Positions 1-64,000 of a DNA stretch of 64,000 nt are shown here, one piece after another. The notes beneath the pieces are model-generated. The model made no database searches and was not told the origin of the DNA. It was given only the letters and a program-made list of their open reading frames with translations. How positions within the stretch are numbered: the first letter of the stretch is position 1; each line of letters opens with the position of its first letter. The translations under genes and the position numbers were made by a program. The stretch lies in assembly GCF_053078305.1 (NCBI RefSeq), contig NZ_CP166879.1; one strand, written 5' to 3'.

Positions 1-2
1 CC

Positions 3-2879
3 AATCCTGACACTTATTTCCAGTCTCGCGAAGCCACCAACCCATGGTACAACGCGGTCTATGACCATGTTGAACAGGCGATGAATGATTTCGCTGCCGC
101 GACAGGTCGTCAGTATCAGCCGTTTGAATATTACGGGCATCCGCAAGCGGAACGGGTGATTATCCTGATGGGCTCTGCCATTGGTACCTGTGAAGAAGTG
201 GTTGATGAATTGCTAACCCGTGGCGAAAAAGTTGGCGTGCTGAAAGTTCGTCTGTACCGTCCCTTCTCCGCCAAACACTTGCTGCAAGCTCTGCCGGGAT
301 CCGTACGCAGCGTGGCGGTACTGGACAGAACCAAAGAACCCGGTGCCCAGGCAGAACCGCTCTATCTGGATGTAATGACCGCACTGGCAGAAGCCTTTAA
401 TAATGGCGAGCGCGAAACTCTGCCCCGTGTCATTGGTGGGCGCTATGGTCTTTCATCCAAAGAATTTGGCCCGGACTGTGTACTGGCGGTATTTGCCGAG
501 CTCAACGCGGCTAAACCGAAAGCGCGCTTTACGGTTGGTATTTACGATGATGTGACCAATCTGTCACTGCCGTTGCCGGAAAACACCCTGCCAAACTCGG
601 CGAAACTGGAAGCCTTGTTTTATGGGCTTGGTAGTGATGGCAGCGTTTCCGCGACCAAAAACAATATCAAGATTATCGGTAATTCCACGCCGTGGTACGC
701 ACAGGGCTATTTTGTTTACGACTCCAAAAAGGCGGGCGGCCTGACGGTTTCTCACCTTCGAGTGAGCGAACAGCCGATTCGTTCCGCTTATCTCATTTCC
801 CAGGCTGATTTTGTTGGCTGCCACCAGTTGCAGTTTATCGATAAATATCAGATGGCTGAGCGTTTAAAACCTGGCGGCATTTTCCTGCTCAACACGCCGT
901 ACAGCGCAGATGAAGTGTGGTCGCGCTTGCCGCAGGAAGTTCAGGCCGTGCTAAATCAGAAAAAAGCGCGCTTCTATGTGATTAACGCGGCGAAAATCGC
1001 CCGCGAATGTGGCCTGGCGGCCCGTATTAATACCGTCATGCAGATGGCTTTTTTCCATCTGACGCAAATTCTGCCTGGCGATAGCGCCCTCGCAGAATTG
1101 CAGGGTGCGATTGCCAAAAGTTACAGTAGCAAAGGTCAGGATCTGGTGGAACGCAACTGGCAGGCTCTGGCGCTGGCGCGTGAATCCGTAGAAGAAGTTC
1201 CGTTGCAGCCGGTTAATCCGCACAGCGCCAATCGACCGCCAGTGGTTTCCGATGCCGCCCCTGATTTCGTGAAAACCGTAACCGCGGCGATGCTCGCCGG
1301 GCTTGGTGATGCCCTCCCCGTTTCGGCGCTGCCGCCAGACGGCACCTGGCCGATGGGCACTACACGCTGGGAAAAACGCAATATCGCCGAAGAGATCCCC
1401 ATCTGGAAAGAGGAACTCTGTACCCAATGTAACCACTGTGTTGCCGCTTGCCCACACTCAGCTATTCGCGCAAAAGTGGTACCGCCTGAAGCGATGGAAA
1501 ACGCCCCTGCCAGCCTGCATTCGCTGGATGTGAAATCGCGTGATATGCGCGGGCAGAAATATGTCTTGCAGGTGGCTCCGGAAGATTGCACCGGTTGTAA
1601 CCTGTGCGTCGAAGTTTGCCCGGCGAAAGACCGTCAGAATCCAGAGATTAAAGCCATCAATATGATGTCGCGCCTGGAACATGTCGAAGAAGAGAAAATC
1701 AATTACGATTTCTTCCTCAACCTGCCAGAAATCGACCGTAGCAAACTGGAACGTATTGATATTCGTACATCGCAGCTGATTACACCGCTGTTTGAATATT
1801 CCGGTGCTTGCTCCGGTTGTGGCGAGACGCCGTATATTAAATTGCTGACTCAGCTCTATGGCGACCGGATGTTGATCGCTAACGCCACCGGCTGTTCTTC
1901 AATTTATGGCGGTAACCTGCCCTCTACACCGTATACCACCGATGCCAACGGTCGTGGGCCGGCATGGGCGAACTCTCTATTTGAAGATAATGCCGAATTT
2001 GGCCTTGGTTTCCGCCTGACGGTCGATCAACACCGTGTCCGCGTGCTGCGTCTGCTGGATCAATTTGCCGATAAAATCCCGGCGGAATTACTGACGGCGT
2101 TGAAATCAGACGCTACGCCAGAGGTTCGTCGAGAACAGGTCGCAGCTTTACGCCAGCAACTCAACGATGTTGCCGAAGCACATGAACTGCTGCGTGACGC
2201 AGATGCACTGGTAGAAAAATCAATCTGGCTGATTGGTGGCGACGGCTGGGCTTACGATATCGGCTTTGGCGGTCTGGATCATGTATTGAGTTTGACGGAA
2301 AACGTCAACATTCTGGTGCTGGATACGCAATGCTATTCCAACACCGGTGGTCAGGCGTCGAAAGCGACACCGCTGGGTGCAGTAACTAAATTTGGCGAGC
2401 ACGGCAAACGTAAAGCGCGTAAAGATCTTGGCGTCAGTATGATGATGTACGGTCATGTTTATGTGGCGCAGATTTCTCTCGGCGCGCAACTGAACCAGAC
2501 GGTGAAAGCGATTCAGGAAGCGGAAGCGTATCCGGGACCATCGCTGATCATCGCTTATAGCCCATGTGAAGAGCATGGTTACGATCTGGCACTCAGCCAT
2601 GACCAGATGCGCCAACTCACAGCTACCGGCTTCTGGCCGCTATATCGCTTCGATCCGCGTCGTGCCGATGAAGGCAAACTGCCGCTGGCGCTGGATTCAC
2701 GCCCGCCGTCAGAAGCACTGGAAGAAACGTTACTTCACGAGCAACGTTTCCGTCGTCTGAATTCGCAGCAGCCAGAAGTGGCAGAACAGTTATGGAAAGA
2801 TGCTGCAGCTGATTTGCAAAAACGCTATGACTTCCTGGCACAAATGGCCGGAAAAGCGGAAAAAAGCAACACCGATTAA
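3..2879 (+). CDS. ydbK: Pyruvate:flavodoxin/ferredoxin oxidoreductase, C-terminal ~959 codons; 5-prime end lies upstream of the window
   Basis: Reading frame is open from position 3 with no stop before the first ATG at 81. Two 4Fe-4S ferredoxin motifs (CTQCNHCVAACP, CTGCNLCVEVCP) and a TPP-binding GDGW region are present. Stop at 2879. Confidence 0.9.
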   Translation, partial: NPDTYFQSREATNPWYNAVYDHVEQAMNDFAAATGRQYQPFEYYGHPQAERVIILMGSAIGTCEEVVDELLTRGEKVGVLKVRLYRPFSAKHLLQALPGSVRSVAVLDRTKEPGAQAEPLYLDVMTALAEAFNNGERETLPRVIGGRYGLSSKEFGPDCVLAVFAELNAAKPKARFTVGIYDDVTNLSLPLPENTLPNSAKLEALFYGLGSDGSVSATKNNIKIIGNSTPWYAQGYFVYDSKKAGGLTVSHLRVSEQPIRSAYLISQADFVGCHQLQFIDKYQMAERLKPGGIFLLNTPYSADEVWSRLPQEVQAVLNQKKARFYVINAAKIARECGLAARINTVMQMAFFHLTQILPGDSALAELQGAIAKSYSSKGQDLVERNWQALALARESVEEVPLQPVNPHSANRPPVVSDAAPDFVKTVTAAMLAGLGDALPVSALPPDGTWPMGTTRWEKRNIAEEIPIWKEELCTQCNHCVAACPHSAIRAKVVPPEAMENAPASLHSLDVKSRDMRGQKYVLQVAPEDCTGCNLCVEVCPAKDRQNPEIKAINMMSRLEHVEEEKINYDFFLNLPEIDRSKLERIDIRTSQLITPLFEYSGACSGCGETPYIKLLTQLYGDRMLIANATGCSSIYGGNLPSTPYTTDANGRGPAWANSLFEDNAEFGLGFRLTVDQHRVRVLRLLDQFADKIPAELLTALKSDATPEVRREQVAALRQQLNDVAEAHELLRDADALVEKSIWLIGGDGWAYDIGFGGLDHVLSLTENVNILVLDTQCYSNTGGQASKATPLGAVTKFGEHGKRKARKDLGVSMMMYGHVYVAQISLGAQLNQTVKAIQEAEAYPGPSLIIAYSPCEEHGYDLALSHDQMRQLTATGFWPLYRFDPRRADEGKLPLALDSRPPSEALEETLLHEQRFRRLNSQQPEVAEQLWKDAAADLQKRYDFLAQMAGKAEKSNTD

Positions 2880-2908
2880 ATGCTCTGGATAAGGATTATC
2901 CAATTCTA

Positions 2909-3017
2909 AAAAAAAGCCCGGACGACTGTTCGGGCTTGTCTTTTTATATGTTGGAAAATCAGTGGCAATGCAATGGCCCAACAGAAAATAAAATCTGTGA
3001 CAATAAAGGCATATAAC
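2909..3017 (-). ncRNA. micC: MicC small regulatory RNA, divergent from ompN
   Basis: Minus-strand sequence GTTATATGCCTTTATTGTCACAGATTTTATTTTCTGTTGGGCC... matches the MicC sequence as I recall it. It ends in the hairpin GCCCGAACAGTCGTCCGGGC plus a U-run. Confidence 0.8.
2916..2935. terminator. Bidirectional intrinsic terminator shared by ydbK (plus) and micC (minus)
   Basis: GC-rich inverted repeat gcccg-N10-cgggc flanked by an A-run (2908-2915) and a T-rich run (2938-2944). Confidence 0.7.
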
Positions 3018-3244
3018 CCGCGCAGAATAACGTATAGAAAATTAAAAGTATAATTTTTATTTTGTATGTATTATCTTCGATACATTCACCAGACTTATTA
3101 TCATTTCAGAGGAATTATTTGATTAAGGTTTTACTTAAGGCGTAACAAATGATATTTATCGGCTAACTGAACTTCTCCTTTAGGATGTTTTCACTCCCCG
3201 AAATGGGGATAAAAGGCAAATAAAATAACTAAAGGATTTATTCA

Positions 3245-4378
3245 ATGAAAAGCAAAGTACTGGCACTTTTAATTCCTGCCCTGCTCGCCGCAGGTGCTGC
3301 ACATGCAGCCGAAGTTTATAATAAAGACGGCAACAAATTAGATCTGTATGGCAAAGTTGATGGCCTGCATTATTTTTCTGATAATTCAGCGAAAGATGGC
3401 GACCAGAGCTATGCGCGTCTGGGTTTTAAAGGCGAAACCCAAATTAACGATCAACTTACTGGCTACGGTCAATGGGAATACAATATTCAGGCAAACAACA
3501 CTGAATCTTCAAAAAACCAGTCATGGACCCGTCTGGCATTTGCCGGACTGAAATTTGCAGATTACGGTTCTTTCGATTACGGACGTAATTATGGCGTAAT
3601 GTACGACATCGAAGGCTGGACCGATATGCTGCCTGAATTTGGCGGTGACTCTTATACCAATGCAGACAACTTTATGACTGGTCGAGCCAATGGCGTCGCG
3701 ACTTATCGTAATACTGATTTCTTCGGTCTGGTAAATGGTCTGAACTTCGCGGTGCAGTATCAAGGTAACAACGAAGGAGCCAGTAATGGTCAGGAAGGCA
3801 CCAACAACGGACGTGATGTTCGCCATGAAAACGGTGACGGCTGGGGTCTTTCCACAACATATGATTTAGGCATGGGCTTTAGCGCTGGTGCGGCATACAC
3901 ATCTTCTGACCGCACCAATGACCAGGTTAACCATACTGCGGCGGGTGGTGATAAAGCAGACGCGTGGACTGCTGGGCTAAAATACGATGCTAACAATATT
4001 TACCTGGCAACCATGTATTCAGAAACGCGTAATATGACCCCGTTTGGCGACAGCGATTATGCTGTTGCAAACAAAACCCAGAACTTTGAAGTCACTGCAC
4101 AGTACCAGTTTGATTTTGGTCTGCGTCCGGCAGTCTCTTTCCTGATGTCTAAAGGCCGTGACCTGCACGCTGCCGGTGGTGCAGACAACCCGGCAGGTGT
4201 TGATGATAAAGATCTGGTTAAATACGCCGATGTTGGCGCGACTTACTATTTCAATAAAAACATGTCCACCTATGTTGACTATAAAATCAACCTGTTGGAT
4301 GAAGATGACAGTTTCTACGCTGCCAACGGCATCTCTACCGATGATATTGTCGCTTTAGGTCTGGTTTATCAGTTCTAA
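3245..4378 (+). CDS. ompN: Outer membrane porin N (OmpC/OmpF family), 377 aa
   Basis: Signal peptide [21 protein letters not shown] followed by [16 protein letters not shown], a typical general-porin N-terminus, and a C-terminal aromatic residue. Length matches the K-12 protein. Confidence 0.9.
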
Positions 4379-4386
4379 ATCCTCCT

Positions 4387-4411
4387 GCCCGCTGTTATGG
4401 CGGGCTTTTTC
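4387..4411 (+). terminator. Intrinsic terminator after ompN
   Basis: Hairpin gcccgc-tgttatg-gcgggc followed by ttttt. Confidence 0.7.
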
Positions 4412-4437
4412 TGCTTATTCTTCCTCCTTTGATCTAA

Positions 4438-4953
<516 letters not shown>

Positions 4954-4960
4954 CACTAAC

Positions 4961-4985
4961 GCCCGCACATTGCTGCGGGCTTTTT
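4961..4985 (+). terminator. Intrinsic terminator after uspF
   Basis: Hairpin gcccgca...tgcgggc followed by ttttt. Confidence 0.6.
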
Positions 4986-5128
4986 GATTCATTTCGCAAA
5001 TGTGCTGACATTTTCCCCTCTAATCCGTACCATACACGCCACAGTTTTTATATCAGATTTCTTATGCTGGGCGTTCCGGCATGACGCATACTCTTCTGAT
5101 GCCATATAACGAATTGAGTCGCTTTTAA

Positions 5129-6064
5129 ATGTCGCAAAATCAAGAAATTAGCAAGAAAGAACAATACAACCTGAACAAATTACAAAAACGTCTGCGTCGT
5201 AACGTGGGCGAAGCCATTGCTGACTTCAATATGATTGAAGAAGGCGATCGCATCATGGTTTGCCTCTCCGGGGGTAAAGACAGCTATACCATGCTGGAGA
5301 TTCTGCGCAATTTGCAGCAAAGCGCGCCAATCAATTTTTCGCTGGTGGCTGTTAACCTCGATCAAAAGCAACCGGGCTTCCCGGAACACGTTCTGCCCGA
5401 GTATCTTGAAAAGCTGGGCGTTGAGTACAAGATTGTTGAAGAGAACACTTACGGTATCGTGAAAGAGAAGATTCCAGAGGGCAAAACCACTTGCTCACTG
5501 TGTTCTCGGCTACGTCGCGGTATCCTTTATCGCACCGCAACGGAACTGGGGGCGACGAAGATCGCGTTGGGCCACCATCGTGACGATATCCTGCAAACGT
5601 TGTTCTTAAATATGTTCTACGGCGGCAAGATGAAAGGTATGCCTCCGAAACTGATGAGCGATGATGGCAAACATATCGTTATTCGTCCGCTGGCCTACTG
5701 CCGCGAGAAAGATATTCAGCGATTTGCCGATGCAAAAGCGTTCCCGATTATTCCGTGCAACCTGTGCGGTTCACAGCCTAACCTGCAACGTCAGGTGATT
5801 GCTGACATGTTGCGTGACTGGGATAAACGTTATCCAGGGCGTATCGAGACGATGTTCAGCGCGATGCAGAATGTGGTGCCGTCGCATCTGTGCGATACCA
5901 ACCTGTTCGATTTCAAAGGCATCACCCACGGTTCTGAAGTGGTTAACGGGGGTGATCTGGCGTTTGATCGCGAAGAGATCCCACTACAACCGGCGGGCTG
6001 GCAGCCAGAAGAAGATGAAAATCAGTTGGATGAGTTACGGCTGAATGTGGTTGAAGTGAAATAA
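5129..6064 (+). CDS. ttcA: tRNA 2-thiocytidine biosynthesis protein TtcA, 311 aa, uninterrupted
   Basis: PP-loop motif CLSGGKDS and conserved Cys pairs. Full length equals the K-12 protein. Confidence 0.9.
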
Positions 6065-6071
6065 CCAGGAT

Positions 6072-6146
6072 AGCGCCCGATGCGCAAGCGTATCGGGCTA
6101 CTCTTATGGAGGCCGGATAAGACGCGGCCAGCGTCGCATCCGGCAA
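6072..6146. repeat. REP (repetitive extragenic palindromic) elements, two units
   Basis: gcgcccgatgcg...gtatcgggc and gccggataagacgcggccagcgtcgcatccggc, a typical GCCGGATG-type REP palindrome, lying between the convergent ttcA and dbpA 3-prime ends. Confidence 0.6.
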
Positions 6147-6192
6147 TCCCGAATAAGATGTTTACTCTTGCACCCGGCAATTCAACATTTCA

Positions 6193-7566
6193 TTATTTTA
6201 ATAACCGCACCCGGCACGTTTTTCCTTTAATCTTCCCGCCCTGTAACTGTTTCCATGCTTTATGAGCAACAGCCTGACGGACCGCGACATAGACATGCGC
6301 CGGATGCACGGCGATTTTGCCAATATCTGCGCCATCAAGCCCGATATCTCCTGTCAGTGCACCTAATACATCACCCGGGCGCATTTTGGCTTTTTTCCCG
6401 CCATCGATACACAACGTTGCCATTTCTGCTTCCAGCGTCACAATGGAACTATTAGCTGGCGGCGTTTGCCAGTTAAGTTTTATCTGCAACATGTCAGAAA
6501 TGATATTGGCCCGCTGTGCTTCTTCCGGAGCACAGAAACTGATCGCCAGACCGCTATTTCCTGCACGAGCTGTACGACCGATGCGATGTACATGAACTTC
6601 AGGGTCCCACGCCAGCTCAAAGTTCACCACCAGCTCAAGCGATTTAATATCCAGACCACGCGCAGCAACATCAGTCGCGACCAGTACACGGGCGCTACCG
6701 TTAGCAAAACGTACCAGGGTCTGATCGCGATCGCGTTGCTCCAAATCGCCGTGTAATGACAATGCACTTTGCCCTACTTCATTCAGCGCGTCGCAGACAG
6801 CCTGGCAATCTTTTTTGGTATTGCAAAACACCACGCAAGAGGATGGCTGATGCAAGCTTAATAACCGTTGCAACAGAGGAATTTTGCCTTTACTGGATGT
6901 CTCATAAAATTGTTGATCAATGGGTGGCAAAGCATCTGTTGAGTCAATTTCAATCGCCAAAGGATCGCGTTGCACTCGTCCGCTGATTGCGGCGATGGCT
7001 TCCGGCCAGGTTGCCGAAAACAGAAGCGTCTGTCGAGATGCTGGCGCAAAACGGATGACATCATCAATGGCATCGCTAAATCCCATATCCAGCATGCGGT
7101 CGGCCTCATCCATCACCAGCGTATTCAACGCATCCAGTGATACCGTGCCTTTTTGCAGGTGATCCAGCAAACGCCCCGGCGTTGCCACGATAATATGCGG
7201 CGCATGTTGCAACGAATCACGCTGCATACCGAACGGTTGACCACCGCACAACGTCAAAATTTTGGTATTTGGCAGAAAACGCGCCAGCCGACGCAATTCA
7301 CCTGCCACCTGATCCGCCAGTTCACGCGTAGGACACAGCACTAAAGCCTGGGTTTGAAATAGCGACGCATCAATTTGCTGTAACAAGCCGAGGCCAAAAG
7401 CCGCCGTTTTGCCGCTGCCGGTTTTCGCCTGCACGCGAACATCTTTTCCGGCAAGGATCGCCGGAAGCGCGGCGGCCTGCACCGGCGTCATGGTTAAATA
7501 ACCCAACTCATTAAGGTTCGTGAGTTGGGCGGGAGGCAAAACATTCAGGGTAGAAAAAGCGGTCAC
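6193..7566 (-). CDS. dbpA: ATP-dependent 23S rRNA-specific DEAD-box RNA helicase DbpA, 457 aa, GTG start
   Basis: DEAD box (VMDEADRM), Walker A (AKTGSGKT) and SAT motif. The start codon is GTG (plus-strand cac at 7564-7566). Confidence 0.9.
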   Translation of the reverse strand: MTAFSTLNVLPPAQLTNLNELGYLTMTPVQAAALPAILAGKDVRVQAKTGSGKTAAFGLGLLQQIDASLFQTQALVLCPTRELADQVAGELRRLARFLPNTKILTLCGGQPFGMQRDSLQHAPHIIVATPGRLLDHLQKGTVSLDALNTLVMDEADRMLDMGFSDAIDDVIRFAPASRQTLLFSATWPEAIAAISGRVQRDPLAIEIDSTDALPPIDQQFYETSSKGKIPLLQRLLSLHQPSSCVVFCNTKKDCQAVCDALNEVGQSALSLHGDLEQRDRDQTLVRFANGSARVLVATDVAARGLDIKSLELVVNFELAWDPEVHVHRIGRTARAGNSGLAISFCAPEEAQRANIISDMLQIKLNWQTPPANSSIVTLEAEMATLCIDGGKKAKMRPGDVLGALTGDIGLDGADIGKIAVHPAHVYVAVRQAVAHKAWKQLQGGKIKGKTCRVRLLK

Positions 7567-7595
7567 AATCTATTCTCGTGGTCATCGACGCAAAG

Positions 7596-7769
7596 TTAGC
7601 AGGCGCGTATCCTCGCAGATCTACGTTCACGATGCGACAATTTAATCGGTTCTTCATCGGGTGGTGGGTCAGGCATGGGTTGCGGGCGAGGGATCGGATC
7701 GGGCACTGGAACAGGATCGCCAGGAATCGGTTCAGGGACAGGAATTTGCAAATAAATAAGTGTCGTCAT
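7596..7769 (-). CDS. Candidate 57-aa proline-rich small protein or leader peptide immediately upstream of dbpA
   Basis: ATG preceded by GGAGGG about 6 nt upstream. Translation MTTLIYLQIPVPEPIPGDPVPVPDPIPRPQPMPDPPPDEEPIKLSHRERRSARIRAC. Stop lies 29 nt before the dbpA start. Too short for the supplied ORF track. Confidence 0.3.
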   Translation of the reverse strand: MTTLIYLQIPVPEPIPGDPVPVPDPIPRPQPMPDPPPDEEPIKLSHRERRSARIRAC

Positions 7770-7826
7770 ATTTCCCTCCGGTCATTGGGTGGACTCTTAA
7801 AGGGTAGACGCTGATAAATAACAGGC

Positions 7827-7948
7827 AAAAAAAAGCCGACTCATCAAAGTCGGCGTCGTACGAATCAATTGTGCTATGCAGTAATTCAAAAAAGGAAGTA
7901 AGACAATATGGAGCGCAACGCCCATCGCTTGACGTTGCATTCACCTGC
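7827..7948 (-). ncRNA. fnrS: FnrS small RNA (FNR-activated)
   Basis: Minus-strand GCAGGTGAATGCAACGTCAAGCGATGGGCGTTGCGCTCCATATTGTCTTACTTCC... ending in hairpin GCCGACTTTGATGAGTCGGC plus U8, matching FnrS as I recall it. Confidence 0.8.
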
Positions 7949-7983
7949 AAGAGAGATATTGCCCTGAATGGGTAGAGAGTTTA

Positions 7984-7997
7984 TTGACTTCGCTCAA
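7984..7997. promoter_or_regulatory. FNR binding site in the fnrS promoter
   Basis: TTGAG-CGAA-GTCAA (minus-strand reading) fits the FNR consensus TTGAT-N4-ATCAA. It is centred about 42 bp upstream of the fnrS 5-prime end, the expected position for a class II activator site. Confidence 0.65.
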
Positions 7998-8043
7998 ACT
8001 TTGCGGCGTTTTTGTATACAGACAGCCGGAAAAATTGCTTTTG

Positions 8044-9048
<1,005 letters not shown>

Positions 9049-9281
9049 TTATTTTGTAGTCTAGCCTTCTGGCCCTGTTACGCAACATCTCATCACCCCA
9101 TTACCCTGAAATGATTAATAAAATTCTGTCTAAATTGAATACAAAAAGCAAAATGCTTTTCCGTATACAAACCGTGTGAAGTGTTAAATAGCGTCTATCA
9201 TTATCAGAATTATCTGATCATATGACGTGGCTTTTTTGCGATCGGATAGCAACAAAAATTGATAAAAATAATGGGATCTCA

Positions 9282-10514
9282 ATGATTACGCACAACTTCA
9301 ATACCCTGGACTTACTCACCAGTCCTGTCTGGATCGTTTCGCCCTTTGAGGAACAGTTAATTTATGCCAATAGCGCGGCGCGACTGTTGATGCAAGACCT
9401 CACGTTTAGTCAGCTACGAACCGGTCCCTATTCCGTCTCCTCACAAAAAGAACTGCCGAAATACCTCTCCGATCTGCAAAACCAACACGATATTATCGAA
9501 ATCCTCACTGTTCAGCGTAAAGAAGAGGAAACAGCATTAAGCTGTCGGCTTGTTTTGCGAGAGCTGACAGAAACAGAACCGGTGATTATTTTCGAAGGTA
9601 TCGAAGCGCCGGCAACGCTGGGTTTAAAAGCCAGTCGCTCAGCAAATTATCAGCGCAAAAAACAAGGTTTTTATGCGCGCTTTTTTCTGACTAACTCTGC
9701 ACCAATGTTGTTGATTGACCCGTCACGAGATGGCCAAATCGTCGATGCTAACCTCGCCGCGCTCAATTTCTATGGTTATAACCATGAAACGATGTGCCAG
9801 AAACATACCTGGGAAATAAATATGCTCGGGCGTCGCGTCATGCCTATCATGCATGAAATTTCGCATTTACCCGGCGGTCATAAACCTTTGAATTTTGTTC
9901 ATAAACTGGCGGATGGATCTACTCGTCATGTGCAGACCTATGCCGGACCGATTGAAATTTATGGCGACAAGCTCATGTTATGTATTGTGCATGATATTAC
10001 TGAGCAAAAACGGCTGGAGGAGCAGCTGGAACATGCTGCTCACCATGACGCGATGACCGGATTACTGAATCGGCGACAGTTTTATCACATTACGGAACCA
10101 GGCCAAATGCAGCATCTCGCCATCGCTCAGGATTACAGCTTGTTGCTCATCGACACCGATCGTTTTAAACACATTAACGATCTCTATGGGCATTCTAAAG
10201 GTGATGAGGTGTTATGCGCCCTCGCCCGCACCCTCGAAAGTTGCGCTCGCAAAGGCGATTTGGTGTTTCGTTGGGGAGGCGAAGAGTTTGTCTTATTGCT
10301 ACCAAGAACCCCACTGGATACCGCGCTTTCGCTGGCTGAAACTATCCGCGTAAGCGTGGCAAAAGTGAGTATTTCGGGCTTACCACGCTTTACCGTCAGC
10401 ATTGGTGTGGCGCATCACGAAGGAAATGAAAGCATCGATGAACTGTTTAAACGCGTTGATGATGCTTTGTATCGGGCGAAAAATGATGGACGCAACCGCG
10501 TGCTGGCGGCATAA
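9282..10514 (+). CDS. dgcM: Diguanylate cyclase DgcM (YdaM), PAS-GGDEF, 410 aa
   Basis: GGEEF active-site motif (RWGGEEFVLLL). Start taken at MITHNFNTL to give the K-12 length; the track ORF from 9222 is an upstream extension. Confidence 0.85.
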   Translation: MITHNFNTLDLLTSPVWIVSPFEEQLIYANSAARLLMQDLTFSQLRTGPYSVSSQKELPKYLSDLQNQHDIIEILTVQRKEEETALSCRLVLRELTETEPVIIFEGIEAPATLGLKASRSANYQRKKQGFYARFFLTNSAPMLLIDPSRDGQIVDANLAALNFYGYNHETMCQKHTWEINMLGRRVMPIMHEISHLPGGHKPLNFVHKLADGSTRHVQTYAGPIEIYGDKLMLCIVHDITEQKRLEEQLEHAAHHDAMTGLLNRRQFYHITEPGQMQHLAIAQDYSLLLIDTDRFKHINDLYGHSKGDEVLCALARTLESCARKGDLVFRWGGEEFVLLLPRTPLDTALSLAETIRVSVAKVSISGLPRFTVSIGVAHHEGNESIDELFKRVDDALYRAKNDGRNRVLAA

Positions 10515-10534
10515 GCCGCGGATGCGTCTCGAGA

Positions 10535-11098
10535 TCAACGACTGCGCTTAGCGTGGCGCTCCCAGTTTTCTTGCTTCGCCTGCGCCGTTTTACGTAGTGC
10601 GACGTAACACGCCCCGCTGCCGCCATGATGCGGTAGCGCGGTGCAATATGCCTGAACATCATCAAATTCGGTCAGCCAGCGCGCCACATAGCTGCGGACA
10701 ATATTGGCATGCGATTTATCATCCCGCCCTTTACCATGAATAATCAGCACGTTACGCAAACCATCCGCCAGGGCTTGTTGAATAAAACTGAACACCATTT
10801 TGCGGCACTCTTCCACCGGCTGGCGCAAAAGATTCAGGCTCGCCTGTTGCGGATATTTACCACTGCGCAGCTTATCCAGCACCCCATGTTGCAACCCTTC
10901 TCGCCGAAACTCCAGCGGCTGACTTAGTGGGATAATGTCGAGAAATCCGGTAGTGAGGAAATTATCAAGCTGCAGCGTGTCGATACGCTGCGGCGCACGT
11001 TGGTTACGCGTTGGATGCCAGTGGACATCGGTAGCACGTTTCAGCGGCTGGACATCTTCCATGGCGTCAAGAAACAGCGATTTGTCGTCAAGGTTCAT
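10535..11098 (-). CDS. smrA: Smr-domain DNA endonuclease SmrA (YdaL), 187 aa
   Basis: Smr domain near the N-terminus (GKGRDDKSHANIVRSYVARWL). Length matches K-12. Confidence 0.85.
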   Translation of the reverse strand: MNLDDKSLFLDAMEDVQPLKRATDVHWHPTRNQRAPQRIDTLQLDNFLTTGFLDIIPLSQPLEFRREGLQHGVLDKLRSGKYPQQASLNLLRQPVEECRKMVFSFIQQALADGLRNVLIIHGKGRDDKSHANIVRSYVARWLTEFDDVQAYCTALPHHGGSGACYVALRKTAQAKQENWERHAKRSR

Positions 11099-11265
11099 GT
11101 TACATCCTCCCGCAATTAAGAGCGCGATATGATAACCAGACCGGGTCGGTCCAACAACGTATTACCCAAAATTCCAGTAATAAGTTCCAAATATTGCCGA
11201 TATTTTAAGCAAAATGCTTATGCATGATTATTCATTCACGATATTAATAATGTAACTTATATTTT

Positions 11266-11280
11266 CGTGAAATCTGTCAC
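11266..11280. promoter_or_regulatory. CRP-like site upstream of mcaS
   Basis: cGTGA-aatctg-TCACt resembles the CRP consensus TGTGA-N6-TCACA and sits about 50 bp upstream of the mcaS 5-prime end. Confidence 0.3.
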
Positions 11281-11325
11281 TGAAGAAAATTGGCAACTAA
11301 AGGTTAAAACCGTTATAACACAGTC

Positions 11326-11419
11326 ACCGGCGCAGAGGAGACAATGCCGGATTTAAGACGCGGATGCACTGCTGTGTGTACTGTAGAGTCTGGCGGATGT
11401 CGACAGACTCTATTTTTTT
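11326..11419 (+). ncRNA. mcaS: McaS (IsrA) small RNA
   Basis: ACCGGCGCAGAGGAGACAATGCCGGATTTAAGACGCGGATGCACTGCTGTGTGTACTGTAGAGTCTGGCGGATGTCGACAGACTCTATTTTTTT matches McaS as I recall it. The terminator hairpin and T7 run end 8 nt from the convergent abgR stop. Confidence 0.8.
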
Positions 11420-11427
11420 ATGCAGTT

Positions 11428-12336
11428 TTAACTTTGCAGATAGCCGCATTCTCGCCGGAATTGCGTGATTAATGACGCGGTCAGTGGTGTCTGGCGACTA
11501 TCACGCCGCTGAATCAAATAATAGGCCGCTTTCGGTAAAATTTCGCTAACCGGCAACATCACCAGCCCCTGTCCGTGCAAGGGATCGCAGCCCATTTCTT
11601 CAGGCAGTATGCTGAGAAAATCGCTTTTTGCCACCAGACTGATACAGGCTGAGAACGTCTCGCAGACTACACCGACCTGTGGCGTTTGCGCCTGATCGTC
11701 AAGCAATTCACTCAACTGTTTGTAGTAGCTGCCGTGTGGCGTCGGCATTGTCCAGCTGTAATCCAGTAACTGTTTGATCGAACGGGCACCAATGGCGGGG
11801 TGTCCCGGGCGGCAAAAGATCGCGAATTGCTTTTCCAGTAATTTCTCAAAAGTAAATTCGTGGTCGTACGGTCCCTGATAATAGGTATTGATGGTGAAAT
11901 CCAATTCTCCCTGACGCAATTCATTAATCATCGACACCAGTTGCCCTTCCATAATGCGTACTTTTACCTGCGGATGCTGCTGATGAAAACGAGATATGAC
12001 AGCTGGCATCAGACTGCGGGAAATACTGGCCCCCATGCCGATATTAATCTGCCCTGCCAGTTGCCCTTGTCGTTGGCGAATATCCTCTTGGGCTGCGCGC
12101 AGCTCTTCAAGAATAAGACTGGCGTGCTGATAAAAACTTTCACCGGCATCAGTTAACGTCACGCCTTTACTACGGCGAAAAAAGAGTTGCGCCGCTAACC
12201 CTTCTTCCAGCTCCTGAATAGATTTACTCAGTGCCGGTTGCGACATATTCAACATTCGGCTCGCTCCGCGAATGCTGCCCTGACGAGCCACTTCAACAAA
12301 AGCCCGAATTTGATGAATTTTTACCTGAAAAGCCAT
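11428..12336 (-). CDS. abgR: LysR-family transcriptional regulator AbgR, 302 aa
   Basis: N-terminal LysR HTH (IRGASRMLNMSQPALSKSIQELE). Divergent from abgA. Confidence 0.9.
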   Translation of the reverse strand: MAFQVKIHQIRAFVEVARQGSIRGASRMLNMSQPALSKSIQELEEGLAAQLFFRRSKGVTLTDAGESFYQHASLILEELRAAQEDIRQRQGQLAGQINIGMGASISRSLMPAVISRFHQQHPQVKVRIMEGQLVSMINELRQGELDFTINTYYQGPYDHEFTFEKLLEKQFAIFCRPGHPAIGARSIKQLLDYSWTMPTPHGSYYKQLSELLDDQAQTPQVGVVCETFSACISLVAKSDFLSILPEEMGCDPLHGQGLVMLPVSEILPKAAYYLIQRRDSRQTPLTASLITQFRRECGYLQS

Positions 12337-12511
12337 GACGCCACCGATAACCGTTATTTATCAGACCAAAGAAACTGGCATCTACTTTAATGCAGATGAT
12401 TGTGTCAGGGTAATTTATGAACGGTTAAAACTGTGAAAAATCAGTTAGTGATAAGTAAAAACTATCGCTACGTGAACCGGGTCACACTTTTTACTGATGA
12501 CGGGAAAGGTT

Positions 12512-13822
12512 ATGGAGTCTTTGAATCAATTTGTTAATTCGCTTGCCCCAAAATTATCGCACTGGCGACGTGATTTTCATCACTATGCAGAGTCTGGCTG
12601 GGTGGAATTCCGCACTGCCACCCTTGTTGCGGAAGAATTGCAGCAGCTCGGCTATTCACTGGCGCTGGGCCGCGAAGTAGTTAATGAAAGTAGCCGGATG
12701 GGACTACCTGATGAACTCACTCTACAACGCGAATTCGAGCGCGCTCGTCAACAGGGTGCGCTAGCACAATGGATTGCGGCTTTTGAAGGTGGTTTCACTG
12801 GTATCGTCGCCACCCTGGATACCGGTCGCCCCGGTCCGGTGATGGCTTTCCGTGTCGATATGGACGCGCTGGATCTCAGTGAAGAGCAGGATGTCAGCCA
12901 TCGCCCCTACCGCGACGGTTTTGCGTCATGTAACGCCGGAATGATGCATGCCTGTGGTCATGATGGGCATACCGCCATTGGGCTTGGGCTGGCGCATACC
13001 CTTAAACAGTTCGAGTCCGGACTACATGGCATCATCAAACTGATTTTTCAACCTGCAGAAGAAGGTACGCGTGGCGCGCGGGCGATGGTCGATGCAGGTG
13101 TAGTGGATGATGTTGATTATTTTACTGCCGTGCACATTGGCACTGGCGTACCTGCGGGCACCGTGGTGTGCGGCAGTGATAATTTTATGGCAACCACCAA
13201 ATTTGACGCGCACTTCACCGGGACCGCCGCTCACGCAGGCGCAAAACCAGAAGACGGTCACAATGCCTTGTTGGCGGCAGCACAAGCAACTCTTGCACTG
13301 CATGCAATCGCCCCGCACAGCGAAGGCGCTTCCAGAGTAAACGTGGGCGTTATGCAGGCAGGAAGCGGTCGTAATGTTGTTCCTGCCTCGGCGTTGCTGA
13401 AAGTGGAAACACGCGGGGCCAGCGACGTCATTAATCAATATGTTTTTGACCGTGCTCAGCAAGCGATTCAGGGCGCAGCAACCATGTATGGTGTCGGCGT
13501 TGAAACTCGTCTGATGGGTGCAGCTACCGCCAGTTCTCCTTCGCCGCAATGGGTCGCATGGTTGCAAAGTCAGGCGGCTCAGGTAGCGGGGGTCAATCAG
13601 GCCATTGAACGTGTTGAAGCGCCTGCGGGTTCCGAAGATGCCACATTAATGATGGCCCGCGTGCAGCAACATCAAGGGCAAGCCTCCTACATGGTGTTTG
13701 GCACACAGCTGGCGGCAGGTCATCACAACGAAAAATTCGATTTTGACGAGCAGGTTCTCGCTATTGCCGTCGAAACGCTGGCGCGCACCGCGCTCAATTT
13801 TCCCTGGACGCGAGGTATCTGA
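12512..13822 (+). CDS. abgA: p-Aminobenzoyl-glutamate hydrolase subunit A (M20 peptidase family), 436 aa
   Basis: M20 metallopeptidase motifs. Start at MESLNQ with GGGAAAGG upstream. The stop overlaps the abgB start (TGATG). Confidence 0.85.
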   Translation: MESLNQFVNSLAPKLSHWRRDFHHYAESGWVEFRTATLVAEELQQLGYSLALGREVVNESSRMGLPDELTLQREFERARQQGALAQWIAAFEGGFTGIVATLDTGRPGPVMAFRVDMDALDLSEEQDVSHRPYRDGFASCNAGMMHACGHDGHTAIGLGLAHTLKQFESGLHGIIKLIFQPAEEGTRGARAMVDAGVVDDVDYFTAVHIGTGVPAGTVVCGSDNFMATTKFDAHFTGTAAHAGAKPEDGHNALLAAAQATLALHAIAPHSEGASRVNVGVMQAGSGRNVVPASALLKVETRGASDVINQYVFDRAQQAIQGAATMYGVGVETRLMGAATASSPSPQWVAWLQSQAAQVAGVNQAIERVEAPAGSEDATLMMARVQQHQGQASYMVFGTQLAAGHHNEKFDFDEQVLAIAVETLARTALNFPWTRGI

Positions 13823-15267
13823 TGCAGGAAATCTATCGTTTTATCGACGATGCGATTGAAGCCGATCGCCAACGTTATACCGATATTGCCGATCAAATCT
13901 GGGATCATCCAGAAACACGTTTTGAAGAGTTCTGGTCAGCGGAGCATCTGGCTTCGGCGCTGGAATCAGCAGGCTTCACCGTTACCCGCAACGTAGGCAA
14001 TATCCCAAATGCCTTTATTGCTTCGTTTGGTCAAGGCAAACCGGTTATCGCCCTGCTGGGAGAATATGACGCCCTGGCAGGTTTAAGTCAGCAAGCTGGT
14101 TGCGCGCAACCTACATCCGTGACGCCCGGTGAGAATGGTCACGGTTGCGGACACAATTTGCTGGGAACCGCCGCCTTTGCCGCTGCAATAGCCGTCAAGA
14201 AATGGCTGGAACAATATGGGCAAGGCGGCACGGTGCGCTTTTATGGTTGTCCTGGCGAAGAAGGCGGCTCGGGTAAAACGTTCATGGTCCGCGAGGGGGT
14301 ATTTGATGATGTGGATGCGGCACTCACCTGGCACCCGGAAGCCTTTGCCGGTATGTTCAATACCCGTACGCTGGCAAACATTCAGGCATCATGGCGCTTT
14401 AAAGGGATCGCAGCACATGCCGCGAATTCCCCTCATTTGGGACGCAGCGCCCTTGATGCCGTAACGTTGATGACCACTGGCACCAACTTCCTCAACGAAC
14501 ATATTATTGAAAAAGCGCGCGTACACTATGCCATCACAAATAGTGGCGGGATCTCGCCCAACGTGGTCCAGGCGCAGGCAGAAGTGCTTTATCTTATCCG
14601 CGCCCCCGAAATGACCGACGTGCAGCATATTTATGATCGAGTCGCCAAAATCGCCGAAGGTGCGGCATTGATGACCGAAACCACGGTTGAATGCCGCTTC
14701 GACAAAGCCTGTTCCAGTTATCTCCCGAATCGCACCTTAGAAAATGCCATGTACCAGGCCCTATCCCATTTTGGTACCCCGGAATGGAACTCCGAAGAAC
14801 TGGCTTTTGCGAAACAAATTCAGGCTACGCTCACCCCCAACGATCGGCAAAACAGTCTGAATAATATCGCCGCAACCGGTGGCGAAAACGGCAAGGCTTT
14901 TGCACTACGTCATCGTGAAACGGTACTGGCCAATGAAGTCGCTCCATATGCCGCCACCGATAACGTGCTTGCGGCATCGACTGATGTCGGCGACGTCAGT
15001 TGGAAACTGCCTGTTGCTCAGTGTTTCAGCCCCTGTTTTGCCGTCGGTACACCGCTACATACGTGGCAACTGGTTAGCCAGGGGCGAACATCTATTGCTC
15101 ATAAAGGAATGCTGCTGGCGGCGAAAACTATGGCAGCAACCACACTCAATCTCTTCATTGATTCAGGGCTATTGCAAGAATGCCAACAAGAGCATCAGCA
15201 AGTTACGGACACGCAACCGTATCACTGCCCTATCTCGAAAAACGTGACACCGTCACCTTTAAAATAA
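13822..15267 (+). CDS. abgB: p-Aminobenzoyl-glutamate hydrolase subunit B (M20 family), 481 aa
   Basis: M20 family sequence. Translationally coupled to abgA. Confidence 0.9.
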   Translation: MQEIYRFIDDAIEADRQRYTDIADQIWDHPETRFEEFWSAEHLASALESAGFTVTRNVGNIPNAFIASFGQGKPVIALLGEYDALAGLSQQAGCAQPTSVTPGENGHGCGHNLLGTAAFAAAIAVKKWLEQYGQGGTVRFYGCPGEEGGSGKTFMVREGVFDDVDAALTWHPEAFAGMFNTRTLANIQASWRFKGIAAHAANSPHLGRSALDAVTLMTTGTNFLNEHIIEKARVHYAITNSGGISPNVVQAQAEVLYLIRAPEMTDVQHIYDRVAKIAEGAALMTETTVECRFDKACSSYLPNRTLENAMYQALSHFGTPEWNSEELAFAKQIQATLTPNDRQNSLNNIAATGGENGKAFALRHRETVLANEVAPYAATDNVLAASTDVGDVSWKLPVAQCFSPCFAVGTPLHTWQLVSQGRTSIAHKGMLLAAKTMAATTLNLFIDSGLLQECQQEHQQVTDTQPYHCPISKNVTPSPLK

Positions 15268-15303
15268 CAACAACAACGCAAACACAACAACCGAGGAATG
15301 CCC

Positions 15304-16830
15304 ATGAGTATGTCATCCATACCGTCGTCCTCCCAATCCGGGAAGCTCTATGGCTGGGTCGAAAGAATTGGTAACAAGGTTCCCCATCCTTTTTTGCTCT
15401 TTATCTATTTGATTATCGTACTCATGGTGACGACGGCAATTTTGTCGGCCTTTGGCGTCAGTGCGAAAAACCCGACCGATGGTACGCCGGTGGTGGTGAA
15501 AAACCTGCTCAGTGTGGAAGGATTACACTGGTTTTTACCCAATGTTATTAAAAACTTTAGCGGTTTTGCTCCACTTGGTGCGATCCTGGCGCTGGTTTTA
15601 GGTGCCGGTCTGGCGGAGCGCGTCGGCTTACTGCCAGCACTAATGGTTAAAATGGCATCGCATGTTAATGCCCGCTACGCCAGTTATATGGTGCTGTTTA
15701 TTGCTTTTTTCAGCCACATTTCTTCCGATGCGGCGTTAGTGATCATGCCACCGATGGGTGCGCTGATTTTTCTGGCGGTGGGCAGGCATCCAGTTGCAGG
15801 TTTACTGGCTGCCATTGCAGGCGTAGGTTGCGGCTTTACGGCTAATTTACTGATTGTCACAACCGACGTGTTGCTGTCGGGGATCAGCACGGAAGCGGCG
15901 GCTGCGTTCAATCCGCAAATGCACGTCAGTGTAATTGATAACTGGTATTTTATGGCCAGCTCCGTAGTCGTACTGACGATTGTTGGCGGCCTGATAACCG
16001 ACAAAATCATCGAGCCACGGTTAGGTCAATGGCAGGGAAACAGCGATGAGAAACTGCAGACATTGACCGAAAGTCAGCGTTTTGGTTTACGCATAGCAGG
16101 TGTCGTATCGCTACTTTTTATTGCTGCGATTGCGCTGATGGTGATCCCGGAAAACGGGATATTGCGCGATCCGATTAATCACACCGTGATGCCATCACCC
16201 TTTATTAAAGGTATCGTGCCACTGATCATTCTTTTTTTCTTTGTTGTCTCGCTGGCTTATGGCATCGCTACCCGCACAATTCGACGTCAGGCGGATTTAC
16301 CGCATTTAATGATTGAACCGATGAAAGAGATGGCGGGATTTATCGTGATGGTTTTTCCCCTCGCCCAGTTTGTCGCCATGTTTAACTGGAGCAACATGGG
16401 GAAATTCATCGCCGTGGGGCTGACCGATATACTGGAAAGTTCAGGGCTTAGCGGCATCCCGGCGTTTGTCGGTCTGGCGTTGCTTTCCTCTTTCTTATGC
16501 ATGTTTATCGCCAGCGGTTCCGCAATCTGGTCGATTCTGGCCCCCATTTTCGTACCAATGTTTATGCTACTTGGCTTTCACCCGGCATTTGCGCAAATCC
16601 TCTTTCGTATTGCCGACTCATCCGTATTGCCTTTAGCGCCAGTATCTCCTTTTGTTCCACTGTTTCTTGGATTCCTGCAACGCTACAAACCAGACGCGAA
16701 ACTGGGTACTTACTATTCGTTAGTCTTGCCCTATCCGCTTATCTTTTTGGTGGTATGGCTGCTGATGTTGCTGGCGTGGTATCTTGTTGGTCTGCCGATA
16801 GGTCCGGGGATTTACCCACGTTTGTCTTAA
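15304..16830 (+). CDS. abgT: p-Aminobenzoyl-glutamate transporter AbgT, 508 aa
   Basis: Polytopic membrane protein of the AbgT family. GAGGA Shine-Dalgarno precedes the ATG at 15304. Confidence 0.85.
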
Positions 16831-16840
16831 GAGAGAACGG

Positions 16841-17356
16841 ATGCTGAGATTACTTGAAGAAAAAATTGCCACGCCACTGGGTCCACTGTGGGTGATTTGC
16901 GATGAGCAATTTCGTCTGCGGGCGGTTGAATGGGAAGAGTACAGCGAACGCATGGTGCAGCTGCTGGACATCCATTATCGCAAAGAAGGCTATGAGCGCA
17001 TTTCTGCCACCAACCCAGGCGGTTTAAGCGACAAGCTTCGTGATTATTTTGCCGGTAATCTTAGCATTATTGATACGCTTCCCACTGCCACAGGGGGGAC
17101 GCCATTTCAGCGCGAAGTCTGGAAAACACTACGCACTATCCCCTGCGGGCAGGTAATGCATTACGGCCAACTGGCTGAACAATTGGGCCGCCCTGGCGCG
17201 GCGCGTGCCGTTGGTGCGGCAAACGGATCGAATCCCATCAGCATCGTCGTACCTTGCCATCGGGTTATTGGCCGAAACGGCACCATGACCGGATATGCAG
17301 GCGGAGTTCAGCGAAAAGAGTGGTTATTGCGCCATGAAGGTTATCTTTTGCTGTAA
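16841..17356 (+). CDS. ogt: O6-methylguanine-DNA-protein-cysteine methyltransferase, 171 aa
   Basis: Active-site motif PCHRVIG. Confidence 0.9.
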
Positions 17357-17403
17357 ACATTAAACAATTTGTGCCAGCTTGTTCACACTTTCATGTAAAG
17401 TTA

Positions 17404-17425
17404 CCCTTAACAACTTAAGGGTTTT
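17404..17425 (+). terminator. Candidate intrinsic terminator after ogt
   Basis: Hairpin cccttaa-caac-ttaaggg followed by tttt. Confidence 0.5.
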
Positions 17426-17517
17426 CAAATAGATAGACATATATTTACATCTAATATCGGAATTCTCTGCTGTTAAGGTTTGCTTAGACTTACTTGCTCC
17501 CTAAAAAGATGTTAAAA

Positions 17518-17531
17518 TTGACAAATATCAA
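17518..17531. promoter_or_regulatory. FNR autoregulatory binding site at the fnr promoter
   Basis: TTGAC-AAAT-ATCAA, a near-perfect match to the FNR consensus TTGAT-N4-ATCAA, just upstream of fnr. Confidence 0.7.
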
Positions 17532-17550
17532 TTACGGCTTGAGCAGACCT

Positions 17551-18303
17551 ATGATCCCGGAAAAGCGAATTATACGGCGCATTCAGTCTGGCGGTTGTGC
17601 TATCCATTGCCAGGATTGCAGCATCAGCCAGCTTTGCATCCCGTTCACACTCAACGAACATGAGCTTGATCAGCTTGATAATATCATTGAGCGGAAGAAG
17701 CCTATTCAGAAAGGCCAGACGCTGTTTAAGGCTGGTGATGAACTTAAATCGCTTTATGCCATCCGCTCCGGTACGATTAAAAGTTATACCATCACTGAGC
17801 AAGGCGACGAGCAAATCACTGGTTTCCATTTAGCAGGCGACCTGGTGGGATTTGACGCCATCGGCAGCGGCCATCACCCGAGCTTCGCGCAGGCGCTGGA
17901 AACCTCGATGGTATGTGAAATCCCGTTCGAAACGCTGGACGATTTGTCCGGTAAAATGCCGAATCTGCGTCAGCAGATGATGCGTCTGATGAGCGGTGAA
18001 ATCAAAGGCGATCAGGACATGATCCTGCTGTTGTCGAAGAAAAATGCCGAGGAACGTCTGGCTGCATTCATCTACAACCTGTCCCGTCGTTTTGCCCAAC
18101 GCGGCTTCTCCCCTCGTGAATTCCGCCTGACGATGACTCGTGGCGATATCGGTAACTATCTGGGCCTGACGGTAGAAACCATCAGCCGTCTGCTGGGTCG
18201 CTTCCAGAAAAGCGGTATGCTGGCAGTCAAAGGTAAATACATCACCATCGAAAATAACGATGCGCTGGCCCAGCTTGCTGGTCATACGCGTAACGTTGCC
18301 TGA
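17551..18303 (+). CDS. fnr: Global anaerobic regulator FNR, 250 aa
   Basis: N-terminal Cys cluster ([16 protein letters not shown]), cNMP-binding fold and C-terminal HTH ([19 protein letters not shown]). Start at [10 protein letters not shown]. Confidence 0.95.
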
Positions 18304-18454
18304 TTTTTCCGCATAACTCACTATCCTTCTGTCATATCATTAAATTTTTCTGATTTATTGATCTGGCAGAAGGTTCATCACTGTTTCATTCACCAGATAT
18401 GGGTTAATCTTTTAATTACAAACTGCGTTGACAGTTGTTGTAAGGAGACCCTGT

Positions 18455-19405
18455 ATGGCTATGTATCAGAACATGCTCGTTGTTATCGATCCTAACCAGG
18501 ACGACCAACCAGCATTGCGGCGAGCTGTTTATTTACATCAACGGATTGGTGGCAAAATTAAAGCCTTTTTGCCGATCTATGACTTCTCATACGAAATGAC
18601 CACCCTGCTCTCCCCGGACGAACGTACCGCTATGCGTCAGGGCGTCATCAGCCAGCGTACAGCCTGGATCCACGAGCAGGCAAAATATTATCTCAATGCT
18701 GGCGTTCCCATTGAAATTAAAGTGGTCTGGCATAACCGTCCTTTCGAAGCCATCATTCAGGAAGTGATCAGCGGCGGGCACGATTTGGTGCTAAAAATGG
18801 CGCACCAACATGACCGTCTGGAAGCGGTGATTTTTACGCCAACGGACTGGCATCTGTTACGCAAATGCCCAAGCCCGGTGTGGATGGTGAAAGACCAGCC
18901 GTGGCCGGAAGGAGGTAAGGCGCTGGTGGCGGTGAATCTCGCCAGTGAAGAGCCGTATCATAATGCGCTCAATGAAAAACTGGTCAAAGAGACGATCGAA
19001 CTGGCAGAACAAGTCAACCATACCGAAGTTCATCTGGTTGGCGCTTACCCAGTAACGCCAATTAATATCGCGATTGAACTGCCGGAATTTGATCCGAGCG
19101 TTTATAACGATGCCATTCGTGGGCAACATTTGCTGGCAATGAAAGCTCTGCGGCAGAAATTCGGCATTAATGAAAACATGACGCACGTAGAAAAAGGTCT
19201 GCCAGAAGAGGTGATTCCTGATTTGGCGGAGCACTTACAGGCGGGGATTGTGGTTCTGGGCACGGTAGGACGCACCGGTATTTCAGCAGCATTCCTCGGC
19301 AACACGGCGGAACAGGTGATTGATCATCTTCGCTGCGATCTGTTGGTCATTAAACCTGACCAGTATCAGACACCCGTTGAACTGGATGACGAAGAAGACG
19401 ATTAA
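18455..19405 (+). CDS. uspE: Universal stress protein E (tandem Usp domains), 316 aa
   Basis: Two Usp domains. AGGAGA Shine-Dalgarno precedes the ATG at 18455 ([10 protein letters not shown]). Confidence 0.85.
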
Positions 19406-19454
19406 CGACTCTTCAATAACTGACAAGGCCCGAGTTATCGGGCCTATTTTTTAC

Positions 19455-19712
19455 TTACTGCTCTTCGCCGCCAAGGAAATAAATTCCCAACGGGATTGCC
19501 AGCAACACAGTAAAGACCAGGCTATAAACAAAAATCATCGATGACTGAATCACATACATTGATGTCGTCCACTCAGACAGCGGAATATTGTACTGTTCTA
19601 TAACGCCGCCGATAGTCGCGCGAGTCACAACCGACGCCGCAATAATGAAAACCGCCAACAAACCAAAGAGAAATTTCTTCCCTTTCGCTGACTTCAGTTT
19701 CGCCATAATCAT
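19455..19712 (-). CDS. ynaJ: Small inner-membrane protein YnaJ, 85 aa
   Basis: Two predicted transmembrane helices. Length matches K-12. Confidence 0.8.
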   Translation of the reverse strand: MIMAKLKSAKGKKFLFGLLAVFIIAASVVTRATIGGVIEQYNIPLSEWTTSMYVIQSSMIFVYSLVFTVLLAIPLGIYFLGGEEQ

Positions 19713-19955
19713 GATGTAATCCTTGTGCAGACAAATTTCTTGTTACCTAAACGTAACAATACCATGACATTTCACCGTTGTCTGCTCTGAAAACCTCACC
19801 TCTTAGCTGGATTTACAATCAACGCATTGATTAGTTAGCTAATGTTGCTACTTCCTTCCCTGACTATTGATGATCTGAATGAATTGTCGCGGTAAAATAG
19901 CCCCGCCAGGGGTTTCCGGCATGACGACAATTATCTGGAGGAGCCTGATAAAACA

Positions 19956-20987
19956 ATGATCGCTGAACTGTTTACAAATAATGCGCTTAATCTGGTCATT
20001 ATTTTCGGTAGCTGCGCAGCATTGATTCTGATGAGCTTTTGGTTTCGCCGCGGAAATCGTAAAAGAAAAGGCTTTTTATTCCATGCGGTGCAATTTTTAA
20101 TCTACACCATAATTATCAGTGCTGTTGGTAGCATTATTAATTATGTTATAGAAAACTATAAACTCAAATTTATCACCCCAGGCGTTATCGATTTTATCTG
20201 TACGTCCCTGATTGCGGTTATTCTGACGATTAAGCTATTTTTGCTGATTAATCAGTTTGAAAAACAGCAGATTAAAAAAGGTCGCGATATCACCAGTGCG
20301 CGGATTATGTCGCGCATTATCAAAATCACCATTATTGTGGTGCTTGTTCTGCTTTATGGCGAACATTTCGGCATGAGCCTTTCTGGCTTGCTGACCTTTG
20401 GTGGTATTGGTGGTCTGGCTGTCGGTATGGCCGGTAAAGATATTCTGAGTAATTTCTTTTCCGGGATCATGCTCTATTTCGACCGTCCTTTCAGTATTGG
20501 CGACTGGATCCGTTCACCGGACAGAAATATCGAAGGTACAGTAGCGGAAATTGGCTGGCGAATTACCAAAATTACGACCTTTGATAATCGTCCATTGTAC
20601 GTACCGAACTCGCTGTTTTCGTCGATCAGCGTAGAAAACCCAGGACGAATGACCAACCGCCGCATTACCACGACCATTGGTTTACGTTATGAGGATGCGG
20701 CAAAAGTGGGCGTTATTGTCGAAGCCGTACGTGAGATGCTGAAAAATCACCCGGCCATCGACCAGCGACAAACCTTACTGGTTTATTTCAACCAGTTTGC
20801 TGACTCGTCATTGAATATTATGGTTTATTGCTTTACCAAAACCACGGTATGGGCTGAGTGGCTTGCTGCACAGCAAGACGTTTATTTGAAGATTATCGAT
20901 ATTGTACAGTCACACGGCGCGGACTTTGCCTTCCCCAGCCAGACGCTGTATATGGATAACATTACACCGTCGGAACAGGGTCGCTAA
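19956..20987 (+). CDS. ynaI: MscS-family mechanosensitive channel YnaI, 343 aa
   Basis: N-terminal transmembrane helices followed by an MscS beta domain. GGAGG Shine-Dalgarno upstream. Confidence 0.85.
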
Positions 20988-21037
20988 ATCAGACATCACT
21001 GGCGTTATCCGCAAGGGTAACGCCAGTTCCCATCACA

Positions 21038-22651
21038 TCAATGCTTCACAATATACATAGTCCGACTGTACGCCACATCTTCAGGGTTATTAATGGGATA
21101 ACCTTTCAGCCACGGTTTGATTAATCGTCCATTGGTATATTGATAAATTGGTGCAATCGGTGCTTGCTCCATGAGGATTTTTTCTGCCGCGTTGTAATCG
21201 GCATTACGCGCTTTAACGGTATTTTCCGTCGATGCCTGGACCAGAACTTTGTCGTATGCCGGATTGTAAAAGCGTGAAATATTTCCTGAATGCGTTGACG
21301 TTAATAATGTCAGGAAAGTGGAGGGTTCATTATAATCCCCCACCCATGAGGCGCGGATAACATCAAAATTGCCGGTGTTACGGCTATCGATATAGGTTTT
21401 CCATTCCTGATTTTGCAATTTAACATCTACGCCAAGGTTCTTTTTCCACATCGATGCTACAGCAATCGCAATTTTTTGATGGTTTTCTGAAGTGTTATAC
21501 AAAAGCGTCAGCTTCAGCGGTTTTTGCGGACCATAACCAGCTGCGCTCAACAAAGTTTTTGCCTGCGCATTCAGTTCTTCCTGACTCATTTGTTCAAACG
21601 GCGAAGGTTCCGGCGTAAATCCGGCGGTAACATCTGGTGTAAAATGCCACGCTGGCTTTTCGCCCGTCCCTAATACTTTTTCGGTCATCAGGCGGCGATC
21701 TATCGTCATACTTAATGCCAGACGAACGCGCTGATCTGCCGTCGGCCCTTTTTGCGTGTTAAACGCATAATAATAGGTCCCGAGCTGCGGCGGCGTATAA
21801 ACCTGCCCCGGAATATCCTTCAACAGCTTCTGATACATATTTTTCGGGAAGGATTCGGTGATATCAATATCCCCCGCGAGGTAACGCTTAGTGGCTGCGG
21901 ATTCCTGATTAATTGGCAGGAAGGTCACTTTTTGCAGTACCGTTTTGGCGTTATCCCAATAATGGGTATTCGGTACCACGACCAGTTTTTCATTGACTAC
22001 GCGCTCTTTAAGAACATAAGCGCCATTGCCGATCAGATTTCCGGGTTTCGTCCACTCTTTACCGCTTTCTACGTTGGCTTTTTGCACCGGGAAGAAGGCA
22101 AAGTTAGCGGTTAAATTCACAAACCACGGCAACGGTTTATCAAGCTGAATTTTCAAAGTATGGGCATCAACTGCGGTGACGCCAAGCTGGTCAGGCGTAG
22201 CTTTACCATCAATAATCGCCTGTGCGTTGTTGATTCCCGCCAGCGCGGCAAACCATGCAAATGGCGATAGCGTTTTCGGGTCCACCAGACGCTGCCAGCT
22301 GTAGACAAAATCTTGCGCCGTTACCGGTGTGCCATCCGCCCATTTTGCGTTATCGCGCAGGGTAAAAGTCCAGATACGGTTGTCATTACTTTTCCACTGA
22401 GTCGCAACGCCGGGGACAATCTCCCCTTTCTCGTTCTGATTCACCAGTCCTTCAAACAGATCGCGAATGACCTGAATCTCTGGCAGGCCCACGGCTTTAG
22501 CGGGATCCAGCGACGCAGGCTCATCTTTAATGTGGCGCACCAGCTCCTGCTTCTCTGCCAGTACTGTGCCGCTCGGAACTTCTGCAGCATACGAAAGAGA
22601 AATGCTGCTGACCAACAGCGCACAACACGTGACTGAAACAGAGTGCTTCAT
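21038..22651 (-). CDS. mppA: Periplasmic murein tripeptide-binding protein MppA (SBP family 5), 537 aa
   Basis: Signal peptide MKHSVSVTCCALLVSSISLSYA and an OppA-like fold. Start at MKHSV preceded by GAGGGAAA. Confidence 0.85.
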   Translation of the reverse strand: MKHSVSVTCCALLVSSISLSYAAEVPSGTVLAEKQELVRHIKDEPASLDPAKAVGLPEIQVIRDLFEGLVNQNEKGEIVPGVATQWKSNDNRIWTFTLRDNAKWADGTPVTAQDFVYSWQRLVDPKTLSPFAWFAALAGINNAQAIIDGKATPDQLGVTAVDAHTLKIQLDKPLPWFVNLTANFAFFPVQKANVESGKEWTKPGNLIGNGAYVLKERVVNEKLVVVPNTHYWDNAKTVLQKVTFLPINQESAATKRYLAGDIDITESFPKNMYQKLLKDIPGQVYTPPQLGTYYYAFNTQKGPTADQRVRLALSMTIDRRLMTEKVLGTGEKPAWHFTPDVTAGFTPEPSPFEQMSQEELNAQAKTLLSAAGYGPQKPLKLTLLYNTSENHQKIAIAVASMWKKNLGVDVKLQNQEWKTYIDSRNTGNFDVIRASWVGDYNEPSTFLTLLTSTHSGNISRFYNPAYDKVLVQASTENTVKARNADYNAAEKILMEQAPIAPIYQYTNGRLIKPWLKGYPINNPEDVAYSRTMYIVKH

Positions 22652-22987
22652 AAGTTTCCCTCTAACCGACATTAAAATTGATGCGTAATTATTTGTTTCG
22701 CCTTAAAGAAATGCAAACAACTTCCATCAAAAAAGTGACACAGGAAGCATAAAATGTTTTATGTATCAATATATTAAATCAGATTTAGTGTAAATAATAG
22801 ACGCCAAAATGCGGCAAAGCACATAGAACACCGAACACTACGTTCGGGCTTCGCACGTTCAAACCAGTTTTCGGTATCATAATCAGCATCTGTCGCCATT
22901 GTACGAAGAATAAAAAATAACCAAAACGTTGAAAGGAACTGAGAATACGTTAAGAGAAGAATTAAATTAATGTATCAGCAAGTAGTG

Positions 22988-23887
22988 CTAAACAGCACCT
23001 TTATACTTCAGCCTATCTATAAATAATGAGAATGCCGAGCCAGCATGTCGACGGTGTGGATAGTACAGGTGATAACCGGGTAAATCTGGTGTGAATTTAT
23101 CCAAAACACGTATCAGTTTTTTTTCTTTAATAGCCCGCTCAACCTGATCATAAGGTAGATACGCCAATCCATGCCCATCAATTGCAGCATCAATGATCAG
23201 GTCTATCGTATTCAGTAAAAGCTGACCTTCCATGCGAACACGAACTTCACGTCCACCGCGTATTAATCTCCAGCGATTTGCTGTACCCGATGTGGGAAGA
23301 TACAAATTAACTGCCTGATGATCTATTAATTGTGACACTGACGTTGGAACACTTCGGCGGGAAAAATAATCCGGTGAGCCAACAATAGCCATTGGTATAT
23401 CTGGCCCGATTCGAATGGCGATCATATCTTTATCCATCTCCCCACCCAGACGGACGCCTGCATCAAAACGCTCAGAAACGACATCAGTCAAACCATAATC
23501 AATGATAAGCTGAATATCAATTTCAGGGTGTGATTTCAGGAATGTGCGCATGGCTGGTAACAATATCGTTTTTGCTGCATGTTCTACAGTAGTAATACGT
23601 ATTGTCCCGGATGGGCGGTTCTGCAGATCGCTCAGGGATGCCAGGGCAGAATCTATGTCATGCAGCATAGGGCCAAGAACAGACAAAAGATGCTCGCCCG
23701 CTTCAGTAGGTACAACACTGCGCGTGGTTCGCGTCAGAAGCCGCAATCCCAATCGTTCTTCTATACGGCGCACTATCTGGCTTAATGCTGACTGCGCCAT
23801 GCTCAGGCGGGCTGCTGCGCGAGTGAAGCTACGCTCCTCTGCAACGACGACAAACGCCATCAGATCAGCGATCTCTTCACGCTTCAT
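22988..23887 (-). CDS. pgrR: LysR-family regulator PgrR (YcjZ), 299 aa
   Basis: LysR HTH (FTRAAARLSMAQSALSQIVRRIE). Divergent from ycjY. Confidence 0.85.
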   Translation of the reverse strand: MKREEIADLMAFVVVAEERSFTRAAARLSMAQSALSQIVRRIEERLGLRLLTRTTRSVVPTEAGEHLLSVLGPMLHDIDSALASLSDLQNRPSGTIRITTVEHAAKTILLPAMRTFLKSHPEIDIQLIIDYGLTDVVSERFDAGVRLGGEMDKDMIAIRIGPDIPMAIVGSPDYFSRRSVPTSVSQLIDHQAVNLYLPTSGTANRWRLIRGGREVRVRMEGQLLLNTIDLIIDAAIDGHGLAYLPYDQVERAIKEKKLIRVLDKFTPDLPGYHLYYPHRRHAGSAFSLFIDRLKYKGAV

Positions 23888-23912
23888 TTAGTATCTCCAT
23901 ACAATCTATTAA

Positions 23913-23926
23913 TCATTTAAATGATA
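23913..23926. promoter_or_regulatory. Perfect 14-bp palindrome ATCATTTAAATGAT in the pgrR/ycjY divergent promoter region; candidate operator
   Basis: The sequence is its own reverse complement. It is followed by two direct repeats of GGTCTAATCA at 23928-23937 and 23946-23955. Confidence 0.3.
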
Positions 23927-24024
23927 GGTCTAATCATGATTTTGGGTCTAATCAACTTAATGATCAATATCTATAGTGATATAACCAACCGTTAAAACGA
24001 ACCAACAACTCCATGAGGAACGGA

Positions 24025-24945
24025 ATGATGAATAATAAAGTCAGCTTCACTAACAGCAATAATCCAACCATCTCTTTGTCTGCAGTGATCTATTTTCCTC
24101 CAAAATTTGATGAAACCCGTCAATATCCGGCAATTGTGGTATCTCACCCAGGTGGGGGCGTTAAAGAACAAACGGCCGGAACTTATGCCGAAAAACTGGC
24201 GGAAAAGGGATTTGTCACTATTGCTTATGACGCATCTTATCAAGGTGAAAGTGGCGGCGAGCCGCGTCAGTTAGAAAACCCATACATTCGTACTGAAGAC
24301 ATCAGTGCCGTGATTGATTACCTGACAACGCTTTCTTATGTCGACAATACCCGAATTGGTGCGATGGGAATTTGTGCCGGTGCAGGATATACAGCCAATG
24401 CTGCAATTCAGGATCGCCGCATCAAGGCCATCGGTACCGTTAGTGCGGTCAATATTGGTTCGATGTTCCGTAATGGTTGGGAAAACAATGTGAAATCTAT
24501 TGATGCCCTGCCATACGTTGAAGCGGGTTCAAACGCCAGAACCAGCGATATTAGCAGCGGAGAATACGCCATTATGCCACTGGCACCAATGAAGGAGTCC
24601 GATGCGCCGAACGAAGAACTGCGTCAGGCCTGGGAGTATTACCACACCCCTCGCGCGCAGTATCCAACAGCACCGGGTTACGCTACTTTGCGCAGCCTTA
24701 ACCAGATTATTACCTATGATGCTTACCATATGGCGGAAGTGTACCTGACTCAGCCGACGCAGATTGTGGCGGGCAGCCAGGCAGGGAGCAAATGGATGAG
24801 TGACGACCTGTACGATCGGGCATCAAGCCAGGATAAACGCTATCACATTGTTGAAGGCGCAAACCATATGGATCTTTATGACGGCAAAGCCTATGTGGCT
24901 GAAGCAATTTCAGTATTAGCTCCGTTCTTTGAGGAAACTCTGTAA
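24025..24945 (+). CDS. ycjY: Alpha/beta hydrolase, dienelactone-hydrolase-like with a Cys nucleophile elbow, 306 aa
   Basis: G-x-C-x-G nucleophile motif (GICAGAG). Start at MMNNK with GAGGA upstream. The stop overlaps the next gene start. Confidence 0.8.
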   Translation: MMNNKVSFTNSNNPTISLSAVIYFPPKFDETRQYPAIVVSHPGGGVKEQTAGTYAEKLAEKGFVTIAYDASYQGESGGEPRQLENPYIRTEDISAVIDYLTTLSYVDNTRIGAMGICAGAGYTANAAIQDRRIKAIGTVSAVNIGSMFRNGWENNVKSIDALPYVEAGSNARTSDISSGEYAIMPLAPMKESDAPNEELRQAWEYYHTPRAQYPTAPGYATLRSLNQIITYDAYHMAEVYLTQPTQIVAGSQAGSKWMSDDLYDRASSQDKRYHIVEGANHMDLYDGKAYVAEAISVLAPFFEETL

Positions 24946-25874
24946 TGAAACATATTCAAATCCGCAATAGTGATATGGCCTGGCATATTGCTGCCAATAT
25001 TCAGTTTCCACCAAATTTTGATGAGTCAAAACAGTATCCGGCGATTATCAGCGTCCATCCTTTTGGCAGTTGTAAGGAGCAGACGTCTGGCAATATCTAT
25101 GGCAAGGCATTGGCTGAAAAAGGCTATGTCGTTCTCGCTTATGACGCCAGTTTCCAGGGAGAATCTGGTGGGGAGCCTCGTTGGATAGAAGATCCGACAC
25201 AGCGCGTAGAGGATATTAGCCGTGTTATCGATTATGCAGTAACTCTGCCATATGTTGATGCTGAACGCATTGGCGTGCTGGGTGTGTGTGGGGGGGGTGG
25301 CTATGCCATTAATGCCGCGCTGACAGAAAAACGAATTAAAGCTGTAGTGAGTATTACGGGTGTTAATATCGGGCGTCTTTTTCGGGAAGGTTTCAGCAAT
25401 TACGATCCGATTGGCGCATTGAATGCAATGGCGTCGCAACGAACCAAAGAGGCTCGTGGTGGAGAATTACAGATCAACGAATTACTTCCCGCCAGCCTGG
25501 ATGCAGCAAAAGCCCATGGACTGACCGAACGCGATGTTTATGAAGCAACTGACTACTATAAAACACCACGCGGGCAACAACCGGGAGGTGCGACAAAAAT
25601 GTTGTTCTCACATGCACAGAAAACGCTGGCCTGGGATGCCTTCGCATTTACTGAAGTGTTACTGACTCAGCCGGTGATGGTAGTAGTTGGTGAAAAAGTC
25701 GGTGCCTTCGGTGCTTATCGTGATGGACTGGAAGTCTATGGCCGGGCGATGGTTTCGCAGGATCGTCAGTTAGTTTCATTACCCGATTTCTCACATTATG
25801 AACTGTATGACAAACCGGAAGCAGTTCAGGAGGCGCTGGAAAAAGTTATTCCTTTTTTCAACACCCATCTGTGA
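24945..25874 (+). CDS. Second, tandem alpha/beta hydrolase paralogous to ycjY, 309 aa, intact
   Basis: Alignable with YcjY over its whole length (shared blocks AYDASxQGESGGEPR, EDISxVIDY, RIKA). Nucleophile motif GVCGGGG. Translationally coupled via TAATG. May correspond to the locus annotated as a remnant (ymjD) in K-12, from memory. Confidence 0.75.
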   Translation: MKHIQIRNSDMAWHIAANIQFPPNFDESKQYPAIISVHPFGSCKEQTSGNIYGKALAEKGYVVLAYDASFQGESGGEPRWIEDPTQRVEDISRVIDYAVTLPYVDAERIGVLGVCGGGGYAINAALTEKRIKAVVSITGVNIGRLFREGFSNYDPIGALNAMASQRTKEARGGELQINELLPASLDAAKAHGLTERDVYEATDYYKTPRGQQPGGATKMLFSHAQKTLAWDAFAFTEVLLTQPVMVVVGEKVGAFGAYRDGLEVYGRAMVSQDRQLVSLPDFSHYELYDKPEAVQEALEKVIPFFNTHL

Positions 25875-25894
25875 TAAGTTTCATGAGAAATATT

Positions 25895-26532
25895 ATGAAA
25901 AATGTACTCATTCTTGGTGCTGGCGGTCAGATAGCCCGCCATGTGATTAATCAACTGGCAGATAAACAAACCATTAAACAAACTTTATTTGCTCGTCAGC
26001 CAGCAAAAATACACAAACCCTATCCAACTAATAGCCAGATTATTATGGGGGATGTACTGAATCATGCAGCACTGAAGCAGGCCATGCAGGGACAGGATAT
26101 TGTGTATGCCAACCTTACGGGGGAAGATTTAGATATTCAGGCAAATTCAGTGATCGCTGCGATGAAAGCCTGTGATGTTAAACGTCTGATCTTTGTTCTT
26201 TCCCTCGGCATTTATGATGAAGTTCCAGGAAAATTTGGCGAATGGAATAATGCAGTTATTGGTGAGCCCCTAAACCATTCCGCAGGGCTGCGGATGCAAT
26301 TGAGGCTTCTGGACTGGAATATACAATTCTTCGCCCTGCCTGGCTGACGGATGAAGATATTATTGATTATGAGCTTACCTCACGCAATGAACCATTCAAA
26401 GGTACGATCGTATCACGTAAGAGTGTCGCAGCATTAATTACAGATATCATCGATAAACCTGAGAAACACATTGGTGAGAATATAGGCATCAATCAACCCG
26501 GGACTGATGGCGACAAGCCATTCTTCATGTAA
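25895..26532 (+). pseudogene. ymjC: NAD(P)-binding NmrA/SDR-like protein interrupted by a frameshift (ymjC-like)
   Basis: Rossmann motif ILGAGGQIARH. The frame runs to a stop at 26347, but a different frame continues as ...KPFRRAADAIEASGLEYTILRPAWLTDEDIIDYELT... to 26532. The shift maps to about 26265-26276 (gagcccctaaacc). Start codon uncertain (25883 or 25895). Confidence 0.55.
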
Positions 26533-26822
26533 ATCAATTATATAGCCACCATCGTACTGTACTATGTGCAGTACGATTTATTAAACTTATTAAGGTGAAC
26601 TGATCAATCAGATGCGATTAACATGTGTAGAACCAGTAAGAATAAAATACGCCATGTATATAACATTACGACAATTCTAATATCTGCACATCAATAAAAA
26701 TACAAACAACTTCCGGCAAAAAAGTGATACAAGATCGATGACATAGCGTTGAAGAAAAGGATTTGATAATCCGCAAAATTTGCACAACACTGCCTGTAAT
26801 ACTTCCTGAACCAGAGACGATC

Positions 26823-27525
26823 ATGACCGTAACCCGCCCACGCGCCGAACGCGGCGCATTTCCGCCCGGAACAGAACATTACGGACGTTCATTATTGGGC
26901 GCGCCGTTAATCTGGTTTCCGGCCCCTGCAGCCAGTCGCGAAAGTGGTTTGATTCTGGCTGGCACTCACGGTGATGAAAACTCTTCGGTCGTCACGCTCT
27001 CCTGTGCTCTGCGGACTTTGACACCTTCTTTGCGCCGCCATCATGTGGTGCTGTGTGTGAATCCTGACGGCTGCCAGCTGGGGTTACGGGCCAATGCTAA
27101 TGGTGTGGATTTAAACAGAAACTTTCCGGCGGCAAACTGGAAGGAAGGTGAAACGGTTTATCGCTGGAACAGCGCCGCTGAAGAACGTGATGTCGTATTA
27201 CTGACTGGTGACAAACCTGGCTCCGAACCTGAAACCCAGGCGCTGTGCCAGCTTATACACCGCATTCAACCTGCCTGGGTGGTCTCATTCCACGATCCAC
27301 TGGCCTGTATTGAAGATCCCAGACACAGCGAATTAGGCGAATGGCTGGCTCAGGCGTTTGAATTGCCTCTGGTAACCAGCGTCGGTTATGAAACGCCTGG
27401 CTCTTTCGGCAGTTGGTGTGCAGATCTGAACTTGCATTGCATCACCGCAGAGTTTCCGCCCATCTCCTCCGACGAAGCCAGCGAAAAATATCTCTTTGCG
27501 ATGGCAAACTTGCTGCGCTGGCATC

Positions 27526-27551
<26 letters not shown>
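26823..27551 (+). CDS. mpaA: Murein peptide amidase A (gamma-D-Glu-DAP amidase, M14-like), 242 aa
   Basis: Zinc-binding HxxE motif (GTHGDENSS). Start at MTVTRPRAERG. Confidence 0.85.
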
Positions 27552-28501
<950 letters not shown>

Positions 28502-28609
28502 TGTTGTCGCGGTGGTCTGCGGATTAAGCGCAAATAGCGTTTGCTGTGTTATTGACAGTTAGCATAAACTAGGTGTGACGTTAACTATATGTAAACAGGA
28601 AAGATAATC

Positions 28610-29116
28610 ATGTCACAAACCGTTCATTTCCAGGGCAACCCGGTTACAGTCGCCAACTCCATCCCGCAGGCGGGTAGCAAAGCGCAGACTTTTACTCTCG
28701 TGGCAAAAGATCTGTCTGACGTCACCCTCGGTCAGTTTGCGGGTAAACGCAAAGTGCTGAACATTTTCCCGAGTATTGATACCGGTGTTTGCGCCGCATC
28801 AGTACGTAAGTTTAACCAACTGGCAACTGAGATCGACAACACCGTTGTGCTGTGTATCTCTGCCGATCTGCCGTTCGCCCAGTCTCGTTTCTGCGGCGCA
28901 GAAGGTCTGAACAACGTTATCACCCTCTCCACTTTCCGTAACGCTGAATTTCTGCAAGCCTACGGTGTGGCAATTGCTGATGGCCCACTGAAAGGTCTGG
29001 CAGCGCGTGCCGTTGTGGTTATTGATGAAAATGACAATGTGATTTTCAGCCAGCTGGTGGATGAAATCACCACCGAGCCGGATTACGAAGCAGCTCTGGC
29101 TGTACTGAAAGCATAA
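28610..29116 (+). CDS. tpx: Thiol peroxidase (atypical 2-Cys peroxiredoxin), 168 aa
   Basis: Peroxidatic Cys in [10 protein letters not shown] and resolving Cys in [10 protein letters not shown]. Confidence 0.9.
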
Positions 29117-29120
29117 GTTA

Positions 29121-29153
29121 ATATGCCTGATGGTGTTGCACCATCAGGCATAT
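29121..29153. terminator. Bidirectional terminator between convergent tpx and tyrR
   Basis: Perfect 15-bp inverted repeat atatgcctgatggtg-ttg-caccatcaggcatat, AT-rich on both flanks. Confidence 0.7.
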
Positions 29154-29159
29154 TCGCGC

Positions 29160-30701
29160 TTACTCTTCGTTCTTCTTCTGACTCAGACCATATTCCCGCA
29201 ACTTATTGGCAATCGCGGTATGTGAAACGCCGAGACGTTTTGCCAGTTTGCGCGTGCTGGGATAATTGCGATAAAGCTGAGTTAATACCGAGCGTTCAAA
29301 ACGGCTGGTAATTTCGTCCAGCGAACCTTCCATCGCATCTTCGCCCACGGCTACCGTTGCGGCGTCATAATCCGGCAACAAAATATCCTGTGGACGCAGC
29401 TCATAACCGTCCAGTTGTGTCAGTGCGCGATAGATAGCGTTCTTTAACTGCCGCACATTTCCCGGCCACGCATAACGCGTAAGTACAGTATTCAGGTCAG
29501 CGGCCAGTTTCGGACGCGGCACGCCCTGCTCGTCGGCAAAGCGGGCGACGAACAGCTCAGTTAACGGCATGATGTCCTGCGGACAGTCACGTAGCGGTGG
29601 CAGATTGAGCGTCAACACGTTCAGACGATAATAGAGATCTTCACGGAACATGCCTTTTTGCACCAGTTCGACCAGATTCTTCTGCGTAGCGCAAATCACC
29701 CGCACATCGACATGCACCTCATGGTCTTCGCCAACCCGACGGAAAGTGCCATCATTAAGAAAACGCAGTAATTTCGCCTGCATCCGTGGTGACATCTCAC
29801 CTATTTCATCCAACAGCACCGAACCACCGTTCGCCTGCTCAAAGAATCCTTTCTTCCCTTCCGGAGCATGACCAAACAGCTCACTCTCGACCGCATCTTC
29901 CGGTATAGACGCACAGTTCAGCGCCAGGTAAGGTTTGCTCGCTCTTGGGCTTGCCTGATGGCAGGCGTAGGCAAAGAGATCTTTACCTGTACCTGTGTCA
30001 CCCGTAATCAGCAGCGGCGCGCTTAGCATCGCCAGTTTCTGCGCCTGTTCGACAACATGCTTCATTTTCGGGCTGACAGCGACAATTTGACTGAAGGCGC
30101 TGACGTCCTGGGCGGCGACATTTTGCAACTGGCGGCCCATACGAATCGTTGATCGCAACATCACCACCGCACCTGTCAGGACGTGTTGATCATTTTCATC
30201 CTGAAGATAAACAGGCGTAATCTCCATCAGGAAGTTCTGTCCATTAATAACAACATGCTCGTTATGCGAATCTTGCGGTTCGCTTTCCAGCCAACGTAAA
30301 AAATTAAAGCCGTTAATCAATTGTGCGGCGGTATGGTTGCGCAGGCGATCCAATTTTTGCCCAAAAAGCTGACAGCTCGCTGGGTTCGCCATATCCACTT
30401 TGCTTTTCATATCGACAGAGAGCACAGGTTCGGGCAACGCCTCCAGTAACGCGCTCAACGCCAGATGCTCACGTTCGGAAGGCATCCACGGGACAGTACG
30501 CACATCGGTAACACCTGCAATACGGCGTATTTCGGCCATCAGACTGCTGAAACTCTCAAACTCCAGTTCAGCAAAATTGAGGTAGATTCGCCCAATGGGG
30601 TCAATTTCAATACCGCGTAAATCAATGCCTCTTAGCACGAGTAGATCGAGTAATTCGCGGGTCAGACCGAGTCGGTCTTCACAAAAGACTTCCAGACGCA
30701 T
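29160..30701 (-). CDS. tyrR: Transcriptional regulator TyrR (AAA+ domain with C-terminal HTH), 513 aa
   Basis: Walker A GDTGTGKD with no GAFTGA motif, and a C-terminal HTH. Start at MRLEVFCEDRLGL. Confidence 0.9.
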   Translation of the reverse strand: MRLEVFCEDRLGLTRELLDLLVLRGIDLRGIEIDPIGRIYLNFAELEFESFSSLMAEIRRIAGVTDVRTVPWMPSEREHLALSALLEALPEPVLSVDMKSKVDMANPASCQLFGQKLDRLRNHTAAQLINGFNFLRWLESEPQDSHNEHVVINGQNFLMEITPVYLQDENDQHVLTGAVVMLRSTIRMGRQLQNVAAQDVSAFSQIVAVSPKMKHVVEQAQKLAMLSAPLLITGDTGTGKDLFAYACHQASPRASKPYLALNCASIPEDAVESELFGHAPEGKKGFFEQANGGSVLLDEIGEMSPRMQAKLLRFLNDGTFRRVGEDHEVHVDVRVICATQKNLVELVQKGMFREDLYYRLNVLTLNLPPLRDCPQDIMPLTELFVARFADEQGVPRPKLAADLNTVLTRYAWPGNVRQLKNAIYRALTQLDGYELRPQDILLPDYDAATVAVGEDAMEGSLDEITSRFERSVLTQLYRNYPSTRKLAKRLGVSHTAIANKLREYGLSQKKNEE

Positions 30702-30771
30702 GGGAACCTTCACCTGAAAAAAGAACAATTAATATGATGATATGACACTATTTGGATAGCAGGAAGGTTTC

Positions 30772-30789
30772 TGTCAACAATCATTGACA
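30772..30789. promoter_or_regulatory. TyrR-box-like palindrome upstream of tyrR
   Basis: TGTCAA-N6-TTGACA resembles the TyrR box consensus TGTAAA-N6-TTTACA and lies about 70-90 bp upstream of the tyrR start. Confidence 0.3.
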
Positions 30790-30848
30790 CAAAGACGGAA
30801 AAACGGGCACTTCGGCGTAAAGATATCCGGTCAGCACCCGATATTGCA

Positions 30849-31910
30849 TTATTTTTCGCTGGGCGTTTTGCCTTTTTGCAGCGTTTCTTTCACCTGACCG
30901 ATAAGCTGACGACGGAAATCCCCGAGGCGAGGTTTGTCATCGTCAATCCACGGCAGCGGGCGGCAAAGCTCCATAGCTTTAATCCCGAGTCGTGCCGTCA
31001 GAAGCCCAGCACCAATCCCCTGAGCTGCGCGGGTAGACAAACGAGCAGCGAGATCTTGCGACATCCAGTCCATCCCCACTTCGCGCACCAATTCGCTGGC
31101 TCCGGCGAAAGCGATATTCAGCAATACCAGCTTGAACAGGCGCAAACGGCTGTAATATCCCAGTTCAATGCCATACAGCGTGGCGATGCGATTAATCAAA
31201 CGCAGATTGCGCCAGGCGATAAATGCCATATCCACCAGCGCCAGCGGGCTGACCGCAATCATCAACGTTGATTCCGCTGCCGAACGGCTGATTTCGCGCC
31301 GCGCCTGGGCATCTAAAACTGGCTGGACCAAATGCGCATACAAACTGACCACTTCACGGTCGTTTTGCGTTTCATGGATTGAGGCATACCAGCGTTGCAG
31401 CGCCGGATGTGACTGATCGATGCCCGCCTGCTGCGCCAGTTTTTCGCAAAATGCGCGGCCTTTGCCGGTTCCGTGGCTATGCAATAAATCACGCGCTTCG
31501 TCGCGTTCATGGGCGCGCTGTCGCAAGCGCCATAAGCGCCGCCACTCTGTTACCACAGAACCTACGCCAGCGCCGATAATCAATGCCCCAGCGGCACATC
31601 CACCCAGCGCCACCCAGTCCTGAGTTTGCCAGGCATTCATTGTCCACTGTATACCCTGCCCGACAACGCTTGCGCCAAACAGAGCCAGCCCGCCCATCAC
31701 CATTTTGCGCCACAGGCTGCGTTTCGGACGTAACGCTGCGTCCATTACCGCTTCGACTTGCCCCTCTTCTTCCTGCGCTTCGTCGAGCGTGGCCGGGGCA
31801 AAATTTTGCGCCTGATTTTCGTCAAAGGTCTGCTGCGCCCTGAATTTAGGATTCTGATCGACCTCCAGAGGACCGTCGAAATCAATACGTGGTTTTAACG
31901 GTTCGGTCAT
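30849..31910 (-). CDS. ycjF: Inner-membrane protein YcjF (DUF697/UPF0283), 353 aa
   Basis: Central transmembrane segments. Start overlaps the ycjX stop (ATGA). Confidence 0.85.
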
Positions 31911-33304
31911 CGCAATTTATCTCCTATTAAAAATTCCAGCGCAGCATCAAGACGAATATGCGGCAGCGGTTTGTCGACATCCATCACCTGCGGGCGAAAC
32001 GCTTCAAACTGGAACCCTTGCTTGTCCCAGAACGCCTGACCGGGCAAACGCGCAGGAACTTCACCGGGGTAAACGGTGAGAGGCGCACCATCGCTAAGTC
32101 GATTACCGCGCAGCGCCGGGATTTTCTCACCGTTAACATCAATAATGCCACTGGTGGTCGCCTGAACTGACGCCAACCCCAGGCAATCCATGCTGATCCC
32201 TTCGAACGCCGCATTTTGCCAGGCATCCTGAATTAGTTGTTGCAGCAATGAAACCATATTGGCGTGCTGATCAATGGTCACATGGTCCGCTTTAGTGGCA
32301 GCAAACAATAGCTTATCGATAACCGGCGAAAACAAACGCCTGAACAGGGTACGCTGCCCATAGTGGAAACTTTGCATCAGCTGCGTCAGCGCCAGACGCA
32401 TATCATTAAATGCCTGTGGCCCACTGTTGAGAGGTTGCAGGCAATCCACCAGCACAATCTGGCGGTCAAAGCGCAGAAAATGATTCTTATAGAACCCCTT
32501 CACCACCTTCTCGCAATAATAATTAAAGCGCTCGCGCAGCATTCCGGCATTGGTATGCTTATCGGCCTGCGCGAGTTTGGACTCGCCCCAGACATCGACA
32601 TCCGGCCACGGGAAGAATTGCAGCGCGGGCGCACCTGCCATATCCCCCGGCAAGACAAAGCGCCCAGGCTGAATAAAGTGCAGCCCCTGCTGTTTACAGT
32701 GGTGGAGATAATCGGTCCACGCGGCGGCAATGTCTGCCAGCCGGTTTTCGTCGGCAGGCGCTAGCGGGTCCAGCCCTTCGCACATCATTCGCCATTTCGC
32801 CGACCATTCGCCACGCTGACCATTGAGTAAGCCCGTCATCTGGCGCGACCAGCTTAAATAGTCCTGCGCCAGCATCGGCAGGTCGAGCAACCATTCGCCA
32901 GGGTAATCCACAATCTCCAGATACAGCGTGGAGGTATCCTTAAAGTGGCGTAGCAGCGAATCGTTCGATTTAAAACGTAGCGCCAGGCGAATTTCGCTGA
33001 CGCCGCGCGTTGGCGTTGGCCAGGCAGGTGGATCGCCATATAACTGCGCCAGCCCTTCATCATAGGTGAAGCGCGGAATGCCAAAGTCACGCTGGGGAAT
33101 GCGTTTTACGCCCAGCAGCCGTTCTTCACGCACCGCGCTTAACAGCGGCAAGCGTGCTCCGGCGTGAATATTGAGCAACTGATTGACCATCGCAGTGATA
33201 AACGCCGTTTTGCCGCTGCGGCTAAGTCCGGTTACGGCGAGGCGCAGATGTCTGTCGACACCCCGATTCACCAGCGCATTGAGTTCATTTTTAAGTCGCT
33301 TCAT
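31907..33304 (-). CDS. ycjX: P-loop NTPase YcjX (DUF463), 465 aa
   Basis: Walker A GLSRSGKT. Confidence 0.85.
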
Positions 33305-33358
33305 TGCTGTCCTGTGCTGCTCTGAAGACCAGAAAAAAAATCATTCGTAAGGATATGA

Positions 33359-33386
33359 ATGTGGGGGCCAGGCCATTGATTATCAA
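33359..33386 (-). promoter_or_regulatory. Candidate sigma32 (heat-shock) promoter for ycjX-ycjF
   Basis: Minus strand reads TTGATAA, a 12-nt spacer, then CCCCCACAT, resembling the sigma32 consensus CTTGAAA-N13-15-CCCCATNT. It lies about 55 bp upstream of the ycjX ATG. Confidence 0.4.
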
Positions 33387-33459
33387 CTGCCCGTGTTGTC
33401 ATCGACGGGCGAACTCCATAAGATGTGCAGCATTCACGTTCGGACGGAGTTCCTGACCT

Positions 33460-34458
33460 ATGTCCCCTACTATTTATGATATTGCCAGGGTTGCAGGCGT
33501 ATCAAAATCCACCGTATCACGCGTGCTGAATAAGCAAACCAATATCTCCCCGGAAGCGCGCGAAAAAGTGTTACGGGCCATTGAAGAATTACAGTATCAA
33601 CCAAACAAGCTGGCCCGCGCGCTGACCTCTTCGGGTTTTGATGCCATTATGGTGATTTCTACCCGTTCGACCAAAACTACGGCGGGTAATCCGTTTTTCT
33701 CTGAAGTTTTGCATGCCATCACCGCCAAAGCTGAAGAAGAAGGTTTCGACGTGATATTGCAGACGTCGCACAACCTGGCAGAAGACTTACAAAAATGTGA
33801 AAGCAAAATTAAGCAGAAAATGATTAAAGGCATAATTATGCTAAGCTCACCTGCTGATGAATCGTTTTTTGCGCAACTCGATAAATACGATATTCCGGTG
33901 GTGGTGATTGGCAAAGTTGAAGGTCAATATGCCCATGTTTATTCTGTCGATACCGATAATTTTGGCGACAGCATTGCGTTGACCGATGCGTTAATTGAAA
34001 GTGGACATCAAAATATTGCCTGTCTGCATGCACCGCTTGATGTCCATGTTTCAGTGGATCGGGTAAATGGTTATAAGCAGAGTCTGGAAGATCATAATAT
34101 TGCAGTGCGTGATGAATGGATTGTTGATGGCGGTTATACCCATGAAACAGCACTGCAAGCAGCACGGCAATTATTAAGTCAGTCACCGTTGCCTGAGGCA
34201 GTGTTTGCCACTGACAGCCTGAAATTAATGAGCATTTATCGTGCAGCGGCAGAGAAAAACATTGCTATTCCGCATCAGTTAGCGGTGGTGGGTTATAGTA
34301 ATGAAACGCTGTCGTTTATATTAACGCCTGCACCGGGCGGCATCGATGTTCCGACGCAGGAGTTAGGTCAACAAAGCTGCGAGTTATTATTCCGCTTAAT
34401 TTCTGGAAAACCGTCACCACAGAATATTACCGTTGCCACGCATATGTCGTTGAAATAA
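33460..34458 (+). CDS. ycjW: LacI-family transcriptional regulator YcjW, 332 aa
   Basis: N-terminal LacI HTH ([20 protein letters not shown]) and a periplasmic-binding-protein-like effector domain. Confidence 0.85.
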
Positions 34459-34464
34459 ATGTAT

Positions 34465-34494
34465 GCCGGATTTGGCGCTCGCGCCGCATCCGGC
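34465..34494. repeat. REP element between ycjW and ompG
   Basis: gccggatttggcgctcgcgccgcatccggc, a REP-type palindrome. Confidence 0.5.
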
Positions 34495-34508
34495 AATTTA
34501 GCCCATTA

Positions 34509-35414
34509 TCAGAACGAGTAATTTACGCCGACACCTGCATAATGGAATTTATCACTGTCTCCTTCGTCGTGATCCTGCCACTCAAACGCGTATTCCAGCG
34601 AAACGGAAAGACCATTCTGGAAATCATAACCGTAAAATAAACCCACACGGTTAAAATCATGGCCTTCACGTTCAATATCATCCTGCCAGTCCCAGTTACT
34701 CCAGCGATCCAGCCCAATGCGCGTATACGGCGTCACCGAGTGGTTGCCGAGCGTCAGCGGCAAATAGGCGCGAATTTCTTGCGTGGAAAACTCACCGTTA
34801 TTGCGGCTGTCGTCCATATTGAAGCCGCGCTCGAGATAATAGTTCACTCGCAAAGCAACCGTTTCGTTGAAGGTATATTGCAGACCTGTTTCCGTTTCGA
34901 CACGGGTATCAGCGTAACCGGTCGTGTTCAAATCGTTGGCAAATTTATACATCGACAACCAACCGTTGAAACGTAAATCGTCAGTCAGTTTCACATCCCA
35001 GTCTGGCGCGATTTTCCAGCGCTGCATATTCGCCGTGTCTTTGCCCGGTTCATCAACGTAGTGATAACCATAATTACGGAAACCGCCGGTCAGGCCGAAA
35101 CTGAAATCATCGCTTTCGAGGAACTGATAATGCACCTCCAGCTCCGGGCGATCAAACCACGTTCCACGTTTACCCGCGCTATAATCAACCGGCCCTTCCT
35201 GATAATAGGCCAGAGAAATTCTCCACGGCCCGTTGGCGGCATTAAAATAGACAGAAGGCTCCGCCAGTCCATCCATATCTTCGCCATAACCCTCGACGTT
35301 TTCTATTTCGTACATCGCGCCGATATTAAAGTGCCAGTCGTTCTTTTCCTCGGCCTGTGCGCAGGCCATTCCCGCACACATCACCAGTGCGGTACAGGGT
35401 AATAACTTTTTCAT
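34509..35414 (-). CDS. ompG: Outer membrane porin OmpG, 301 aa
   Basis: Signal peptide, beta-barrel alternating pattern, C-terminal ...NYSF. Confidence 0.9.
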   Translation of the reverse strand: MKKLLPCTALVMCAGMACAQAEEKNDWHFNIGAMYEIENVEGYGEDMDGLAEPSVYFNAANGPWRISLAYYQEGPVDYSAGKRGTWFDRPELEVHYQFLESDDFSFGLTGGFRNYGYHYVDEPGKDTANMQRWKIAPDWDVKLTDDLRFNGWLSMYKFANDLNTTGYADTRVETETGLQYTFNETVALRVNYYLERGFNMDDSRNNGEFSTQEIRAYLPLTLGNHSVTPYTRIGLDRWSNWDWQDDIEREGHDFNRVGLFYGYDFQNGLSVSLEYAFEWQDHDEGDSDKFHYAGVGVNYSF

Positions 35415-35458
35415 TATTGTTCCTTGTATTATCCTGGGGGAATGCCTTCCCCCTGTAT

Positions 35459-36541
35459 TTAGCGAATTGCTATTTCCGTTTCTGCATCAAAGAAATGACA
35501 TTTAGTCATATCAAAATGAATAGTGATATTTTCTCCTGCATGATAATCATTTAACGCACCAGCACGGACCACTAACTCGTGCCCCCCAACCGTGGTGTAG
35601 AGCATAAATTCCGCACCGGTTAATTCTGCCACGCTAATTTTGGCGGAAATGTTATTTTCCTCTTGCGCGTCCGGATGAATATCTTCCGGGCGTATTCCCA
35701 TCACGATGGGCTTATGCAAACTTTCCTGTGTTTTCAGAACCGCTAATTTCTCTTCGGGAATGGTTAATTTAAGCGTTTCCGTAACGAATTTATTGCCATC
35801 GATCGTGCCGCGAATAAAATTCATCGCCGGTGATCCAATAAATCCGGCAACAAACATATTCGCGGGTTGGTTATAAACGGTTTTCGGCGCACCTACTTGC
35901 TGAACAATCCCGTCTTTCATAATCACAATCCGCGTCGCCATGGTCATCGCTTCGGTCTGATCGTGGGTCACGTAGATCATGGTGGTGTTCAGTTTCTGAT
36001 GCAGCTTGCTGATCTCTGCGCGCATTTGCACGCGCAGCTTGGCATCAAGGTTAGAGAGCGGTTCATCCATTAAAAACACGCCCGCTTCGCGTACAATCGC
36101 CCGCCCGAGCGCCACACGCTGACGTTGCCCGCCGGAAAGCGCGCCCGGCTTGCGTTTCAGGTACTCACGCAGGCCGAGAATTTGCGCCGCCCAGTTCACC
36201 CGCTCATCAATCACCTCTTTGGCGATTTTTTGCATCTTCAGGCCAAACGCCATGTTGTCGTAAACCGTCATATGCGGATACAACGCGTAGTTCTGGAACA
36301 CCATCGCGATATTGCGTGCTTTAGCTGGAACGTCATTCATTCGTTTGCCGTCGATCAACAGATCGCCGCCGCTGATCTCCTCAAGCCCGGCAATCATGCG
36401 CAGGGTGGTCGATTTACCGCAGCCCGACGGGCCGACAAATACAATGAACTCTTTATCGGCAATTTCCAGGTTGAAGTCCTTCACCACATGCACCTGGTTA
36501 TCGTAGATTTTTTGAATATGTTGTAACGAAAGCTGAGCCAT
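35459..36541 (-). CDS. ycjV: ABC transporter ATP-binding protein (MalK-like), intact 360 aa
   Basis: Walker A GPSGCGKST, ABC signature LSGGQ, Walker B VFLMDEPLSNLD. The reading frame is uninterrupted. Confidence 0.85.
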   Translation of the reverse strand: MAQLSLQHIQKIYDNQVHVVKDFNLEIADKEFIVFVGPSGCGKSTTLRMIAGLEEISGGDLLIDGKRMNDVPAKARNIAMVFQNYALYPHMTVYDNMAFGLKMQKIAKEVIDERVNWAAQILGLREYLKRKPGALSGGQRQRVALGRAIVREAGVFLMDEPLSNLDAKLRVQMRAEISKLHQKLNTTMIYVTHDQTEAMTMATRIVIMKDGIVQQVGAPKTVYNQPANMFVAGFIGSPAMNFIRGTIDGNKFVTETLKLTIPEEKLAVLKTQESLHKPIVMGIRPEDIHPDAQEENNISAKISVAELTGAEFMLYTTVGGHELVVRAGALNDYHAGENITIHFDMTKCHFFDAETEIAIR

Positions 36542-36554
36542 GTTAATTCCTTTG

Positions 36555-37214
36555 CTATACGTTTTGCCAGAAGGCCGATAACCGCGACCAGGTCAGGGAG
36601 TCCGTTGAAGGCAATAGTAATTGCGCCCCGGTTAAGCCCGCGCCGATCCCCACCGAGCGCATACCGCTGGCGTTAATGGCGTCAATGCCCGCCTGCGCAT
36701 CTTCAATGCCGATACATGCCTGCGGCGGCACGCCCAGCCCGGCACAAGCAGCGAGAAAGATTTCCGGATCCGGTTTCGAGTTTTTAAGTTGGGAAGCATC
36801 CGCGCAGAAGGTGAAAAACTCGCGCAGCTCCAGCGCCGCTAAAATCGTCGGCGCATTGAGGGAGACAGAAGCCAGCCCTACCGCGATCTGCTGTGCGCGG
36901 AGATCTGCCAGCAAAGGCCGGATCCCCGGCAGAACGGCATTAACCGTCAGTTCGCGCAGTGAGTGGACGTAGAGCAGATTTTTGCGATACGCCAGTTGCG
37001 CCCGCTCCTGCGAGTTAAAGTCGCCCTCTTTGCCCCCGTATTGCAGAATGCGCCGCAGAGACTCATCGCGGCTAATCCCTTTTAGGGATTCGTTAAACTG
37101 CGCATCAATGCTGATGCCAATTTCAGCGGCAATCTGCTGCCACGCCTGGAAATGCAGATGCGCGGTATCGGTGATTACACCATCCAGATCGAAAATTACC
37201 CCTTGCAGTTTCAT
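36555..37214 (-). CDS. ycjU: Beta-phosphoglucomutase (HAD superfamily), 219 aa
   Basis: HAD motif [10 protein letters not shown]. Confidence 0.85.
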
Positions 37215-39478
37215 TCATCCTCCTGATGCGTGGTAGCGGTCCCATTGAAGGGCAAAATAAAATCACCCAAACAGAAAACAGATTCTTCAGCCACGGATAT
37301 AAGCTGACCGTTCAAACGCAGTGAAACGGGCGCAGAAGTTCGAATCGCAATACGCTGCGCGTCGAGAGTGACCTGTAATTCGCAGCCCTGCCAGAACAGA
37401 GGGAAAGACAACTGTTGCCACTGCTCCGGTAACGCCGGATTGAGATGCAATTCACCGTCACGCACGCTCACCCCGGCAAAACCCTGAATCGCCCCCAGCC
37501 AGATAGCGCCAGTTGCGGCAGCATGGATACCATCATCACAACTATGCGGATCAGCACCAAGATCGATTTCAGTCCCCTCGCGCCAGAACTGATAACTTTG
37601 GGTCAGCAGGCCACAGCGTGCGGCAACAATGCCGTGGATTGCTTTACTTAATGACGAGTCGTGAATAGTGCGCGGTTCATAAAATTGCAGATTGGCAAGA
37701 CACGATGCCGCTGAGAACTGCTCCGGCAGCATGTAATTGAGCATCACCACATCAGCTTGTTTGAGGATCTGCATCTCGTTCACTTCTGCGCGTGAATAAT
37801 CCAGCAGTATGGTTTGCTTCCCCGCCGCCGCTTTGTATTTCGCCAGATTAATCGCCGGCTTAGCCATAAACGAATCATCCTGCGGCAAAACGCCGTCGGG
37901 CTGAATTTCTGGCATCCATAGCTCTTTGAGGAACATTTCGGCGCGATGGATAAACGCATCGTCGCTACAGCCGAACTGGCGGGCAATATTCAGCGCCTGT
38001 TGAACGTTGTAGCGGGCCATATAGCTGGTGTATGCATTATTATTGACATGTTCGGTATATTCGTCTGGCCCAATAACATCATGAATTTCCAGACGATCGT
38101 TAACTCTCACCGCGCGGCTAATCCAGAACTTTGCCGTCTCCAGAAGTAGCGCCATGCCTTCATGAGCAATGAAACTTTCATCCCCCGTTGTCTGCCAGTA
38201 TTGAATAACCGCCCAGGCGATATCGGCCACCAGATGATGTTCCGCCTGCGCCGAAGCCACTTTTTGCCGCAGCCCGGTGCGAATGTTAATGGCGGCAAAT
38301 TCCGGCGTCTCTTCTTCGCCGCTGCGCGCGCTTTCCCACGGAAATAGCGCGCCCTGCCAGCCGTTGCGTCGCGCTTTCTCCTGCGCGCCTGGCAAGTTGT
38401 GCCAGCGATAACGCAGTAAACTTCGGGCAACCGTCGGATCGCTAAGCAGATGAAACGGTAGCAAAAATACTTCTGTATCCCAGAAAACGTGGCCTTTGTA
38501 GCCTTCGCCGGTTAAGCCTTTCGCCGCAATGCTGCTGCGCTCGTCGTGAGCAGGCGTCATGATGCGCAGATGATAAAGCGCATAATCTAACGCTTGCTGA
38601 TCGTGCTCATCGCCGCCATTTACCGTGATACGACGTTTCTGCCACCATTGACGCCAGTTTTCTGTTGATGCAGCAAGAAGTTGGTCGTAACTCTGCTGCG
38701 CGCACATTTCAAGCTGGCGAAGCGACGCGCTGCCCCACTCGTCTAAAACGGCTTGCCTGTCATCCCGCCAGTCGATCCACACCAGTTTTTGCAACGTCAC
38801 TGTCTCGCCTGCATGAAGCTGCGCACTGGTATGTTGCAGCAAACGGCGCTCTTTGGCGGTATAGCATTGCTGCACATCACCGCTCACCTTACAGCAACAG
38901 TTGATGGCCACATCACTGCGTCCATCCTGGGTGGTGTAGATCCCCTGCATCAGATGCTGACCAAACACCCGCACCTGGGTTTCGTCGAGATGTTGGCGAC
39001 CGTGGTTGGTTTGCGTGGCGTCGATACCTGTTGAAATCAGCACTGACGCGTCGGCGTCCAGTGGCGTAATAGTGATTTCCAGCGCAATGAGCGGCAGTTG
39101 GTCTGCCGAAACAAAGCGACGGCTGGCGATGGTGTAACCTGCGCCGTTGCTGGTACGCCAGACAACGTTGCGGCGTAATTCGCCACTGGCAAAGTCAAGC
39201 TCACGCTGCCAGGCTTCGTGGGATAACGAGAAAACCTCACCATTTATGGCAATCTCCATCCCCAAGATATCAGGCAGGTTCACCAGTTCGTTGATTTCAC
39301 CTTTTCCCGCCCGATGATACAGCCCCGCCAGATACATCCCTCGCGTCTGGCGCGTGTAATCTTCTTCATGGCTGGCGCGAAGCCCAAGATAGCCGTTCCC
39401 CTGCGCCATCAGCGAAGCATACTTGTTCAGGGTATGCTGGCTGAAATGGGGTTCTGATAACGTTACTGGCCTGGTCAT
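37211..39478 (-). CDS. ycjT: GH65 glycoside phosphorylase (kojibiose phosphorylase), 755 aa
   Basis: Size and family-typical sequence. Overlaps ycjU and ycjS by 4 nt each. Confidence 0.85.
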
Positions 39479-40530
39479 AATTCCACACGCGTCCCTGTTT
39501 CTGCGGATTGATACAACGCCGCCACCAGTTGCTGGATGATGTACCCCTGCTCGGCGTCGGCTATCATCACGGGCTTACCCTGTACGTGATTGATAAAGGC
39601 TTCCATGCTGCGCAAATGGCGGTTGTCGTCTGCCATTTCCCGTTGCATCAGCGTCATTAACTCACCGTTGTTATCGGTATAGATATGTGCCGGAAACAGC
39701 GTCGCCCCTGCTTTATCGCCACAAAAGCTGACGTTCATAATCGACTGTTCGCGGATGTTGAGTGCAAATGACGTTTCCAGCCACAGAATGCCGCCGTTAT
39801 GAAATTCAATGGTGCCAAACAACGAATCTTCGACACTGTAAGTTGCCGGGTCCCACTCGCCAAACTGACCGCAGCTCTTTTGCGTGCCGATCTTTTGAAA
39901 ACTATGCGCATTCACGCTTTTCACCGCCGGAAAGCCCAGCACATACATCGCCGCATCCAGCATATGAATACCGATGTCGATCAGTGGGCCACCACCTTGC
40001 AGTTCTTTATTGGTAAAGACACCCCAGCCGGGAACGCCGCAGCGACGCAGGGCGCGGGCGGTGGTAACGTAAATCTCTCCCAAAACGCCGTTGGTCACCT
40101 GTTCACGCAGCTGTTGCGTATCGAGCGCAAAACGATGGTGAAAGTCGTAGGCCAGCACCTTGCCCTGTTTGCGCGCGGTATCGCACATTTCCCGCGCCTG
40201 TTCTGGCGTCATGGCGGGCGGTTTTTCGCACATCACATGGCAGCCCGCTTCAAGCGCCATCAGGGTATGTTCGTAATGAAAACGGTTAGGTGAGCAGACG
40301 CTAACCACATCAGGTTTCACCGCCAGCAGCATGGCCTGCGGATCGTCCCACACGGATGCATTCCCGTATTTTTCTGCCAGCGCCTGCGCCTGGGAAAGGC
40401 GGCTGTCACAGACAGCCACCAGTTCCAGATCGTTGCGGGTGCAGTAGTACGAAGCATGAACCTTATCCGCCACCTGGCCTGCGCCTATTATCGCGACACG
40501 CAGCGGAGAGCTTGTCATTGCACTTTTCAC
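39475..40530 (-). CDS. ycjS: Gfo/Idh/MocA-family NAD(P)-dependent sugar oxidoreductase, 351 aa
   Basis: N-terminal Rossmann motif VAIIGAGQV. Confidence 0.85.
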   Translation of the reverse strand: MKSAMTSSPLRVAIIGAGQVADKVHASYYCTRNDLELVAVCDSRLSQAQALAEKYGNASVWDDPQAMLLAVKPDVVSVCSPNRFHYEHTLMALEAGCHVMCEKPPAMTPEQAREMCDTARKQGKVLAYDFHHRFALDTQQLREQVTNGVLGEIYVTTARALRRCGVPGWGVFTNKELQGGGPLIDIGIHMLDAAMYVLGFPAVKSVNAHSFQKIGTQKSCGQFGEWDPATYSVEDSLFGTIEFHNGGILWLETSFALNIREQSIMNVSFCGDKAGATLFPAHIYTDNNGELMTLMQREMADDNRHLRSMEAFINHVQGKPVMIADAEQGYIIQQLVAALYQSAETGTRVEL

Positions 40531-40539
40531 AAAGACCTC

Positions 40540-41328
40540 TTAGCAGGTACGCAACCAGGCCAACGAATCACGGTACGCCTGGGCAGGATCTTCTGCCCGG
40601 ATACGCCCTTCATACACCACATAACCCTGATAGTTATCGGCGCGCAGCTGTTCAAACAGCGCGTGGAAATCGAGGGTGCCGCTGCCCGGCTGGTAACGAT
40701 GGTTATCGGCAATATGCACATGACCGAGCAAGTCACGGTTGTCGTGCAGCGCCTGCGCGAGGTTATCTTCTTCGATGTTCATGTGATAGAAATCGCCGAT
40801 AATCTGCACATGTTTAAGATTGTTTTCGACGATGTAACGACGAGCATCGGCGAGGGTGTTGATCATATGATCCTGATAGCGGTTTAACGGTTCGAGATAC
40901 ACCACGGTTCCGGTACGCGCGGCGACCTGTTCCAGTACGCGCAGGGAATCACTCACCATTTTGCGGTCGCCGTCCAGGCTACGCGGCGAGGTCATCGGCG
41001 GTAAGCGGAAGGTAAACATGCCCCACGCTGCCGGAACGACGATACCTTTACCCCCCACTTCTGCCAGCGCTTCGAGAATGCGTTCGATCTGCTTTAAGCC
41101 ATTAAGACGACGCTCTTCGATAAAGTCACCAATCCAGCCGTCATAGCCGCCGCAGGCGGTGGTCACTGGTAAACCGGTTTCTTTGATCGCCGCTTTGACT
41201 TCTTCGATGTTGTTGACCAGCAGTTTGCCGTCAATCTCAAAACCATCGAAGCCCATCTCTTTGATATAACGAAATTTCTCGCGGATATTTTCCGGAAAGA
41301 ATGCCTGATTCTGTGTGCCTATTTTCAT
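40540..41328 (-). CDS. ycjR: Xylose-isomerase-like TIM-barrel sugar epimerase, 262 aa
   Basis: Start at MKIGTQNQAFF gives the K-12 length. The track ORF extends 43 codons further upstream. Confidence 0.8.
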   Translation of the reverse strand: MKIGTQNQAFFPENIREKFRYIKEMGFDGFEIDGKLLVNNIEEVKAAIKETGLPVTTACGGYDGWIGDFIEERRLNGLKQIERILEALAEVGGKGIVVPAAWGMFTFRLPPMTSPRSLDGDRKMVSDSLRVLEQVAARTGTVVYLEPLNRYQDHMINTLADARRYIVENNLKHVQIIGDFYHMNIEEDNLAQALHDNRDLLGHVHIADNHRYQPGSGTLDFHALFEQLRADNYQGYVVYEGRIRAEDPAQAYRDSLAWLRTC

Positions 41329-41345
41329 TTTTTCATTCCTTTGAA

Positions 41346-42398
41346 TTAAAACGTAACGCCCATTTTGATGCTCTGTTCCGGATGCTGATCGACATACTGC
41401 ATGTAGCTTTCCGGGCTGTTGGCAAAGGTCACTACCGGGTCGATTAAATCTTCGCAATTGAGATAACCGTTCATCAGCAGTTCCCAGCAGGTTTCTTCAA
41501 TACGCTTACGGCTCCAGCGCGGATAATCCGGGTTCGGTTCGCTGCACGCGCGGGAGAAAACAATTTTGGCGTTATTGAAATGCGCTTCGCGTCCGAGGTT
41601 AAAACCTTCAGCAAATGGTTTGGCAAACGCGACATAAGAGATGGTGCCGCCGTAGGCCAGACCGCGCAGCGCCGATTGCAGCGCGTCGGCGTAACCGCTG
41701 GTTTCGATAATCACATCGGCACCCTGCTTGCCGGTCAGCGTTTTGATCTCTTTGCCTACGTCAGTGCCAATGGGGTTAAGGCAGAAATCAGCACCGTGGC
41801 GACGGGCAATATCACAGCGATGGGCGATAGGATCGACGCCAATTACCACCGATGCGCCAGCGCGTTTCGCCAGTTGGATGGCAATTTGACCGATCGCGCC
41901 AAGCCCTACCACCACGACAAAATCCCCTACGCGTACGTTGGCATCGCGCACGCCGCTCATGGCAAACTGCGCCGGGTCGTAACAGACGGCGTTTTTCCAG
42001 GAGCTGCCTTGCGGCATTTTGCGCAGCTTGTAGTTATTCACTGCGTTAATGATGACCGTCTCGGAGAGCGGGCCGTAGCCGCATACGCTGTCGCCCACCG
42101 CGTAGTCGGTAACGTCGCTGCCGCACTCGATAATGTCGCCAACCACCATGTTGCCAAGCTGGAATTTGCCAAACTCAATGCCGCGCGGCGCATCTGCCGG
42201 ACGCGGGGTGAACATCTGCCACTCGCCGTTAAAGTCTTCATCGATAAACGGGCTGGCGGCGCGGAAGTCGACCACTTCCGTTCCGTGTTTCGGTGCGCCG
42301 AAACGCACGCGGATCTTCACTTCATTGGCTAAAATCGCCCGATCTTCATACTCAACCAGCGCAGCAACGCGCGGTGCTGTGGCTACTAACTTTTTCAT
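41346..42398 (-). CDS. ycjQ: Zinc-dependent medium-chain dehydrogenase, 350 aa
   Basis: MDR-family Rossmann motif GLGAIGQIA. Confidence 0.85.
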   Translation of the reverse strand: MKKLVATAPRVAALVEYEDRAILANEVKIRVRFGAPKHGTEVVDFRAASPFIDEDFNGEWQMFTPRPADAPRGIEFGKFQLGNMVVGDIIECGSDVTDYAVGDSVCGYGPLSETVIINAVNNYKLRKMPQGSSWKNAVCYDPAQFAMSGVRDANVRVGDFVVVVGLGAIGQIAIQLAKRAGASVVIGVDPIAHRCDIARRHGADFCLNPIGTDVGKEIKTLTGKQGADVIIETSGYADALQSALRGLAYGGTISYVAFAKPFAEGFNLGREAHFNNAKIVFSRACSEPNPDYPRWSRKRIEETCWELLMNGYLNCEDLIDPVVTFANSPESYMQYVDQHPEQSIKMGVTF

Positions 42399-42428
42399 GT
42401 AAAACTCCTTGTAAAGAAACTGGCCGCT

Positions 42429-43271
42429 TTAGCCCTTCACGCCACCGGCGGTCAAACCACTCTTAATAAAACGTTCCGAAAGCGCATACATAATCACCAC
42501 CGGCAATGCGGTCACCAGCGAGGCCGCCATCATGCGTCCCCAGATGTAATCAGGCGTACTGAACAGCGCGTTCAGGCCCACTGGTAAGGTGAAATTGCTG
42601 GCGCTGGAGAGGAAAATCGACGCAAACAGATAGTCGTTCCACGCCACCATAAAGCAGTAGACGAACACCGATATCAGCCCGGACATCGCCAGGGGCACGG
42701 TGATACGGAAGATAATTTGCAGACGGTTGAGGCCATCCATCATCGCCGCTTCTTCGATCTCATCAGGGATGGTGTCGAAGTAACTTTTCAGCATAAACAC
42801 GGCGGTGGGCAGAGTTTGCGTCACCATGGTAATGATCAGCGCCATCTCGGTGTCGTAAATTCCAAGTGCGGTGATAATTTTGAACAGCGGCACCACCAGC
42901 AAAATGCCGGAGAACATGTACACCGTGTAAAAGCTAGCGTTGATGGTCATCCGACCTTTAAAGCGCAGGCGAGAAAGCGCGTAAGCCCCGAGAATGCCGA
43001 GAAATACCGCCACCACGGATGAAACCACCGACACCACCATGCTGTTACGGAAGTAGTCGACAAACGGGAAAATCACCGGGTTAAAAATGTCGACGTAATG
43101 CTCCAGCGTCCACTGCTGTGGCAGCAGCGTAGGATGCAGCGAGATCGCCTCTTTTGCGCTCTTGAACGAGGTCATCAGCATCACAAAAAACGGAAATAGC
43201 GTGATGATGAGAAACAGCGCCAGCCCGCAGTAAAAACCGATGCGACTGAGTGTGCGTTTATTTGTTGCCAT
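42429..43271 (-). CDS. ycjP: ABC transporter permease (MalG-like), 280 aa
   Basis: Polytopic membrane protein. Overlaps ycjO. Confidence 0.85.
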   Translation of the reverse strand: MATNKRTLSRIGFYCGLALFLIITLFPFFVMLMTSFKSAKEAISLHPTLLPQQWTLEHYVDIFNPVIFPFVDYFRNSMVVSVVSSVVAVFLGILGAYALSRLRFKGRMTINASFYTVYMFSGILLVVPLFKIITALGIYDTEMALIITMVTQTLPTAVFMLKSYFDTIPDEIEEAAMMDGLNRLQIIFRITVPLAMSGLISVFVYCFMVAWNDYLFASIFLSSASNFTLPVGLNALFSTPDYIWGRMMAASLVTALPVVIMYALSERFIKSGLTAGGVKG

Positions 43272-44139
43272 TGAGGTTCACCCGTTTCCTGGTCAGCAGA
43301 ATGACAGCGAAAATAATGATGAAGAGCACCACCGAGATCGCCGCCGCTTTCCCTAAGTCATTAAAGGCAAAGGCAGTTTTGTAGAGATAAACGCCGAGAA
43401 TATCGACCTTGGTCGTCAGCAGATAAACGTCAGCGAACATGTAGAACATCCAGATGGTGCGCAGGGTCACCACCGTCGCCAGGACCGGCATAATCGCGGG
43501 CAGCGTGACGATGCGAAACCGTTGCCAGGCATTAGCGCCATCCATCTCTGCCGCTTCGTACAACGATTTATCAATGGTCTGCAAAATCGCCAGAAACGAG
43601 ATAAAGGCATATGGGAAATAGCGCCAGATGGCGAACAGCACCACCAGCACAAAGCTACTGCCCGGGTTATCGAACCACAGCGGTGCCTGCTCGTAGAGAT
43701 GCAGAAGATCGACGCCGAGGTAGTTCACAATGCCGTAGCCGTTGTTGAACATGTATTTCCAGGCGAACACCAGCGAAATGGACGGCGTTACGTAGGAGAG
43801 GATCACCAGCGAACGCGCGGTTTTGCGCAGGCGGAACTCGCGGTTGAAAAACATCGCCACCGCCAGCCCGAGCACGGTGCTGCCCGCCACCACCAGCGCG
43901 GTATACCAGACCGTCATCCACAGCGAATGCCAGAAGCCGGGATCGGAGAGGATACGCACATAGTTGCTCACCCCAACAAACGTTGACTCGATGTTGGGAT
44001 TGAGCGGCAGACGTAAAAAACTGATTTCGATATTCGACACCATCGGCCACGCCACCAGACCGCCCAGCAGTAATAAGCTGGGCGCGAGAAGCAGCAGCGC
44101 AAACGGCATATCGGAACGACCTGAAAAAAGCCTGTTCAT
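43258..44139 (-). CDS. ycjO: ABC transporter permease (MalF-like), 293 aa
   Basis: Polytopic membrane protein with an EAA-like loop. Confidence 0.85.
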   Translation of the reverse strand: MNRLFSGRSDMPFALLLLAPSLLLLGGLVAWPMVSNIEISFLRLPLNPNIESTFVGVSNYVRILSDPGFWHSLWMTVWYTALVVAGSTVLGLAVAMFFNREFRLRKTARSLVILSYVTPSISLVFAWKYMFNNGYGIVNYLGVDLLHLYEQAPLWFDNPGSSFVLVVLFAIWRYFPYAFISFLAILQTIDKSLYEAAEMDGANAWQRFRIVTLPAIMPVLATVVTLRTIWMFYMFADVYLLTTKVDILGVYLYKTAFAFNDLGKAAAISVVLFIIIFAVILLTRKRVNLNGNK

Positions 44140-44159
44140 TGCGGATTCCTGTCCTGGGT

Positions 44160-45452
44160 TTAGTGCTGTTCGATCAGTTCATCCAGCTTTTTCTGGCTCG
44201 CTTGCAGCGTGCCAGGGAGATCGGCTTTACCCACGGTGACGTTATGCACCATTGAACTCACCACGCCAGAACCCGTCACATCACCCATGCGGGTAAAGTT
44301 TTTATCCCCTACTGCGCCAAAAACCTGAATATTTGGCAGTTCACCGATTAGCTGATTCGGTAGTTCACCCAGCGCCTTGATCACGTCGTTGTCTTTCCAG
44401 GTGGCGGTAGTGACAACCGCTTTGTTCACCGGCAGTGCCGCGCCTGGCGACATCATCACCCAGTCGGCAATGTTGTCCGCCTGCTCCATAAAGGTGACAA
44501 ATTTTTCAGCCGCTTCCGTTTCTTCAGTCTTTTGCCCGGCGGTAATGGTCAGCGAGGTCAACATGCCGTAGACCGCAGAGTTTTTCTCGGTTGGCACCAC
44601 GAAACCGACGTTTTTCGGGTCACCTTCTTTAATCACAGCCGGAAGGATATAGGTGGAGTAAATCGCCATCGGCGCGGTGCCGTTCATAAAGGCGTCTTTC
44701 ACTTCCATGATGTCGTTAGAACCCGGCATGGTGTTGGCAGCAAGGTCGCGGTAATAGGTCAGCGCCTGCATCATCTCTGGTGTATCAAGGGTGATTTTGC
44801 CTTCGGCGTTAAAGACGTTGGCCTGGTTGGATAACGCAAACTGGGAGAAGGATTGTTCCGTCAGCACGCTTTCTGCCGTAGGCAGCGCAATACCGTATTT
44901 TTTATTCGCCGGGTCATTCAGTTTCTGTGCAACGTCCAGCAGCTGTTGCCAGTTTTTCGGCTCCTCCAGCCCGGCTTTTGCCAGCACATCTTTGCGATAC
45001 CAGATGCCGCCAATCCAGGCGCTGACAGGAACACCGGTCCATGCGCTACCATCTTCGGTACGCACAATACGCAGTACGCCATCGTAAAACGCGCCTTCAC
45101 CAACGTTGCTGATGACCGTGGCAACCGCTTTTCGATCGATAAGCTGCTCTTTATCCATAACTTTGGCGTAGTCATGGCTGGTTTCGATCACTTCCGGCAG
45201 CGAACCGCTACGTGAAAGGGTAATGACTTTAGTGTTATAGGCATCTTCTTCCACGGGCACTTGCTTAATGGTGATGCCCGGGTTTTCTTTTTCAAAACGG
45301 GCAATCAATTTACTGATAACGGCCTGGCGCTCCTGCTCCACCGAAGAATGCATAAATTCGATGGATACATGGGTTTTATTTTCTTCTTTACAGCCTGAAA
45401 TCAGGGCGCAGGAAACTAGTGCTGATAACAGCACGATTTTTGATTTAATCAT
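44160..45452 (-). CDS. ycjN: Periplasmic sugar-binding protein of an ABC transporter, 430 aa
   Basis: Lipoprotein-type signal peptide (LSALVSCALISGC) and an SBP family 1 fold. Confidence 0.85.
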   Translation of the reverse strand: MIKSKIVLLSALVSCALISGCKEENKTHVSIEFMHSSVEQERQAVISKLIARFEKENPGITIKQVPVEEDAYNTKVITLSRSGSLPEVIETSHDYAKVMDKEQLIDRKAVATVISNVGEGAFYDGVLRIVRTEDGSAWTGVPVSAWIGGIWYRKDVLAKAGLEEPKNWQQLLDVAQKLNDPANKKYGIALPTAESVLTEQSFSQFALSNQANVFNAEGKITLDTPEMMQALTYYRDLAANTMPGSNDIMEVKDAFMNGTAPMAIYSTYILPAVIKEGDPKNVGFVVPTEKNSAVYGMLTSLTITAGQKTEETEAAEKFVTFMEQADNIADWVMMSPGAALPVNKAVVTTATWKDNDVIKALGELPNQLIGELPNIQVFGAVGDKNFTRMGDVTGSGVVSSMVHNVTVGKADLPGTLQASQKKLDELIEQH

Positions 45453-45466
45453 GAAATGTTCCTTTT

Positions 45467-47146
45467 TTATTTAATCCACATAACCTGCCAGGGGCGCAGC
45501 GTTATTTCATTACCCAATATATCAACTTCACTAATCAGATCCCGACCGTGCAGGCCAGTAATATTTACATGCTGAATATTTTTACTGACATTAAACAATC
45601 CAGTCAGACAATTACCCTCTGCGTTACTTCTTTGAATACGCATTACGGATGAATTAACCGTATCGATGGTAAAATTATTATCCGGATGAAACTCGTTATG
45701 GCTGCGACGAAGTGTAATTAAACGCGATAACTCATGATATACCGCATGCCTTAATGTAGCTTCATCGTTCAGTTCTCGGGTTATCTCTTCACTGTGATAT
45801 TTTTTACGGTTAATCGCACGGTTATATCCGAGTTTTTCGACACCTGCGTAATCATTACGCGAGCCCAGAATACTTTGAATATATATCGCTGGCACACCGG
45901 GGAAACTTAACAAAATCGCATGGGCAAGGATAAACCTGGCGCGACGTTCTTCATCGCTACTCTCGCGGCGGCTTAACGCATCCATATAGGTGACATTTAT
46001 TTCATAGGGACTGCGCGTACCGTCGGGATTATTTTTCCAGTTTACTAATGCACCTTCCTGCTGTAATGCCTCGACCAGCGCTAATATTTCGCTTTCTGGT
46101 AACAAGCCCCGCAGTGGGTTCAGCCCGATGCCATCGTGAGAGGCGAGGAAGTTAAACCAGGTCGTTTTACCGGAGGGCAAGCTCAGACTTTGCGCCCACT
46201 GGCACAGCGCCTCGACGTTCTGTTTTTGCACCGCATGTAACACCAGCGGCGGCAGCGAGAACTGGTACACCATATGCGCTTCGTCATCGCCGTTGCCAAA
46301 GTAAGCAATGTTGTCTTTATGCGGAACATTGGTCTCGGTAATGATCACTGTGCCTGGCGCGACGTTATCAATAATCGACCGTAACAGTTTGATAATCAGA
46401 TGTGTTTTTTCCAGATGGATGCAGCTTGTTCCCGGCTCTTTCCACATAAAGCCAACGGCATCCAGGCGGACATACTCTGCGCCCTTTTCCAGGTAGCACA
46501 GCAAAACATCCACCATCGCCAGCAACACGTCAGGGCTACGGTAATTCAGGTCAATTTGATCGTCGCTAAAGGTGGTCCATAAATGGCGCGTGGAATTATC
46601 ATCCATTTGAAACGGCGTTAATAGCGGTAATGCACGCGGACGGGTGACAGCGCTGAGATCGGTTTGCGGATCAACCGCAATAAAAAAATCTTCAAAACCT
46701 GGCTGCTGTTGTAAATAGTTTTTAAACCATTCACTTTTTGCCGACATATGGTTGCAGACAAAATCAAACATTAAATGACTGCATTCACCGAGCTGCTGAA
46801 TATCCTGCCACTCCCCCGCTTCACTGGCAACCTGATGATAATCAATTACCGAAAATCCATCATCAGATGACCATGGATAAAAAGGTAATAAATGAACATG
46901 TGAAAAAATGCTTTGCAGCCATTGATGGTAGAACTGATTAAATATGGGTAGTGGTTTTAAATCATTACTGTGAAATTGATCGGCATAGGTAATTAACACG
47001 ACGTCACTTTCATCCCAGTGTTTTTTACGTCGCTGTGTAATTAATCGTTTCGCACTCTCAAGACGCGTTACAAGTTTCTGTAAATGAGTTGCGGTAAATG
47101 TTCCACCGTAGATTTCGTCCAGGTAATCCGTAATTTTCTGTTTCAT
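45467..47146 (-). CDS. ycjM: GH13 sucrose-phosphorylase-like enzyme (glucosylglycerate phosphorylase), 559 aa
   Basis: Start at MKQKITDYLD gives the K-12 length. First gene of the ycjM-V cluster. Confidence 0.8.
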   Translation of the reverse strand: MKQKITDYLDEIYGGTFTATHLQKLVTRLESAKRLITQRRKKHWDESDVVLITYADQFHSNDLKPLPIFNQFYHQWLQSIFSHVHLLPFYPWSSDDGFSVIDYHQVASEAGEWQDIQQLGECSHLMFDFVCNHMSAKSEWFKNYLQQQPGFEDFFIAVDPQTDLSAVTRPRALPLLTPFQMDDNSTRHLWTTFSDDQIDLNYRSPDVLLAMVDVLLCYLEKGAEYVRLDAVGFMWKEPGTSCIHLEKTHLIIKLLRSIIDNVAPGTVIITETNVPHKDNIAYFGNGDDEAHMVYQFSLPPLVLHAVQKQNVEALCQWAQSLSLPSGKTTWFNFLASHDGIGLNPLRGLLPESEILALVEALQQEGALVNWKNNPDGTRSPYEINVTYMDALSRRESSDEERRARFILAHAILLSFPGVPAIYIQSILGSRNDYAGVEKLGYNRAINRKKYHSEEITRELNDEATLRHAVYHELSRLITLRRSHNEFHPDNNFTIDTVNSSVMRIQRSNAEGNCLTGLFNVSKNIQHVNITGLHGRDLISEVDILGNEITLRPWQVMWIK

Positions 47147-47317
47147 GTTGCCTTTCCGTGGTAGCGGTCCCATGAAACGAGAGACTACTCCGCAGAAAAT
47201 AAACTGTCAATTGAGCACAAGGGTTTTAGTCACGCTGGAAATCATTTTTTACCAGGGAAAAAGCGTATTTGTGAGCTGACGCAAATAATCTATAGGGATG
47301 TAAATAAGGTGTGACAG

Positions 47318-47340
47318 AAAAAAACGGCGCATAAGCGCCG
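47318..47340 (-). terminator. Intrinsic terminator after pspE
   Basis: Minus strand reads hairpin cggcgc-ttat-gcgccg followed by U7. Confidence 0.5.
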
Positions 47341-47356
47341 CTCATGGTGAATTCTT

Positions 47357-47671
47357 TTAACCTTTGACCTTCGGCATTGCGATGTCTTTCAGGCCACCGG
47401 CGTTCTCAACGTGGGTATATCCCATCTCGCTAAGGATCTCTTTTGCCTGCCCGGACTGGCGTCCGGCATTGCAATACACTTTCACGGTGTCGTTTTTATC
47501 GGGAACGGCGGTGGCAATGCGCTCTTTCACTTCCTTCAGGGGAATATTGATGGCCCCCTGAACGTGCTCTTGCTGATACTGCTCTGGAACACGAACATCG
47601 ATCCAGTGTTCAGCGGCAAAAACGGGCAGTGAAAACACCAGTGCCAGAGCAAGTAAGCCTTTTTTAAACAT
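47357..47671 (-). CDS. pspE: Periplasmic rhodanese (thiosulfate sulfurtransferase) PspE, 104 aa
   Basis: Signal peptide and rhodanese active-site Cys (VKVYCNAGRQS). Confidence 0.9.
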   Translation of the reverse strand: MFKKGLLALALVFSLPVFAAEHWIDVRVPEQYQQEHVQGAINIPLKEVKERIATAVPDKNDTVKVYCNAGRQSGQAKEILSEMGYTHVENAGGLKDIAMPKVKG

Positions 47672-47745
47672 GTAAGCGTCCTTCTATGGATGAAAATTGC
47701 CATCCATTATAGGCCTGAGATTTAACAATTTTTGCGAAACTCCCC

Positions 47746-47967
47746 TCACCTTTTATAACGCTGTGCCAGTTTATTAGCAGCCCGACTTAACAGCGGTTCC
47801 AGCGCCACAGCCAGCAACATTTTCAGCGGTCGGCGAGCAACTGATTTTATCGCCCAGCCCGCCACACCCGCCGGGCCATAGCGCAGTGCGGTAAGAAGTA
47901 CCAGCTTGCCTGCTAATTTGAAACCAGGCTTTACCTTTTGCCCGGCCTGTTGCCAGCGAGTATTCAT
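47746..47967 (-). CDS. pspD: Phage shock protein D, 73 aa
   Basis: Position in the psp operon. Start at MNTRWQQ. Confidence 0.8.
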
Positions 47968-47975
47968 AACTTTCC

Positions 47976-48335
47976 TCACAGTTGACGGAAACGGCTACGT
48001 AACGTGAATGTATCGGAAGTGACATAACGTTCCATCTCGCGTAAACGCGTTTCACTTGCCGCCAGTTCACGGTCGACTTCATCCAGCAATTCACTGCTGG
48101 AAGGTAGCTGCTCACCAAAGGCCATGTTGTCCGGCATTGGATCAAGCGCAAATGACAAAATGATGTAAGCAACCAGGGTAAACAGCGCCAGACCGAAGAA
48201 AATCGACAACACCACCAGGATACGCACCAGTTTTACCGGTACATCAAAATAGTTGGCAATCCCGGCGCAGACGCCACGGACCATGCCCTGCTGTGGAATA
48301 CGCCATAATTTTTTATTGAGATTAATGCCCGCCAT
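47976..48335 (-). CDS. pspC: Phage shock protein C, 119 aa
   Basis: Single transmembrane helix and leucine-zipper-like C-terminus. ATGA overlap with pspB. Confidence 0.9.
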
Positions 48336-48559
48336 TAGCGATCCCTCCAGTTCGGATGTTCTGCATCAAGAATAGATTCCAGCGCCTGAATACGTTCGCG
48401 CATCCGTTTTGCTTCATCAGCCAGTTGCGCTAATCGCTGCTGCTCACTTTGCGACAATTCACTGCGACCAGAACGATTGCTGTAATGCAGCCATAACCAG
48501 ATCGGTAAAACAAACAGCACAAAAATGGTTAATGGAATAGCCAGAAATAGCGCGCTCAT
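48335..48559 (-). CDS. pspB: Phage shock protein B, 74 aa
   Basis: N-terminal transmembrane helix. Confidence 0.9.
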   Translation of the reverse strand: MSALFLAIPLTIFVLFVLPIWLWLHYSNRSGRSELSQSEQQRLAQLADEAKRMRERIQALESILDAEHPNWRDR

Positions 48560-48612
48560 AAGTACTCCTTAGACGATGAGCGGCGGCGCGTTCGGACGCC
48601 GCCTGGATGTTA

Positions 48613-49353
<741 letters not shown>

Positions 49354-49447
49354 TTATCTTTTTGATTTATAAAGATCTGATTGAAGATTCAACAGCAACA
49401 TGCCAGGATGAATTAGCGAATTACACTAACAAGTGGCGAATTTCATC

Positions 49448-50425
49448 ATGACAGAATACAAAGATAATTTACTCGGTGAGGCAAACAGCTTTCTCGAAGT
49501 GCTGGAACAGGTTTCGCATCTCGCACCGCTGGACAAACCGGTGCTCATCATCGGCGAGCGCGGCACAGGTAAAGAACTGATCGCCAGCCGTCTGCATTAT
49601 CTCTCCTCCCGTTGGCAAGGGCCGTTTATTTCCCTTAACTGCGCGGCGTTAAATGAAAATCTGCTGGATTCCGAACTGTTTGGTCACGAAGCTGGCGCGT
49701 TTACCGGTGCGCAAAAACGTCATCCAGGGAGATTTGAACGTGCCGACGGCGGTACGCTATTTCTTGATGAACTCGCTACGGCACCGATGATGGTGCAGGA
49801 AAAATTATTGCGCGTGATTGAGTACGGTGAACTGGAGCGCGTAGGCGGTAGTCAGCCATTGCAGGTGAATGTGCGGTTGGTATGCGCGACGAATGCCGAT
49901 CTCCCGGCGATGGTCAATGAAGGCACTTTTCGCGCAGACCTGCTCGACCGACTGGCTTTTGATGTTGTACAACTGCCACCACTGCGCGAGCGCGAAAGCG
50001 ACATTATGTTGATGGCAGAACACTTTGCCATCCAGATGTGTCGGGAAATCAAGCTGCCTCTGTTCCCGGGTTTTACCGAGCACGCCAGAGAAACATTGCT
50101 GAATTATCGCTGGCCGGGAAATATTCGTGAATTGAAAAACGTGGTGGAACGTTCAGTGTATCGCCACGGCACCAGCGATTATCCGCTTGATGACATCATT
50201 CTTGATCCCTTTAAACGGCGTCCACCAGAAGAAGCCAACGCCGTTTCAGAAAACACTTCGCTTCCGATGCTGCCGCTGGATTTACGTGAGTTTCAGATGC
50301 AGCAGGAAAAAGAGTTGCTGCAACACAGTTTGCAACAAGGGAAATATAACCAGAAGCGCGCAGCTGAATTGCTGGGGTTAACCTATCATCAGTTCCGCGC
50401 GTTGTTGAAAAAGCACCAGATTTAG
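49448..50425 (+). CDS. pspF: sigma54-dependent activator PspF, 325 aa
   Basis: Walker A GERGTGKE, GAFTGA motif and C-terminal HTH. Start at MTEYKDN; the track ORF begins 5 codons upstream. Confidence 0.85.
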   Translation: MTEYKDNLLGEANSFLEVLEQVSHLAPLDKPVLIIGERGTGKELIASRLHYLSSRWQGPFISLNCAALNENLLDSELFGHEAGAFTGAQKRHPGRFERADGGTLFLDELATAPMMVQEKLLRVIEYGELERVGGSQPLQVNVRLVCATNADLPAMVNEGTFRADLLDRLAFDVVQLPPLRERESDIMLMAEHFAIQMCREIKLPLFPGFTEHARETLLNYRWPGNIRELKNVVERSVYRHGTSDYPLDDIILDPFKRRPPEEANAVSENTSLPMLPLDLREFQMQQEKELLQHSLQQGKYNQKRAAELLGLTYHQFRALLKKHQI

Positions 50426-50446
50426 CGAAGTTGGGCAATACAACTT

Positions 50447-50527
50447 GCCGGATGCGGCGTGAATGCTTTATCCGGCATACATAATCAATACGCCGTTTGC
50501 AGGCCTGATAAGCGCAGCGCATCAGAC
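50447..50527. repeat. REP elements between convergent pspF and puuE
   Basis: tgccggatgcggcgtgaatgctttatccggca and gcctgataagcgcagcgcatcag, REP-type palindromes. Confidence 0.5.
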
Positions 50528-50544
50528 ATTATTGCGTTGGGCTA

Positions 50545-51810
50545 TTAATCGCTCAGCGCATCCTGCAAAATTTTCATTGCCGCATCGAATTGCGCATCCG
50601 GGATGGTCAGCGGATACAGGAAACGAATCACGTTGCCGTATGCGCCACAGGTCAGCAGAAGCAGCCCCTGCGCCAGCGCGCGTTGCTGGATTTTCTGCGC
50701 AATGGCAGCTGACGGTTCCCCCGTTTGCGGGTCGTTAAACTCTGCGGCAATCATCGACCCCAGACCACGTACCGCCTCGATGGCCGGAACGTTTTCTTTA
50801 GCCTCAATCAACGTTTGCGTCAGGCGCTGACCCAGTTGATTCGCGCGTTCGCAGAGTGATTCTTTGTCGATAATGTTGAGCACCGCGTGCGCGGCAGCCA
50901 CCGCCAGCGGGTTACCGGCGTAGGTGCCGCCAAGCCCGCCCGGCGCGGGTGCGTCCATAATATTCGCGTTACCGACCACGCCCGAAAGCGGCATCCCGCC
51001 CGCGAGGCTTTTCGCCATCGTCATTAAATCCGGCTTATCGGCGTAATGATCCATGGCAAACAGCTTACCGGTACGCGCAAAGCCGCTTTGCACTTCATCA
51101 GCAATCATCACAATACCGTGCTCGTCGCACAGGCGGCGAATGGCGGCAACCAGCTCTTTGGGTGCAACGTTGAAACCGCCCTCGCCCTGCACCGGTTCGA
51201 AAATAATGGCCGCGACCTGCTTCGCTTCGATGTCTGATTTAAACAAGCGTTCGATGGCGTCGAGGGAGTCATGTGTTGAAATGCCGTGTAAATCTGACGG
51301 ATAAGGTACGTGATACACCGAACCAGGGAACGGGCCGAAGCCGATTTTGTACGGCGCAACTTTTCCGGTCAGCGCCATGGTCATATACGTACGACCGTGG
51401 AAGCCGCCACTAAATGCAATCACGCCAGGGCGTCCGGTATGGGCGCGAGCAATTTTCACCGCGTTCTCAACCGCTTCCGCGCCGGTAGTGAAGAACGCGG
51501 TTTTGGCCTGCCCGCTCACCGGGGCAAGGGCGTTGATTTTCTCCGCCAGGGTGACGTAGCTTTCATACGGCACAATCTGATACGCGGTGTGGGTAAACTG
51601 TTGCAGCTGCTGCTCCACCGCCGCGACCAGATCAGGGTGGCGATGTCCGGTATTCAGCACCGCAATGCCTGCGGCGAAATCGATGTACTCGTTGCCCTCA
51701 ACATCCTTCAGCGTGGCGTTTTCAGCCGACTGGGCGAAGAAGTTACACATCACGCCAACCCCGCGCGGGGTGGCAGAAAGACGACGCTGATGGAATTCAT
51801 TGTTGCTCAT
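50545..51810 (-). CDS. puuE: 4-Aminobutyrate aminotransferase (class III PLP), 421 aa
   Basis: Class III aminotransferase family sequence. Confidence 0.9.
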   Translation of the reverse strand: MSNNEFHQRRLSATPRGVGVMCNFFAQSAENATLKDVEGNEYIDFAAGIAVLNTGHRHPDLVAAVEQQLQQFTHTAYQIVPYESYVTLAEKINALAPVSGQAKTAFFTTGAEAVENAVKIARAHTGRPGVIAFSGGFHGRTYMTMALTGKVAPYKIGFGPFPGSVYHVPYPSDLHGISTHDSLDAIERLFKSDIEAKQVAAIIFEPVQGEGGFNVAPKELVAAIRRLCDEHGIVMIADEVQSGFARTGKLFAMDHYADKPDLMTMAKSLAGGMPLSGVVGNANIMDAPAPGGLGGTYAGNPLAVAAAHAVLNIIDKESLCERANQLGQRLTQTLIEAKENVPAIEAVRGLGSMIAAEFNDPQTGEPSAAIAQKIQQRALAQGLLLLTCGAYGNVIRFLYPLTIPDAQFDAAMKILQDALSD

Positions 51811-51847
51811 GTTTCACACCTTTTGACTCTTCACTGTTAATCGGAAA

Positions 51848-53128
51848 TTAAACGCCCAGACGATCGCGCAGGCTGTAATACGCCGCGCCCATCGCGGTAA
51901 ACGGTACGCGCAGCGTGCGCCCGCCGGGGAACGGGTAATGCGGCAGATTGGCGAAGGCATCGAAACGTTCGGCGTCGCCGCGCAGCAGTTCGGCAATCAG
52001 ACGCCCGGCGAGGTGGGTACAAGTGACGCCGTGGCCGCTGTAGCCCTGCATGTAATAGATGTTGGTATCGAGGCGACCGAACTGCGGCATACGCGACAGG
52101 GTCAGCAGGAAGTTGCCCGTCCAGCGATAGTCGATTTTGACGCCCTTCAGTTGCGGGAAGGTTTTCAGCAGTTTCGGCACCACAAGGCGCTCAACGTCAT
52201 CCGGGTCGCGTGCGCCATACACTACCCCGCCGCCGTACAGCAGGCGGTTGTCGGCAGTCAGACGGTAGTAATCAAGCAGATAGTTACAGTCTTCAACGCA
52301 GTAGTTTTTCGGGATCAGCGAACGGGCTAAATCGTCTGATAGCCGCTCGGTGGTGATCACCTGCGTGCCGCACGGCATGCTGCGTTTCGCCAGTTCCGGC
52401 TCCACTTTATCGCCCAGATACGCATTCCCGGCGACAATTACATACTTCGCCGTCACCTGGCCTTTGGTAGTACGCACCACGGCGGGCGTGGTGTGCTGGA
52501 TCTGCGTCACCGCAGAAAGCTCATACACACGTCCGCCGTTGAGACGAATGGCATCGGCTTCACCAATGGCGAGGTTCAGCGGGTGAATATGCCCGCCGCT
52601 GTGATCCAGCAGCGCACCAGTGTAGCGATCGCTGGCGACCTCGCGGCGAATGGCGTTGGCGTCCAGCAATTCCAGCTGTTTATTGCCGTAGCGTTCCCAG
52701 TTCTCTTTCTGCTCTTCGAGTGTGGCGAGCTGTTTATCATTCATCGCCACAAACAGGCCGCCGGGGCGGTAGTCGCAGTCAATCTGATAACGTTTGATAC
52801 GTTCGCGGATGATCTCTCCGCCTTCAAACATCATGCTGCCGAGCATACGGGCGGTGTCCATGCCGTAGCTTTTTTCGATAACGTCGATGTCGCGGCTGTA
52901 GGAGTTCACAAGCTGCCCGCCGTTGCGCCCGCTGGCGCCAAAGCCGATGCGTGAGGCTTCCAGAACCACCACGTCAAAGCCCGCTTCCGCCAGATGCAGT
53001 GCGGAAGACAGCCCGGTATAGCCGCCGCCAACCACGCAAACGTCGCAGGTGATTGACTCATTCAGCGTGTCGAATGGCGCGTATTTATTCGCACTGGCGG
53101 CGTAGTAACTGCTGGTATGTTCGGTCAT
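51848..53128 (-). CDS. puuB: gamma-Glutamylputrescine oxidase (FAD), 426 aa
   Basis: FAD-binding motif VVGGGYTG. Confidence 0.9.
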   Translation of the reverse strand: MTEHTSSYYAASANKYAPFDTLNESITCDVCVVGGGYTGLSSALHLAEAGFDVVVLEASRIGFGASGRNGGQLVNSYSRDIDVIEKSYGMDTARMLGSMMFEGGEIIRERIKRYQIDCDYRPGGLFVAMNDKQLATLEEQKENWERYGNKQLELLDANAIRREVASDRYTGALLDHSGGHIHPLNLAIGEADAIRLNGGRVYELSAVTQIQHTTPAVVRTTKGQVTAKYVIVAGNAYLGDKVEPELAKRSMPCGTQVITTERLSDDLARSLIPKNYCVEDCNYLLDYYRLTADNRLLYGGGVVYGARDPDDVERLVVPKLLKTFPQLKGVKIDYRWTGNFLLTLSRMPQFGRLDTNIYYMQGYSGHGVTCTHLAGRLIAELLRGDAERFDAFANLPHYPFPGGRTLRVPFTAMGAAYYSLRDRLGV

Positions 53129-53129
53129 T

Positions 53130-54617
53130 TCAGGCCTCCAGGCTTATCCAGATGGTTTTCAGTTCGGTGAATTTTTCAAGGGCATGCAGGGATTTGTCGC
53201 GACCGTTACCACTCTGCTTATAGCCACCAAATGGCACGGTCATATCGCCGTCGTTGTAGTTATTGACGAAGACGGAACCGGCCTTCAGGCGGCGGCTCAT
53301 ACGGTGCGCGCGGGAGAGATCGCGCGTCCATACCGCCGCGCCGAGGCCATACTGGCTGTCGTTGGCAAGCTGTAGCGCCTGGTCTTCTGATTTGAAACGC
53401 GTGACCACCAGCACCGGGCCGAAAATCTCTTCGCGACTTAAGGACGCATTCGGGTCTACATCCACAAAGATGGTCGGGCCGATGGCCGCCGCCAGCTCGG
53501 CGTTACGACCATCCAGCAGCAGTCGCCCTTTGCCTTCGCCTTCACGAATAAATCTATGCACCGAATCAGCGTGGGCGCAGTCGATTAAGGTGCCCATGGT
53601 GGTTGCGGGATCAAGTGGATGGCCCGGCTGCCAGTTTTGCGCCTGCTGTTTTAACAGGGCTAAGAATTCATCGGCGATGCTCTCTTCCAGCAACAGGCGC
53701 GTTCCGGCGATACACACCTGCCCCTGGTTGTAGAAAATGCCCGCAGCGGTCGCACTCGCCGCTTTTTGCAGATCCGGGCAGTCAGCGAAAACGATGTTGG
53801 CGCTTTTGCCACCTGCTTCCAGCCAGACGCGTTTCATGTTGCTGTCGCCCGCATCTTTCAGCAGCTGTTTCCCGGTACGGGTCGAACCGGGAAAGGCGAT
53901 GGCATCGATATCGTTATGACGCGAAAGCGCCTGCCCCGCTTCATGACCAAAACCCGTCACTACGTTCAGTACGCCATCCGGCAGACCTGCTTCTTTCGCC
54001 AGCCCGGCGAGACGAATCGCACTGAGCGGTGATTTTTCAGACGGTTTTAGAATCACGCTGTTTCCCGCCGCCAGCGCCGGTCCGAGTTTCCAGCAAGTCA
54101 GCAGCAGCGGGAAGTTCCACGGCACGATGGCGGCAATTACGCCGACCGGTTCACGCACGATCATCGCCAGCTCATGGCTACTGGTGGTCGCCACTTCGCC
54201 ATACACTTTGTCGATCGCTTCGGCGTACCAGCGAATGGCGCGCGCCGCGCCGGGTATATCATCACGCAGACTGTGACGAATCGGTTTGCCGGTGTCGAGA
54301 GTTTCCAGCAGTGCCAGCTCTTCGGCGTTGGCTTCCATTAAATCGGCGAGTTTATTCAGCACCGCTTTACGTTTTGCCGGAGAAGAGAGTGACCAGTCGC
54401 CGCGTTCAAATACGCCGCGTGCTGCGCTCACCGCACGGTCGATATCGACGCTCTTGCCGCGCGCAATATTCGCCAGCGGTGCCTGGGTAACCGGATCAAC
54501 GATTTCAAAGGTTTCATTTTCCGCCGCAGCAGTATATTCACCGTTAATAAATAAGCGGTTTTCAATGGCGAGACTTAACGCTTTATCCTGCCAGTAAGCC
54601 AGATGATGAAAATTCAT
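53130..54617 (-). CDS. puuC: gamma-Glutamyl-gamma-aminobutyraldehyde dehydrogenase (ALDH family), 495 aa
   Basis: ALDH motifs. Start at MNFHHLAYWQDK; the track ORF extends 32 codons upstream. Confidence 0.85.
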   Translation of the reverse strand: MNFHHLAYWQDKALSLAIENRLFINGEYTAAAENETFEIVDPVTQAPLANIARGKSVDIDRAVSAARGVFERGDWSLSSPAKRKAVLNKLADLMEANAEELALLETLDTGKPIRHSLRDDIPGAARAIRWYAEAIDKVYGEVATTSSHELAMIVREPVGVIAAIVPWNFPLLLTCWKLGPALAAGNSVILKPSEKSPLSAIRLAGLAKEAGLPDGVLNVVTGFGHEAGQALSRHNDIDAIAFPGSTRTGKQLLKDAGDSNMKRVWLEAGGKSANIVFADCPDLQKAASATAAGIFYNQGQVCIAGTRLLLEESIADEFLALLKQQAQNWQPGHPLDPATTMGTLIDCAHADSVHRFIREGEGKGRLLLDGRNAELAAAIGPTIFVDVDPNASLSREEIFGPVLVVTRFKSEDQALQLANDSQYGLGAAVWTRDLSRAHRMSRRLKAGSVFVNNYNDGDMTVPFGGYKQSGNGRDKSLHALEKFTELKTIWISLEA

Positions 54618-54766
54618 TATGACTCCTGTTTCACGTCTATCAGATATATGCAGTTTGTGAACGTCAGGGCGCAGAGATCCCCGGGCCGTATGCCCGTTTA
54701 TTTCTGGCGACATTCTTTATGGATTGCCGGGCGCATTGCGCTTACCCGGCTTACAGAACAAAAAGA

Positions 54767-55324
54767 TTAAAACGTGGTGGGCGTATGGGCGCTGATAATT
54801 CGGCAAATACCTGCCGACGTATTACTGAAACTGTGCGGGATGCCGGTATTAATGGCATAACTTTGCCCCGCGACGAGGTGGTAATCCTGACCATTAATCG
54901 TCAGAACAATTTCACCTTCCAGTACAGTGCCTATTTCCTCACCCTGATGCTTAATTCTTTCCCCAGTGGTTGTGCCCGGCTGGTACGTTTCAAAGATCAT
55001 CGCCAGCGTGCGATTCGGGTTACCGTTATGAACCAGCTTCATTGACACACCCTGACTGCCCATCTCAATTAAATCGTCCTGATTAATGACGACCTGCGGC
55101 TCATCAGGTTTTTCCGGCTCGGAAAAGAATTCCGAGAGTGACAGACCATACACCTTCAGCAGCTTTTGCAGCGTACTGATGGCAGGGCTGACTTTATCTT
55201 GTTCTATCGTACTGATAGCACTGTGAGTCAGCCCGGAGAGTTCGGCGGCACGACGTTGTGAAAGCCCCTGCTGCTGGCGGATTTCCGACAAGCGTTTTCC
55301 TGGCGCCAGTCCCTCATCACTCAT
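54767..55324 (-). CDS. puuR: Putrescine-utilisation repressor PuuR (XRE HTH plus cupin), 185 aa
   Basis: XRE-type HTH (LSQRRAAELSGLTHSAISTIEQ) and a C-terminal cupin. Confidence 0.9.
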   Translation of the reverse strand: MSDEGLAPGKRLSEIRQQQGLSQRRAAELSGLTHSAISTIEQDKVSPAISTLQKLLKVYGLSLSEFFSEPEKPDEPQVVINQDDLIEMGSQGVSMKLVHNGNPNRTLAMIFETYQPGTTTGERIKHQGEEIGTVLEGEIVLTINGQDYHLVAGQSYAINTGIPHSFSNTSAGICRIISAHTPTTF

Positions 55325-55350
55325 ATTTGCATTTCCTTAAACTGTAGTGG

Positions 55351-56115
55351 TCAGAGTCGCTGTTTTTCAGCGATATGGTGCTGACAAGCGGTGATAAAGC
55401 CCTCGAACAATATACGCGAAAGCGCGTACTCGCTACTGTTCCATTCCGGGTGCCACTGTACGCCCAGCGCAAAAGGATGATTGATGACGCTAACCGCCTC
55501 AACTAAGCCATCCGGCGAGCGAGCTTCAACACGCAACCGTGGGCTAACGACCTTCGCCCCTTGTCCATGCAGAGAGTTTACCCAAAAGTTGCTACATTCA
55601 GGTAACAACGCAGACAGTAATCCCCCCTCTTCAACCTGAACTTCATGCGACGGTGCATATTGCTGTTCCACCGGCAGTTCGGGATCTTCCCGATGTTCCA
55701 GCAATTCAGGCTGTTCGCACAGCTTGCGATGCAACGAACCACCGGTTGCCACCACCAGTTCCTGTAAACCCCGGCAGATGGCGAAAATGGGGATGCGCCT
55801 TTCGAGTGCGGCATTAATTAACGCCATGCTCAGAAGATCACGCCCGGGATCGGCGTCAGGCTCATCGCCGTTTTCACCATATAGGTGCGGCTGCACATTG
55901 CTGGGACTACCAGGAAGATAAATGCCATCGAGTTTCGGCAAAAGTTGTTCAAGTAAGGACGGTTCCGCCAGCGCATGTGGCAGCGCAATTGGCAAGCCGC
56001 CTGCATGGATGATGGCATTCAGGTACTTTTCTTGCAGAGTCTGGGTCGCATGACCCTTAAGCCTGTTCCTGCACATTACGACACCGATAACCGGATTGTT
56101 CATTATATTTTCCAT
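55351..56115 (-). CDS. puuD: gamma-Glutamyl-GABA hydrolase (class I glutamine amidotransferase-like), 254 aa
   Basis: Catalytic Cys in FAICRG. Start at MENIMNN. Confidence 0.85.
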   Translation of the reverse strand: MENIMNNPVIGVVMCRNRLKGHATQTLQEKYLNAIIHAGGLPIALPHALAEPSLLEQLLPKLDGIYLPGSPSNVQPHLYGENGDEPDADPGRDLLSMALINAALERRIPIFAICRGLQELVVATGGSLHRKLCEQPELLEHREDPELPVEQQYAPSHEVQVEEGGLLSALLPECSNFWVNSLHGQGAKVVSPRLRVEARSPDGLVEAVSVINHPFALGVQWHPEWNSSEYALSRILFEGFITACQHHIAEKQRL

Positions 56116-56326
56116 GCTCAATCTCACAAAGTGGACTAAATTATCGCCATTACTGCGGTTTAAATGACCTTTATGTTCAATATTTTTTCAATCTAGCAGT
56201 GGGTTTTCATTTTTGCAAACTCAATTTAACATTTGACAAACATTTAGTTTGCATACAGATTCGAATGGTGGTCATTATATTTTACGCTTTGATAACGAGC
56301 GGAAAACAAACCAAAGGCGAAGAATC

Positions 56327-57745
56327 ATGGAAACCAATATCGTTGAAGTAGAGAACTTTGTTCAGCAGTCAGAAGAGAGGCGGGGTAGCGCCTTTACGCA
56401 GGAAGTGAAACGCTACCTGGAGCGCTACCCGAATACGCAATATGTTGATGTTTTACTTACCGATTTGAATGGTTGCTTCCGTGGAAAACGTATTCCTGTT
56501 TCAAGCCTGAAGAAGCTCGAGAAAGGGTGTTATTTCCCGGCCTCGGTATTTGCAATGGATATTCTGGGCAACGTAGTAGAAGAAGCAGGTCTGGGTCAGG
56601 AAATGGGCGAGCCGGATCGTACCTGTGTTCCTGTTCTCGGTTCCTTAACCCCTTCTGCCGCCGATCCAGAGTTTATCGGTCAGATGCTCCTGACCATGGT
56701 CGATGAAGATGGCGCTCCCTTTGACGTTGAGCCGCGGAACGTTCTTAACCGCCTGTGGCAGCAGCTGCGCCAGCGCGGATTGTTCCCGGTCGTAGCGGTA
56801 GAGCTGGAGTTCTATTTACTGGATCGTCAGCGCGACGCTGAAGGGTATCTGCAACCGCCCTGCGCACCCGGCACCGATGACCGCAATACACAAAGCCAGG
56901 TTTACTCGGTTGATAACCTCAACCACTTCGCCGATGTGCTCAATGATATTGATGAACTGGCACAGTTACAGCTGATTCCGGCAGATGGCGCGGTCGCTGA
57001 GGCCTCGCCGGGTCAGTTTGAAATCAATCTTTACCATACCGATAACGTGCTGAAAGCCTGCGATGATGCGCTGGCACTAAAACGCCTGGTGCGTCTGATG
57101 GCAGAAAAGCATAAGATGCACGCCACTTTTATGGCGAAGCCGTATGAAGAGCACGCGGGCAGCGGGATGCATATCCATATCAGTATGCAAAATAATCGTG
57201 GCGAGAACGTGCTTTCTGACGCGGAAGGCGAAGATTCGCCGCTGCTGAAAAAAATGCTCGCCGGAATGATCGATCTGATGCCGTCATCAATGGCGTTGCT
57301 GGCACCAAACGTGAACTCGTATCGCCGCTTCCAGCCGGGGATGTATGTACCGACGCAGGCGTCGTGGGGCCATAATAACCGTACCGTCGCCCTGCGTATT
57401 CCATGCGGCGATCGTCATAATCACCGCGTGGAATATCGCGTGGCGGGCGCCGATGCCAACCCATATCTGGTGATGGCAGCGATTTTTGCCGGTATTTTGC
57501 ATGGCCTTGATAACGAGCTGCCGTTGCAGGAAGAAGTCGAAGGTAACGGGCTAGAACAGGAAGGCTTACCCTTCCCGATTCGCCAGAGCGATGCCCTGGG
57601 TGAGTTTATCGAGAATGATCACCTGCGCCGCTATTTAGGCGAACGGTTTTGCCATGTCTATCACGCCTGTAAAAATGATGAGCTGTTGCAGTTTGAGCGC
57701 CTCATCACAGAAACAGAAATTGAGTGGATGTTGAAAAACGCGTAA
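56327..57745 (+). CDS. puuA: Glutamate-putrescine ligase (glutamine synthetase family), 472 aa
   Basis: Glutamine-synthetase catalytic-domain sequence. Start at METNIVEVEN. Confidence 0.85.
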   Translation: METNIVEVENFVQQSEERRGSAFTQEVKRYLERYPNTQYVDVLLTDLNGCFRGKRIPVSSLKKLEKGCYFPASVFAMDILGNVVEEAGLGQEMGEPDRTCVPVLGSLTPSAADPEFIGQMLLTMVDEDGAPFDVEPRNVLNRLWQQLRQRGLFPVVAVELEFYLLDRQRDAEGYLQPPCAPGTDDRNTQSQVYSVDNLNHFADVLNDIDELAQLQLIPADGAVAEASPGQFEINLYHTDNVLKACDDALALKRLVRLMAEKHKMHATFMAKPYEEHAGSGMHIHISMQNNRGENVLSDAEGEDSPLLKKMLAGMIDLMPSSMALLAPNVNSYRRFQPGMYVPTQASWGHNNRTVALRIPCGDRHNHRVEYRVAGADANPYLVMAAIFAGILHGLDNELPLQEEVEGNGLEQEGLPFPIRQSDALGEFIENDHLRRYLGERFCHVYHACKNDELLQFERLITETEIEWMLKNA

Positions 57746-57746
57746 T

Positions 57747-57767
57747 ACCCCTTGCGGGGTTGTTTCA
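57747..57767 (+). terminator. Candidate intrinsic terminator after puuA
   Basis: Hairpin cccc-ttgc-gggg followed by ttgtttc. Confidence 0.45.
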
Positions 57768-58047
57768 TCGGCCTGAGCGGAGCCAGGCCTGACATTTGCT
57801 GGTAATCCAGACATTTTCCGGATGTCGCGTTATGGAGCGCAGGCGGCAACGGGCTTCCGTTAACGATTAAGACTGTGACGAGGAAATGAGATGATGCCGA
57901 TGATTAAATCCCCGCATGGCGAGGGAGGCTGCGTATGCGCCCCTCCTGCGACTGACTGGACTCCGCCCCCTTTGCTTCCCTTGCTAAACAGGTTTGATTT
58001 CAGGTCGACACGACCGCAAACCTTATTACGCAGGGGAGGCAGCAATT

Positions 58048-59433
58048 ATGGCTATTAATTCACCACTGAATATTGCTGCGCAACCCGGCAAAACCCGTCT
58101 GCGAAAATCACTGAAATTGTGGCAGGTGGTAATGATGGGTCTGGCCTATCTCACGCCGATGACTGTGTTCGATACTTTTGGCATTGTGTCAGGCATTAGC
58201 GACGGTCACGTTCCGGCGTCCTATTTGCTGGCGCTGGCGGGCGTGCTGTTTACCGCTATCAGCTACGGCAAACTGGTTCGCCAGTTTCCGGAGGCCGGTT
58301 CGGCCTATACCTACGCGCAAAAGTCGATTAACCCGCACGTCGGATTTATGGTCGGCTGGTCATCACTGCTGGATTATCTCTTTTTGCCGATGATCAACGT
58401 TTTGTTGGCGAAAATCTATCTCTCCGCCCTCTTCCCGGAAGTGCCGCCGTGGGTGTGGGTGGTAACCTTCGTCGCCATTTTAACCGCCGCGAATCTGAAG
58501 AGCGTCAACCTGGTCGCTAACTTCAATACCCTGTTTGTACTGGTGCAAATCTCCATCATGGTGGTGTTTATCTTCCTGGTGGTTCAGGGACTGCATAAAG
58601 GAGAAGGCGTTGGCACCGTCTGGTCACTTCAGCCGTTTATCAGCGAGAACGCGCACCTGATCCCGATTATTACCGGGGCGACGATTGTCTGTTTCTCGTT
58701 CCTCGGTTTCGATGCGGTGACCACGCTTTCGGAAGAGACGCCGGACGCCGCACGCGTGATCCCGAAAGCCATCTTCCTGACGGCGGTATACGGCGGCGTT
58801 ATCTTTATCGCTGCGTCGTTCTTTATGCAGCTGTTCTTTCCTGATATCAGCCGCTTTAAAGACCCGGACGCCGCACTGCCTGAAATTGCGCTGTACGTCG
58901 GCGGCAAGCTCTTCCAGTCGATTTTCCTCTGCACCACATTTGTGAACACATTGGCGTCTGGCCTGGCATCACATGCCAGCGTGTCGCGTCTGCTGTATGT
59001 GATGGGGCGTGACAATGTGTTTCCGGAGCGCGTGTTTGGCTATGTGCACCCAAAATGGCGGACTCCGGCACTGAACGTCATTATGGTCGGGATTGTCGCG
59101 ATGTCGGCATTGTTCTTTGATTTAGTCACCGCGACAGCATTGATTAACTTCGGTGCTCTGGTGGCGTTTACCTTCGTGAATCTGTCGGTGTTTAATCATT
59201 TCTGGCGGCGCAAAGGAATGAATAAAAGCTGGAAGGAACACTTCCACTATTTATTAATGCCGCTGGTTGGCGCGCTGACGGTGGGTGTGCTGTGGGTTAA
59301 CCTCGAGTCAACGTCACTGACACTCGGTCTGGTATGGGCTTCGTTAGGCGGCGCATATTTGTGGTATCTGATCCGCCGCTATCGCAAAGTGCCGCTGTAC
59401 GAAGGTGACAGAACGCCGGTGAGCGAAACGTAA
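58048..59433 (+). CDS. puuP: Putrescine importer PuuP (APC superfamily), 461 aa
   Basis: Twelve predicted transmembrane segments. Start at [12 protein letters not shown]. Confidence 0.85.
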
Positions 59434-59566
59434 TAGTCGGATGCGCGGCGCATTATCCTGCCTGAGGGTAATGCACCGCGCCATTAACTATAAAAAGATG
59501 TATGACCCGGATCACGAGTGCTATCATCCGCCCTTATGCTTAGCGCATTAACCCCAGGGGCAAATA

Positions 59567-59812
59567 ATGAACCACGATATCCCGCTAAAATATTTTGATA
59601 TTGCCGATGAGTACGCGACCGAATGCGCAGAGCCTGTCGCAGACGCTGAACGCACACCGCTGGCCCACTACTTCCAATTACTGCTCACCCGTTTGATGAA
59701 CAATGAAGAGATCAGCGAAGAAGCCCAACATGAAATGGCTGCTGAAGCGGGGATTAATCCCGTACGCATTGATGAGATCGCAGAGTTTTTGAATCAATGG
59801 GGTAATGAGTAA
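59567..59812 (+). CDS. ymjA: Small protein YmjA (DUF2543), 81 aa
   Basis: ORF of the expected length and position between puuP and sapA. Confidence 0.8.
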
Positions 59813-59988
59813 TTATTTAATTGCAGACGATCGGTCAGTATCGTTGCCCGGATAAAGCGTTCACTCTGCATCCGGTTAAAATGACACGCATTGCAGCGTG
59901 CTTTAATGGGTTTCTCACGATCGTACCGCTCTGCTCCTCGCTAAGTTGTTCTGTGAGTTATAGTTATAGAGAAATCACGGGTACGAAT

Positions 59989-60019
59989 GTTGAACAGATG
60001 GCGACGCCATCTGTTCAAC
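59989..60019. other. Near-perfect 31-bp palindrome (15-bp arms, 1-nt centre) upstream of sapA
   Basis: gttgaacagatggcg-a-cgccatctgttcaac; only the central base breaks dyad symmetry. It lies about 105 bp upstream of the sapA ATG and has no U-run after it. Confidence 0.5.
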
Positions 60020-60123
60020 GACCAACCACACGGCCCTCATTACGACCCCTGAACACAAACGGTAATGGCAAATGTCATTAAATATTAGTAAGATAGCCTC
60101 TTTACATAAAATCCCTTAATATT

Positions 60124-61767
60124 ATGCGCCAGGTATTATCGTCTCTTTTGGTGATTGCTGGACTTGTGAGTGGTCAGGCAATCGCCGCGCCTGAATCCCC
60201 CCCGCATGCTGATATCCGCGACAGCGGTTTTGTCTATTGCGTCAGCGGGCAAGTCAACACCTTTAACCCATCCAAAGCGAGCAGTGGGTTAATTGTCGAT
60301 ACCCTTGCCGCCCAGTTTTATGATCGACTGCTGGATGTCGATCCCTATACCTATCGCCTGATGCCAGAACTTGCCGAAAGCTGGGAAGTACTCGACAACG
60401 GCGCGACCTATCGCTTCCACCTGCGTCGCGATGTCCCGTTTCAAAAAACCGCCTGGTTTACTCCCACTCGCAAAATGAATGCCGACGATGTGGTGTTTAC
60501 CTTCCAGCGAATTTTTGACCGCAACAACCCGTGGCATAACGTCAACGGCAGCAACTTCCCCTACTTCGACAGCCTGCAATTTGCCGATAACGTGAAAAGC
60601 GTCCGTAAACTGGATAATCATACCGTTGAGTTCCGTCTGGCTCAGCCGGATGCTTCTTTTTTGTGGCACCTCGCAACCCATTATGCTTCGGTCATGTCGG
60701 CAGAATATGCCCGGAAGTTAGAGAAAGAAGATCGCCAGGAGCAACTCGACCGTCAACCGGTCGGCACTGGACCGTATCAGTTGTCGGAATACCGCGCCGG
60801 GCAATTTATTCGCCTACAACGTCATGATGACTTCTGGCGCGGTAAACCGTTAATGCCGCAGGTGGTGGTGGATTTAGGCTCCGGCGGCACCGGACGTCTG
60901 TCGAAACTCCTGACCGGGGAATGCGACGTTCTGGCCTGGCCTGCTGCCAGCCAGCTATCCATTTTGCGTGACGACCCGCGCTTGCGTTTAACGCTGCGTC
61001 CTGGGATGAACGTCGCCTATCTGGCATTTAACACCGCCAAACCGCCACTAAATAATCCCGCTGTCCGCCATGCACTTGCACTGGCGATTAATAACCAGCG
61101 CCTGATGCAATCCATCTATTATGGTACGGCTGAAACGGCGGCCTCTATTTTACCGCGCGCCTCGTGGGCCTATGACAACGAGGCTAAAATTACTGAATAC
61201 AATCCGGCGAAATCGCGCGAACAGTTGAAGTCGTTGGGGCTGGAAAATTTAACGCTGAAACTGTGGGTGCCCACACGTTCGCAGGCGTGGAACCCCAGTC
61301 CACTGAAAACTGCCGAACTGATTCAGGCGGATATGGCGCAGGTTGGCGTAAAAGTGGTGATTGTGCCGGTAGAAGGTCGCTTTCAGGAGGCGCGGTTGAT
61401 GGATATGAGCCATGATCTGACGTTATCCGGTTGGGCGACGGACAGTAACGACCCGGACAGTTTCTTCCGTCCGTTACTGAGCTGCGCGGCAATTCATTCA
61501 CAGACCAACCTCGCCCACTGGTGCGATCCGAAATTCGACAGCGTGTTGCGTAAGGCGCTCTCCTCGCAGCAGCTGGCGGCGCGTATTGAAGCCTATGACG
61601 AAGCGCAGAGTATTCTGGCGCAGGAATTGCCCATTTTGCCGCTGGCGTCGTCATTGCGTTTGCAGGCCTATCGGTACGATATCAAAGGTCTGGTACTTAG
61701 CCCGTTTGGTAACGCCTCCTTTGCTGGGGTGTATCGCGAGAAACAGGATGAGGTGAAAAAACCATGA
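60124..61767 (+). CDS. sapA: Periplasmic peptide-binding protein SapA (SBP family 5), 547 aa
   Basis: Signal peptide followed by a DppA/OppA-like fold. Confidence 0.9.
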
Positions 61768-62729
61768 TTATCTTCACCTTACGCCGCATTTTGTTATTGA
61801 TTGTCACCTTGTTCCTGCTGACCTTCGTTGGCTTCAGCTTGAGCTATTTCACTCCACACGCGCCGTTACAAGGCGCGTCACTGTGGAATGCCTGGGTGTT
61901 CTGGTTTAATGGCCTGATCCACTGGGATTTTGGTGTTTCCAGCATTAACGGTCAACCAATTGCCGAACAGTTAAAAGAGGTCTTCCCGGCGACGATGGAA
62001 CTGTGCATCCTCGCCTTCGGTTTTGCGCTGATTGTTGGCATCCCCGTGGGGATGATTGCCGGGATTACGCGCCATAAGTGGCAGGATAACTTGATCAACG
62101 CCATCGCCTTGCTGGGCTTCTCAATCCCGGTGTTCTGGCTGGCGCTTCTGTTGACGCTGTTTTGTTCACTCACGCTAGGTTGGTTGCCCGTTTCAGGGCG
62201 TTTCGATCTGCTCTACGAAGTGAAACCGATTACCGGTTTTGCGTTGATTGATGCCTGGCTTTCGGACTCACCATGGCGGGATGAAATGATCATGAGCGCA
62301 ATCCGCCATATGATATTGCCCGTGATCACCCTGTCGGTTGCGCCAACAACTGAAGTGATCCGCCTGATGCGTATCAGCACTATCGAAGTGTATGACCAGA
62401 ACTATGTAAAAGCAGCGGCGACCCGCGGTTTGTCGCGCTTTACTATTTTGCGTCGCCACGTTCTGCATAACGCGTTACCGCCGGTTATTCCTCGCCTGGG
62501 CTTACAGTTTTCCACCATGCTGACGCTGGCGATGATCACCGAAATGGTTTTTAGCTGGCCGGGTTTAGGGCGCTGGTTAATTAACGCCATCCGCCAGCAG
62601 GATTACGCAGCCATTTCCGCCGGAGTGATGGTGTGTGGCTCACTGGTCATTATTGTTAACGTGATTTCTGATATTTTGGGTGCCATGGCTAACCCTCTGA
62701 AACATAAGGAATGGTATGCCTTACGATAG
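61764..62729 (+). CDS. sapB: ABC permease SapB, 321 aa
   Basis: DppB-like permease. ATGA overlap with sapA. Confidence 0.9.
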
Positions 62730-63606
62730 CGTATACAGCGAAAAGCGCCCGCCGGGCACGCTGCGTACCGCCTGGCGCAAATTTTATAGTGACGCCTCTG
62801 CGATGGTCGGCCTGTACGGCTGCGCGGGGCTGGCTGTACTGTGTATTTTTGGCGGCTGGTTTGCGCCTTACGGCATCGACCAGCAATTTCTCGGTTATCA
62901 ATTATTGCCGCCATCATGGTCGCGCTATGGCGAAGTTTCTTTCTTCCTGGGGACTGACGACCTCGGACGCGATGTTTTAAGCCGTTTACTGAGCGGAGCT
63001 GCGCCAACCGTGGGTGGCGCATTTGTGGTGACACTTGCCGCGACGATCTGTGGCCTGGTACTGGGCACCTTCGCCGGGGCGACACACGGCCTCCGCTCAG
63101 CGGTGCTTAACCATATTCTGGATACCTTACTGGCGATCCCTTCGCTGCTGCTGGCAATTATCGTTGTAGCGTTTGCCGGACCGAGTTTGTCCCACGCCAT
63201 GTTTGCTGTCTGGCTGGCATTGCTGCCGCGTATGGTACGTTCGATTTACAGCATGGTGCATGACGAACTGGAAAAAGAGTACGTTATCGCCGCCCGTCTG
63301 GATGGCGCATCAACGCTGAATATTCTCTGGTTTGCTGTGATGCCTAACATCACCGCCGGGCTGGTCACCGAGATCACTCGCGCACTGTCGATGGCAATTC
63401 TCGATATCGCCGCGCTGGGCTTTCTCGATCTTGGCGCACAACTCCCCTCGCCTGAATGGGGAGCAATGCTCGGTGATGCGCTGGAACTGATTTATGTCGC
63501 CCCGTGGACTGTCATGCTGCCTGGTGCGGCAATTATGATTAGCGTGCTGTTGGTTAACCTCCTTGGCGACGGTGTCCGTCGTGCAATTATTGCGGGGGTG
63601 GAATAA
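62716..63606 (+). CDS. sapC: ABC permease SapC, 296 aa
   Basis: DppC-like permease. Overlaps sapB. Confidence 0.9.
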
Positions 63607-64000
63607 TGCCATTACTTGATATTCGTAACCTGACCATTGAATTTAAAACCGGGGATGAGTGGGTTAAAGCCGTTGACCGGGTAAGTATGACCTTAACCGA
63701 AGGTGAAATCCGCGGTCTTGTTGGCGAATCCGGTTCCGGCAAAAGTTTGATTGCGAAAGCAATTTGTGGGGTGAATAAAGATAACTGGCGTGTTACTGCT
63801 GACCGTATGCGTTTTGATGATATCGATTTGCTGCGTCTCTCCGCACGCGAACGGCGCAAACTGGTTGGCCACAACGTGTCGATGATTTTCCAGGAACCGC
63901 AGTCGTGTCTTGACCCTTCAGAACGTGTGGGTCGCCAGTTGATGCAAAACATCCCAGCCTGGACCTATAAAGGCCGTTGGTGGCAGCGTTTTGGCTGGCG
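63606..64000 (+). CDS. sapD: ABC ATPase SapD, N-terminal ~131 codons; continues beyond the window
   Basis: ATG overlaps the sapC stop (TAATG). [13 protein letters not shown]... with Walker A GESGSGKS. The frame is still open at the window end. Confidence 0.85.

What the first reader, a model, noticed from the sequence alone, without database searches (positions are those of the whole stretch)
24025..25874. Tandem, translationally coupled Cys-type alpha/beta hydrolase paralogs next to pgrR
Two adjacent genes (306 and 309 aa) are clearly paralogous, sharing blocks such as AYDASxQGESGGEPR and EDISxVIDY. Both carry a G-x-C-x-G nucleophile elbow (GICAGAG, GVCGGGG), indicating a cysteine nucleophile as in dienelactone hydrolases. 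The second starts on the stop codon of the first (TAATG). From memory, K-12 keeps only ycjY intact and carries a remnant (ymjD) where the second copy would be, so this strain appears to preserve an ancestral two-enzyme arrangement. They sit with mpaA and the NmrA-like gene under the peptidoglycan-recycling regulator PgrR, and their substrates are unknown.
Basis: partly seen in the sequence, partly recalled or inferred. Interest (0 to 1): 0.55.

Follow-up and report, generated by a model that had tools for sequence, protein, structure and literature searches.

The report
Mobile paired cysteine-hydrolase cassette in E. coli
The two adjacent hydrolase genes are real, but they belong to an old, horizontally spreading four-gene cassette that landed between two cell-wall-recycling genes in E. 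coli and is now being lost, so their link to cell-wall recycling is probably an accident of position.

Summary
ycjY (24025-24945) and a second gene, here called P2 (24945-25874), are 43% identical. They overlap by TAATG, and each has Cys in the nucleophile elbow and a conserved His after strand beta8. K-12 keeps only ycjY plus ymjD, the product of a clean in-frame 867-bp deletion (window 25000-25866).

The interpretation needs revision. pgrR, ycjY, P2 and the NmrA-like gene form a 3.99-kb low-GC islet flanked by 37-bp direct repeats, inserted between mppA and mpaA. An empty site occurs in 174 of 5,426 E. coli genomes. The same cassette occurs in Serratia, Klebsiella (including a conjugative plasmid) and Afipia. 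The YcjY-P2 pair is adjacent in 62 of 80 loci spanning several phyla, and none of these has an MpaA homologue nearby.

In E. coli, P2 is decaying. It is deleted in about three quarters of genomes, frameshifted at a poly-G tract next to the Cys codon in many O157-clade genomes, and interrupted by an IS element in one. In this window the NmrA-like gene is itself frameshifted.

The substrate is unknown. Neighbouring reductase genes and the closest structures suggest an activated ester, lactone or thioester. The family is known structurally (PDB 5XB6, 2HDW), so interest is modest.

The parts
22709..22745 (.). Left 37-bp direct repeat that bounds the islet (AAATGCAAACAACTTCCATCAAAAAAGTGACACAGGA).
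   Evidence: the repeat finder family D2 has two copies at 86% identity, spaced 3989 bp apart. Empty-site genomes carry a single copy.
22816..22890 (-). Fragment of a queH (epoxyqueuosine reductase) gene inside the islet, left of pgrR. It is probably donor-derived debris.
   Evidence: RefSeq annotates it as an incomplete pseudogene at the equivalent position in O157:H7 Z892, AR_0374 and other strains. Window coordinates were mapped from L001.
22988..23887 (-). pgrR (ycjZ), a LysR-type regulator transcribed divergently from ycjY. It is the cassette's own regulator.
   Evidence: ORF and RefSeq annotation. Orthologues at 84, 88 and 74% identity sit divergently next to the hydrolase pair in Serratia, Klebsiella and Afipia. 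A divergent LysR gene is present in 49 of 80 loci.
23912..23925 (.). Perfect inverted repeat ATCATTTAAATGAT in the pgrR-ycjY spacer. It is followed by two GGTCTAATCA repeats and is a candidate PgrR operator.
   Evidence: It is conserved in the spacers of Serratia, Klebsiella, Citrobacter and Shimwellia. Alphaproteobacteria have the analogous ATCACCTCAGTGAT followed by GTCTAATC. Binding was not tested here. Literature lists ycjY/ycjZ as a PgrR SELEX target (PMC5934670).
24025..24945 (+). ycjY, a 306-aa alpha/beta hydrolase. Cys117 is at codon 24373-24375 and His281 at codon 24865-24867.
   Evidence: It is 99% identical to PDB 5XB6.
24945..25874 (+). Second hydrolase, 'P2', 309 aa. Cys115 is at codon 25287-25289 and His284 at codon 25794-25796. 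Its start overlaps the ycjY stop (TAATG).
   Evidence: It is 99% identical to a protein cluster of 1,490 E. coli sequences. The AlphaFold model has pLDDT 95.3 and TM-score 0.92 to 5XB6.
25290..25297 (+). G8 homopolymer directly after the Cys115 codon, encoding Gly116-Gly118. It is in frame in this window.
   Evidence: O157:H7 Z892 has G9 and is annotated 'frameshifted'. Strain 141 has G10. Most other lineages have the interrupted form GGGGGTGGTGG. Exact matches number 86 genomes for the G8 64-mer and 222 for the G9 65-mer.
25000..25866 (+). The 867-bp segment (289 codons) that is missing in K-12 and in most E. coli. Its loss produces ymjD.
   Evidence: The junction is identical in K-12 MG1655 and strain 23AR0303. 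It retains P2 codons 1-18 and the last two codons.
25895..26532 (+). NmrA-like / atypical SDR gene, the full-length form of the K-12 ymjC remnant. It is disrupted in this window by a 1-base deletion at about 26271.
   Evidence: The gene is intact (212 aa) in O157 Z892 and AR_0374. The window's AAA variant matches none of the 2,924 genomes that carry this segment. The intact protein is nearly identical to PDB 3QVO, 'NmrA family protein'.
26698..26734 (.). Right 37-bp direct repeat that bounds the islet. The native mpaA upstream region follows it.

Best explanation
**What it is.** The two genes are the core of an old, self-contained and horizontally mobile module. The module consists of a LysR regulator (PgrR), a YcjY-type hydrolase and a P2-type hydrolase. 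It often also includes an NmrA-like NAD(P)-binding reductase.

**Shown**
- The two hydrolases diverged long before E. coli existed, and they travel together.
- In E. coli the module arrived as a 3.99-kb low-GC islet between mppA and mpaA.
- The module is now eroding in E. coli. P2 is deleted, frameshifted or IS-disrupted in most strains. The reductase is truncated in K-12-like strains and frameshifted in this window.

**Inferred mechanism**
- Both enzymes use the elbow Cys, activated by the conserved His after beta8. They attack an activated carbonyl (ester, lactone or thioester) and form a thio-acyl enzyme that is then hydrolysed or transferred.
- They act on the same pathway, either as a hetero-oligomer or in consecutive steps.
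- The product passes to the NAD(P)H- and flavin-dependent reductases that accompany the pair in many genomes.
- PgrR senses the substrate or a derivative and controls the divergent promoter through the conserved inverted repeat.
- The co-regulation of mpaA with ycjY described for K-12 would then be a by-product of the insertion and of the K-12 deletions, not the module's original role.
For: **Paralogy and motifs**
-.

**Deletions in K-12**
- K-12 carries two deletions relative to the window.

**The islet**
- 37-bp direct repeats lie at 22709-22745 and 26698-26734.
- An empty site, with mppA and mpaA 182 bp apart and one repeat copy, occurs in 174 of 5,426 genomes.
- Islet GC is 44.8% against 50.8% for the window. 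GC3 is 40-46% in the cassette genes against 51-54% in the flanking genes.

**The cassette elsewhere**
- Identity to PgrR / YcjY / P2 / SDR is 84/93/85/80% in Serratia marcescens, 88/93/87/83% in Klebsiella variicola and 74/80/81/67% in Afipia carboxidovorans.
- It sits on a conjugative IncFIB/IncFII Klebsiella plasmid next to an IS110 transposase.

**Pair conservation**
- P2 orthologues at 61-89% identity occur in Proteobacteria, Actinobacteria, Bacteroidota and Nitrospira.
- A YcjY orthologue is adjacent in 62 of 80 loci, a divergent LysR gene in 49 of 80 and the NmrA-like SDR in 15 of 80.
- No MpaA homologue was found in any of the 80 loci.
- OYE, flavodoxin, SDR and AKR genes recur next to the pair.

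**Catalytic residues**
- Cys115 and His284 are each present in 62 of 69 representatives.
- The model places Cys in the elbow and His after beta8.

**Structural neighbours**
- The closest are 5XB6 and 2HDW. Next come the thioesterase DcsB and the alpha/beta hydrolase GrgF. A preprint describes GrgF as a cysteine hydrolase.
- The best NCBIfam hit is the AHL lactonase UilS, but it scores far below that model's cutoff.

**Operator**
- The inverted repeat in the spacer is conserved along with the cassette.

**Possible heteromer**
- A linker fusion of YcjY and P2 with a paired alignment gave pTM 0.81 over 655 residues. This would fit a defined interface between the two domains.

**Erosion in E. coli**
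-.
Against: - No substrate, activity or complex has been demonstrated.
- The third triad member could not be identified from sequence. The canonical post-beta7 position varies. The best candidate, Asp260 in P2 and Asp261 in YcjY, is conserved only within the two orthologous groups.
- The fusion pTM has no PAE output and no homodimer control, and the five models differ (mean pLDDT 63-78). YcjY crystallised alone with 12 chains, so a homo-oligomer interface could produce the same result.
- About three quarters of E. coli keep ycjY without P2, and 18 of 80 loci have P2 without YcjY. Each enzyme can therefore persist alone.
- K-12 literature ties PgrR to murein-peptide genes (Shimada 2013, cited; the paper was not available to read). 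Overexpressing ycjY causes filamentation (PMC3614548). Both would fit a cell-wall link.
- The empty site could be a secondary deletion by recombination between the repeats, not the ancestral state. That would not change the conclusion that this is a discrete islet.
Confidence: 0.55

Rival explanations
1. The two hydrolases are accessory enzymes of peptidoglycan recycling. They act on murein-peptide-derived esters or lactones and are co-regulated with mpaA by PgrR.
For: - In K-12 the operon is listed as ycjY-ymjDC-mpaA, and the ycjY/ycjZ spacer is a PgrR SELEX target.
- PgrR autoregulation has been confirmed.
- Overexpressing ycjY causes filamentation.
- The genes lie between mppA and mpaA-ycjG.
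Against: - The four-gene unit is an insertion with direct repeats and low GC. In 174 genomes mppA and mpaA are directly adjacent without it.
- The same cassette in Serratia, Klebsiella and Afipia, and in 80 further loci, has no MpaA homologue nearby. It sits next to generic oxidoreductases instead.
- In full-length strains, about 290 bp separate the reductase gene from mpaA, and this stretch includes mpaA's native upstream sequence.
- P2 is lost in most E. coli.
Confidence: 0.12
2. They are quorum-quenching N-acyl-homoserine lactonases of the UilS type.
For: - The best NCBIfam match for both proteins is NF047920, the UilS family (E = 4e-25 and 1e-21).
- UilS was annotated as a dienelactone hydrolase and degrades AHLs in Serratia (PMC11633161).
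Against: - Scores of 89 and 78 bits are far below the curated cutoff of 400.
- Serratia marcescens carries this cassette as well, and the two cassette hydrolases there are orthologues of YcjY and P2. The cassette genes are therefore unlikely to be uilS itself; the UilS sequence was not compared directly.
- No luxR or luxI genes were seen next to the pair.
Confidence: 0.1
3. They are acyltransferases or polymerases of the PHA-synthase type. An older proposal held that the G-x-C-x-G proteins YcjY, YsgA and YghX make short-chain cPHB.
For: - The G-x-C-x-G box with Cys is shared with PHA synthases. The proposal is recorded in PMC3709699.
- The nearest characterised structural relatives, DcsB and GrgF, handle thioester-bound acyl chains.
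Against: - No PhaC-specific Pfam domain was hit.
- The proteins are about half the size of PhaC (size from general knowledge).
- No phaA, phaB or phasin genes were found nearby.
- The neighbours are reductases and a substrate-type LysR or AraC regulator.
Confidence: 0.05
4. In E. coli the pair no longer has any function. The intact P2 in this window is simply a pseudogene that has not yet decayed.
For: - P2 has been inactivated independently several times: the 867-bp deletion, G9 and G10 frameshifts, an ISEc20 insertion and IS1 replacement of the cassette.
- The SDR gene is frameshifted in this window.
- One O157 assembly has an internal stop in ycjY.
Against: - P2 in the window differs from the AR_0374 lineage by only about 3 residues, with no disruptive changes.
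- About 873 genomes keep the non-slippery interrupted Gly codons.
- ycjY and pgrR are retained in nearly all genomes.
- Orthologues elsewhere are very strongly conserved.
Confidence: 0.15

Closest known systems
E. coli K-12 YcjY (PDB 5XB6) and Pseudomonas aeruginosa PA2218 (PDB 2HDW)
   Same: The first gene is YcjY itself (99% identity). P2 is 41-43% identical to it, with TM-score 0.92. PA2218 is about 30% identical, with TM-score 0.86. All three share the G-x-C-x-G elbow, the K-E-Q loop and the H-x-D/E-L-Y-D motif.
   Different: Neither structure has an assigned function, and I found no paper on either. P2 forms a distinct orthologous group with an extra invariant Cys43 (HPFGSCKEQ).
Dienelactone hydrolase (ClcD type, Pfam PF01738)
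   Same: Both are alpha/beta hydrolases with a Cys nucleophile in the elbow and a His after the last strand. Both have a weak Pfam DLH match.
   Different: - The DLH match covers only model positions 10-129 of 217, at E = 6e-8 to 6e-9.
- YcjY and P2 carry a cap of about 100 residues (residues 142-239 in the model).
- No acid equivalent to the DLH triad Asp could be identified.
- No chloroaromatic-pathway genes are nearby.
Fungal trans-acting polyketide alpha/beta hydrolases DcsB (7D78/7D79) and GrgF (6LZH)
   Same: These are the nearest characterised structural neighbours after 5XB6 and 2HDW (TM-score 0.71-0.78). A preprint describes GrgF as a cysteine hydrolase.
   Different: Sequence identity is only about 18%. 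They are fungal enzymes that work with PKS partners, and no PKS genes lie near the bacterial pair.
UilS AHL lactonase of Serratia marcescens (NCBIfam NF047920)
   Same: It is the best-scoring curated family for both proteins. It is a cytoplasmic enzyme annotated as a dienelactone hydrolase.
   Different: The scores of 78-89 bits are far below the cutoff of 400, so the two proteins are not members of that equivalog family.
K-12 ycjY-ymjD-ymjC-mpaA operon under PgrR
   Same: Same chromosomal locus, same regulator gene and same first gene.
   Different: K-12 has lost 867 bp of P2 and about 660 bp covering the 3' part of the reductase gene and the spacer before mpaA. The window carries the undeleted form.

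Membership tests
alpha/beta-hydrolase fold | The nucleophile sits in a sharp strand-turn-helix elbow (small-x-Nu-x-small). | tested here: met
   The motifs are G-I-C-A-G and G-V-C-G-G. In the model, strand 104-114 is followed by Cys115 and then helix 116-127. Cys115 aligns with residue Ser115 in the G-L-S-M-G-G motif of 8B4U.
alpha/beta-hydrolase fold | A catalytic His lies in the loop after the last core strand. | tested here: met
   His284 directly follows strand 274-283. It is conserved in 62 of 69 representatives.
alpha/beta-hydrolase fold | A catalytic acid follows strand beta7 and completes the triad. | tested here: inconclusive
   Position 250 is S27/E13/D12 and position 253 is G/D among 69 sequences. 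Asp260 in P2 and Asp261 in YcjY are conserved only within the two orthologous groups. No coordinates were available to measure geometry.
Dienelactone hydrolase family (Pfam PF01738) | A full-length, significant match to the DLH profile. | tested here: not met
   The matches are partial (model positions 10-129 of 217), at E = 5.7e-9 and 5.9e-8. They are weaker than the Peptidase_S15 matches.
Dienelactone hydrolase family (Pfam PF01738) | A Cys nucleophile. | tested here: met
   Cys117 and Cys115 sit in the elbow. Cys is present in 62 of 69 family representatives.
YcjY / PA2218 family (PDB 5XB6, 2HDW) | Full-length sequence and fold similarity. | tested here: met
   phmmer gives E = 1e-68 (P2) and 1e-203 (YcjY) against 5XB6. 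Foldseek TM-scores are 0.92 and 0.86.
UilS AHL lactonase (NCBIfam NF047920, equivalog) | A score at or above the curated cutoff of 400 bits. | tested here: not met
   The scores are 89.2 and 77.6 bits.
PHA synthase (PhaC) type acyltransferases | Homology to PhaC beyond the G-x-C-x-G box. | tested here: not met
   No PhaC-specific Pfam family appears among the hits.
PgrR regulon operon ycjY-ymjDC-mpaA (K-12) | The same locus, divergent from pgrR. | tested here: met
   The window is collinear with K-12 apart from the two deletions.
PgrR regulon operon ycjY-ymjDC-mpaA (K-12) | PgrR binding and co-transcription through to mpaA in the full-length allele. | not testable with these tools
   Only literature on K-12 is available. 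The promoter and terminator scan found no more sites than shuffled sequence.

The most novel reading that the evidence does not exclude
YcjY and P2 are an obligate partnership, either a hetero-oligomeric cysteine hydrolase or two consecutive steps, acting on a widespread but unidentified electrophilic ester or lactone. The partnership is conserved at 60-90% identity from Bacteroidota and Actinobacteria to Proteobacteria and spreads on plasmids. 'PgrR' is really this module's substrate sensor. Its reported control of peptidoglycan recycling in K-12 would then be a side effect of the islet inserting between mppA and mpaA and of the later K-12 deletions.
Probability: 0.3. Interest if true: 0.55.

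Novelty: new member of a known kind. Interest (0 to 1): 0.4.

Why it matters
YcjY and PgrR are K-12 genes whose roles are currently inferred from their position next to murein-peptide genes. If they belong to an inserted mobile cassette whose second enzyme K-12 has lost, two things follow.
- K-12 is the wrong strain for finding their function.
- The name and regulon assigned to PgrR need to be re-examined.

The cassette also defines a very widely distributed and unusually conserved pair of cysteine-type alpha/beta hydrolases with no known substrate. Crystal structures already exist, so the pair is a tractable target for enzyme discovery.

For E. coli population genomics, the locus is a compact example of repeated, independent gene loss. 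One route is a slippery G-tract that arose from a synonymous change beside the catalytic codon.

Tried and rejected
- **Literature.** Searches for 5XB6 and 2HDW and for DcsB found nothing useful. The primary PgrR paper (PMID 23301696) is not held.
- **Promoters and terminators.** The sigma-70 and terminator scan of 22650-26850 found no more sites than shuffled sequence. I make no promoter or terminator claims.
- **ORF clustering.** A first attempt to cluster neighbouring ORFs by greedy ORF selection failed. Long antisense ORFs in high-GC genomes displaced the real genes. I replaced it with tblastn of reference proteins.
- **Donor search.** Searching the fetched cassette loci (L008-L095) for the islet's left arm (22746-22987, containing the queH fragment) found no match outside E. 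coli.
- **NmrA-like protein.** Its only near-identical solved structure, 3QVO, has no assigned function, and no NCBIfam model matches it.
- **Recent duplication.** I considered a recent tandem duplication in E. coli and rejected it. Each paralogue has its own orthologues across phyla.
- **Phase variation.** I considered programmed phase variation at the G-tract. It remains unproven. The tract is restricted to the clade with O157:H7, O145 and O55:H7 strains, and length differences could partly be assembly errors.
Full report
**1.

The window carries the E. coli segment ynaI, mppA, pgrR, ycjY, a second hydrolase, an NmrA-like gene, mpaA, ycjG, tpx and tyrR.
- ycjY runs 24025-24945 (306 aa). The second gene, which I call P2, runs 24945-25874 (309 aa).
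- The ycjY stop (TAA, 24943-24945) overlaps the P2 start (ATG, 24945-24947), giving TAATG.
- The two proteins are 43% identical over 299 residues, E = 2e-72.
- Both carry G-x-C-x-G: Cys117 in YcjY and Cys115 in P2.
- The window's YcjY is 99% identical to K-12 YcjY, whose crystal structure is PDB 5XB6.

**2.

MG1655 has ycjY, ymjD (21 codons, starting on the ycjY stop) and ymjC (60 codons).
- Alignment shows two deletions relative to the window.
- The first deletion removes exactly 867 bp (window 25000-25866). It fuses P2 codons 1-18 in frame to the last two codons and produces ymjD.
- The junction is identical in K-12 and in an unrelated urinary isolate, which points to a single old event.
- The second deletion, roughly 26034-26692, removes the 3' part of the NmrA-like gene and most of the spacer before mpaA.

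**3. Population picture in 5,426 complete E. coli genomes**

| Feature | Genomes |
|---|---|
| At least 80% of the 2.9-kb query (both hydrolases plus reductase gene) | 1,280 |
| A P2-internal 64-mer | 1,282 |
| A mid-reductase 68-mer | 2,924 |
| Empty site | 174 |

- By subtraction, about 24% have both hydrolases and about 30% have the 867-bp deletion only.
- Roughly 42% are K-12-like with both deletions, and about 3% lack the cassette.

**4. P2 is also being lost by other routes**

- *The tract.* In most P2-bearing lineages the glycines after the catalytic Cys are encoded by TGT GGG GGT GGT GGC. In the clade with O157:H7, O145 and O55:H7 strains, a synonymous change makes a run of eight G (25290-25297 in the window).
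- *Frameshifts.* O157:H7 Z892 has nine G and is annotated 'frameshifted'. Strain 141 has ten.
- *Counts.* Exact matches number 86 genomes for the G8 form and 222 for the G9 form. About 873 genomes have the interrupted form.
- *Other disruptions.* In O55:H7 DEC5E an ISEc20 element sits inside the tract. In strain NH-21 an IS1 replaces the cassette.
- *Caveat.* Some length differences could be homopolymer errors in assemblies.
- *The reductase gene here.* The window's own NmrA-like gene has a 1-base deletion (AAA for AAAA at about 26271). None of the 2,924 genomes with that segment shares it. It is therefore a private mutation or a sequencing error.

**5. The four genes are one inserted islet**

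- In the 174 empty-site genomes, mppA and mpaA are divergent neighbours 182 bp apart.
- That spacer contains one copy of a 37-bp sequence. In the window the sequence occurs twice, at 22709-22745 and 26698-26734 (32 of 37 identical), bracketing 3,989 bp.
- The bracketed segment holds a queH fragment, pgrR, ycjY, P2 and the NmrA-like gene.
- It has 44.8% GC against 50.8% for the window. GC3 is 40-46% in the cassette genes against 51-54% in the flanking genes.
- Whether the empty site is ancestral or arose by recombination between the repeats, the unit is discrete and compositionally foreign.

**6. The same cassette exists elsewhere, without peptidoglycan genes**

Identity to the E. coli proteins:

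| Organism | PgrR | YcjY | P2 | Reductase |
|---|---|---|---|---|
| Serratia marcescens | 84% | 93% | 85% | 80% |
| Klebsiella variicola | 88% | 93% | 87% | 83% |
| Afipia carboxidovorans (alphaproteobacterium) | 74% | 80% | 81% | 67% |

- Downstream genes in Serratia and Klebsiella are short-chain dehydrogenases, a flavodoxin-like protein and an old-yellow-enzyme flavin reductase.
- In Klebsiella pneumoniae the cassette lies on a conjugative IncFIB/IncFII plasmid beside an IS110 transposase.
- A scan of one genome per species found relatives in 409 species. The best 80 loci (61-89% identity to P2) span Enterobacterales, Rhizobiales, Rhodobacterales, Acetobacteraceae, Xanthomonadales, Vibrio, Pseudoalteromonas, Burkholderiales, Pseudomonas, Actinobacteria, Bacteroidota and Nitrospira.
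- In those 80 loci a YcjY orthologue (at least 60% identity) is adjacent in 62. It lies upstream of P2 in 57 and downstream in 5.
- A divergent LysR gene is present in 49, and in 31 of these it is at least 57% identical to PgrR. The NmrA-like gene is present in 15.
- Vibrio and Pseudoalteromonas use an AraC-type regulator and a flavodoxin-like gene instead.
- No MpaA homologue appeared in any of the 80 loci.
- The TAATG overlap was seen only in Enterobacterales loci (confirmed by sequence in Serratia and Klebsiella). Elsewhere the spacer is mostly 25-150 bp.
- The pgrR-ycjY spacer is conserved with the cassette. It has a perfect inverted repeat, ATCATTTAAATGAT (23912-23925), and GTCTAATC motifs. 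Alphaproteobacteria have the analogous ATCACCTCAGTGAT.

**7. Enzymology, as far as sequence and models go**

- *Family size.* The family has 237 representative clusters at E < 1e-30.
- *Conserved residues.* Among 69 full-length representatives, Cys115 and His284 are each present in 62. Arg130 is invariant, and Lys44-Glu45-Gln46, Tyr204, Tyr205 and Tyr288 are nearly so.
- *Missing acid.* The canonical acid position after beta7 is not conserved.
- *Model.* The P2 AlphaFold model is confident (pLDDT 95.3). It places Cys115 in the strand-helix elbow and His284 right after beta8, with a cap of about 100 residues between beta6 and beta7.
- *Structural neighbours.* In order they are 5XB6, 2HDW, an uncharacterised Chloroflexus hydrolase, the fungal thioesterase DcsB, GrgF and PET46.
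- *Profile matches.* Pfam matches are weak and partial, to Peptidase_S15, DLH and Hydrolase_4. The best NCBIfam match, the UilS AHL lactonase, is far below its cutoff.
- *Conclusion.* A Cys-His catalytic pair is well supported. A DLH-type Cys-His-Asp triad is not shown.
- *Extra cysteine.* P2 orthologues have an additional invariant Cys43 in the loop that normally shapes the oxyanion hole. Its role is unknown.

**8. Do the two enzymes work together?**

- Their adjacency across phyla argues that they do.
- As a rough test I fused YcjY and P2 through a 40-residue Gly-Ser linker, built a paired alignment from 19 loci and ran AlphaFold. The result was pTM 0.81 over 655 residues, with the linker disordered.
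- By my reasoning, two independent domains of this size would give a pTM near 0.5. The result therefore suggests a defined interface.
- No PAE output and no homodimer control were available, and the five models vary. I treat the result as a hint only.

**9. What is already known**

- YcjY's G-x-C-x-G box was noticed long ago and prompted a proposal that it polymerises cPHB.
- Overexpressing ycjY causes filamentation.
- PgrR is described as a repressor of peptidoglycan-recycling genes, with ycjY-ymjDC-mpaA in its regulon. It is autoregulated.
- RefSeq already annotates 'alpha/beta hydrolase (x2)' at this locus in about a quarter of genomes.
- The finding is therefore not a new kind of system. 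The additions here are the cassette view, the islet boundaries, the repeated loss of P2 and the doubt about the peptidoglycan link.

**10. Verdict**

- The most likely account is a mobile, LysR-controlled pair of cysteine alpha/beta hydrolases acting on an activated ester, lactone or thioester. The products would pass to accompanying reductases. In E. coli the module was inserted by chance between mppA and mpaA and is now eroding.
- The evolutionary part rests on direct sequence evidence. The chemistry and the partnership between the two enzymes are inferred.

Noticed in passing
window 25290-25297: A G8 run lies directly after the catalytic Cys codon of P2. It was created by a synonymous GGT-to-GGG change in the clade with O157:H7, O145 and O55:H7 strains. 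The G9 form (frameshift) matches exactly in 222 genomes, the G8 form in 86, and G10 also occurs. This could be a mutational hot spot or partly assembly error.
   Followed up: yes
window ~26271 (within 25895-26532): The NmrA-like / SDR gene has AAA where other strains have AAAA, which truncates it to 150 aa. None of the 2,924 genomes carrying this segment shares the variant.
   Followed up: yes
window 22709-22745 and 26698-26734: Imperfect 37-bp direct repeats bracket the 3,989-bp pgrR-ycjY-P2-SDR islet. In 174 E. coli genomes (ST648 and others), mppA and mpaA are directly adjacent with a single repeat copy.
   Followed up: yes
window ~22816-22890: A 75-93-bp fragment of a queH gene lies inside the islet, to the left of pgrR. 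It may be a trace of the donor's gene order. No donor was found among the fetched loci.
   Followed up: partly
L007 (E. coli O55:H7 DEC5E) 1060-2500: An IS110-family element, ISEc20, is inserted exactly in the poly-G tract of P2, with G runs on both sides of the insertion. An IS110-family transposase also flanks the cassette on a Klebsiella plasmid (L095).
   Followed up: partly
window 25869-25877: P2 ends ...THL-TGA in the window and in O157 Z892. In other lineages, and in the K-12 ymjD remnant, it ends ...HLG-TAA (GGA). The protein is therefore 309 aa instead of 310 aa.
   Followed up: yes
L097 (E. coli KE47 chromosome, near fdeC/ykgR): Some E. coli carry a third family member, 62% identical to P2. 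It sits with its own LysR gene, an NADH-dependent flavin oxidoreductase and two aldo/keto reductases, the same pairing of hydrolase with reductases.
   Followed up: partly
L096 (E. coli IncF plasmid pH22_122286): Conjugative IncF plasmids of E. coli carry a relative 52% identical to P2, together with a LysR gene and an SDR gene, next to IS100.
   Followed up: no
window 25071-25073 (P2 Cys43): P2 orthologues have an invariant second cysteine in the loop after beta3 (HPFGSCKEQ), where YcjY orthologues have Val. It might be a redox partner of Cys115 or might be neutral. This could not be judged without coordinates.
   Followed up: no
L006 (E. coli O157:H7 TR01): This assembly has an intact G8 P2 but an internal stop in ycjY (Gln to stop at codon 269) and several other private changes. 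It may be a low-accuracy assembly.
   Followed up: no

What the first reader, a model, noticed from the sequence alone, without database searches (positions are those of the whole stretch)
25281..25297. (GT)4-G8 homopolymeric tract encoding the catalytic nucleophile motif of the second hydrolase
The codons for V-C-G-G-G-G sit on gtgtgtgtg followed by eight consecutive G residues (25290-25297). A tract like this is prone to slipped-strand mispairing, and a +1/-1 change would truncate the enzyme at its active site. This could explain why the gene is a remnant in some strains, and it is a spot where sequencing or assembly errors are likely.
Basis: partly seen in the sequence, partly recalled or inferred. 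Interest (0 to 1): 0.4.

Follow-up and report, generated by a model that had tools for sequence, protein, structure and literature searches.

The report
Slippery poly-G tract in hydrolase gene
A run of eight G's inside an E. coli enzyme gene, created by one silent mutation, changes length from strain to strain (6 to 16 G's) and has broken the gene in most O157:H7-type strains, so it is a real mutation hot spot of a well-known kind.

Summary
(GT)4 lies at 25282-25289 and G8 at 25290-25297, encoding G-V-C115-G-G-G-G of the second YcjY-like hydrolase (24945-25874).

Among 5,426 complete E. coli genomes:
- About 873 carry an interrupted, stable version (GGG GGT GGT).
- About 365 carry the uninterrupted tract: G7 (2), G8 (69), G9 (212, including Sakai and EDL933), G10 (73), G11 (6), G12 (3). 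One further genome has G13 and one has G15.
- G9, G10 and G12 are annotated as frameshifted.

The exact predicted products of G6 to G16 all occur in public assemblies, in a smooth single-peaked distribution. The interrupted allele shows almost no indels there (15 against at least 1,000).

Most likely one silent T-to-G change made a slippage-prone tract in a dispensable gene, which then decayed neutrally.

The K-12-type remnant is a different event. It comes from two deletions, the nearest ending 283 nt upstream of the tract.

Side finding: the IS110-family element ISEc20 sits inside this tract in 10 genomes, and at eight independent sites it is always flanked by G-runs.

This is a new member of a known kind, of moderate interest.

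The parts
25290..25297 (+). G8 homopolymer. It covers codons Gly116, Gly117 and the first two bases of Gly118. This is the length-variable tract.
   Evidence: length variants
25282..25289 (+). (GT)4 dinucleotide repeat. It covers the last two bases of Gly113, Val114 and Cys115. It is nearly invariant: one genome has (GT)5, and one has lost its last T by a T-to-G change.
25287..25289 (+). TGT codon of Cys115, the predicted nucleophile in G113-V-C115-G-G117.
24945..25874 (+). Second YcjY-like (dienelactone-hydrolase-like) alpha/beta hydrolase, 309 aa and in frame in this window. Its start overlaps the stop of ycjY (TAATG).
24013..24945 (+). ycjY, the first hydrolase paralogue (43% identical). 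Its motif GICAGAG is encoded without any homopolymer.
22988..23887 (-). pgrR (ycjZ), a divergent LysR regulator of the ycjY operon. It contains an A8/T8 run (23117-23124) that was used as a control.
25895..26347 (+). NmrA-like SDR (full-length ymjC homologue). It is truncated in this window to 150 aa by a 1-nt deletion (A4 to A3 at 26272-26274).
25000..25888 (.). Segment missing in K-12-type genomes (first deletion). It removes the hydrolase from nucleotide 56 onward, tract included.
26034..26692 (.). Segment missing in K-12-type genomes (second deletion). It removes most of the SDR gene.

Best explanation
The tract is a real hot spot for slipped-strand mispairing. It was created by a silent mutation in a dispensable gene.

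1. The enzyme needs the motif C-G-G-G-G-Y. Most E. coli that keep the gene encode it as TGT GGG GGT GGT GGC, a G5 run. Klebsiella and Serratia use GGC/GGT codons with no run at all.
2. In one allele lineage, a synonymous GGT-to-GGG change fused G5 and G2 into G8. This lineage includes this window's strain, assorted commensal strains, O145:H28, O55:H7, O157:H7 and Shigella flexneri. A second silent change, GGA to GGT, lengthened the GT repeat.
3. G8 keeps the frame. The tract then gains and loses G's during replication. G9 and G10 predominate in the O55:H7/O157:H7 lineage and truncate the protein 7 to 11 residues after the catalytic Cys. G11 and G14 restore the frame but add glycines to a motif of otherwise fixed length.
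4. The length distribution is smooth and shows no preference for in-frame lengths. About three quarters of E. coli have lost the gene by deletion anyway. The variation therefore looks like neutral decay and drift, not a selected switch.

Shown: the length polymorphism, its dependence on tract continuity, and the frame consequences. Inferred: replication slippage as the mechanism, and neutrality.
For: - Counts in 5,426 complete genomes, using exact-variant queries with identical flanks: G7 2, G8 69, G9 212, G10 73, G11 6, G12 3, and about 873 interrupted. Each count in the >=99% identity band was reduced by the 10 IS-split genomes, whose partial matches fall in that band.
- Variants with altered flanks: (GT)5+G13 and (GT)3+G15.
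- Exact predicted products in the 15-billion-protein collection, as contigs carrying each: G5 0, G6 16, G7 135, G8 937, G9 >=1000, G10 >=1000, G11 797, G12 363, G13 74, G14 40, G15 2, G16 1, G17 0.
- Control in the same gene and position, on the interrupted allele: G5 >=1000 contigs against G4 14 and G6 1. Control on the pgrR A8 run: 559 against A7 16 and A9 0.
- Reproducibility across records:
  - EDL933's protein Z2444 is the 122-aa G9 product, and the CP008957 assembly is also G9.
  - Sakai's UniProt entry A0A0H3JEM4 is the G9 product, and NC_002695.2 is also G9.
  - Three 86-24 assemblies are all G9.
  - Twenty-three cattle isolates (numbered 113-141) with near-identical chromosome lengths are all G10, as is strain 150.
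- Frame effects and the 'frameshifted' or pseudogene annotation.
- Codon comparison with Klebsiella and Serratia.
- Motif conservation: 115 of 120 nearest homologue clusters have exactly C-GGGG, and none has five glycines.
- Dispensability: only 1,271 of 5,426 genomes keep at least 80% of the gene.
Against: - No raw reads were examined. Long G-runs are also where sequencers err.
- Some near-identical genomes differ by one G. O145 RM9872 is G9 against G8 in RM9873-C1 and RM9467-C1. The PNUSAE cluster is G10 against G11 in 2024CK-1897675. These could be real switching or consensus error.
- Genomes are phylogenetically non-independent, so the low in-frame share (75 of 365) is not a formal test of neutrality.
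- Switching rates were not measured.
Confidence: 0.78

Rival explanations
1. The tract is an adaptive contingency locus. It would be a selected, reversible ON/OFF switch for the PgrR-regulated hydrolase and, through polarity, perhaps for the downstream SDR and mpaA genes. That would let O157-type populations hedge between states.
For: - The anatomy matches classic phase-variable genes: a poly-G inside the coding sequence whose length toggles the frame.
- Both ON lengths (G8, G11, G14) and OFF lengths circulate.
- Some apparent within-clone changes exist.
- The gene sits inside the PgrR-controlled ycjY-...-mpaA operon.
- YcjY was picked once as a machine-learning feature for O157 clinical outcome.
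Against: - There is no three-base periodicity and no excess of in-frame lengths. G11 is rarer than G10, and G14 is rarer than G13. In complete genomes 79% are out of frame.
- The product looks like a cytoplasmic hydrolase, not a surface or restriction-modification function.
- The gene is deleted in most E. coli.
- G11 and G14 add glycines to a motif that never has five in homologues.
- Reference strains keep G9 through laboratory passage and re-sequencing.
Confidence: 0.12
2. The length variation is mostly a sequencing or assembly artefact at a hard-to-read homopolymer. The biological tract would then be essentially fixed.
For: - Homopolymers of 8 or more are known error sites.
- A few near-identical genomes differ by a single G.
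- The tools used here do not report sequencing platform or read support.
Against: - The modal state, G9, is found in independent records of the same strains: EDL933 (Z2444 and CP008957), Sakai, and three 86-24 assemblies.
- 23 near-identical cattle isolates all give G10.
- Lengths range from G6 to G16 across thousands of contigs.
- An 8-nt A-run 2 kb away shows at most 3% variants in the same collection.
- An IS element splits the tract into G6 + G6, which requires a tract longer than G8.
Confidence: 0.06
3. Out-of-frame strains still make some full-length enzyme, because RNA polymerase or the ribosome slips on the G9/G10 run. On this view the 'pseudogene' is only leaky, not dead.
For: - Transcriptional slippage on long homopolymers is established in bacteria. 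This rests on my own knowledge (for example Baranov et al. 2005; Tamas et al. 2008) and was not tested here.
- The downstream reading frame remains intact in G9/G10 strains. Their sequence is otherwise 99.8-99.9% identical to the in-frame allele.
Against: - Known efficient slippage involves A/T runs. G/C runs form stable hybrids and slip less (own knowledge).
- No expression data were available.
- Intactness of the downstream frame is also expected if the frameshift is simply recent.
Confidence: 0.04

Closest known systems
Phase-variable homopolymeric tracts of contingency loci, for example poly-G in Neisseria gonorrhoeae pgtA (PMC2193922), Neisseria meningitidis repeats (PMC5084427) and the 7C tract of M. 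tuberculosis glpK (bioRxiv 10.1101/717272)
   Same: A mononucleotide G/C run lies inside a coding sequence. Gains and losses of one base toggle the reading frame. Length is polymorphic among close relatives.
   Different: E. coli is mismatch-repair proficient. The gene encodes a probable cytoplasmic hydrolase. The OFF state is the mode. There is no sign of selection for in-frame lengths. No switching rate or phenotype is known.
Homopolymeric tracts in Escherichia genomes, genome-wide survey (PMC8928963)
   Same: That survey reports that longer homopolymers are enriched in pseudogenes and in pathogenic lineages such as O157.
   Different: It does not mention this locus or hydrolase. It gives no per-locus length distribution and no comparison between interrupted and uninterrupted alleles.
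E. coli K-12 ymjD/ymjC remnants between ycjY and mpaA
   Same: They occupy the same chromosomal position and derive from the same two ancestral genes (hydrolase 2 and the SDR).
   Different: The K-12 state arose by two deletions (window 25000-25888 and 26034-26692). It keeps only the first 55 nt of the hydrolase. The tract is not involved.
YcjY (PDB 5xb6) and PA2218 (PDB 2hdw), dienelactone-hydrolase-like alpha/beta hydrolases
   Same: E-values are 1e-68 and 5e-41. The G-x-C-x-G elbow and the C-terminal S/N-H-x-[DE]-L-Y-D motif are shared.
   Different: YcjY has C-A-G-A-G and PA2218 has C-G-W-G-G, so neither can carry a G-run. The substrate of all three is unknown.
Site-specific IS110-family insertion sequences, for example IS621, which targets repeated sequences through a bridge RNA (own knowledge, not tested here)
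   Same: ISEc20 is annotated as IS110-like. At 8 of 8 insertion sites examined it sits in the same kind of sequence, and no target duplication was detected.
   Different: The apparent target is a long pure G-run, not a REP-like repeat. The library searched holds no paper describing ISEc20's target.

Membership tests
Slippage-prone simple sequence repeat (mutational hot spot) | Uninterrupted mononucleotide run of about 8 or more | tested here: met
   G8 at 25290-25297.
Slippage-prone simple sequence repeat (mutational hot spot) | Repeat number differs among closely related genomes while the flanks stay identical | tested here: met
   G7 to G12 with identical 46- and 38-nt flanks in complete genomes. 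Products of G6 to G16 occur in public assemblies.
Slippage-prone simple sequence repeat (mutational hot spot) | Variation depends on repeat continuity, so an interrupted version is stable | tested here: met
   On the interrupted allele, the intact product is on >=1000 contigs and the two frameshift products on 15. At most 5 of about 873 complete genomes with that allele show any extra difference.
Phase-variable contingency locus | Length changes switch the reading frame ON and OFF | tested here: met
   G8, G11 and G14 are in frame. G9, G10, G12 and G13 stop at codons 122-127. The RefSeq annotation reads 'frameshifted'.
Phase-variable contingency locus | High-frequency, reversible switching within a clonal population | not testable with these tools
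   Only indirect hints exist: near-identical genomes that differ by one G. Reference strains are stable across re-sequencing.
Phase-variable contingency locus | Evidence that switching is selected, such as an excess of in-frame lengths or a phenotype | tested here: not met
   The distribution is smooth and single-peaked with no three-base periodicity. Only 21% of complete genomes with the tract are in frame. No phenotype is known.
Dienelactone-hydrolase-like alpha/beta hydrolase with a Cys nucleophile (YcjY/PA2218 group) | Alpha/beta-hydrolase sequence signature | tested here: met
   Pfam DLH, Peptidase_S15, Abhydrolase_1 and Hydrolase_4 all score above their cut-offs. PDB 5xb6 matches at 1e-68.
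Dienelactone-hydrolase-like alpha/beta hydrolase with a Cys nucleophile (YcjY/PA2218 group) | Nucleophile elbow G-x-Nuc-x-G with Cys, plus a conserved His and acid residue | tested here: inconclusive
   G113-V-C115-G-G117 aligns with G-x-S-x-G of 8b4u. C115, H284, D260 and D289 are invariant across both paralogues. The triad was assigned from sequence only. No structure model or activity test was made.
IS110-family site-specific insertion (side finding) | Same target sequence at independent insertion sites | tested here: met
   At 8 of 8 sites, at least G6 lies to the left and at least G4 to the right of the 1,449-nt element. At the phage terL site, the occupied sequence equals the empty G10 allele plus the element exactly.

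The most novel reading that the evidence does not exclude
One silent T-to-G change turned a stable string of glycine codons into a newly born hypermutable element with two behaviours.

1. It switches a PgrR-operon hydrolase ON and OFF in the O157:H7, O55:H7 and O145:H28 lineages. Through polarity it may also affect the downstream SDR and mpaA genes.
2. Once it has grown to about G10-G12, it becomes the specific landing site of the IS110-family element ISEc20. That element's natural target would then be poly-G.

The same 'healing' of interrupted G-runs by T-to-G changes, followed by ISEc20 insertion, is seen at unrelated phage loci.
Probability: 0.25. Interest if true: 0.65.

Novelty: new member of a known kind. 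Interest (0 to 1): 0.45.

Why it matters
- **Practical use.** This is a site where O157:H7-type genomes differ for reasons that carry little phylogenetic signal. It can create spurious allele or indel differences in outbreak typing. It also explains why the gene is called intact in some strains, 'frameshifted' in others, and split into two ORFs elsewhere (Z2444, ECs_1907).
- **Concept.** It is a clean natural experiment. The same gene, position and protein motif exist with and without one synonymous change, and the frameshift burden goes from about 1% to about 80%. This shows how codon choice sets mutational robustness.
- **Side finding.** If ISEc20 does target poly-G, that would give a natural target rule for an IS110-family recombinase.

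Tried and rejected
- **Literature searches.** Searches for ECs1907, ECs1908, Z2444, Z2445, ymjD, YcjY and O157 homopolymer terms found no paper on this tract. One search failed on term syntax.
- **sapA control.** The C7 run in sapA (60197-60203) was dropped as a control. Frameshifts there give products of 29 to 55 aa that gene callers would not report.
- **Window identity.** I first took the window to be O157-like because FORC_044 is 100% identical over the gene. That is wrong. Over 25244-26560 the closest complete genomes are the non-O157 strains PS10-3, TB06051 and CM196106.
- **Window G8 as an assembly slip.** Rejected. The three nearest relatives share G8, and the exact 309-aa product is on 937 contigs. 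The window's other indel, A4 to A3 in the SDR gene, also recurs on 16 contigs, so it is a real lineage marker.
- **ISEc20 boundaries.** I tested the idea that the T at the left junction belongs to the target, giving a target of G6-T-G2-3. It fits one phage site but fails at the terL site and needs an unobserved hydrolase allele. The pure-G-run target fits better.
- **Empty-site scan.** One scan for an empty insertion site found nothing.
- **G13.** No exact G13 with unchanged flanks exists among complete genomes.
- **Unresolved genomes.** About 26 genomes with the region were not resolved into a length class.

Full report
**1. The observation**

The window reads GGGTGTGTGTGGGGGGGGTGGC at 25280-25301. 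(GT)4 lies at 25282-25289 and G8 at 25290-25297. The ORF 24945-25874 (309 aa) reads GGT GTG TGT GGG GGG GGT GGC = G113-V-C115-G-G-G-G. This is the only G or C run of 8 or more in the window. Dinucleotide shuffles give one such run on average, so its mere presence is not remarkable.

**2. The gene and its setting**

The locus is, in order:
- mppA
- pgrR (22988-23887, minus strand)
- ycjY (24013-24945)
- the second hydrolase
- an NmrA-like SDR
- mpaA
- ycjG

The hydrolase matches Pfam DLH, Peptidase_S15 and Abhydrolase. It matches solved YcjY (5xb6, E 1e-68) and PA2218 (2hdw, E 5e-41).

C115 aligns with the serine of G-x-S-x-G in 8b4u. C115, H284, D260 and D289 are invariant across both paralogues.

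The module of LysR regulator, two hydrolases and SDR is conserved in Klebsiella and Serratia. In K-12 the operon is listed as PgrR-regulated (PMC5934670).

**3. Does the tract vary?**

Of 5,426 complete E. coli genomes, 1,271 keep at least 80% of the gene and 1,272 hold the 92-nt region around the tract. Ten more have that region split (section 8).

I searched with exact queries that differed only in G number. Each count in the >=99% identity band was reduced by the 10 split genomes, whose partial matches always score 100%.

| Tract | Complete genomes | Notes |
|---|---|---|
| G7 | 2 | both non-O157 |
| G8 | 69 | |
| G9 | 212 | |
| G10 | 73 | |
| G11 | 6 | |
| G12 | 3 | |
| exact G13 | 0 | |
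| (GT)5 + G13 | 1 | RMDEC465 |
| (GT)3 + G15 | 1 | O55:H7 DEC5B, by a T-to-G change in the Cys codon |
| G8 + one flank SNP | 6 | |
| unresolved | about 26 | |

About 873 genomes instead have TGT GGG GGT GGT GGC, always 92 nt long.

Strains by length:
- G9 includes Sakai, where ECs_1907 is annotated as a pseudogene. It also includes EDL933, TW14359, EC4115 and Xuzhou21.
- G10 includes FRIK944, 493/89 and two O55:H7 strains.
- G11 includes O55:H7 CB9615.
- G8 includes O145:H28 RM13514 and RM12581, a minority of O157:H7, and many non-STEC strains.

**4. Frame consequences**

G8 gives 309 aa. G9 stops at codon 122 and G10 at 126. G11 gives 310 aa with an extra Gly. G12 stops at 123 and G7 at 125. 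RefSeq flags the G9, G10, G13 and G15 genes examined as 'frameshifted'. It annotates the G11 gene as intact.

Among 120 nearest homologue clusters (77-99% identity, from Enterobacterales to alpha-proteobacteria), 115 have exactly C-GGGG and none has five glycines. The in-frame G11 and G14 products are therefore atypical. That they are impaired is an inference.

**5. Independent population view and controls**

The exact predicted product of each length was looked up in a collection of about 15 billion proteins. The table gives the number of contigs carrying each.

| Tract | Contigs |
|---|---|
| G5 | 0 |
| G6 | 16 |
| G7 | 135 |
| G8 | 937 |
| G9 | >=1000 (cap; includes EDL933 Z2444 and UniProt A0A0H3JEM4_ECO57) |
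| G11 | 797 |
| G12 | 363 |
| G13 | 74 |
| G14 | 40 |
| G15 | 2 |
| G16 | 1 |
| G17 | 0 |

The distribution is smooth, has a single peak, and shows no three-base periodicity.

Controls in the same collection:
- Interrupted allele: the intact product is on >=1000 contigs, the G4 product on 14 and the G6 product on 1.
- pgrR A8 run: intact on 559 contigs, A7 on 16, A9 on 0.

**6. Real or artefact?**

Both errors and real slippage concentrate on long homopolymers, and I had no reads. Several facts argue that the bulk of the variation is real and heritable:
- The same strain gives the same length in independent records. EDL933's Z2444 product and the CP008957 assembly are both G9. Both Sakai records are G9. 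Three 86-24 assemblies are G9.
- 23 cattle isolates with near-identical chromosome lengths all give G10.
- Different lineages have different modal lengths.
- An insertion sequence splits the tract into G6 + G6.

A few near-identical genomes differ by one G. O145 RM9872 is G9, while RM9873-C1 and RM9467-C1 are G8. A PNUSAE cluster is G10, while 2024CK-1897675 is G11. These may be recent switches or consensus errors.

The window's own G8 is credible. Its three closest complete relatives (PS10-3, TB06051, CM196106) share it.

**7. Origin**

Klebsiella and Serratia encode the same four glycines as GGC GGC GGT/GGC GGT. Most E. coli use GGG GGT GGT. The window's allele has GGG GGG GGT, plus GGT instead of GGA upstream. 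So one synonymous T-to-G change fused G5 and G2 into G8, and a second silent change lengthened the GT repeat. Taking the majority E. coli allele as ancestral is an inference; the Klebsiella and Serratia codons show only that no G-run is needed to encode the motif.

Further T-to-G changes at run boundaries occur in DEC5B and in product P0133.

**8. The 'remnant' question**

K-12-type genomes (about 3,950) keep only nucleotides 1-55 of the gene. Alignment shows two deletions, equivalent to window 25000-25888 and 26034-26692. The first junction lies 283 nt upstream of the tract. The tract therefore explains the O157-type pseudogene but not the K-12-type remnant.

A third route to inactivation is ISEc20 inserted inside the tract in 10 complete genomes:
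- six O145:H28 strains
- O55:H7 DEC5A and DEC5E
- FDAARGOS_944 and FDAARGOS_946

Its read-through product (...GVCGGCPY, 120 aa) is on 340 contigs, including Shigella flexneri.

**9. Mechanism and selection**

The best reading is replication slippage on a tract that crossed the instability threshold, in a gene under little or no selection.
- About 77% of complete genomes lack the gene.
- 79% of identical-flank, uninterrupted-tract genomes are out of frame.
- In-frame lengths are not enriched.

An adaptive phase-variation switch is not excluded but has no positive support. Polar effects on the SDR gene and mpaA, and slippage rescue of expression, are untested possibilities.

**10. Side finding on ISEc20**

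At eight independent insertion sites the 1,449-nt element is flanked by at least G6 on the left and at least G4 on the right. The sites are this gene, a cdiA-linked site, a prophage Q region, a phage terL gene and four IMG/VR contigs.

Empty alleles were recovered at three phage sites:

| Site | Occupied site | Empty alleles found (contigs) |
|---|---|---|
| terL | G6 + IS + G4 | GGGGGTGGT (111), two single-base variants (1 each), G9 (4), G10 (3) |
| second phage site | G6 + IS + G5 | G6-T-G3 (58), G10 (2) |
| third phage site | G6 + IS + G5 | GGGGTG (3), GGGGGG (1) |

At terL the occupied site equals G10 plus the element exactly. ISEc20 thus appears to land in long pure G-runs, which arise by 'healing' of interrupted runs. 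The common terL allele has the same G5-T-GG-T pattern as the stable hydrolase allele. The library searched holds no paper describing ISEc20's target.

**11. Verdict**

The finding belongs to a well-known class: a homopolymeric frameshift hot spot with the anatomy of a phase-variable gene. The pseudogene state is already annotated in reference genomes. I found no published description of the length polymorphism, its origin in a synonymous change, or the IS targeting. Interest is moderate.

Noticed in passing
window 25290-25297; L014 3053-4501; L017-L023: The IS110-family element ISEc20 (1,449 nt) is inserted inside this G tract, as G6|IS|G6, in 10 complete genomes: O145:H28, O55:H7 and two FDAARGOS strains. 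Its read-through product is on 340 contigs, including Shigella flexneri. At 8 of 8 independent insertion sites the element is flanked by at least G6 and at least G4, which suggests it targets long pure G-runs.
   Followed up: partly
L084-L160 (phage terL), L024-L083, L200-L203: At three unrelated phage loci, a common interrupted G-run coexists with rare pure G-run alleles of the same or nearly the same length. The interrupted forms are GGGGGTGGT, GGGGGGTGGG and GGGGTG. The pure forms are G9/G10, G10 and G6. T-to-G 'healing' of interrupted runs therefore recurs, and the terL motif is the same G5-T-GG-T as in the stable hydrolase allele.
   Followed up: partly
window 26272-26274: The SDR (ymjC-homologue) gene has a 1-nt deletion (A4 to A3). 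This truncates it to 150 aa instead of 212. No complete genome among the 5,426 shares the deletion, but the exact truncated product occurs on 16 contigs, so it marks a small lineage and is not an error.
   Followed up: yes
L016 (RMDEC465) 701-799; L015 (DEC5B) 701-797: The GT repeat can vary too. RMDEC465 has (GT)5 + G13. O55:H7 DEC5B has lost the Cys codon (TGT to TGG), giving (GT)3 + G15.
   Followed up: yes
L011, L012, L013 (Klebsiella variicola, Serratia marcescens): The cassette of LysR regulator, hydrolase 1, hydrolase 2 and NmrA-like SDR is conserved outside E. coli. There it is followed by short-chain dehydrogenases, a flavodoxin-like protein (Serratia only) and an old-yellow-enzyme reductase, not by mpaA/ycjG. 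Hydrolase 2 is 77-87% identical even in alpha-proteobacteria. This hints at horizontal spread and at a role other than murein-peptide recycling.
   Followed up: no
window 25872-25874 vs L004 1332-1334: The window's allele ends ...NTHL (309 aa), while the common interrupted allele ends ...NTHLG (310 aa). The two allele families also differ at the stop codon.
   Followed up: no
L018 1825-3672: Strain SMN197SH3 carries two ISEc20 copies in direct tandem, separated only by GGGG. This may mirror the element's circle junction.
   Followed up: no

Follow-up and report, generated by a model that had tools for sequence, protein, structure and literature searches.

The window analysed here, by which we mean the whole stretch of 64,000 nucleotides from contig NZ_CP166879.1 (assembly GCF_053078305.1), contains an oxidoreductase gene whose coding sequence begins in one reading frame and continues in another. 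The question raised by this locus is whether the interruption lies in the DNA of the organism or was introduced by sequencing, and what the interrupted gene can still make. The preliminary description left the choice between a pseudogene and a homopolymer sequencing error undecided; the finding of the same deletion in two other assemblies, from different isolates, settles the matter in favor of a real mutation. We are confident that the locus carries a genuine, recent, and lineage-specific loss-of-function mutation, in which one A has been lost from an A4 run at codons 126-127 of a 212-codon oxidoreductase gene. The gene and its parts are as follows:

25895..26532, + strand: whole frameshifted gene (PF13460 NAD(P)H-binding / atypical SDR), 638 nt against 639 nt in the intact form, delimited by the alignment with PS10-3
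25895..26347, + strand: truncated ORF in frame A, obtained by translation, with GAGGQIA at residues 8-14
26272..26274, + strand: lesion, AAA (AAAA in intact alleles), located by alignments with KV7, UTI89, and PS10-3, all of which have A4
26272..26532, + strand: C-terminal part of the coding sequence, left stranded in the -1 frame, obtained by translation, matching PF13460 positions 125-184

Frame A starts at ATG 25895, where the sequence reads MKNVLILGAGGQIARH, with GTG at 25871 as an alternative start upstream, and it ends with the TGA at 26345-26347; this translation agrees with the earlier statement that the frame opening with the Rossmann motif ends at 26347. The product is 150 aa in length and consists of 126 native residues followed by 24 aberrant residues (NHSAGLRMQLRLLDWNIQFFALPG) and then the stop. 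Frame B, which is the -1 frame, is open from 26266, directly past a TGA at 26263-26265, reads APKPFRRAADAIEASGLEYTILRPAWLTDED..., and stops at 26530-26532, so that the second frame does continue the gene to 26532 as had been described. It codes for residues K127-M212 of the intact protein (86 residues). The alignment to intact orthologs that had been proposed as a check identifies the exact indel as one A of an A4 run: over 25880-26560, the window and intact E. coli PS10-3 differ in one of 682 columns, this being the missing A, with the gap at column 393. The intact allele reads CCCCTAAAACC and the window reads CCCCTAAACC, meaning that A4 has become A3, and the alignment puts the lost A in the AAA at 26272-26274, within the interval 26270-26275 that had been singled out inside the wider region 26255-26285. 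The run spans codons 126-127, and the missing A shifts the frame from codon 127 on. When one A is inserted at the run, the translation is exactly 212 aa long (a protein of about this length had been predicted from one added nucleotide) and identical to the PS10-3 product WP_000800184.1. No ATG, GTG, or TTG occurs in the -1 frame between 26266 and 26526, the sole later Met being the final codon at 26527, and none of the listed + strand ORFs (30 aa or longer) ends at 26532. Because no possible start codon precedes that final Met codon, the downstream 86 codons are predicted to be incapable of separate translation. The frame is disrupted relative to intact orthologs, and both parts are homologous to one continuous protein, as is expected of a frameshift pseudogene.

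Profile searches place the gene in a family. The repaired protein matches PF13460 across the entire profile (positions 1-184 of 184) at 183.8 bits, compared to a cut-off of 27.2. When the two pieces in the window are searched, the E-value is 2.6e-30 for the N-terminal one, at profile positions 1-121, and 6e-18 for the C-terminal one, at positions 125-184; the latter match disposes of the possibility, raised in the preliminary description, that the second-frame segment might lack similarity to the family. Because the two pieces match adjacent stretches of the same profile, both halves can be assigned, far beyond chance, to one PF13460 domain that is split at profile positions 121/125. As a refinement of the label "NmrA-like NAD(P)-binding", the best family is PF13460, and the NmrA profile PF05368 covers only the N-terminal 100 residues (41.1 bits, cut-off 27, profile positions 3-104 of 298), which is to say the Rossmann N-terminus alone. 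None of the NCBIfam models comes near its cut-off for this protein. The glycine-rich dinucleotide-binding motif (GxxGxxG/A) is present as GAGGQIA at residues 8-14, and the catalytic YxxxK motif of classical SDR enzymes is absent throughout the repaired 212-aa sequence. Since the former is present and the latter absent, the gene product is classified by its motifs as an atypical SDR, and the RefSeq name "SDR family oxidoreductase" is valid in this atypical sense only.

Structural relatives of the repaired protein have been deposited. PDB entry 3QVO, called an "NmrA family protein" by its depositors, is a single 212-aa chain in which 211 of 212 residues are identical to the repaired protein, and the single 221-aa chains of 4IPT and 3R6D align with it end to end (residues 2-211). 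The intact "SDR family oxidoreductase" WP_000800184.1 of the Enterobacteriaceae equals the repaired gene product, but the allele in the window is one A short and cannot make it. More distant relatives (E = 1e-5 to 1e-6) are the PF13460-type atypical SDRs ChuY/ShuY (5GUY, 5FFQ) and biliverdin IX-beta reductase / flavin reductase (1HDO). As here, these proteins have about 205-215 aa and one Rossmann-type domain, although their similarity to the window protein is low and implies no common substrate.

The frameshifted gene lies in a cluster in which pgrR on the - strand is followed on the + strand by ycjY, a second alpha/beta hydrolase gene, the SDR gene, and mpaA, and then by ycjG, tpx, and tyrR. 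The regulon of PgrR includes the ycjY-ymjDC-mpaA operon (PMC5934670). In the list below, genes called in the locus from SRR30292771, which is compared with the window further on, were transferred to window coordinates with an offset of 20894.

22988..23887, - strand: pgrR, divergent LysR-type regulator, from position and annotation
24025..24945, + strand: ycjY, alpha/beta hydrolase of 306 aa, intact, called in the SRR30292771 locus
24945..25874, + strand: second alpha/beta hydrolase, 309 aa, intact, called in the SRR30292771 locus and present as a 309-aa ORF
26551..26577, + strand: terminator-like hairpin with a 12-bp stem and a 3-nt loop, then UUUAUU, from direct folding
26823..27551, + strand: mpaA, murein tripeptide amidase of 242 aa, intact, from ORF and annotation

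The hairpin at 26551-26577 begins 19 nt past the natural stop of the SDR gene and has a folding energy of -16.2 kcal/mol (z = -5.3), with none of 200 shuffled sequences being as stable. It was missed by a consensus terminator scan and found by direct folding, and its form suggests that it likely acts as an intrinsic terminator separating the SDR gene from mpaA. Given so strong a hairpin behind the natural stop, the premature stop is unlikely to add much polar effect on mpaA. On the other side of the cluster, PS10-3 and KV7 have in RefSeq a 75-nt internal fragment, annotated as an epoxyqueuosine reductase QueH pseudogene, between mppA and pgrR (window ~22650-22990).

How this locus fares in other E. 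coli was determined by using megablast with window positions 25700-26800 as query against 5,426 complete RefSeq E. coli genomes. The locus is found in 5,405 of these, and the best match, PS10-3, has 99.8% identity and is one base longer. The frameshift site itself is missing from 2,481 of the 5,405 genomes having the locus (~46%), K-12 included. At the same place, K-12 has in RefSeq a 138-nt pseudogene described as "NAD-dependent dehydratase, missing C-terminus", which is ymjC, with 46 codons. The name ymjC given in the preliminary description is therefore correct in that it denotes the same gene, but strictly it belongs to this N-terminal remnant in K-12. The remnants of ymjC (with ymjD) in K-12 occupy the same position between ycjY and mpaA and are likewise inactivated, the ymjC remnant aligning to window 25889-26033. 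K-12 (ER2796), however, has undergone two large deletions, corresponding to window 25000-25888 (the second hydrolase) and 26034-26692 (most of the SDR gene together with the hairpin), whereas the window retains the full architecture and has a 1-bp deletion only. Because of this difference, the inactivations in K-12 and in the window are read from the alignments as independent events. Genomes of the UTI89 type lack only the second hydrolase and have an intact SDR gene. The ycjY-mpaA interval (window 24945-26692) thus exists in at least four states, these being the full arrangement, the UTI89 type, the K-12-type double deletion (roughly 46%), and the 1-bp frameshift of the window. A pan-genome study found ymjC to be variably present across E. 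coli phylogroups (PMC9602453), and the gene has been described as a putative oxidoreductase (PMC9602453, PMC8355897).

The SDR gene is an accessory part of the ycjY-...-mpaA cluster controlled by PgrR, and it is dispensable, given that in roughly half of E. coli genomes it has been lost by other routes. Its loss in the window was probably selectively neutral. That there are several independent inactivations might instead mean that loss was selected in some niches, for example because the activity is costly beside the murein-peptide recycling genes mpaA and ycjG, an idea that we consider improbable. It is less likely still that leaky -1 slippage on A_AAC keeps up a trickle of full-length enzyme carrying K127N.

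If the lesion were a sequencing or assembly error, the source genome would truly have A4, the gene would be intact, and the missing base would be a base-calling artefact in a homopolymer. The lesion does sit in a run of one nucleotide, and the deletion is not shared by any of the complete RefSeq E. coli genomes: an 81-bp probe centred on the lesion matched 2,924 of these genomes, and among the 2,924 having the site the deletion is seen in none, no match reaching 99% and the best being 98.8%, which equals one gap. A run of just 3-4 bases, however, is an atypical setting for homopolymer error. Moreover, at least 24 contigs between 50 kb and 1 Mb in length, drawn from NCBI assemblies and from Logan assemblies of SRA runs, code for precisely this 150-aa truncated protein. 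They could stem from a few closely related isolates, which leaves wide limits on how old and how widespread the allele may be; a second table gives 16 contigs with the 150-aa product against more than 1,000 with the intact protein. Two of the carrier loci were fetched for comparison. The first (SRR30292771) agrees with window 20895-31347, some 10.4 kb, at 99.99% identity with 1 mismatch, and the second (GCA_018683035.1) with window 22583-31347, about 8.8 kb, at 99.97% identity with 3 mismatches. Both have CCCCTAAACC and not the intact form, giving three distinct sequences with the same allele. The same deletion therefore occurs in assemblies that are 1 and 3 SNPs from the window, and the upstream structure of the latter differs as well, which speaks against an artefact. 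Upstream of pgrR, the GCA_018683035.1 locus has an integrase gene where the window and the SRR30292771 locus have mppA; its positions 1-1689, to the left of window ~22583, hold small ORFs along with the gene for this 406-aa integrase of phage type (PF00589), so that the isolate may have acquired an integrated element or undergone a rearrangement.

The remainder of the window likewise argues against error. It is collinear with KV7 for 45.8 kb, with 563 substitutions and 4 gaps, and the lesion is the only indel in coding sequence. The three other gaps (11 bases in total) are clustered at 50540-50543, in the pspF-puuE intergenic region. Because two independent assemblies share the allele and no other coding indel is present in 45.8 kb, we reject sequencing error, to which we would assign only a very small probability, and the deletion is taken, on the strength of these independent assemblies, to be real and part of the DNA of the organism. 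Since none of the 2,924 complete genomes with the site carries the deletion, the A3 allele is, as far as these genomes indicate, rare and lineage-specific.

A real deletion need not abolish function, and the 150-aa product could conceivably still work, for example as an NAD(P)-binding mini-protein, making this a shortened gene and not a pseudogene. The N-terminal 126 residues do retain the dinucleotide-binding motif and match PF13460 positions 1-121, and gene callers predict the protein. On the other hand, the product has lost one third of its only, compact domain and carries 24 unrelated residues instead, the homologs of known structure align over their full length, and the named relatives include no natural short form of such length, the short entries among them being contig-end partials. 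We therefore regard a functional short product as very unlikely.

Expression of the full-length protein might also be rescued by recoding, in that a -1 slip of tRNA-Asn from AAC (26273-26275) to AAA (26272-26274) would yield some full-length K127N protein and leave the gene partly functional. The direction of the slip is the required one, A_AAC permits two-of-three re-pairing, and a 5-6 bp hairpin (CCGCAG/CUGCGG) begins 4 nt downstream. The slippery heptamer X_XXY_YYZ is absent, however; the zero frame reads CCC CUA AAC, the P-site CUA cannot re-pair on CCU, and only the A-site codon could do so. In addition, the downstream fold is unremarkable (z = -1.05, with 29 of 200 shuffled sequences folding as well) and is present in all intact alleles too, where it simply codes for FRRAAD. 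The arrangement occurs in 0 of 2,924 other genomes and is thus derived and not conserved. Partial rescue by such slippage is barely credible, and a programmed -1 ribosomal frameshift is rejected outright given the missing heptamer, the unexceptional hairpin, and the unconserved arrangement. A naturally split gene, which the preliminary description had named as one finding that would overturn its reading, is ruled out by the orthologs in PS10-3, KV7, and UTI89, each of which is one CDS of 639 nt, by the single chain of the homolog 3QVO, and by a downstream piece that has no start codon.

We therefore return to the loss-of-function mutation, for which a simple course of events can be proposed. 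Replication slippage on the A4 run is the most likely route by which one A was lost. The ribosome would then read 126 native and 24 wrong residues before stopping at 26347, and the remaining 86 codons, having no start codon, would go untranslated. The product would lack profile positions ~122-184, the final third of its sole Rossmann-type PF13460 domain, and is presumed to be inactive or unstable, because 86 of the 212 residues of a single-domain protein are gone. The alleles of PS10-3, KV7, and UTI89 all have A4, and on that account A4 is ancestral and A3 derived. Besides the missing A, the window differs from the PS10-3 allele at 0 nucleotides, from that of KV7 at 2 nt, and from that of UTI89 at 13 nt. 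Because the gene shows no other change, the pseudogene is judged from these comparisons to be young, further damage having not yet accumulated. Gene decay of the Shigella type is an unlikely setting, because no insertion interrupts the 45.8 kb in which the window is collinear with E. coli KV7.

Beyond the locus, the window as a whole is distant from the sampled genomes. Positions 14000-38000 reach at most 99.1% identity, and positions 40000-64000 at most 98.3%, to any of the 5,426 complete RefSeq E. coli genomes. The region of the SDR gene, unlike this distant remainder, is the PS10-3 allele apart from the deletion, and the combination suggests that the lineage is under-sampled and that recombination has given it a mosaic history. 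The stretch collinear with KV7 has its boundary at window 5136, a short way upstream of ttcA (ORF 5129-6064). Beyond that point KV7 has the Rac-like prophage genes recE, recT, ralR, xisR, and intR, and window 1-5136 instead has ORFs at 81-2879, 3245-4378, and 4447-4953; the window thus appears to be without the Rac-like prophage of KV7. When the genomes that represent species in GTDB were scanned with a pattern covering both alleles (GGTGAGCCCCTAAAN{0,1}CCATTCCGCAGGGC), no match resulted, so that the scan is uninformative as to other species.

In sum, a known accessory gene has here become a pseudogene through an ordinary frameshift; the mechanism involved is not new, and the case has no bearing on open questions. 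For annotation, the locus should be flagged as a frameshifted pseudogene of a ymjC-family SDR and not as two ORFs or as a 150-aa protein. The A3 allele, for which CCCCTAAACCATTCC serves as a search sequence, is usable as a marker of a rare E. coli lineage. Finally, the mutation adds one more case of recurrent accessory-gene decay beside the genes of peptidoglycan recycling.

Follow-up and report, generated by a model that had tools for sequence, protein, structure and literature searches.

Why does the same short sequence lie in front of both mppA and mpaA, two genes that are transcribed away from each other? In the 64-kb window analysed here (the whole stretch of DNA, 64,000 nt), a repeat search finds a 37-nt direct repeat whose copies are 86% identical (32/37) and 3,989 nt apart: copy A, aaatgcaaacaacttccatcaaaaaagtgacacagga, at 22709–22745 on the mppA side, and copy B, aaatacaaacaacttccggcaaaaaagtgatacaaga, at 26698–26734 on the mpaA side, both on the plus strand. 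The original prediction had placed copy B at 26696–26733; the sequence is present, with its coordinates off by 1–2 nt, and the predicted distance of about 90–125 bp to the mpaA ATG (26823) agrees with the measured one, the copy starting 125 nt and ending 89 nt before it. Copy A lies 57–94 nt upstream of the mppA start. As mppA is on the minus strand and mpaA on the plus strand, the same-strand copies are oppositely oriented relative to their own genes, and they therefore cannot do the same job at both.

The likeness of the two copies is, as had been claimed, far better than chance. A brute-force scan of copy B against the whole window on both strands returned copy A at 32/37 and a runner-up at 22/37, and the 25-nt core CAAACAACTTCCNNCAAAAAAGTGA, which occurs in exactly two places in the 64 kb at up to three mismatches, had no match in 100 dinucleotide shuffles, ruling out a chance resemblance. 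Nor does the motif belong to a dispersed repeat family of the REP, BIME or ERIC kind: across 5,418 complete Escherichia coli genomes it occupies a median of two and a maximum of four places per genome, and is thus a two-copy feature. No Rfam family was found at copy A, copy B or the mpaA 5′ untranslated region (UTR).

Gene annotation, transferred from a 99.7% identical genome, places mppA at 21038–22651 (minus strand), a queH fragment at about 22816–22890 (minus), pgrR at 22988–23887 (minus), ycjY at 24025–24945 (plus), a second alpha/beta hydrolase gene at 24945–25874 (plus), an SDR/NmrA-like gene at 25895–26533 (plus) and mpaA, encoding a murein tripeptide amidase of 242 aa, at 26823–27551 (plus), with ycjG, tpx and tyrR 3′ of mpaA. 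Between the copies lie 3,952 bp (22746–26697), made up of a 242-bp flank with the queH fragment, four genes and a 164-bp flank; window positions 22560–22990 are 100% identical to an E. coli O157:H7 strain. The gene upstream of copy B, which had been taken for ymjC, is here a full-length but frameshifted SDR gene and not the stub of K-12. Relative to strain PS10-3, a 1-nt deletion in an A-run at about 26272 shifts the frame, so that the open reading frame ends at 26347 (150 aa against 212) and the gene is a pseudogene in the window strain. Inside pgrR, at 23433–23537 on the minus strand, a weak match to the Rfam family RAGATH-10 stays below the gathering threshold (28.5 bits, threshold 41.2, E = 0.023) and is probably due to chance.

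Duplication of one ancestral spacer segment

We compared 80–82 MpaA loci, one genome per species, with neighbouring genes mapped by tblastn. In 72 species from roughly 15 genera of Enterobacteriaceae, mppA (minus) and mpaA (plus) are immediate neighbours; among these species are E. albertii, E. whittamii and three further Escherichia lineages, as well as Citrobacter, Enterobacter, Klebsiella, Kluyvera, Leclercia, Lelliottia, Pluralibacter, Kosakonia and others. The undisturbed spacer is mostly 176–203 bp long (range 138–316 bp; exactly 182 bp in Escherichia) and, where the motif is still recognisable, holds a single copy of it about 93–127 nt before the mpaA ATG. Among the loci compared, only E. 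coli and Escherichia sp. E1V33 have pgrR–ycjY between mppA and mpaA, and within E. coli itself 174 of the 5,418 complete genomes retain an empty site with the two genes directly divergent (for example, loci L083 and L084). Because the single-copy state is found in some 15 genera, it is the ancestral one.

Against an undisturbed spacer, the copy A side can be aligned from the start of mppA to the end of the motif, beyond which similarity is lost; the alignment of the copy B side begins at the motif's first base (AAATGC) and reaches the mpaA start, with unrelated sequence to its left. The half-spacers, 57 nt (22652–22708) and 88 nt (26735–26822), add up with the 37-nt motif to 182 nt. These alignments and this sum identify the repeat as the duplicated centre of one ancestral spacer. 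The earlier framing, in which one motif serves two genes, consequently has to be replaced: the copies are a single ancestral segment that was duplicated when a cassette was inserted. Weak similarity continues for about 10 nt beyond copy A (ATAA.AT), and the duplication may be up to about 47 bp long.

The inserted cassette is foreign. A Raoultella chromosome and Klebsiella plasmids carry homologues with 79% nucleotide identity, whose surroundings are unrelated; the homology runs from window position 22988 (the pgrR stop) to 26603, about 70 nt past the SDR stop, and in the shared four-gene unit two alpha/beta hydrolase genes and an NmrA-like SDR gene diverge from a LysR regulator gene. Remoter relatives occur on Rhizobium and Agrobacterium plasmids, and close homologues of PgrR (87–89% identity) in Klebsiella, Raoultella, Kluyvera, Citrobacter, Enterobacter and Salmonella, some of them plasmid-borne. 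The GC content of the cassette is below that of mpaA and ycjG. In the pgrR–mppA spacer, outside the cassette homology, RefSeq annotates a 25-codon internal fragment of the epoxyqueuosine reductase QueH, which suggests that the direct donor of the cassette had queH beside pgrR; this arrangement is absent from the cassette contexts looked at (Raoultella and Klebsiella plasmids).

Target-site duplications made by transposons and insertion sequences are short, 2–14 bp. The repeat here, at 37 bp, is too long for one, the insert ends show no terminal inverted repeats (score 9; shuffles average 11) and the 3.95-kb block has neither a transposase nor an integrase gene in it or beside it, and we reject this origin; this flanking duplication matches none of the standard mechanisms of transposition. 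Around a foreign block, direct repeats that are tens of base pairs long are the classic signature of an integrative island, and the copies might be attL/attR-like cores from a circular element that carried the ~37–47-bp sequence, any promoter role being incidental. Such an origin would account for target-derived direct repeats that bracket a foreign block, for the empty site seen in relatives and 3% of E. coli genomes, and for a length in excess of transposon duplications; the same spacer has, in addition, taken other insertions, with cdtABC in Salmonella arizonae/diarizonae and a tyrosine-integrase prophage at the mppA 5′ end of one E. coli. Yet the block has no integrase or excisionase gene in or beside it, the related cassettes are homologous only over 22988–26603, which excludes the insert ends adjoining the motif copies, 72 species have the motif as a native part of the spacer, the Salmonella insertion came without such a duplication and the target here is a promoter rather than a tRNA gene. 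We regard an attachment-site origin as quite unlikely.

The mpaA start site and its probable promoter

The original prediction took the position of copy B to imply an internal promoter for mpaA. Three kinds of evidence, namely sequence, a published transcription start site (TSS) and conservation, all place the core of such a promoter in copy B.

First, a start has been mapped next to it. Kim et al. (2012, PLoS Genet, PMC3415461) charted TSSs genome-wide in K-12 MG1655 grown to mid-exponential phase in M9 glucose, using terminator-exonuclease enrichment of 5′-triphosphate RNA, 5′RACE and deep sequencing. Their Table S1 lists an mpaA start at position 1388705 on the minus strand with 20 reads, and gives the 50 nt upstream plus the TSS (51 nt) as AACTAATAAAATGCAAACAACTTCCGGCAAAAAAGTGATACAAGATCGATG. 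By sequence identity, this start falls on the G at window position 26740 (plus strand), 6 nt after copy B, which accordingly spans −42 to −6, and supports the claim of an internal promoter there. The 5′UTR is 83 nt long from 26740 to the current ATG; the 23-nt UTR given in that study leads to a former TTG start, which corresponds to the open reading frame starting with TTG at 26763 of the window. The published table lists no other TSS between ycjY and mpaA, and over the stretch from copy B to the ATG the window differs from K-12 at a single base, in the leftmost part of the motif. The start is documented in one dataset and one growth condition, in K-12 rather than the window strain, and the supplement text of PMC4782308, PMC6131387 and PMC2760140, as far as it was available to us, adds no TSS evidence. 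For mppA, the same published table has no experimental TSS near copy A.

Second, the sequence preceding this start resembles an extended −10 promoter. The candidate element TGaTACAAG (26725–26733, plus strand) has TG at −15/−14, one base before a TAnnnn hexamer at −12 to −7, and in K-12 the TSS lies 6 nt after TACAAG (one dataset, 20 reads). As in extended −10 (TGn) sigma-70 promoters, a −35 is missing (none is recognisable for this distal start), initiation occurs 6 nt after the hexamer and the TG is conserved across genera. The fit is imperfect: the proposed hexamer has the A at −11 but ends in G rather than the usually critical T at −7 (G or C across species), a generic promoter scan reports nothing upstream of mpaA, and a second, proximal candidate exists, as described below. 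From these features we infer which bases form the −10 and that the promoter is sigma-70-dependent.

Third, the element is conserved. In an alignment of the 72 undisturbed spacers, T−15, G−14 and A−13 are each present in 71 of 72 species (99%), and T−12, A−11 and T−10 in 67–74%; the motif consensus outside Escherichia is TGATATAAG. TGaTACAAG is invariant in all nine copy B sequences examined. Furthermore, in species that have no cassette, the stretch corresponding to copy B lies in the only DNA upstream of mpaA, which must therefore carry the native mpaA promoter. We consider it likely, on this convergence, that mpaA has its own promoter with copy B as the core and that the two-copy motif is the scar of an insertion, not an element recruited twice.

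The 5′UTR holds a further pair of conserved blocks, GAAAAGGATTTGATAA and TTTTGCACAACACTGC (26754–26793, plus strand; +15 to +54 of the 26740 start), which are mostly 90–100% conserved in the 72 species and more conserved than the 37-nt motif itself. They contain a candidate proximal promoter, TTGATA (26763–26768) and AACACT (26786–26791) separated by 17 nt, with A at position 2 and T at position 6 of the latter hexamer. The published distal start could on this basis be minor or artefactual, with TTGATA-17-AACACT (26763–26791) driving mpaA and copy B serving as UP-like A-tract context or as an inert scar. The 85–100% conservation of both hexamers in the 72 species, their retention in Salmonella arizonae, where the blocks are kept and the motif is gone, and the mere 20 reads at the distal TSS speak for this reading. 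It does not, however, explain why K-12 shows no proximal TSS in the table of PMC3415461, which lists starts down to 2 reads, why the distal TGA (−15 to −13) is 99% conserved or why the −10 of copy B is invariant while that of copy A decays, and we judge it rather unlikely as an account of mpaA expression. The blocks may represent a second promoter or an operator alongside the promoter core at copy B. An RNA element is not indicated: the mpaA 5′UTR folds no better than its shuffles (z = −0.38) and matches no Rfam family. Within the blocks, AAA..TTGAT and TTGCA resemble the conserved ends of the motif, in swapped order.

Copy A, mppA and a possible shared regulator

On the other side of the cassette, a consensus scan predicts a sigma-70 promoter for mppA at 22688–22717 on the minus strand, with a −35 of TTTGCA (22717–22712) inside copy A, an 18-nt spacer and a −10 of AATAAT (22693–22688); TTTGCA-18-AATAAT is the only promoter-like site that the scan finds in the region. 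Both hexamers fall within blocks that are about 100% conserved in the 72 species, GAAATGCAAA and CGTAATTATTTGTTTC, and we infer from them a promoter to which copy A probably supplies the −35. For K-12, PMC3415461 Table S1 lists two starts inside pgrR: one on the mppA strand, assigned to mppA with a 489-nt UTR (6 reads), and one antisense start assigned to ycjY with a 667-nt UTR (10 reads).

The two copies have diverged in different places. Relative to the spacer of the nearest outgroup (L003), copy B has no changes in K-12 and a single one in the window, in the TTTGCA that is now irrelevant there, whereas copy A has four (GG to AT, and T to C and A to G in the mpaA-type hexamer) and none in TTTGCA. 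The first position of the hexamer (−12) is C in copy A in nine of nine occupied genomes, and T in every copy B and in every single-copy Escherichia spacer as well. Judged by these substitutions, the mpaA-type −10 of copy A is decayed, and each copy looks like it keeps only the half that its neighbour needs.

These observations suggest a history for the locus. Ancestrally, mppA and mpaA diverged from one spacer of ~182 bp, in which, given that both mppA hexamers lie in invariant blocks, the two upstream promoter regions would have stood back-to-back and overlapped. The ancestral 37-bp segment would have held the mppA −35, TTTGCA, on the bottom strand at its left end and the TGaTACAAG of mpaA on the top strand at its right end. 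Plain insertion at any point of this segment would have cut one promoter or the other; the foreign 3.95-kb cassette, by duplicating exactly the 37-bp overlap as it entered the spacer, would have spared both, since each gene then kept a complete promoter. RNA polymerase would now start mpaA at 26740 without depending on the ycjY/pgrR promoter region that lies 2.7 kb upstream, and copy A, facing away from mppA, would retain only a −35 and an A-tract for mppA.

The proposed ancestral arrangement is like other compact divergent promoter regions: in an undisturbed spacer, the starts (predicted for mppA, mapped for mpaA) are about 70 bp apart, and the mppA −35 occupies −38 to −33 of the mpaA promoter on the opposite strand. 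It differs from them in the window, where the two halves stand 4 kb apart and the overlap is present twice.

The same segment could instead bind an as yet unnamed transcription factor that co-regulates mppA and mpaA, with each gene having kept its own copy after the duplication. The motif blocks GAAATGCAAA, CTT, AAA and TGA are 88–100% conserved in the 72 species, more than a promoter lacking a −35 would obviously need; the segment, at −42 to −6 of mpaA and about −30 to −65 of the predicted mppA start, is in typical activator or repressor territory; and copy A still retains 33 of its 37 ancestral bases. Such a site would also be compatible with a promoter at copy B. The conserved blocks are, however, equally accounted for by the mppA −35 together with the mpaA extended −10, the GG-to-AT and T-to-C changes of copy A strike the middle and right of the motif, the copies are oppositely oriented relative to their own genes, inspection by eye reveals neither dyad symmetry nor a likeness to the consensus of a familiar regulator, and the papers searchable here hold no binding data. 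A shared regulator is a possibility that we hold tentatively, below the promoter reading. A broader version is more doubtful still: the 37-bp segment would be the operator, throughout Enterobacteriaceae, of an undiscovered regulator of murein-tripeptide uptake and breakdown, and the duplication would have let the insertion survive by uncoupling competing promoters. If true, it would mean that two promoters formerly competed for one polymerase-sized site and that an insertion mechanism exists that makes target duplications of 37–47 bp without a resident recombinase.

One regulator is encoded between the copies, and the motif might be an operator through which the LysR-type PgrR controls mppA and mpaA. 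The copies bracket pgrR, and PgrR is reported to control the ycjY–ymjDC–mpaA unit and peptidoglycan-recycling genes (table in PMC5934670). But the genomic SELEX peak of PgrR for this region is in the ycjY/ycjZ spacer and not at copy A or B (same table), the motif shows no similarity to the pgrR–ycjY spacer, and its conservation extends to 72 species and 174 E. coli genomes in which the pgrR cassette is missing between mppA and mpaA (some of those species may carry the cassette elsewhere). Being conserved where the locus is without pgrR, the motif is older than the arrival of that gene, and a PgrR operator is highly improbable.

Other readings of the motif were tried. As a sigma-54 promoter, together with TTTGCACAACACTGC, it has a GG–GC spacing 1 nt short in both sequences and a GG that is not conserved, and this reading was rejected by eye. 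As a sigma-E promoter, with AACTT as −35, it gives a poor −10 match (ACAAG) and only the CTT is conserved, which leaves this reading without support; a link of RpoE to pgrR/ycjY is mentioned in PMC5493296. No convincing full site for CRP, FNR or a PurR-like regulator was seen among half-sites examined by eye.

Forms of the locus and their consequences

Four forms of the locus occur in E. coli: the empty site, the full cassette, the cassette without the second hydrolase gene, and the K-12 type with an SDR stub. The full query was covered to at least 80% in 2,914 E. coli genomes. K-12 is without the second hydrolase gene that is present in the window (region 26034–26697 compared with L002 4181–4434; also L091 and L005), and without the SDR stretch that runs from about codon 48 up to the last base ahead of copy B. 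The latter deletion makes the annotated ymjC of K-12 an open reading frame in which the SDR N terminus is fused to copy B and reads through it, so that the motif makes up its last 13 codons. On the right, the deletion stops within a few nucleotides of the left edge of the duplication, with a microhomology of AATA. The same SDR junction is found in Escherichia sp. E1V33; it is either old or has been exchanged by recombination.

In K-12, mpaA has been described as part of a PgrR-controlled ycjY–ymjD–ymjC–mpaA unit (Shimada et al. 2013, as cited in PMC5934670 and PMC5493296). The window resembles this arrangement in that mpaA is downstream of ycjY on the same strand and may receive read-through from it. 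It departs from that view in that the insertion alone joined mpaA to ycjY and in that mpaA has its own start 83 nt before the ATG. If copy B is the promoter core, mpaA would not be merely the last gene of a PgrR-controlled ycjY operon, having retained its ancestral promoter, and its link to pgrR/ycjY would be an accident of an acquired cassette landing inside a divergent promoter. For annotation, the ymjC of K-12 is a deletion remnant that reads into the probable mpaA promoter. The locus would offer a natural example of an insertion into a shared promoter that was tolerated because the shared core was duplicated, and the empty-site E. coli would be ready controls for the effect of promoter uncoupling on murein-tripeptide genes. 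The mpaA TSS itself is already public; we found no paper on the history of the insertion and duplication or on the splitting of the promoters.

The mppA–mpaA spacer has been disturbed elsewhere. Salmonella enterica subsp. arizonae and diarizonae (L023 6848–10000 and L025) carry an independent insertion of ~3.1–3.4 kb in it, encoding three proteins with the Pfam domains CDtoxinA, Exo_endo_phos and CDtoxinA, that is, a cdtABC-like (cytolethal distending toxin) operon; neither the 37-nt motif nor the promoter blocks close to mppA survive there, and only the ~75 nt nearest mpaA are kept. In the empty-site E. coli MFDS1019527 (L096 3224–4669), a tyrosine-integrase prophage abuts a 66-bp remnant of the mppA 5′ end beside the undisturbed spacer, and the mppA start seems to be the phage attachment site.

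Follow-up and report, generated by a model that had tools for sequence, protein, structure and literature searches.

The minus-strand element at positions 33359 to 33386 of the window, by which we mean the whole 64,000-nucleotide stretch of DNA analysed here, can be identified with high confidence as ycjXp, the sigma-32 (RpoH) dependent promoter of the Escherichia coli ycjX-ycjF(-tyrR) operon. The element itself, its start site, occupancy by sigma-32, heat induction and conservation are each documented either by the sequence or by published data. The promoter is not new: a curated entry, a mapped start and measured sigma-32 occupancy are already on record. Taken as a promoter call, ycjXp matters little, and its residual value is that of a pointer to ycjXF. 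The points that are mildly new are limited to the clade-restricted occurrence of the sigma-32 boxes and a two-allele polymorphism within E. coli.

The promoter element and its surroundings

The window is part of an E. coli chromosome. When 801 nt round the site were used as query, 5416 of 5426 complete E. coli genomes gave a match, the closest being O145:H28 at 99.6%. Between the start codons of ycjW and ycjX lies a 155-nt spacer (33305..33459) that differs from its K-12 MG1655 counterpart by a single base, a substitution that lies 17 nt upstream of the -35 box and outside the element. The sequence at the element is the same as in K-12, and data obtained in K-12 therefore transfer directly. 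The ycjXp of RegulonDB and EcoCyc occupies the same locus, with an identical promoter, the same start (K-12 coordinate 1384070, window position 33351) and the same downstream genes. Coordinates were converted as K-12 coordinate = 1384117 + (33304 - x), where x is the position in the window. The features of the region are these:

33359..33386, minus strand: ycjXp, the whole sigma-32 promoter element, TTGATAA-N12-CCCCCACAT (from the sequence; same as K-12; equal to the promoter string for ycjX in the S7 table of PMC4488433)
33381..33386, minus strand: -35 hexamer TTGATA, 5/6 to TTGAAA
33359..33366, minus strand: -10 octamer CCCCACAT, 6/7 of the specified positions of CCCCATNT, with one extra C ahead at 33367
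33351..33352, minus strand: transcription start, +1 C at 33351 and -1 C at 33352 (S7 table of PMC4488433)
33305..33351, minus strand: 47-nt 5' leader, with a T8 run at 33331..33338 and the Shine-Dalgarno sequence AGGA at 33310..33313
31907..33304, minus strand: ycjX, a P-loop (Ras-like) GTPase of the YcjX/DUF463 family (Pfam, Walker A motif and PDB matches)
30849..31910, minus strand: ycjF, a DUF697 inner-membrane protein (PF05128, E = 1.2e-55; K-12 annotation)
29160..30701, minus strand: tyrR, third gene of the ycjXF-tyrR unit (K-12 annotation mapped to the window; RegulonDB unit via PMC3041696)
33460..34458, plus strand: ycjW, the divergent neighbour
33396..33424, plus strand: candidate divergent sigma-70-type promoter for ycjW, TTGTCA-N17-TAAGAT (consensus scan only)

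Read on the minus strand, the site runs GGGCAG TTGATAA TCAATGGCCTGG CCCCCACAT TCATATCC, with TTGATAA at 33386..33380, the 12-nt spacer TCAATGGCCTGG at 33379..33368 and CCCCCACAT at 33367..33359; direct reading of the sequence thus reproduces exactly the position and composition given in the preliminary description. The published sigma-32 consensus is CNCTTGAAA-N13-14-CCCCATNT, with TTGAAA as the -35 core and a spacing of 13-14, up to 15 nt. The best parse of the site against this consensus is TTGATA-N14-CCCCACAT, which agrees at 11 of 13 specified positions and has one mismatch in each half. Like the classical sigma-32 promoters (the dnaK, groES, htpG, clpB and ibpA class), ycjXp has two boxes, a 14-nt spacing and a run of C before the -10. 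Unlike them, it carries a mismatch in both boxes (TTGATA; CCCCACAT with C for T) and lacks the upstream C-N-C, the residues preceding TTGATA being CAG.

Consensus counting alone does not place the element above chance. With at most two mismatches allowed, the 64-kb window contains 3 sites with a 14-nt spacer, 2 with a 13-nt spacer and none with a 15-nt spacer, where shuffled sequence leads one to expect about 1.9, 2.0 and 2.1, that is, five sites found against about six expected. The other four matches all fall within long ORFs, and the match at ycjXp is the sole intergenic one; it is oriented correctly, and its -10 ends 54 nt ahead of the ycjX start codon. Because consensus counting failed, position, conservation among orthologues and published data were used instead. 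Once conservation is counted, the element stands well above chance.

The genes downstream are an overlapping pair encoding a P-loop protein and a membrane protein, as had been described from the sequence at the outset. The ycjX product matches PF04317 with E = 3e-181 over residues 20-464, so that the family profile is matched full-length; its Walker A motif, GLSRSGKT, is intact at residues 26-33, and it matches the solved Shewanella YcjX structures 6nz4, 6nz5 and 6nz6 with E = 1e-123. YcjF contains two strongly hydrophobic 19-residue windows with Kyte-Doolittle means of 1.85-1.88, and the start of ycjF overlaps the stop of ycjX by 4 nt (ATGA). Products of this kind, a GTPase and a membrane protein, set ycjXp apart from the classical class, whose products are chaperones and proteases. 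The preliminary description had further held the biochemical role of the pair to be unknown. This needs amendment insofar as YcjX structures have been solved (PDB 6NZ4, 6NZ5, 6NZ6) and the protein is described there as a Ras-like GTP-binding stress protein; it holds for the physiological role of YcjX and YcjF, which, together with any link to Psp, the literature still describes as unknown.

A search of the minus strand in the ycjF-tyrR spacer (30702..30848) found no terminator-like site. This spacer does contain an inverted repeat, TGTGTCAATGATTGTTGACA, whose form suits a TyrR box and which we regard as a candidate. A published RpoE-holoenzyme SELEX peak is also listed between ycjF and tyrR. 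On the other side of the element, the candidate ycjW promoter and ycjXp face away from each other, their -35 boxes 9 nt apart, and the TAAGAT block of the former is common, by alignment, to ycjW-bearing loci of other genera.

Transcription start and sigma-32 dependence

In a published 5' RNA-seq table (PMC4488433), the promoter string given for ycjX is ggcagttgataatcaatggcctggcccccacattcatatcCtta, with +1 at 1384070 (+), -47 from the gene. The 5'-triphosphate reads at this position number 47 and 41 (94% and 80%), in data from late stationary phase at normal temperature, which prove the start and not which sigma factor uses it (PMC4488433). Carried over to the window, the start lies at 33351, 47 nt before the ycjX ATG and 8 nt past the last T of the -10 box. 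The preliminary description had staked its reading on a transcription start aligned with this element, and the published triphosphate start bears it out.

Ends at -1 (33352) are sensitive to NrnB and carry a 5'-OH, indicating primer-dependent initiation in late stationary phase (PMC4488433). As a separate observation, approximately 76% of all ycjX 5' ends in that phase lie one base upstream of +1 and are oligoRNase-sensitive (PMC4488433); ycjXp is thus among the few E. coli promoters reported with a 5'-CC primer.

Binding of sigma-32 at this site in vivo has been measured in two ChIP-chip studies. A low-background re-analysis of sigma-32 ChIP-chip gives log2 2.9 at ycjX, a value that ties with dnaK as the highest among previously reported sigma-32 sites in Table 2 of that paper; according to the same paper, Wade 2006 had detected the ycjX target as well, as had Nonaka 2006 or Zhao 2005. 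RegulonDB, by the account in PMC3041696 that refers to Nonaka 2006, gives ycjX-ycjF-tyrR a sigma-32 promoter and marks the unit as verified by experiment. After a heat upshift in chemostat culture, ycjX and ycjF belong to the early, sharp and transient responders, together with dnaKJ, groESL, ibpA and clpB, and both genes rise together with ibpAB in phiX174 infection. In its ChIP signal, equal to that of dnaK, and in its early and transient heat response, ycjXp again resembles the classical promoters. The initial reading of a sigma-32-type promoter ahead of ycjX-ycjF is accordingly supported by the published start, ChIP occupancy, heat response and RegulonDB listing, and the dependence on rpoH that it presupposed is addressed by occupancy, heat induction and a regulon membership known at second hand.

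A mechanism can be proposed on these grounds. RNA polymerase carrying sigma-32 would bind two boxes 14 nt apart, TTGATA at -35 and the C-rich CCCCACAT at -10, and transcription would begin at the C at 33351, giving an unstructured 47-nt leader. Next would come ycjX (GTPase) and ycjF (membrane protein), coupled in translation, and then read-through into tyrR. A rise in sigma-32 after heat or protein-folding stress would lead to quick, transient induction of the operon, like that of classical chaperone genes. The element alone would probably account for the heat induction, and its boxes would be both necessary and sufficient. Basal transcription presumably uses the same start, and some division of basal work between sigma-32 and sigma-70 would be expected.

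That last point bears on the alternative that survives best, although we judge it improbable: that the site works chiefly as a weak sigma-70 (or sigma-S) promoter sharing the -35 TTGATA and using CACATT (33363..33358) as its -10, with the sigma-32 resemblance secondary. On this view, the mapped start would be a product of housekeeping or stationary-phase transcription. The arrangement TTGATA-N17-CACATT does place the observed start 7 nt past the hexamer, and the start was mapped in late stationary phase without heat shock. An alternative E. coli allele, described below, reads as a better sigma-70 promoter (TTGATA-N16-CATTAT, 9/12). SELEX lists are known to miss sites. The ycjW/ycjX spacer is absent from the list of in vitro sites obtained by genomic SELEX with RpoH holoenzyme, which is a point for the alternative and a further difference from the classical class. 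The title of Wade 2006 speaks of extensive functional overlap between sigma factors. Against these points, CACATT agrees with TATAAT at only 3/6 positions (keeping A2 and T6) and was not flagged in a sigma-70 scan, the sigma-32 ChIP signal reaches the level of dnaK, the heat response is sharp, transient and chaperone-like, and the block CCCCAT, for which sigma-70 has no use, is kept across genera. Use of ycjXp by sigma-70 most likely adds basal activity to the sigma-32 promoter rather than replacing it, and a minor contribution of this kind is plausible.

Conservation of the boxes and readings of the leader

We collected 80 YcjX loci, one genome per species, from Enterobacterales, Vibrionaceae, Aeromonas and Pasteurellaceae. 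The genes ycjX and ycjF are adjacent in all 80, and the usual order, by tblastn synteny, is pspF | pspABC(D)(E)-ycjX-ycjF-tyrR-tpx-ycjG. Upstream sequences were scored against TTGAAA-N13-15-CCCCATNT in a 31-nt slot in which the -10 ends 35-65 nt before the ATG. A score of at least 10/13 was reached in 20 of 81 upstream sequences and at least 11/13 in 8 of 81, counts that do not represent independent events, as the sequences are related. Dinucleotide shuffles of the same regions gave 1.07 +/- 0.92 (maximum 4) at the lower threshold and 0.12 at the higher, while control slots gave 1 and 1 at neighbouring offsets and 1 on the reverse strand.

Nearly all positives come from Enterobacteriaceae in which the gap measures 76 nt or more, and belong to Escherichia, Citrobacter, Enterobacter, Pluralibacter, Pseudocitrobacter, Phytobacter and RIT691. 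Outside this family, matches occur in Moellerella, one Photorhabdus and one Aliivibrio, and may be due to chance. In alignment, the TTGATAA and CCCCAT blocks stand out from a mean column identity of 43%. In two alignments TTGATAA shows no variation among the rows for Escherichia, Citrobacter, Enterobacter and Phytobacter, and a CCCCAT-type block lies at the same offset in other Enterobacteriaceae; a GC-rich hairpin ending the psp genes is often found ahead of the boxes. Related though the sequences are, their flanks have drifted so far apart that the boxes can be read as footprints.

Of 5426 E. coli genomes, 5042 carry the ycjW-linked allele with its 66-nt promoter region, which is identical in 3175 of them and variant in 1867. 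In 4998 of these 5042 genomes the 32-nt core (33357..33388) shows no change. Four variants were sampled; their changes affect sequence ahead of the -35, the stretch from the -10 to the start, the early leader and a single spacer position, and both boxes are unchanged in all four.

These results decide against a second alternative, according to which the motif arose by chance and heat induction of ycjXF comes from elsewhere, for example from TTGATA-N18-TATCAT in the ycjW coding region (33505..33476). In its favour are the number of sites of such quality expected in the window, as counted above, and the 10/12 match of a sigma-70-like site upstream on the same strand. But the site at 33505..33476 sits in coding sequence and has no start-site support, whereas the motif is followed after 8 nt by a triphosphate start, recurs at the same offset in many genera despite low flank identity, and keeps its core in E. 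coli while the flanks vary. We consider this alternative extremely unlikely and, given the start-site and conservation data, effectively refuted.

A third alternative places heat control after transcription, with a constitutive ycjXp and an RNA thermometer (fourU or ROSE type) in the leader, where the U-run would pair with AGGA. The AGGA lies 5 nt before the ATG, a U8 run lies upstream of it, and UUCUG could pair with CAGGA. A U-run together with AGGA is a pattern that resembles fourU thermometers. The minimum free energy of the leader fold, at -6.4 kcal/mol, is higher than expected (z = +1.32; in 188 of 200 shuffles the fold was no less stable), the ribosome-binding site is unpaired in both the minimum free energy and the centroid structures, an Rfam search of the leader matched no family, and the heat response is visible at the mRNA level; with no stable hairpin to hide the ribosome-binding site, we reject the thermometer as scarcely credible. 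The length of the U-run also speaks against it, since it is polymorphic in E. coli: T8 in the window, T7 in strain CUVET19-1942 and T5 in GF4-3.

Two further candidates were discarded. The first is an operator for YcjW, a protein of LacI type, at the perfect 11-bp palindrome TTGAT-A-ATCAA (TTGATAATCAA; 33376..33386, minus strand) that overlaps the -35. This palindrome is common to ycjW-carrying Enterobacter loci and is represented in E. albertii by the near-palindrome TTGATAAATCAA, so that it is only partly conserved. It lacks the central CG of LacI-family operators, and the operator reading is unsupported. Published YcjW ChIP-seq peaks lie at ycjM and ycjT/U; the ycjW-ycjX spacer has no reported peak. 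The second is a terminator or attenuator hairpin, CATTC-N10-GAATG followed by the T8 run, which was rejected after an empty terminator scan; the hairpin is not present in the RNA, because the mapped start is downstream of its 5' arm.

Psp linkage and two alleles within E. coli

The ycjX-ycjF pair of the window is the same as that in the pspABC(D)-ycjXF arrangement of Yersinia and many gamma-proteobacteria. The psp-ycjXF operon of Yersinia is presumably under sigma-54/PspF control. That ycjXF accompanies the psp operon in Yersinia is described in the literature. In psp-linked species, ycjX starts within pspD or pspC or a few nucleotides after them, and a sigma-32-like motif is lacking, whereas ycjXF in the window is separated from psp by the ycjM-ompG-ycjW island and has its own promoter. 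In 16 Enterobacterales loci the pspD frame reaches about 20-26 nt into ycjX, and some of the other loci have a gap of less than 90 nt. The overlapping loci, among them those of Yersinia, Serratia, Rahnella, Tatumella, Proteus, Morganella and Rosenbergiella, are:

around the ycjX start: 16 pspD-overlap loci, L024, L028, L030, L033, L035, L038, L045, L050, L051, L053, L054, L056 (3990..4020), L058, L059, L063 and L080

No sigma-32-like motif was found in these 16 loci except in Moellerella, where an 11/13 match lies inside pspD. The overrun of pspD suggests an operon fusion, in which translation of ycjXF may be coupled to that of the psp operon.

A second arrangement also occurs within E. coli. 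In 343 genomes, pspE lies directly upstream of ycjX, and the ycjM-ompG-ycjW island is absent. This allele has a terminator-like hairpin followed by the sigma-70-like TTGATA-N16-CATTAT mentioned above; its match to the sigma-32 consensus is only 10/13, with the C-run down to CCCA. The segments concerned are:

L087 (strain 118UI), 3084..3201: pspE-linked allele, counterpart of window 33305..33459
L003, 3882..4000: counterpart of the same segment

Among complete E. coli genomes the ycjW-linked allele, with the strong CCCCCACAT, accounts for about 93% and the pspE-linked allele for about 6%. E. albertii has the same pspE-linked type, and Enterobacter cloacae, which carries ycjW, has the TTGATAATCAA-type allele found in the window.

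The distribution can be read as lineage-specific rewiring, in which the sigma-32 promoter may have moved ycjXF from membrane-stress to heat-shock control. Ancestrally, ycjXF may have been fused to the end of the psp operon, as is seen in most Enterobacterales, Vibrionaceae and Aeromonas, and a subset of Enterobacteriaceae may then have gained a terminator and a sigma-32 promoter in a gap of 110-155 nt. The pspE-linked allele may have weaker heat inducibility or none, and if so, ycjXF would be naturally polymorphic for heat induction. We put forward this reading as a whole, a clade-specific gain of sigma-32 control together with a difference in heat induction between the two E. coli alleles, tentatively and as rather doubtful.

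In broader terms, ycjXF is a widely conserved pair of a GTPase and a membrane protein under stress control, through sigma-32 here and through linkage to the psp operon elsewhere. From clade to clade, and possibly from one E. coli lineage to another, the gene pair stays intact while its regulatory input changes. Such a switch points to membrane stress as well as protein-folding stress for phenotype screens of ycjXF.

The placement of the island also varies in Citrobacter. In Citrobacter FP75 (L029) and C. werkmanii (L057), the order over positions -2640 to 0 of ycjX is ompG, ycjW, pspE, ycjX, so that the sugar-utilisation island lies upstream of pspE, whereas in E. coli K-12 it lies between pspE and ycjX. 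This difference suggests independent or shifted insertion points.

Follow-up and report, generated by a model that had tools for sequence, protein, structure and literature searches.

Described relatives of YcjV and previous work on the ycj cluster

The YcjV protein of Escherichia coli BL21(DE3) (WP_000057985.1) is encoded at the same locus as the gene described here, between pgmB/ycjU and ompG, and is likewise 360 amino acids long. The two proteins are identical at 358 of 360 residues, with S232 and D250 in the BL21(DE3) protein in place of the A232 and N250 found here. When the BL21(DE3) protein was expressed and purified, its accumulation was stable and it was still able to hydrolyze ATP (Leisico et al. 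2020, PMC7658222). The same locus in K-12 carries ycjV' and ymjB (b1318/b4524), where a run of six G residues is one G short. The "pseudogene ycjV locus" of K-12 has served as an integration site in metabolic engineering (PMC10380740), and ycjV is given as a pseudogene in an evolution study (PMC4786092). The gene, its intact form and its pseudogene status in K-12 are therefore not new, being already present in public annotation and the literature.

MsmX of Bacillus subtilis (structure 6YIR) shares with YcjV both the nucleotide-binding and the regulatory domain, with a reported identity of 64% (PMC7658222). However, MsmX is the product of an orphan gene and acts as a multitask ATPase for several CUT1-type permeases; the ycjV gene, by contrast, belongs to a single operon. 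E. coli YcjV did not complement a B. subtilis msmX mutant, and the charged residues D77/R104/E110/K154, which have been tied to MsmX multitasking, are missing from it (PMC7658222). E. coli MalK (1Q12, from MalFGK2) and UgpC belong to the same family as YcjV and have the same motifs and C-terminal OB/TOBE domain, and MalFGK2 serves as the mechanistic template for the expected action of YcjV. No ATP-driven transport assay for YcjV was found in the papers searched.

The operon ycjMNOPQRSTUV-ompG is repressed by YcjW, which is freed from DNA by kojibiose in vitro (Luhachack et al. 2019, PMC6599011). According to the same paper, repression by YcjW is tight under laboratory conditions, minimal medium with kojibiose does not support growth of MG1655 (a point credited to Mukherjee et al. 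2018), and deletion of ycjW did not rescue growth of K-12 with kojibiose. Purified YcjN showed no thermal shift by nanoDSF with kojibiose, maltose, glucose or the other ligands screened (JBC 2024, PMC11543891), and in the available sections of that paper glucosylglycerate was not found among the test ligands. As none of the screened sugars produced a shift, kojibiose and glucosylglycerate-type compounds are uncertain as test substrates for the pathway.

An uninterrupted ycjV gene within a complete ycj cluster

The window, by which we mean the whole 64,000-nt stretch of contig NZ_CP166879.1 that was analyzed, carries ycjV on the minus strand at positions 35459..36541 as a single open reading frame with an ATG start and 360 codons followed by a stop. 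An AAGGA Shine-Dalgarno sequence lies 7 nt upstream of the ATG, and only 13 nt separate the stop codon of ycjU from the start of ycjV; these translation signals suit a gene within an operon. A promoter and terminator scan around ycjV returned counts at or near those expected from shuffled sequence, leaving an internal promoter unsupported. Downstream, 44 nt separate the ycjV stop codon from the start of ompG. Most of this gap is occupied by a GC-rich hairpin, GGGGGAAGGCATTCCCCC on the coding strand (window positions 35436..35453). The operon strand has no T run after it, which makes an intrinsic terminator unlikely; the hairpin might instead serve in mRNA stability or processing.

To place ycjV in its context, K-12 proteins were used as tblastn queries. 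Seventeen neighbors (pspA-E, ycjM-U, ompG, ycjW and ycjX) were found to be full length and free of gaps, with 96.6 to 100% identity, and their order is that of the K-12 ycj cluster. Immediately upstream of ycjV on the minus strand are ycjU/pgmB (36555..37214), encoding a beta-phosphoglucomutase that matches the K-12 protein over its full length at 97.7% identity, and ycjT (37211..39478), encoding a full-length 755-residue GH65 protein named kojibiose phosphorylase in the K-12 annotation. Further upstream on the same strand are the genes for two full-length permeases, ycjP (42429..43271; 280 residues) and ycjO (43258..44139; 293 residues), whose EAA loops are EAAMMDGLNRLQIIFRITVP (residues 174-193) and EAAEMDGANAWQRFRIVTLP (residues 195-214), respectively. 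They are followed by ycjN (44160..45452, minus strand), which encodes a full-length lipoprotein substrate-binding protein of 430 residues (98.8% identity to K-12 over residues 1-430); Cys21 is its reported lipidation site (PMC11543891). Cognate permeases with recognizable EAA loops and a binding protein are thus encoded upstream of ycjV on its own strand. With YcjN, YcjO and YcjP full length and ycjV intact, every part of a YcjN/YcjOP/YcjV importer is present and uninterrupted.

The last gene of the operon, ompG (34509..35414, minus strand), encodes a monomeric outer-membrane porin with 99.0% identity to the K-12 protein. It is convergent with a full-length ycjW on the plus strand (33460..34455), the LacI-family gene whose product represses the cluster (PMC6599011). 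The gap between these two genes (window positions 34456..34508) is 53 nt here, 50 nt in strain SCU-316 and 110 nt in K-12, indicating that K-12 has approximately 57 to 60 nt of additional intergenic sequence.

The position of the open reading frame between ycjU/pgmB and ompG, together with its near identity to annotated YcjV, identifies it as the ycjV orthologue in its intact form. At the nucleotide level it is 99.8% identical to a gene of SCU-316 annotated "ABC transporter ATP-binding protein." An identical protein is already present in NCBI and UniParc, with 343 contigs seen to encode it.

YcjV has the motifs and domains of a MalK-type ATPase

A preliminary description of this DNA, made by a model from the letters and their open reading frames, had reported a full-length 360-codon ycjV with Walker A, signature and Walker B motifs. 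All three were located in the translated product, as Walker A (GPSGCGKS, residues 37-44, including K43), the signature (LSGGQ, residues 135-139) and Walker B (VFLMDE, residues 155-160, with D159 and E160). The Q-loop (Q83), D-loop (SNLD, residues 163-166) and H-loop (VTHD, residues 191-194, including H193) are also present, and the six nucleotide-binding motifs keep the canonical order of an ABC ATPase.

Using Pfam, matches to ABC_tran (residues 21-162, 1.2e-31), OB_MalK (residues 236-288, 2.2e-14, 54.5 bits against a cutoff of 27) and TOBE_2 (residues 282-351, 5e-10, 39.8 bits against a cutoff of 21) were identified, all far beyond chance. The protein accordingly divides into a nucleotide-binding domain of approximately residues 1-235 and a C-terminal regulatory domain of the MalK type, with an OB fold and TOBE, at approximately residues 236-351. 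Among the NCBIfam models, YcjV passed PRK11650, the UgpC-type subfamily (484.6 bits against a cutoff of 432), a subfamily-level model that defines no substrate and does not imply glycerol-3-phosphate. It did not reach the cutoff of PRK11000, the MalK equivalog (431.5 against 568 bits). Judged by these models, YcjV is a relative of MalK and not MalK itself. The closest solved structure by sequence is MsmX 6YIR, which aligns end to end (residues 1-360 against 1-365, E = 9e-149), followed by the more distant E. coli MalK 1Q12 (E = 4e-100). An AlphaFold2 single-sequence model of YcjV was too poor for use (mean pLDDT 33.9, pTM 0.22); the effect of the K-12 truncation described below was mapped from the domain boundaries given by Pfam and from the end-to-end alignment with MsmX 6YIR.

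The K-12 allele lacks a single G

The preliminary description had also stated that ycjV is interrupted in K-12, and comparison with the K-12 sequence bore this out. In MG1655 (NC_000913.3), ycjV (b1318, 1380821..1381789) and ymjB (b4524, 1381789..1381902) are both annotated as pseudogenes and together span 1082 nt, and in the K-12 derivative KLY the ycjV coding sequence is flagged "frameshifted" by the NCBI pipeline. Across the 1083-nt open reading frame of the window, K-12 differs by 15 substitutions, 13 synonymous and two nonsynonymous (A232S and N250D), a 13:2 ratio that is consistent with purifying selection. The sole structural difference is the deletion of one G from the run GGGGGG. Alignment with NC_000913.3 places this tract at window positions 35582..35587 on the minus strand (CCCCCC on the plus strand), corresponding to nucleotides 955-960 of the open reading frame and codons G319-G320. 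The window has all six G residues (G6) and its frame is open to codon 360; it does not carry the K-12-type allele with five (G5), and K-12 does not carry the uninterrupted sequence seen here.

The K-12 ycjV product is 322 amino acids long, being native through G320 and then ending in Thr-Ser-stop, and ymjB represents residues 324-360 in the shifted frame. With the truncation the last 40 residues of the protein (321-360), amounting to nearly half of the TOBE_2 match, are lost, and the ATPase core is kept. In an ungapped alignment, the missing residues correspond to 326-365 of the MsmX chain in 6YIR. As they lie within TOBE_2 and are matched in this way in MsmX, their loss probably destabilizes the regulatory/dimerization domain.

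An uninterrupted ycjV allele was found in BL21 TaKaRa and BL21(DE3), the two BL21 assemblies among the matches. Apart from the missing G, the ycjV sequence of BL21(DE3) is identical to that of K-12, which suggests that the K-12 lesion is probably recent.

Intact ycjV is the common state in E. coli

To determine how widespread each allele is, a reference set of 5426 complete E. coli genomes was searched. A match to full ycjV was obtained in 5001 of the 5426 genomes, with at least 80% of the gene covered in 4980, and 425 genomes had no match. A 66-nt G6 probe centered on the tract was found exactly in 4389 of the 5426 genomes, including BL21(DE3) and O157:H7, while a 65-nt G5 probe of K-12 sequence was found exactly in 369. 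Among the 60 of these 369 matches that were listed, most are laboratory derivatives of K-12 or laboratory strains of K-12 size, and they include MG1655 sublines, C600, DH5alpha, DH1, J53, NCM3722 and RR1. Intact ycjV is therefore the common state of the species and not a restoration specific to the strain from which the window derives.

The 13.8-kb cluster was at least 80% covered in 4942 of the 5426 genomes; it is near-core and has been lost in some lineages. No match to the cluster (window positions 33400..47200) was found in 376 genomes, and about 100 more had partial coverage, examples being TW10690 at 73% and OY754389, which has ycjW only.

Although G5 is characteristic of laboratory K-12 strains, it was also found on a different ycjV haplotype. 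An exact 161-nt probe combining this haplotype with G5 matched 16 genomes, which is a minimum count: 2014C-3051, 08-00022, RM10809-3, EC6622, PEC1011, FCI51 and ten OkiPb isolates from bovine feces. In 2014C-3051 and 08-00022, both of which have G5 and are annotated as frameshifted, ycjV differs from that of K-12 at 20 and 5 other positions, respectively. The ten OkiPb isolates form one series, with G5 at the same coordinate in six and within 70 nt of it in two more. Given the presence of G5 on a separate haplotype, slippage appears to recur at the G6 tract, making the tract an apparent hot spot (it is possible that some of the single non-K-12 cases could be homopolymer assembly errors).

Sequence surroundings of the cluster

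Across 22 kb around the cluster (window positions 30000..52000), the best match among the 5426 complete E. coli genomes was 98.3% identical. Per-kilobase identity over this region ranged from 94.5 to 99.9% against SCU-316 and from 92.9 to 99.2% against K-12, and on this pattern the ycj/psp region is a recombination mosaic. A different species or an unusual lineage as the source of the DNA was considered and rejected, as ordinary mosaic recombination is seen and the flanks match E. coli genomes at 98.7 to 99.6%.

Elsewhere in the window, positions of approximately 5100..7600 (ttcA to dbpA) gave one colinear alignment to TB06051, in which only about 130 nt separate the neighboring genes ttcA and dbpA. 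In K-12 the Rac prophage adjoins ttcA, and the strain studied here thus appears to have an empty site. Positions 1..20500 were at least 80% covered in one place in only 2390 of the 5426 genomes, consistent with variable insertions in that part of the window.

Proposed role of YcjV and alternative explanations

Taken together, the gene content, motifs and allele distribution make it very probable that ycjV of the window is the ancestral wild-type allele, encoding the nucleotide-binding subunit of a YcjN/YcjO-YcjP/YcjV type I ABC sugar importer within a YcjW-repressed operon, and that the K-12 allele is a derivative which has lost one G. The opposite order, with G5 ancestral and G6 derived, is contradicted by the probe counts and the comparison of ycjV alleles. 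The view of the preliminary description that the importer is probably functional in this strain is a reasonable expectation; the ATPase activity of the BL21 protein, two residues different, bears on it only indirectly. By analogy with the family and with MalFGK2, substrate would enter through OmpG and be delivered by YcjN, and two copies of YcjV would engage the EAA loops of YcjO and YcjP through their Q-loop regions. The YcjV dimer would close over two ATP molecules, with Walker A/B contributed by one monomer and LSGGQ by its partner, and hydrolysis, in which E160 would be the catalytic base and H193 the switch histidine, would drive the permease through its inward/outward cycle of alternating access. 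The OB/TOBE C-terminal domains would hold the dimer together and may take regulatory input.

The best-surviving alternative, which we regard as possible but distinctly less likely, is that intact ycjV is redundant or idle, either because MalK or UgpC energizes YcjNOP or because the operon is rarely expressed, such that the K-12 frameshift would be neutral. MalK and UgpC are reportedly functionally exchangeable in E. coli, which favors redundancy. The strong repression by YcjW and the lack of a growth gain on kojibiose upon ycjW deletion in K-12, as given in PMC6599011, also fit this explanation. The recurrence of G5 on a non-K-12 haplotype in 16 genomes, ten of them bovine, suggests that loss is tolerated in nature, and the genomes without ycjV or without the cluster (425 and 376 of 5426, respectively) represent approximately 7 to 8% of the complete genomes. 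Purifying selection on ycjV itself is, however, favored by the 13:2 ratio and by at least 81% of genomes having kept the intact allele. Furthermore, neither YcjV nor MalK was able to replace MsmX on heterologous permeases (PMC7658222), from which it follows that the pairing of nucleotide-binding subunits with permeases is not freely promiscuous. Even with a functional importer, tight repression by YcjW in the laboratory means that intact ycjV may rarely matter for phenotype.

It is rather improbable that the 322-residue K-12 product is still a working ATPase, which would leave the contrast between intact and interrupted alleles without functional meaning. The frameshift does fall late, after residue 320 of 360, and the catalytic motifs (residues 37-194) and OB_MalK (residues 236-288) all lie upstream of it. 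The lost residues 321-360 nevertheless fall inside TOBE_2 (residues 282-351) and align gap-free with MsmX 6YIR, such that their removal would probably be destabilizing, and both NCBI and the K-12 curators annotate a frameshift or pseudogene. The failure of K-12 to grow on kojibiose, taken from PMC6599011, fits a transport defect but is nonspecific.

A homopolymer sequencing or assembly artifact as the source of the G5/G6 difference can be rejected, for although a 6-nt homopolymer is an error-prone context for long-read assemblies and a few sporadic G5 calls in wild strains could be errors, G5 recurs in hundreds of K-12 derivatives sequenced independently of one another, is common to ten bovine isolates and is present in the curated MG1655 reference, and G6 is reproduced in 4389 genomes.

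Implications for work on the ycj pathway

The reading of window ycjV as the wild-type allele and of K-12 ycjV as its truncated derivative bears on the choice of strain for studying this pathway. To our knowledge, nearly all genetics of the ycj cluster has been done in K-12, and such work uses a truncated transporter ATPase. Several recent papers on YcjN and YcjW are, in their available text, silent on the truncation. YcjV is treated as the transporter nucleotide-binding subunit in a bioRxiv YcjN structure paper and in a 2025 YcjN paper; in the accessible portions of both the word "pseudogene" is absent, as is "frameshift" in those of the bioRxiv paper, and no mention of a ycjV pseudogene or frameshift was found in the available text of the YcjW paper (PMC6599011). 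The preliminary description had put forward the strain studied here as a better background for such studies. This holds insofar as the K-12 ATPase is truncated, but the advantage is not particular to this strain, as G6 is present in 4389 of 5426 genomes and common non-K-12 strains are its equal. Uptake and growth tests are properly done in any strain other than K-12, BL21 among them, or in K-12 with a repaired G tract.

A further proposal, which we consider doubtful, is that the single-G deletion is a main reason that MG1655 cannot use kojibiose as a sole carbon source and that the substrate of the pathway has been elusive. If this were true, strains with the intact allele would import and grow on a substrate of the pathway, for example kojibiose, glucosylglycerate or a guloside/3-keto-glucoside. 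The G6 tract would then be a mutational hot spot by which the transporter is naturally switched on or off, as signaled by the recurrence of G5 among wild lineages that are unrelated.
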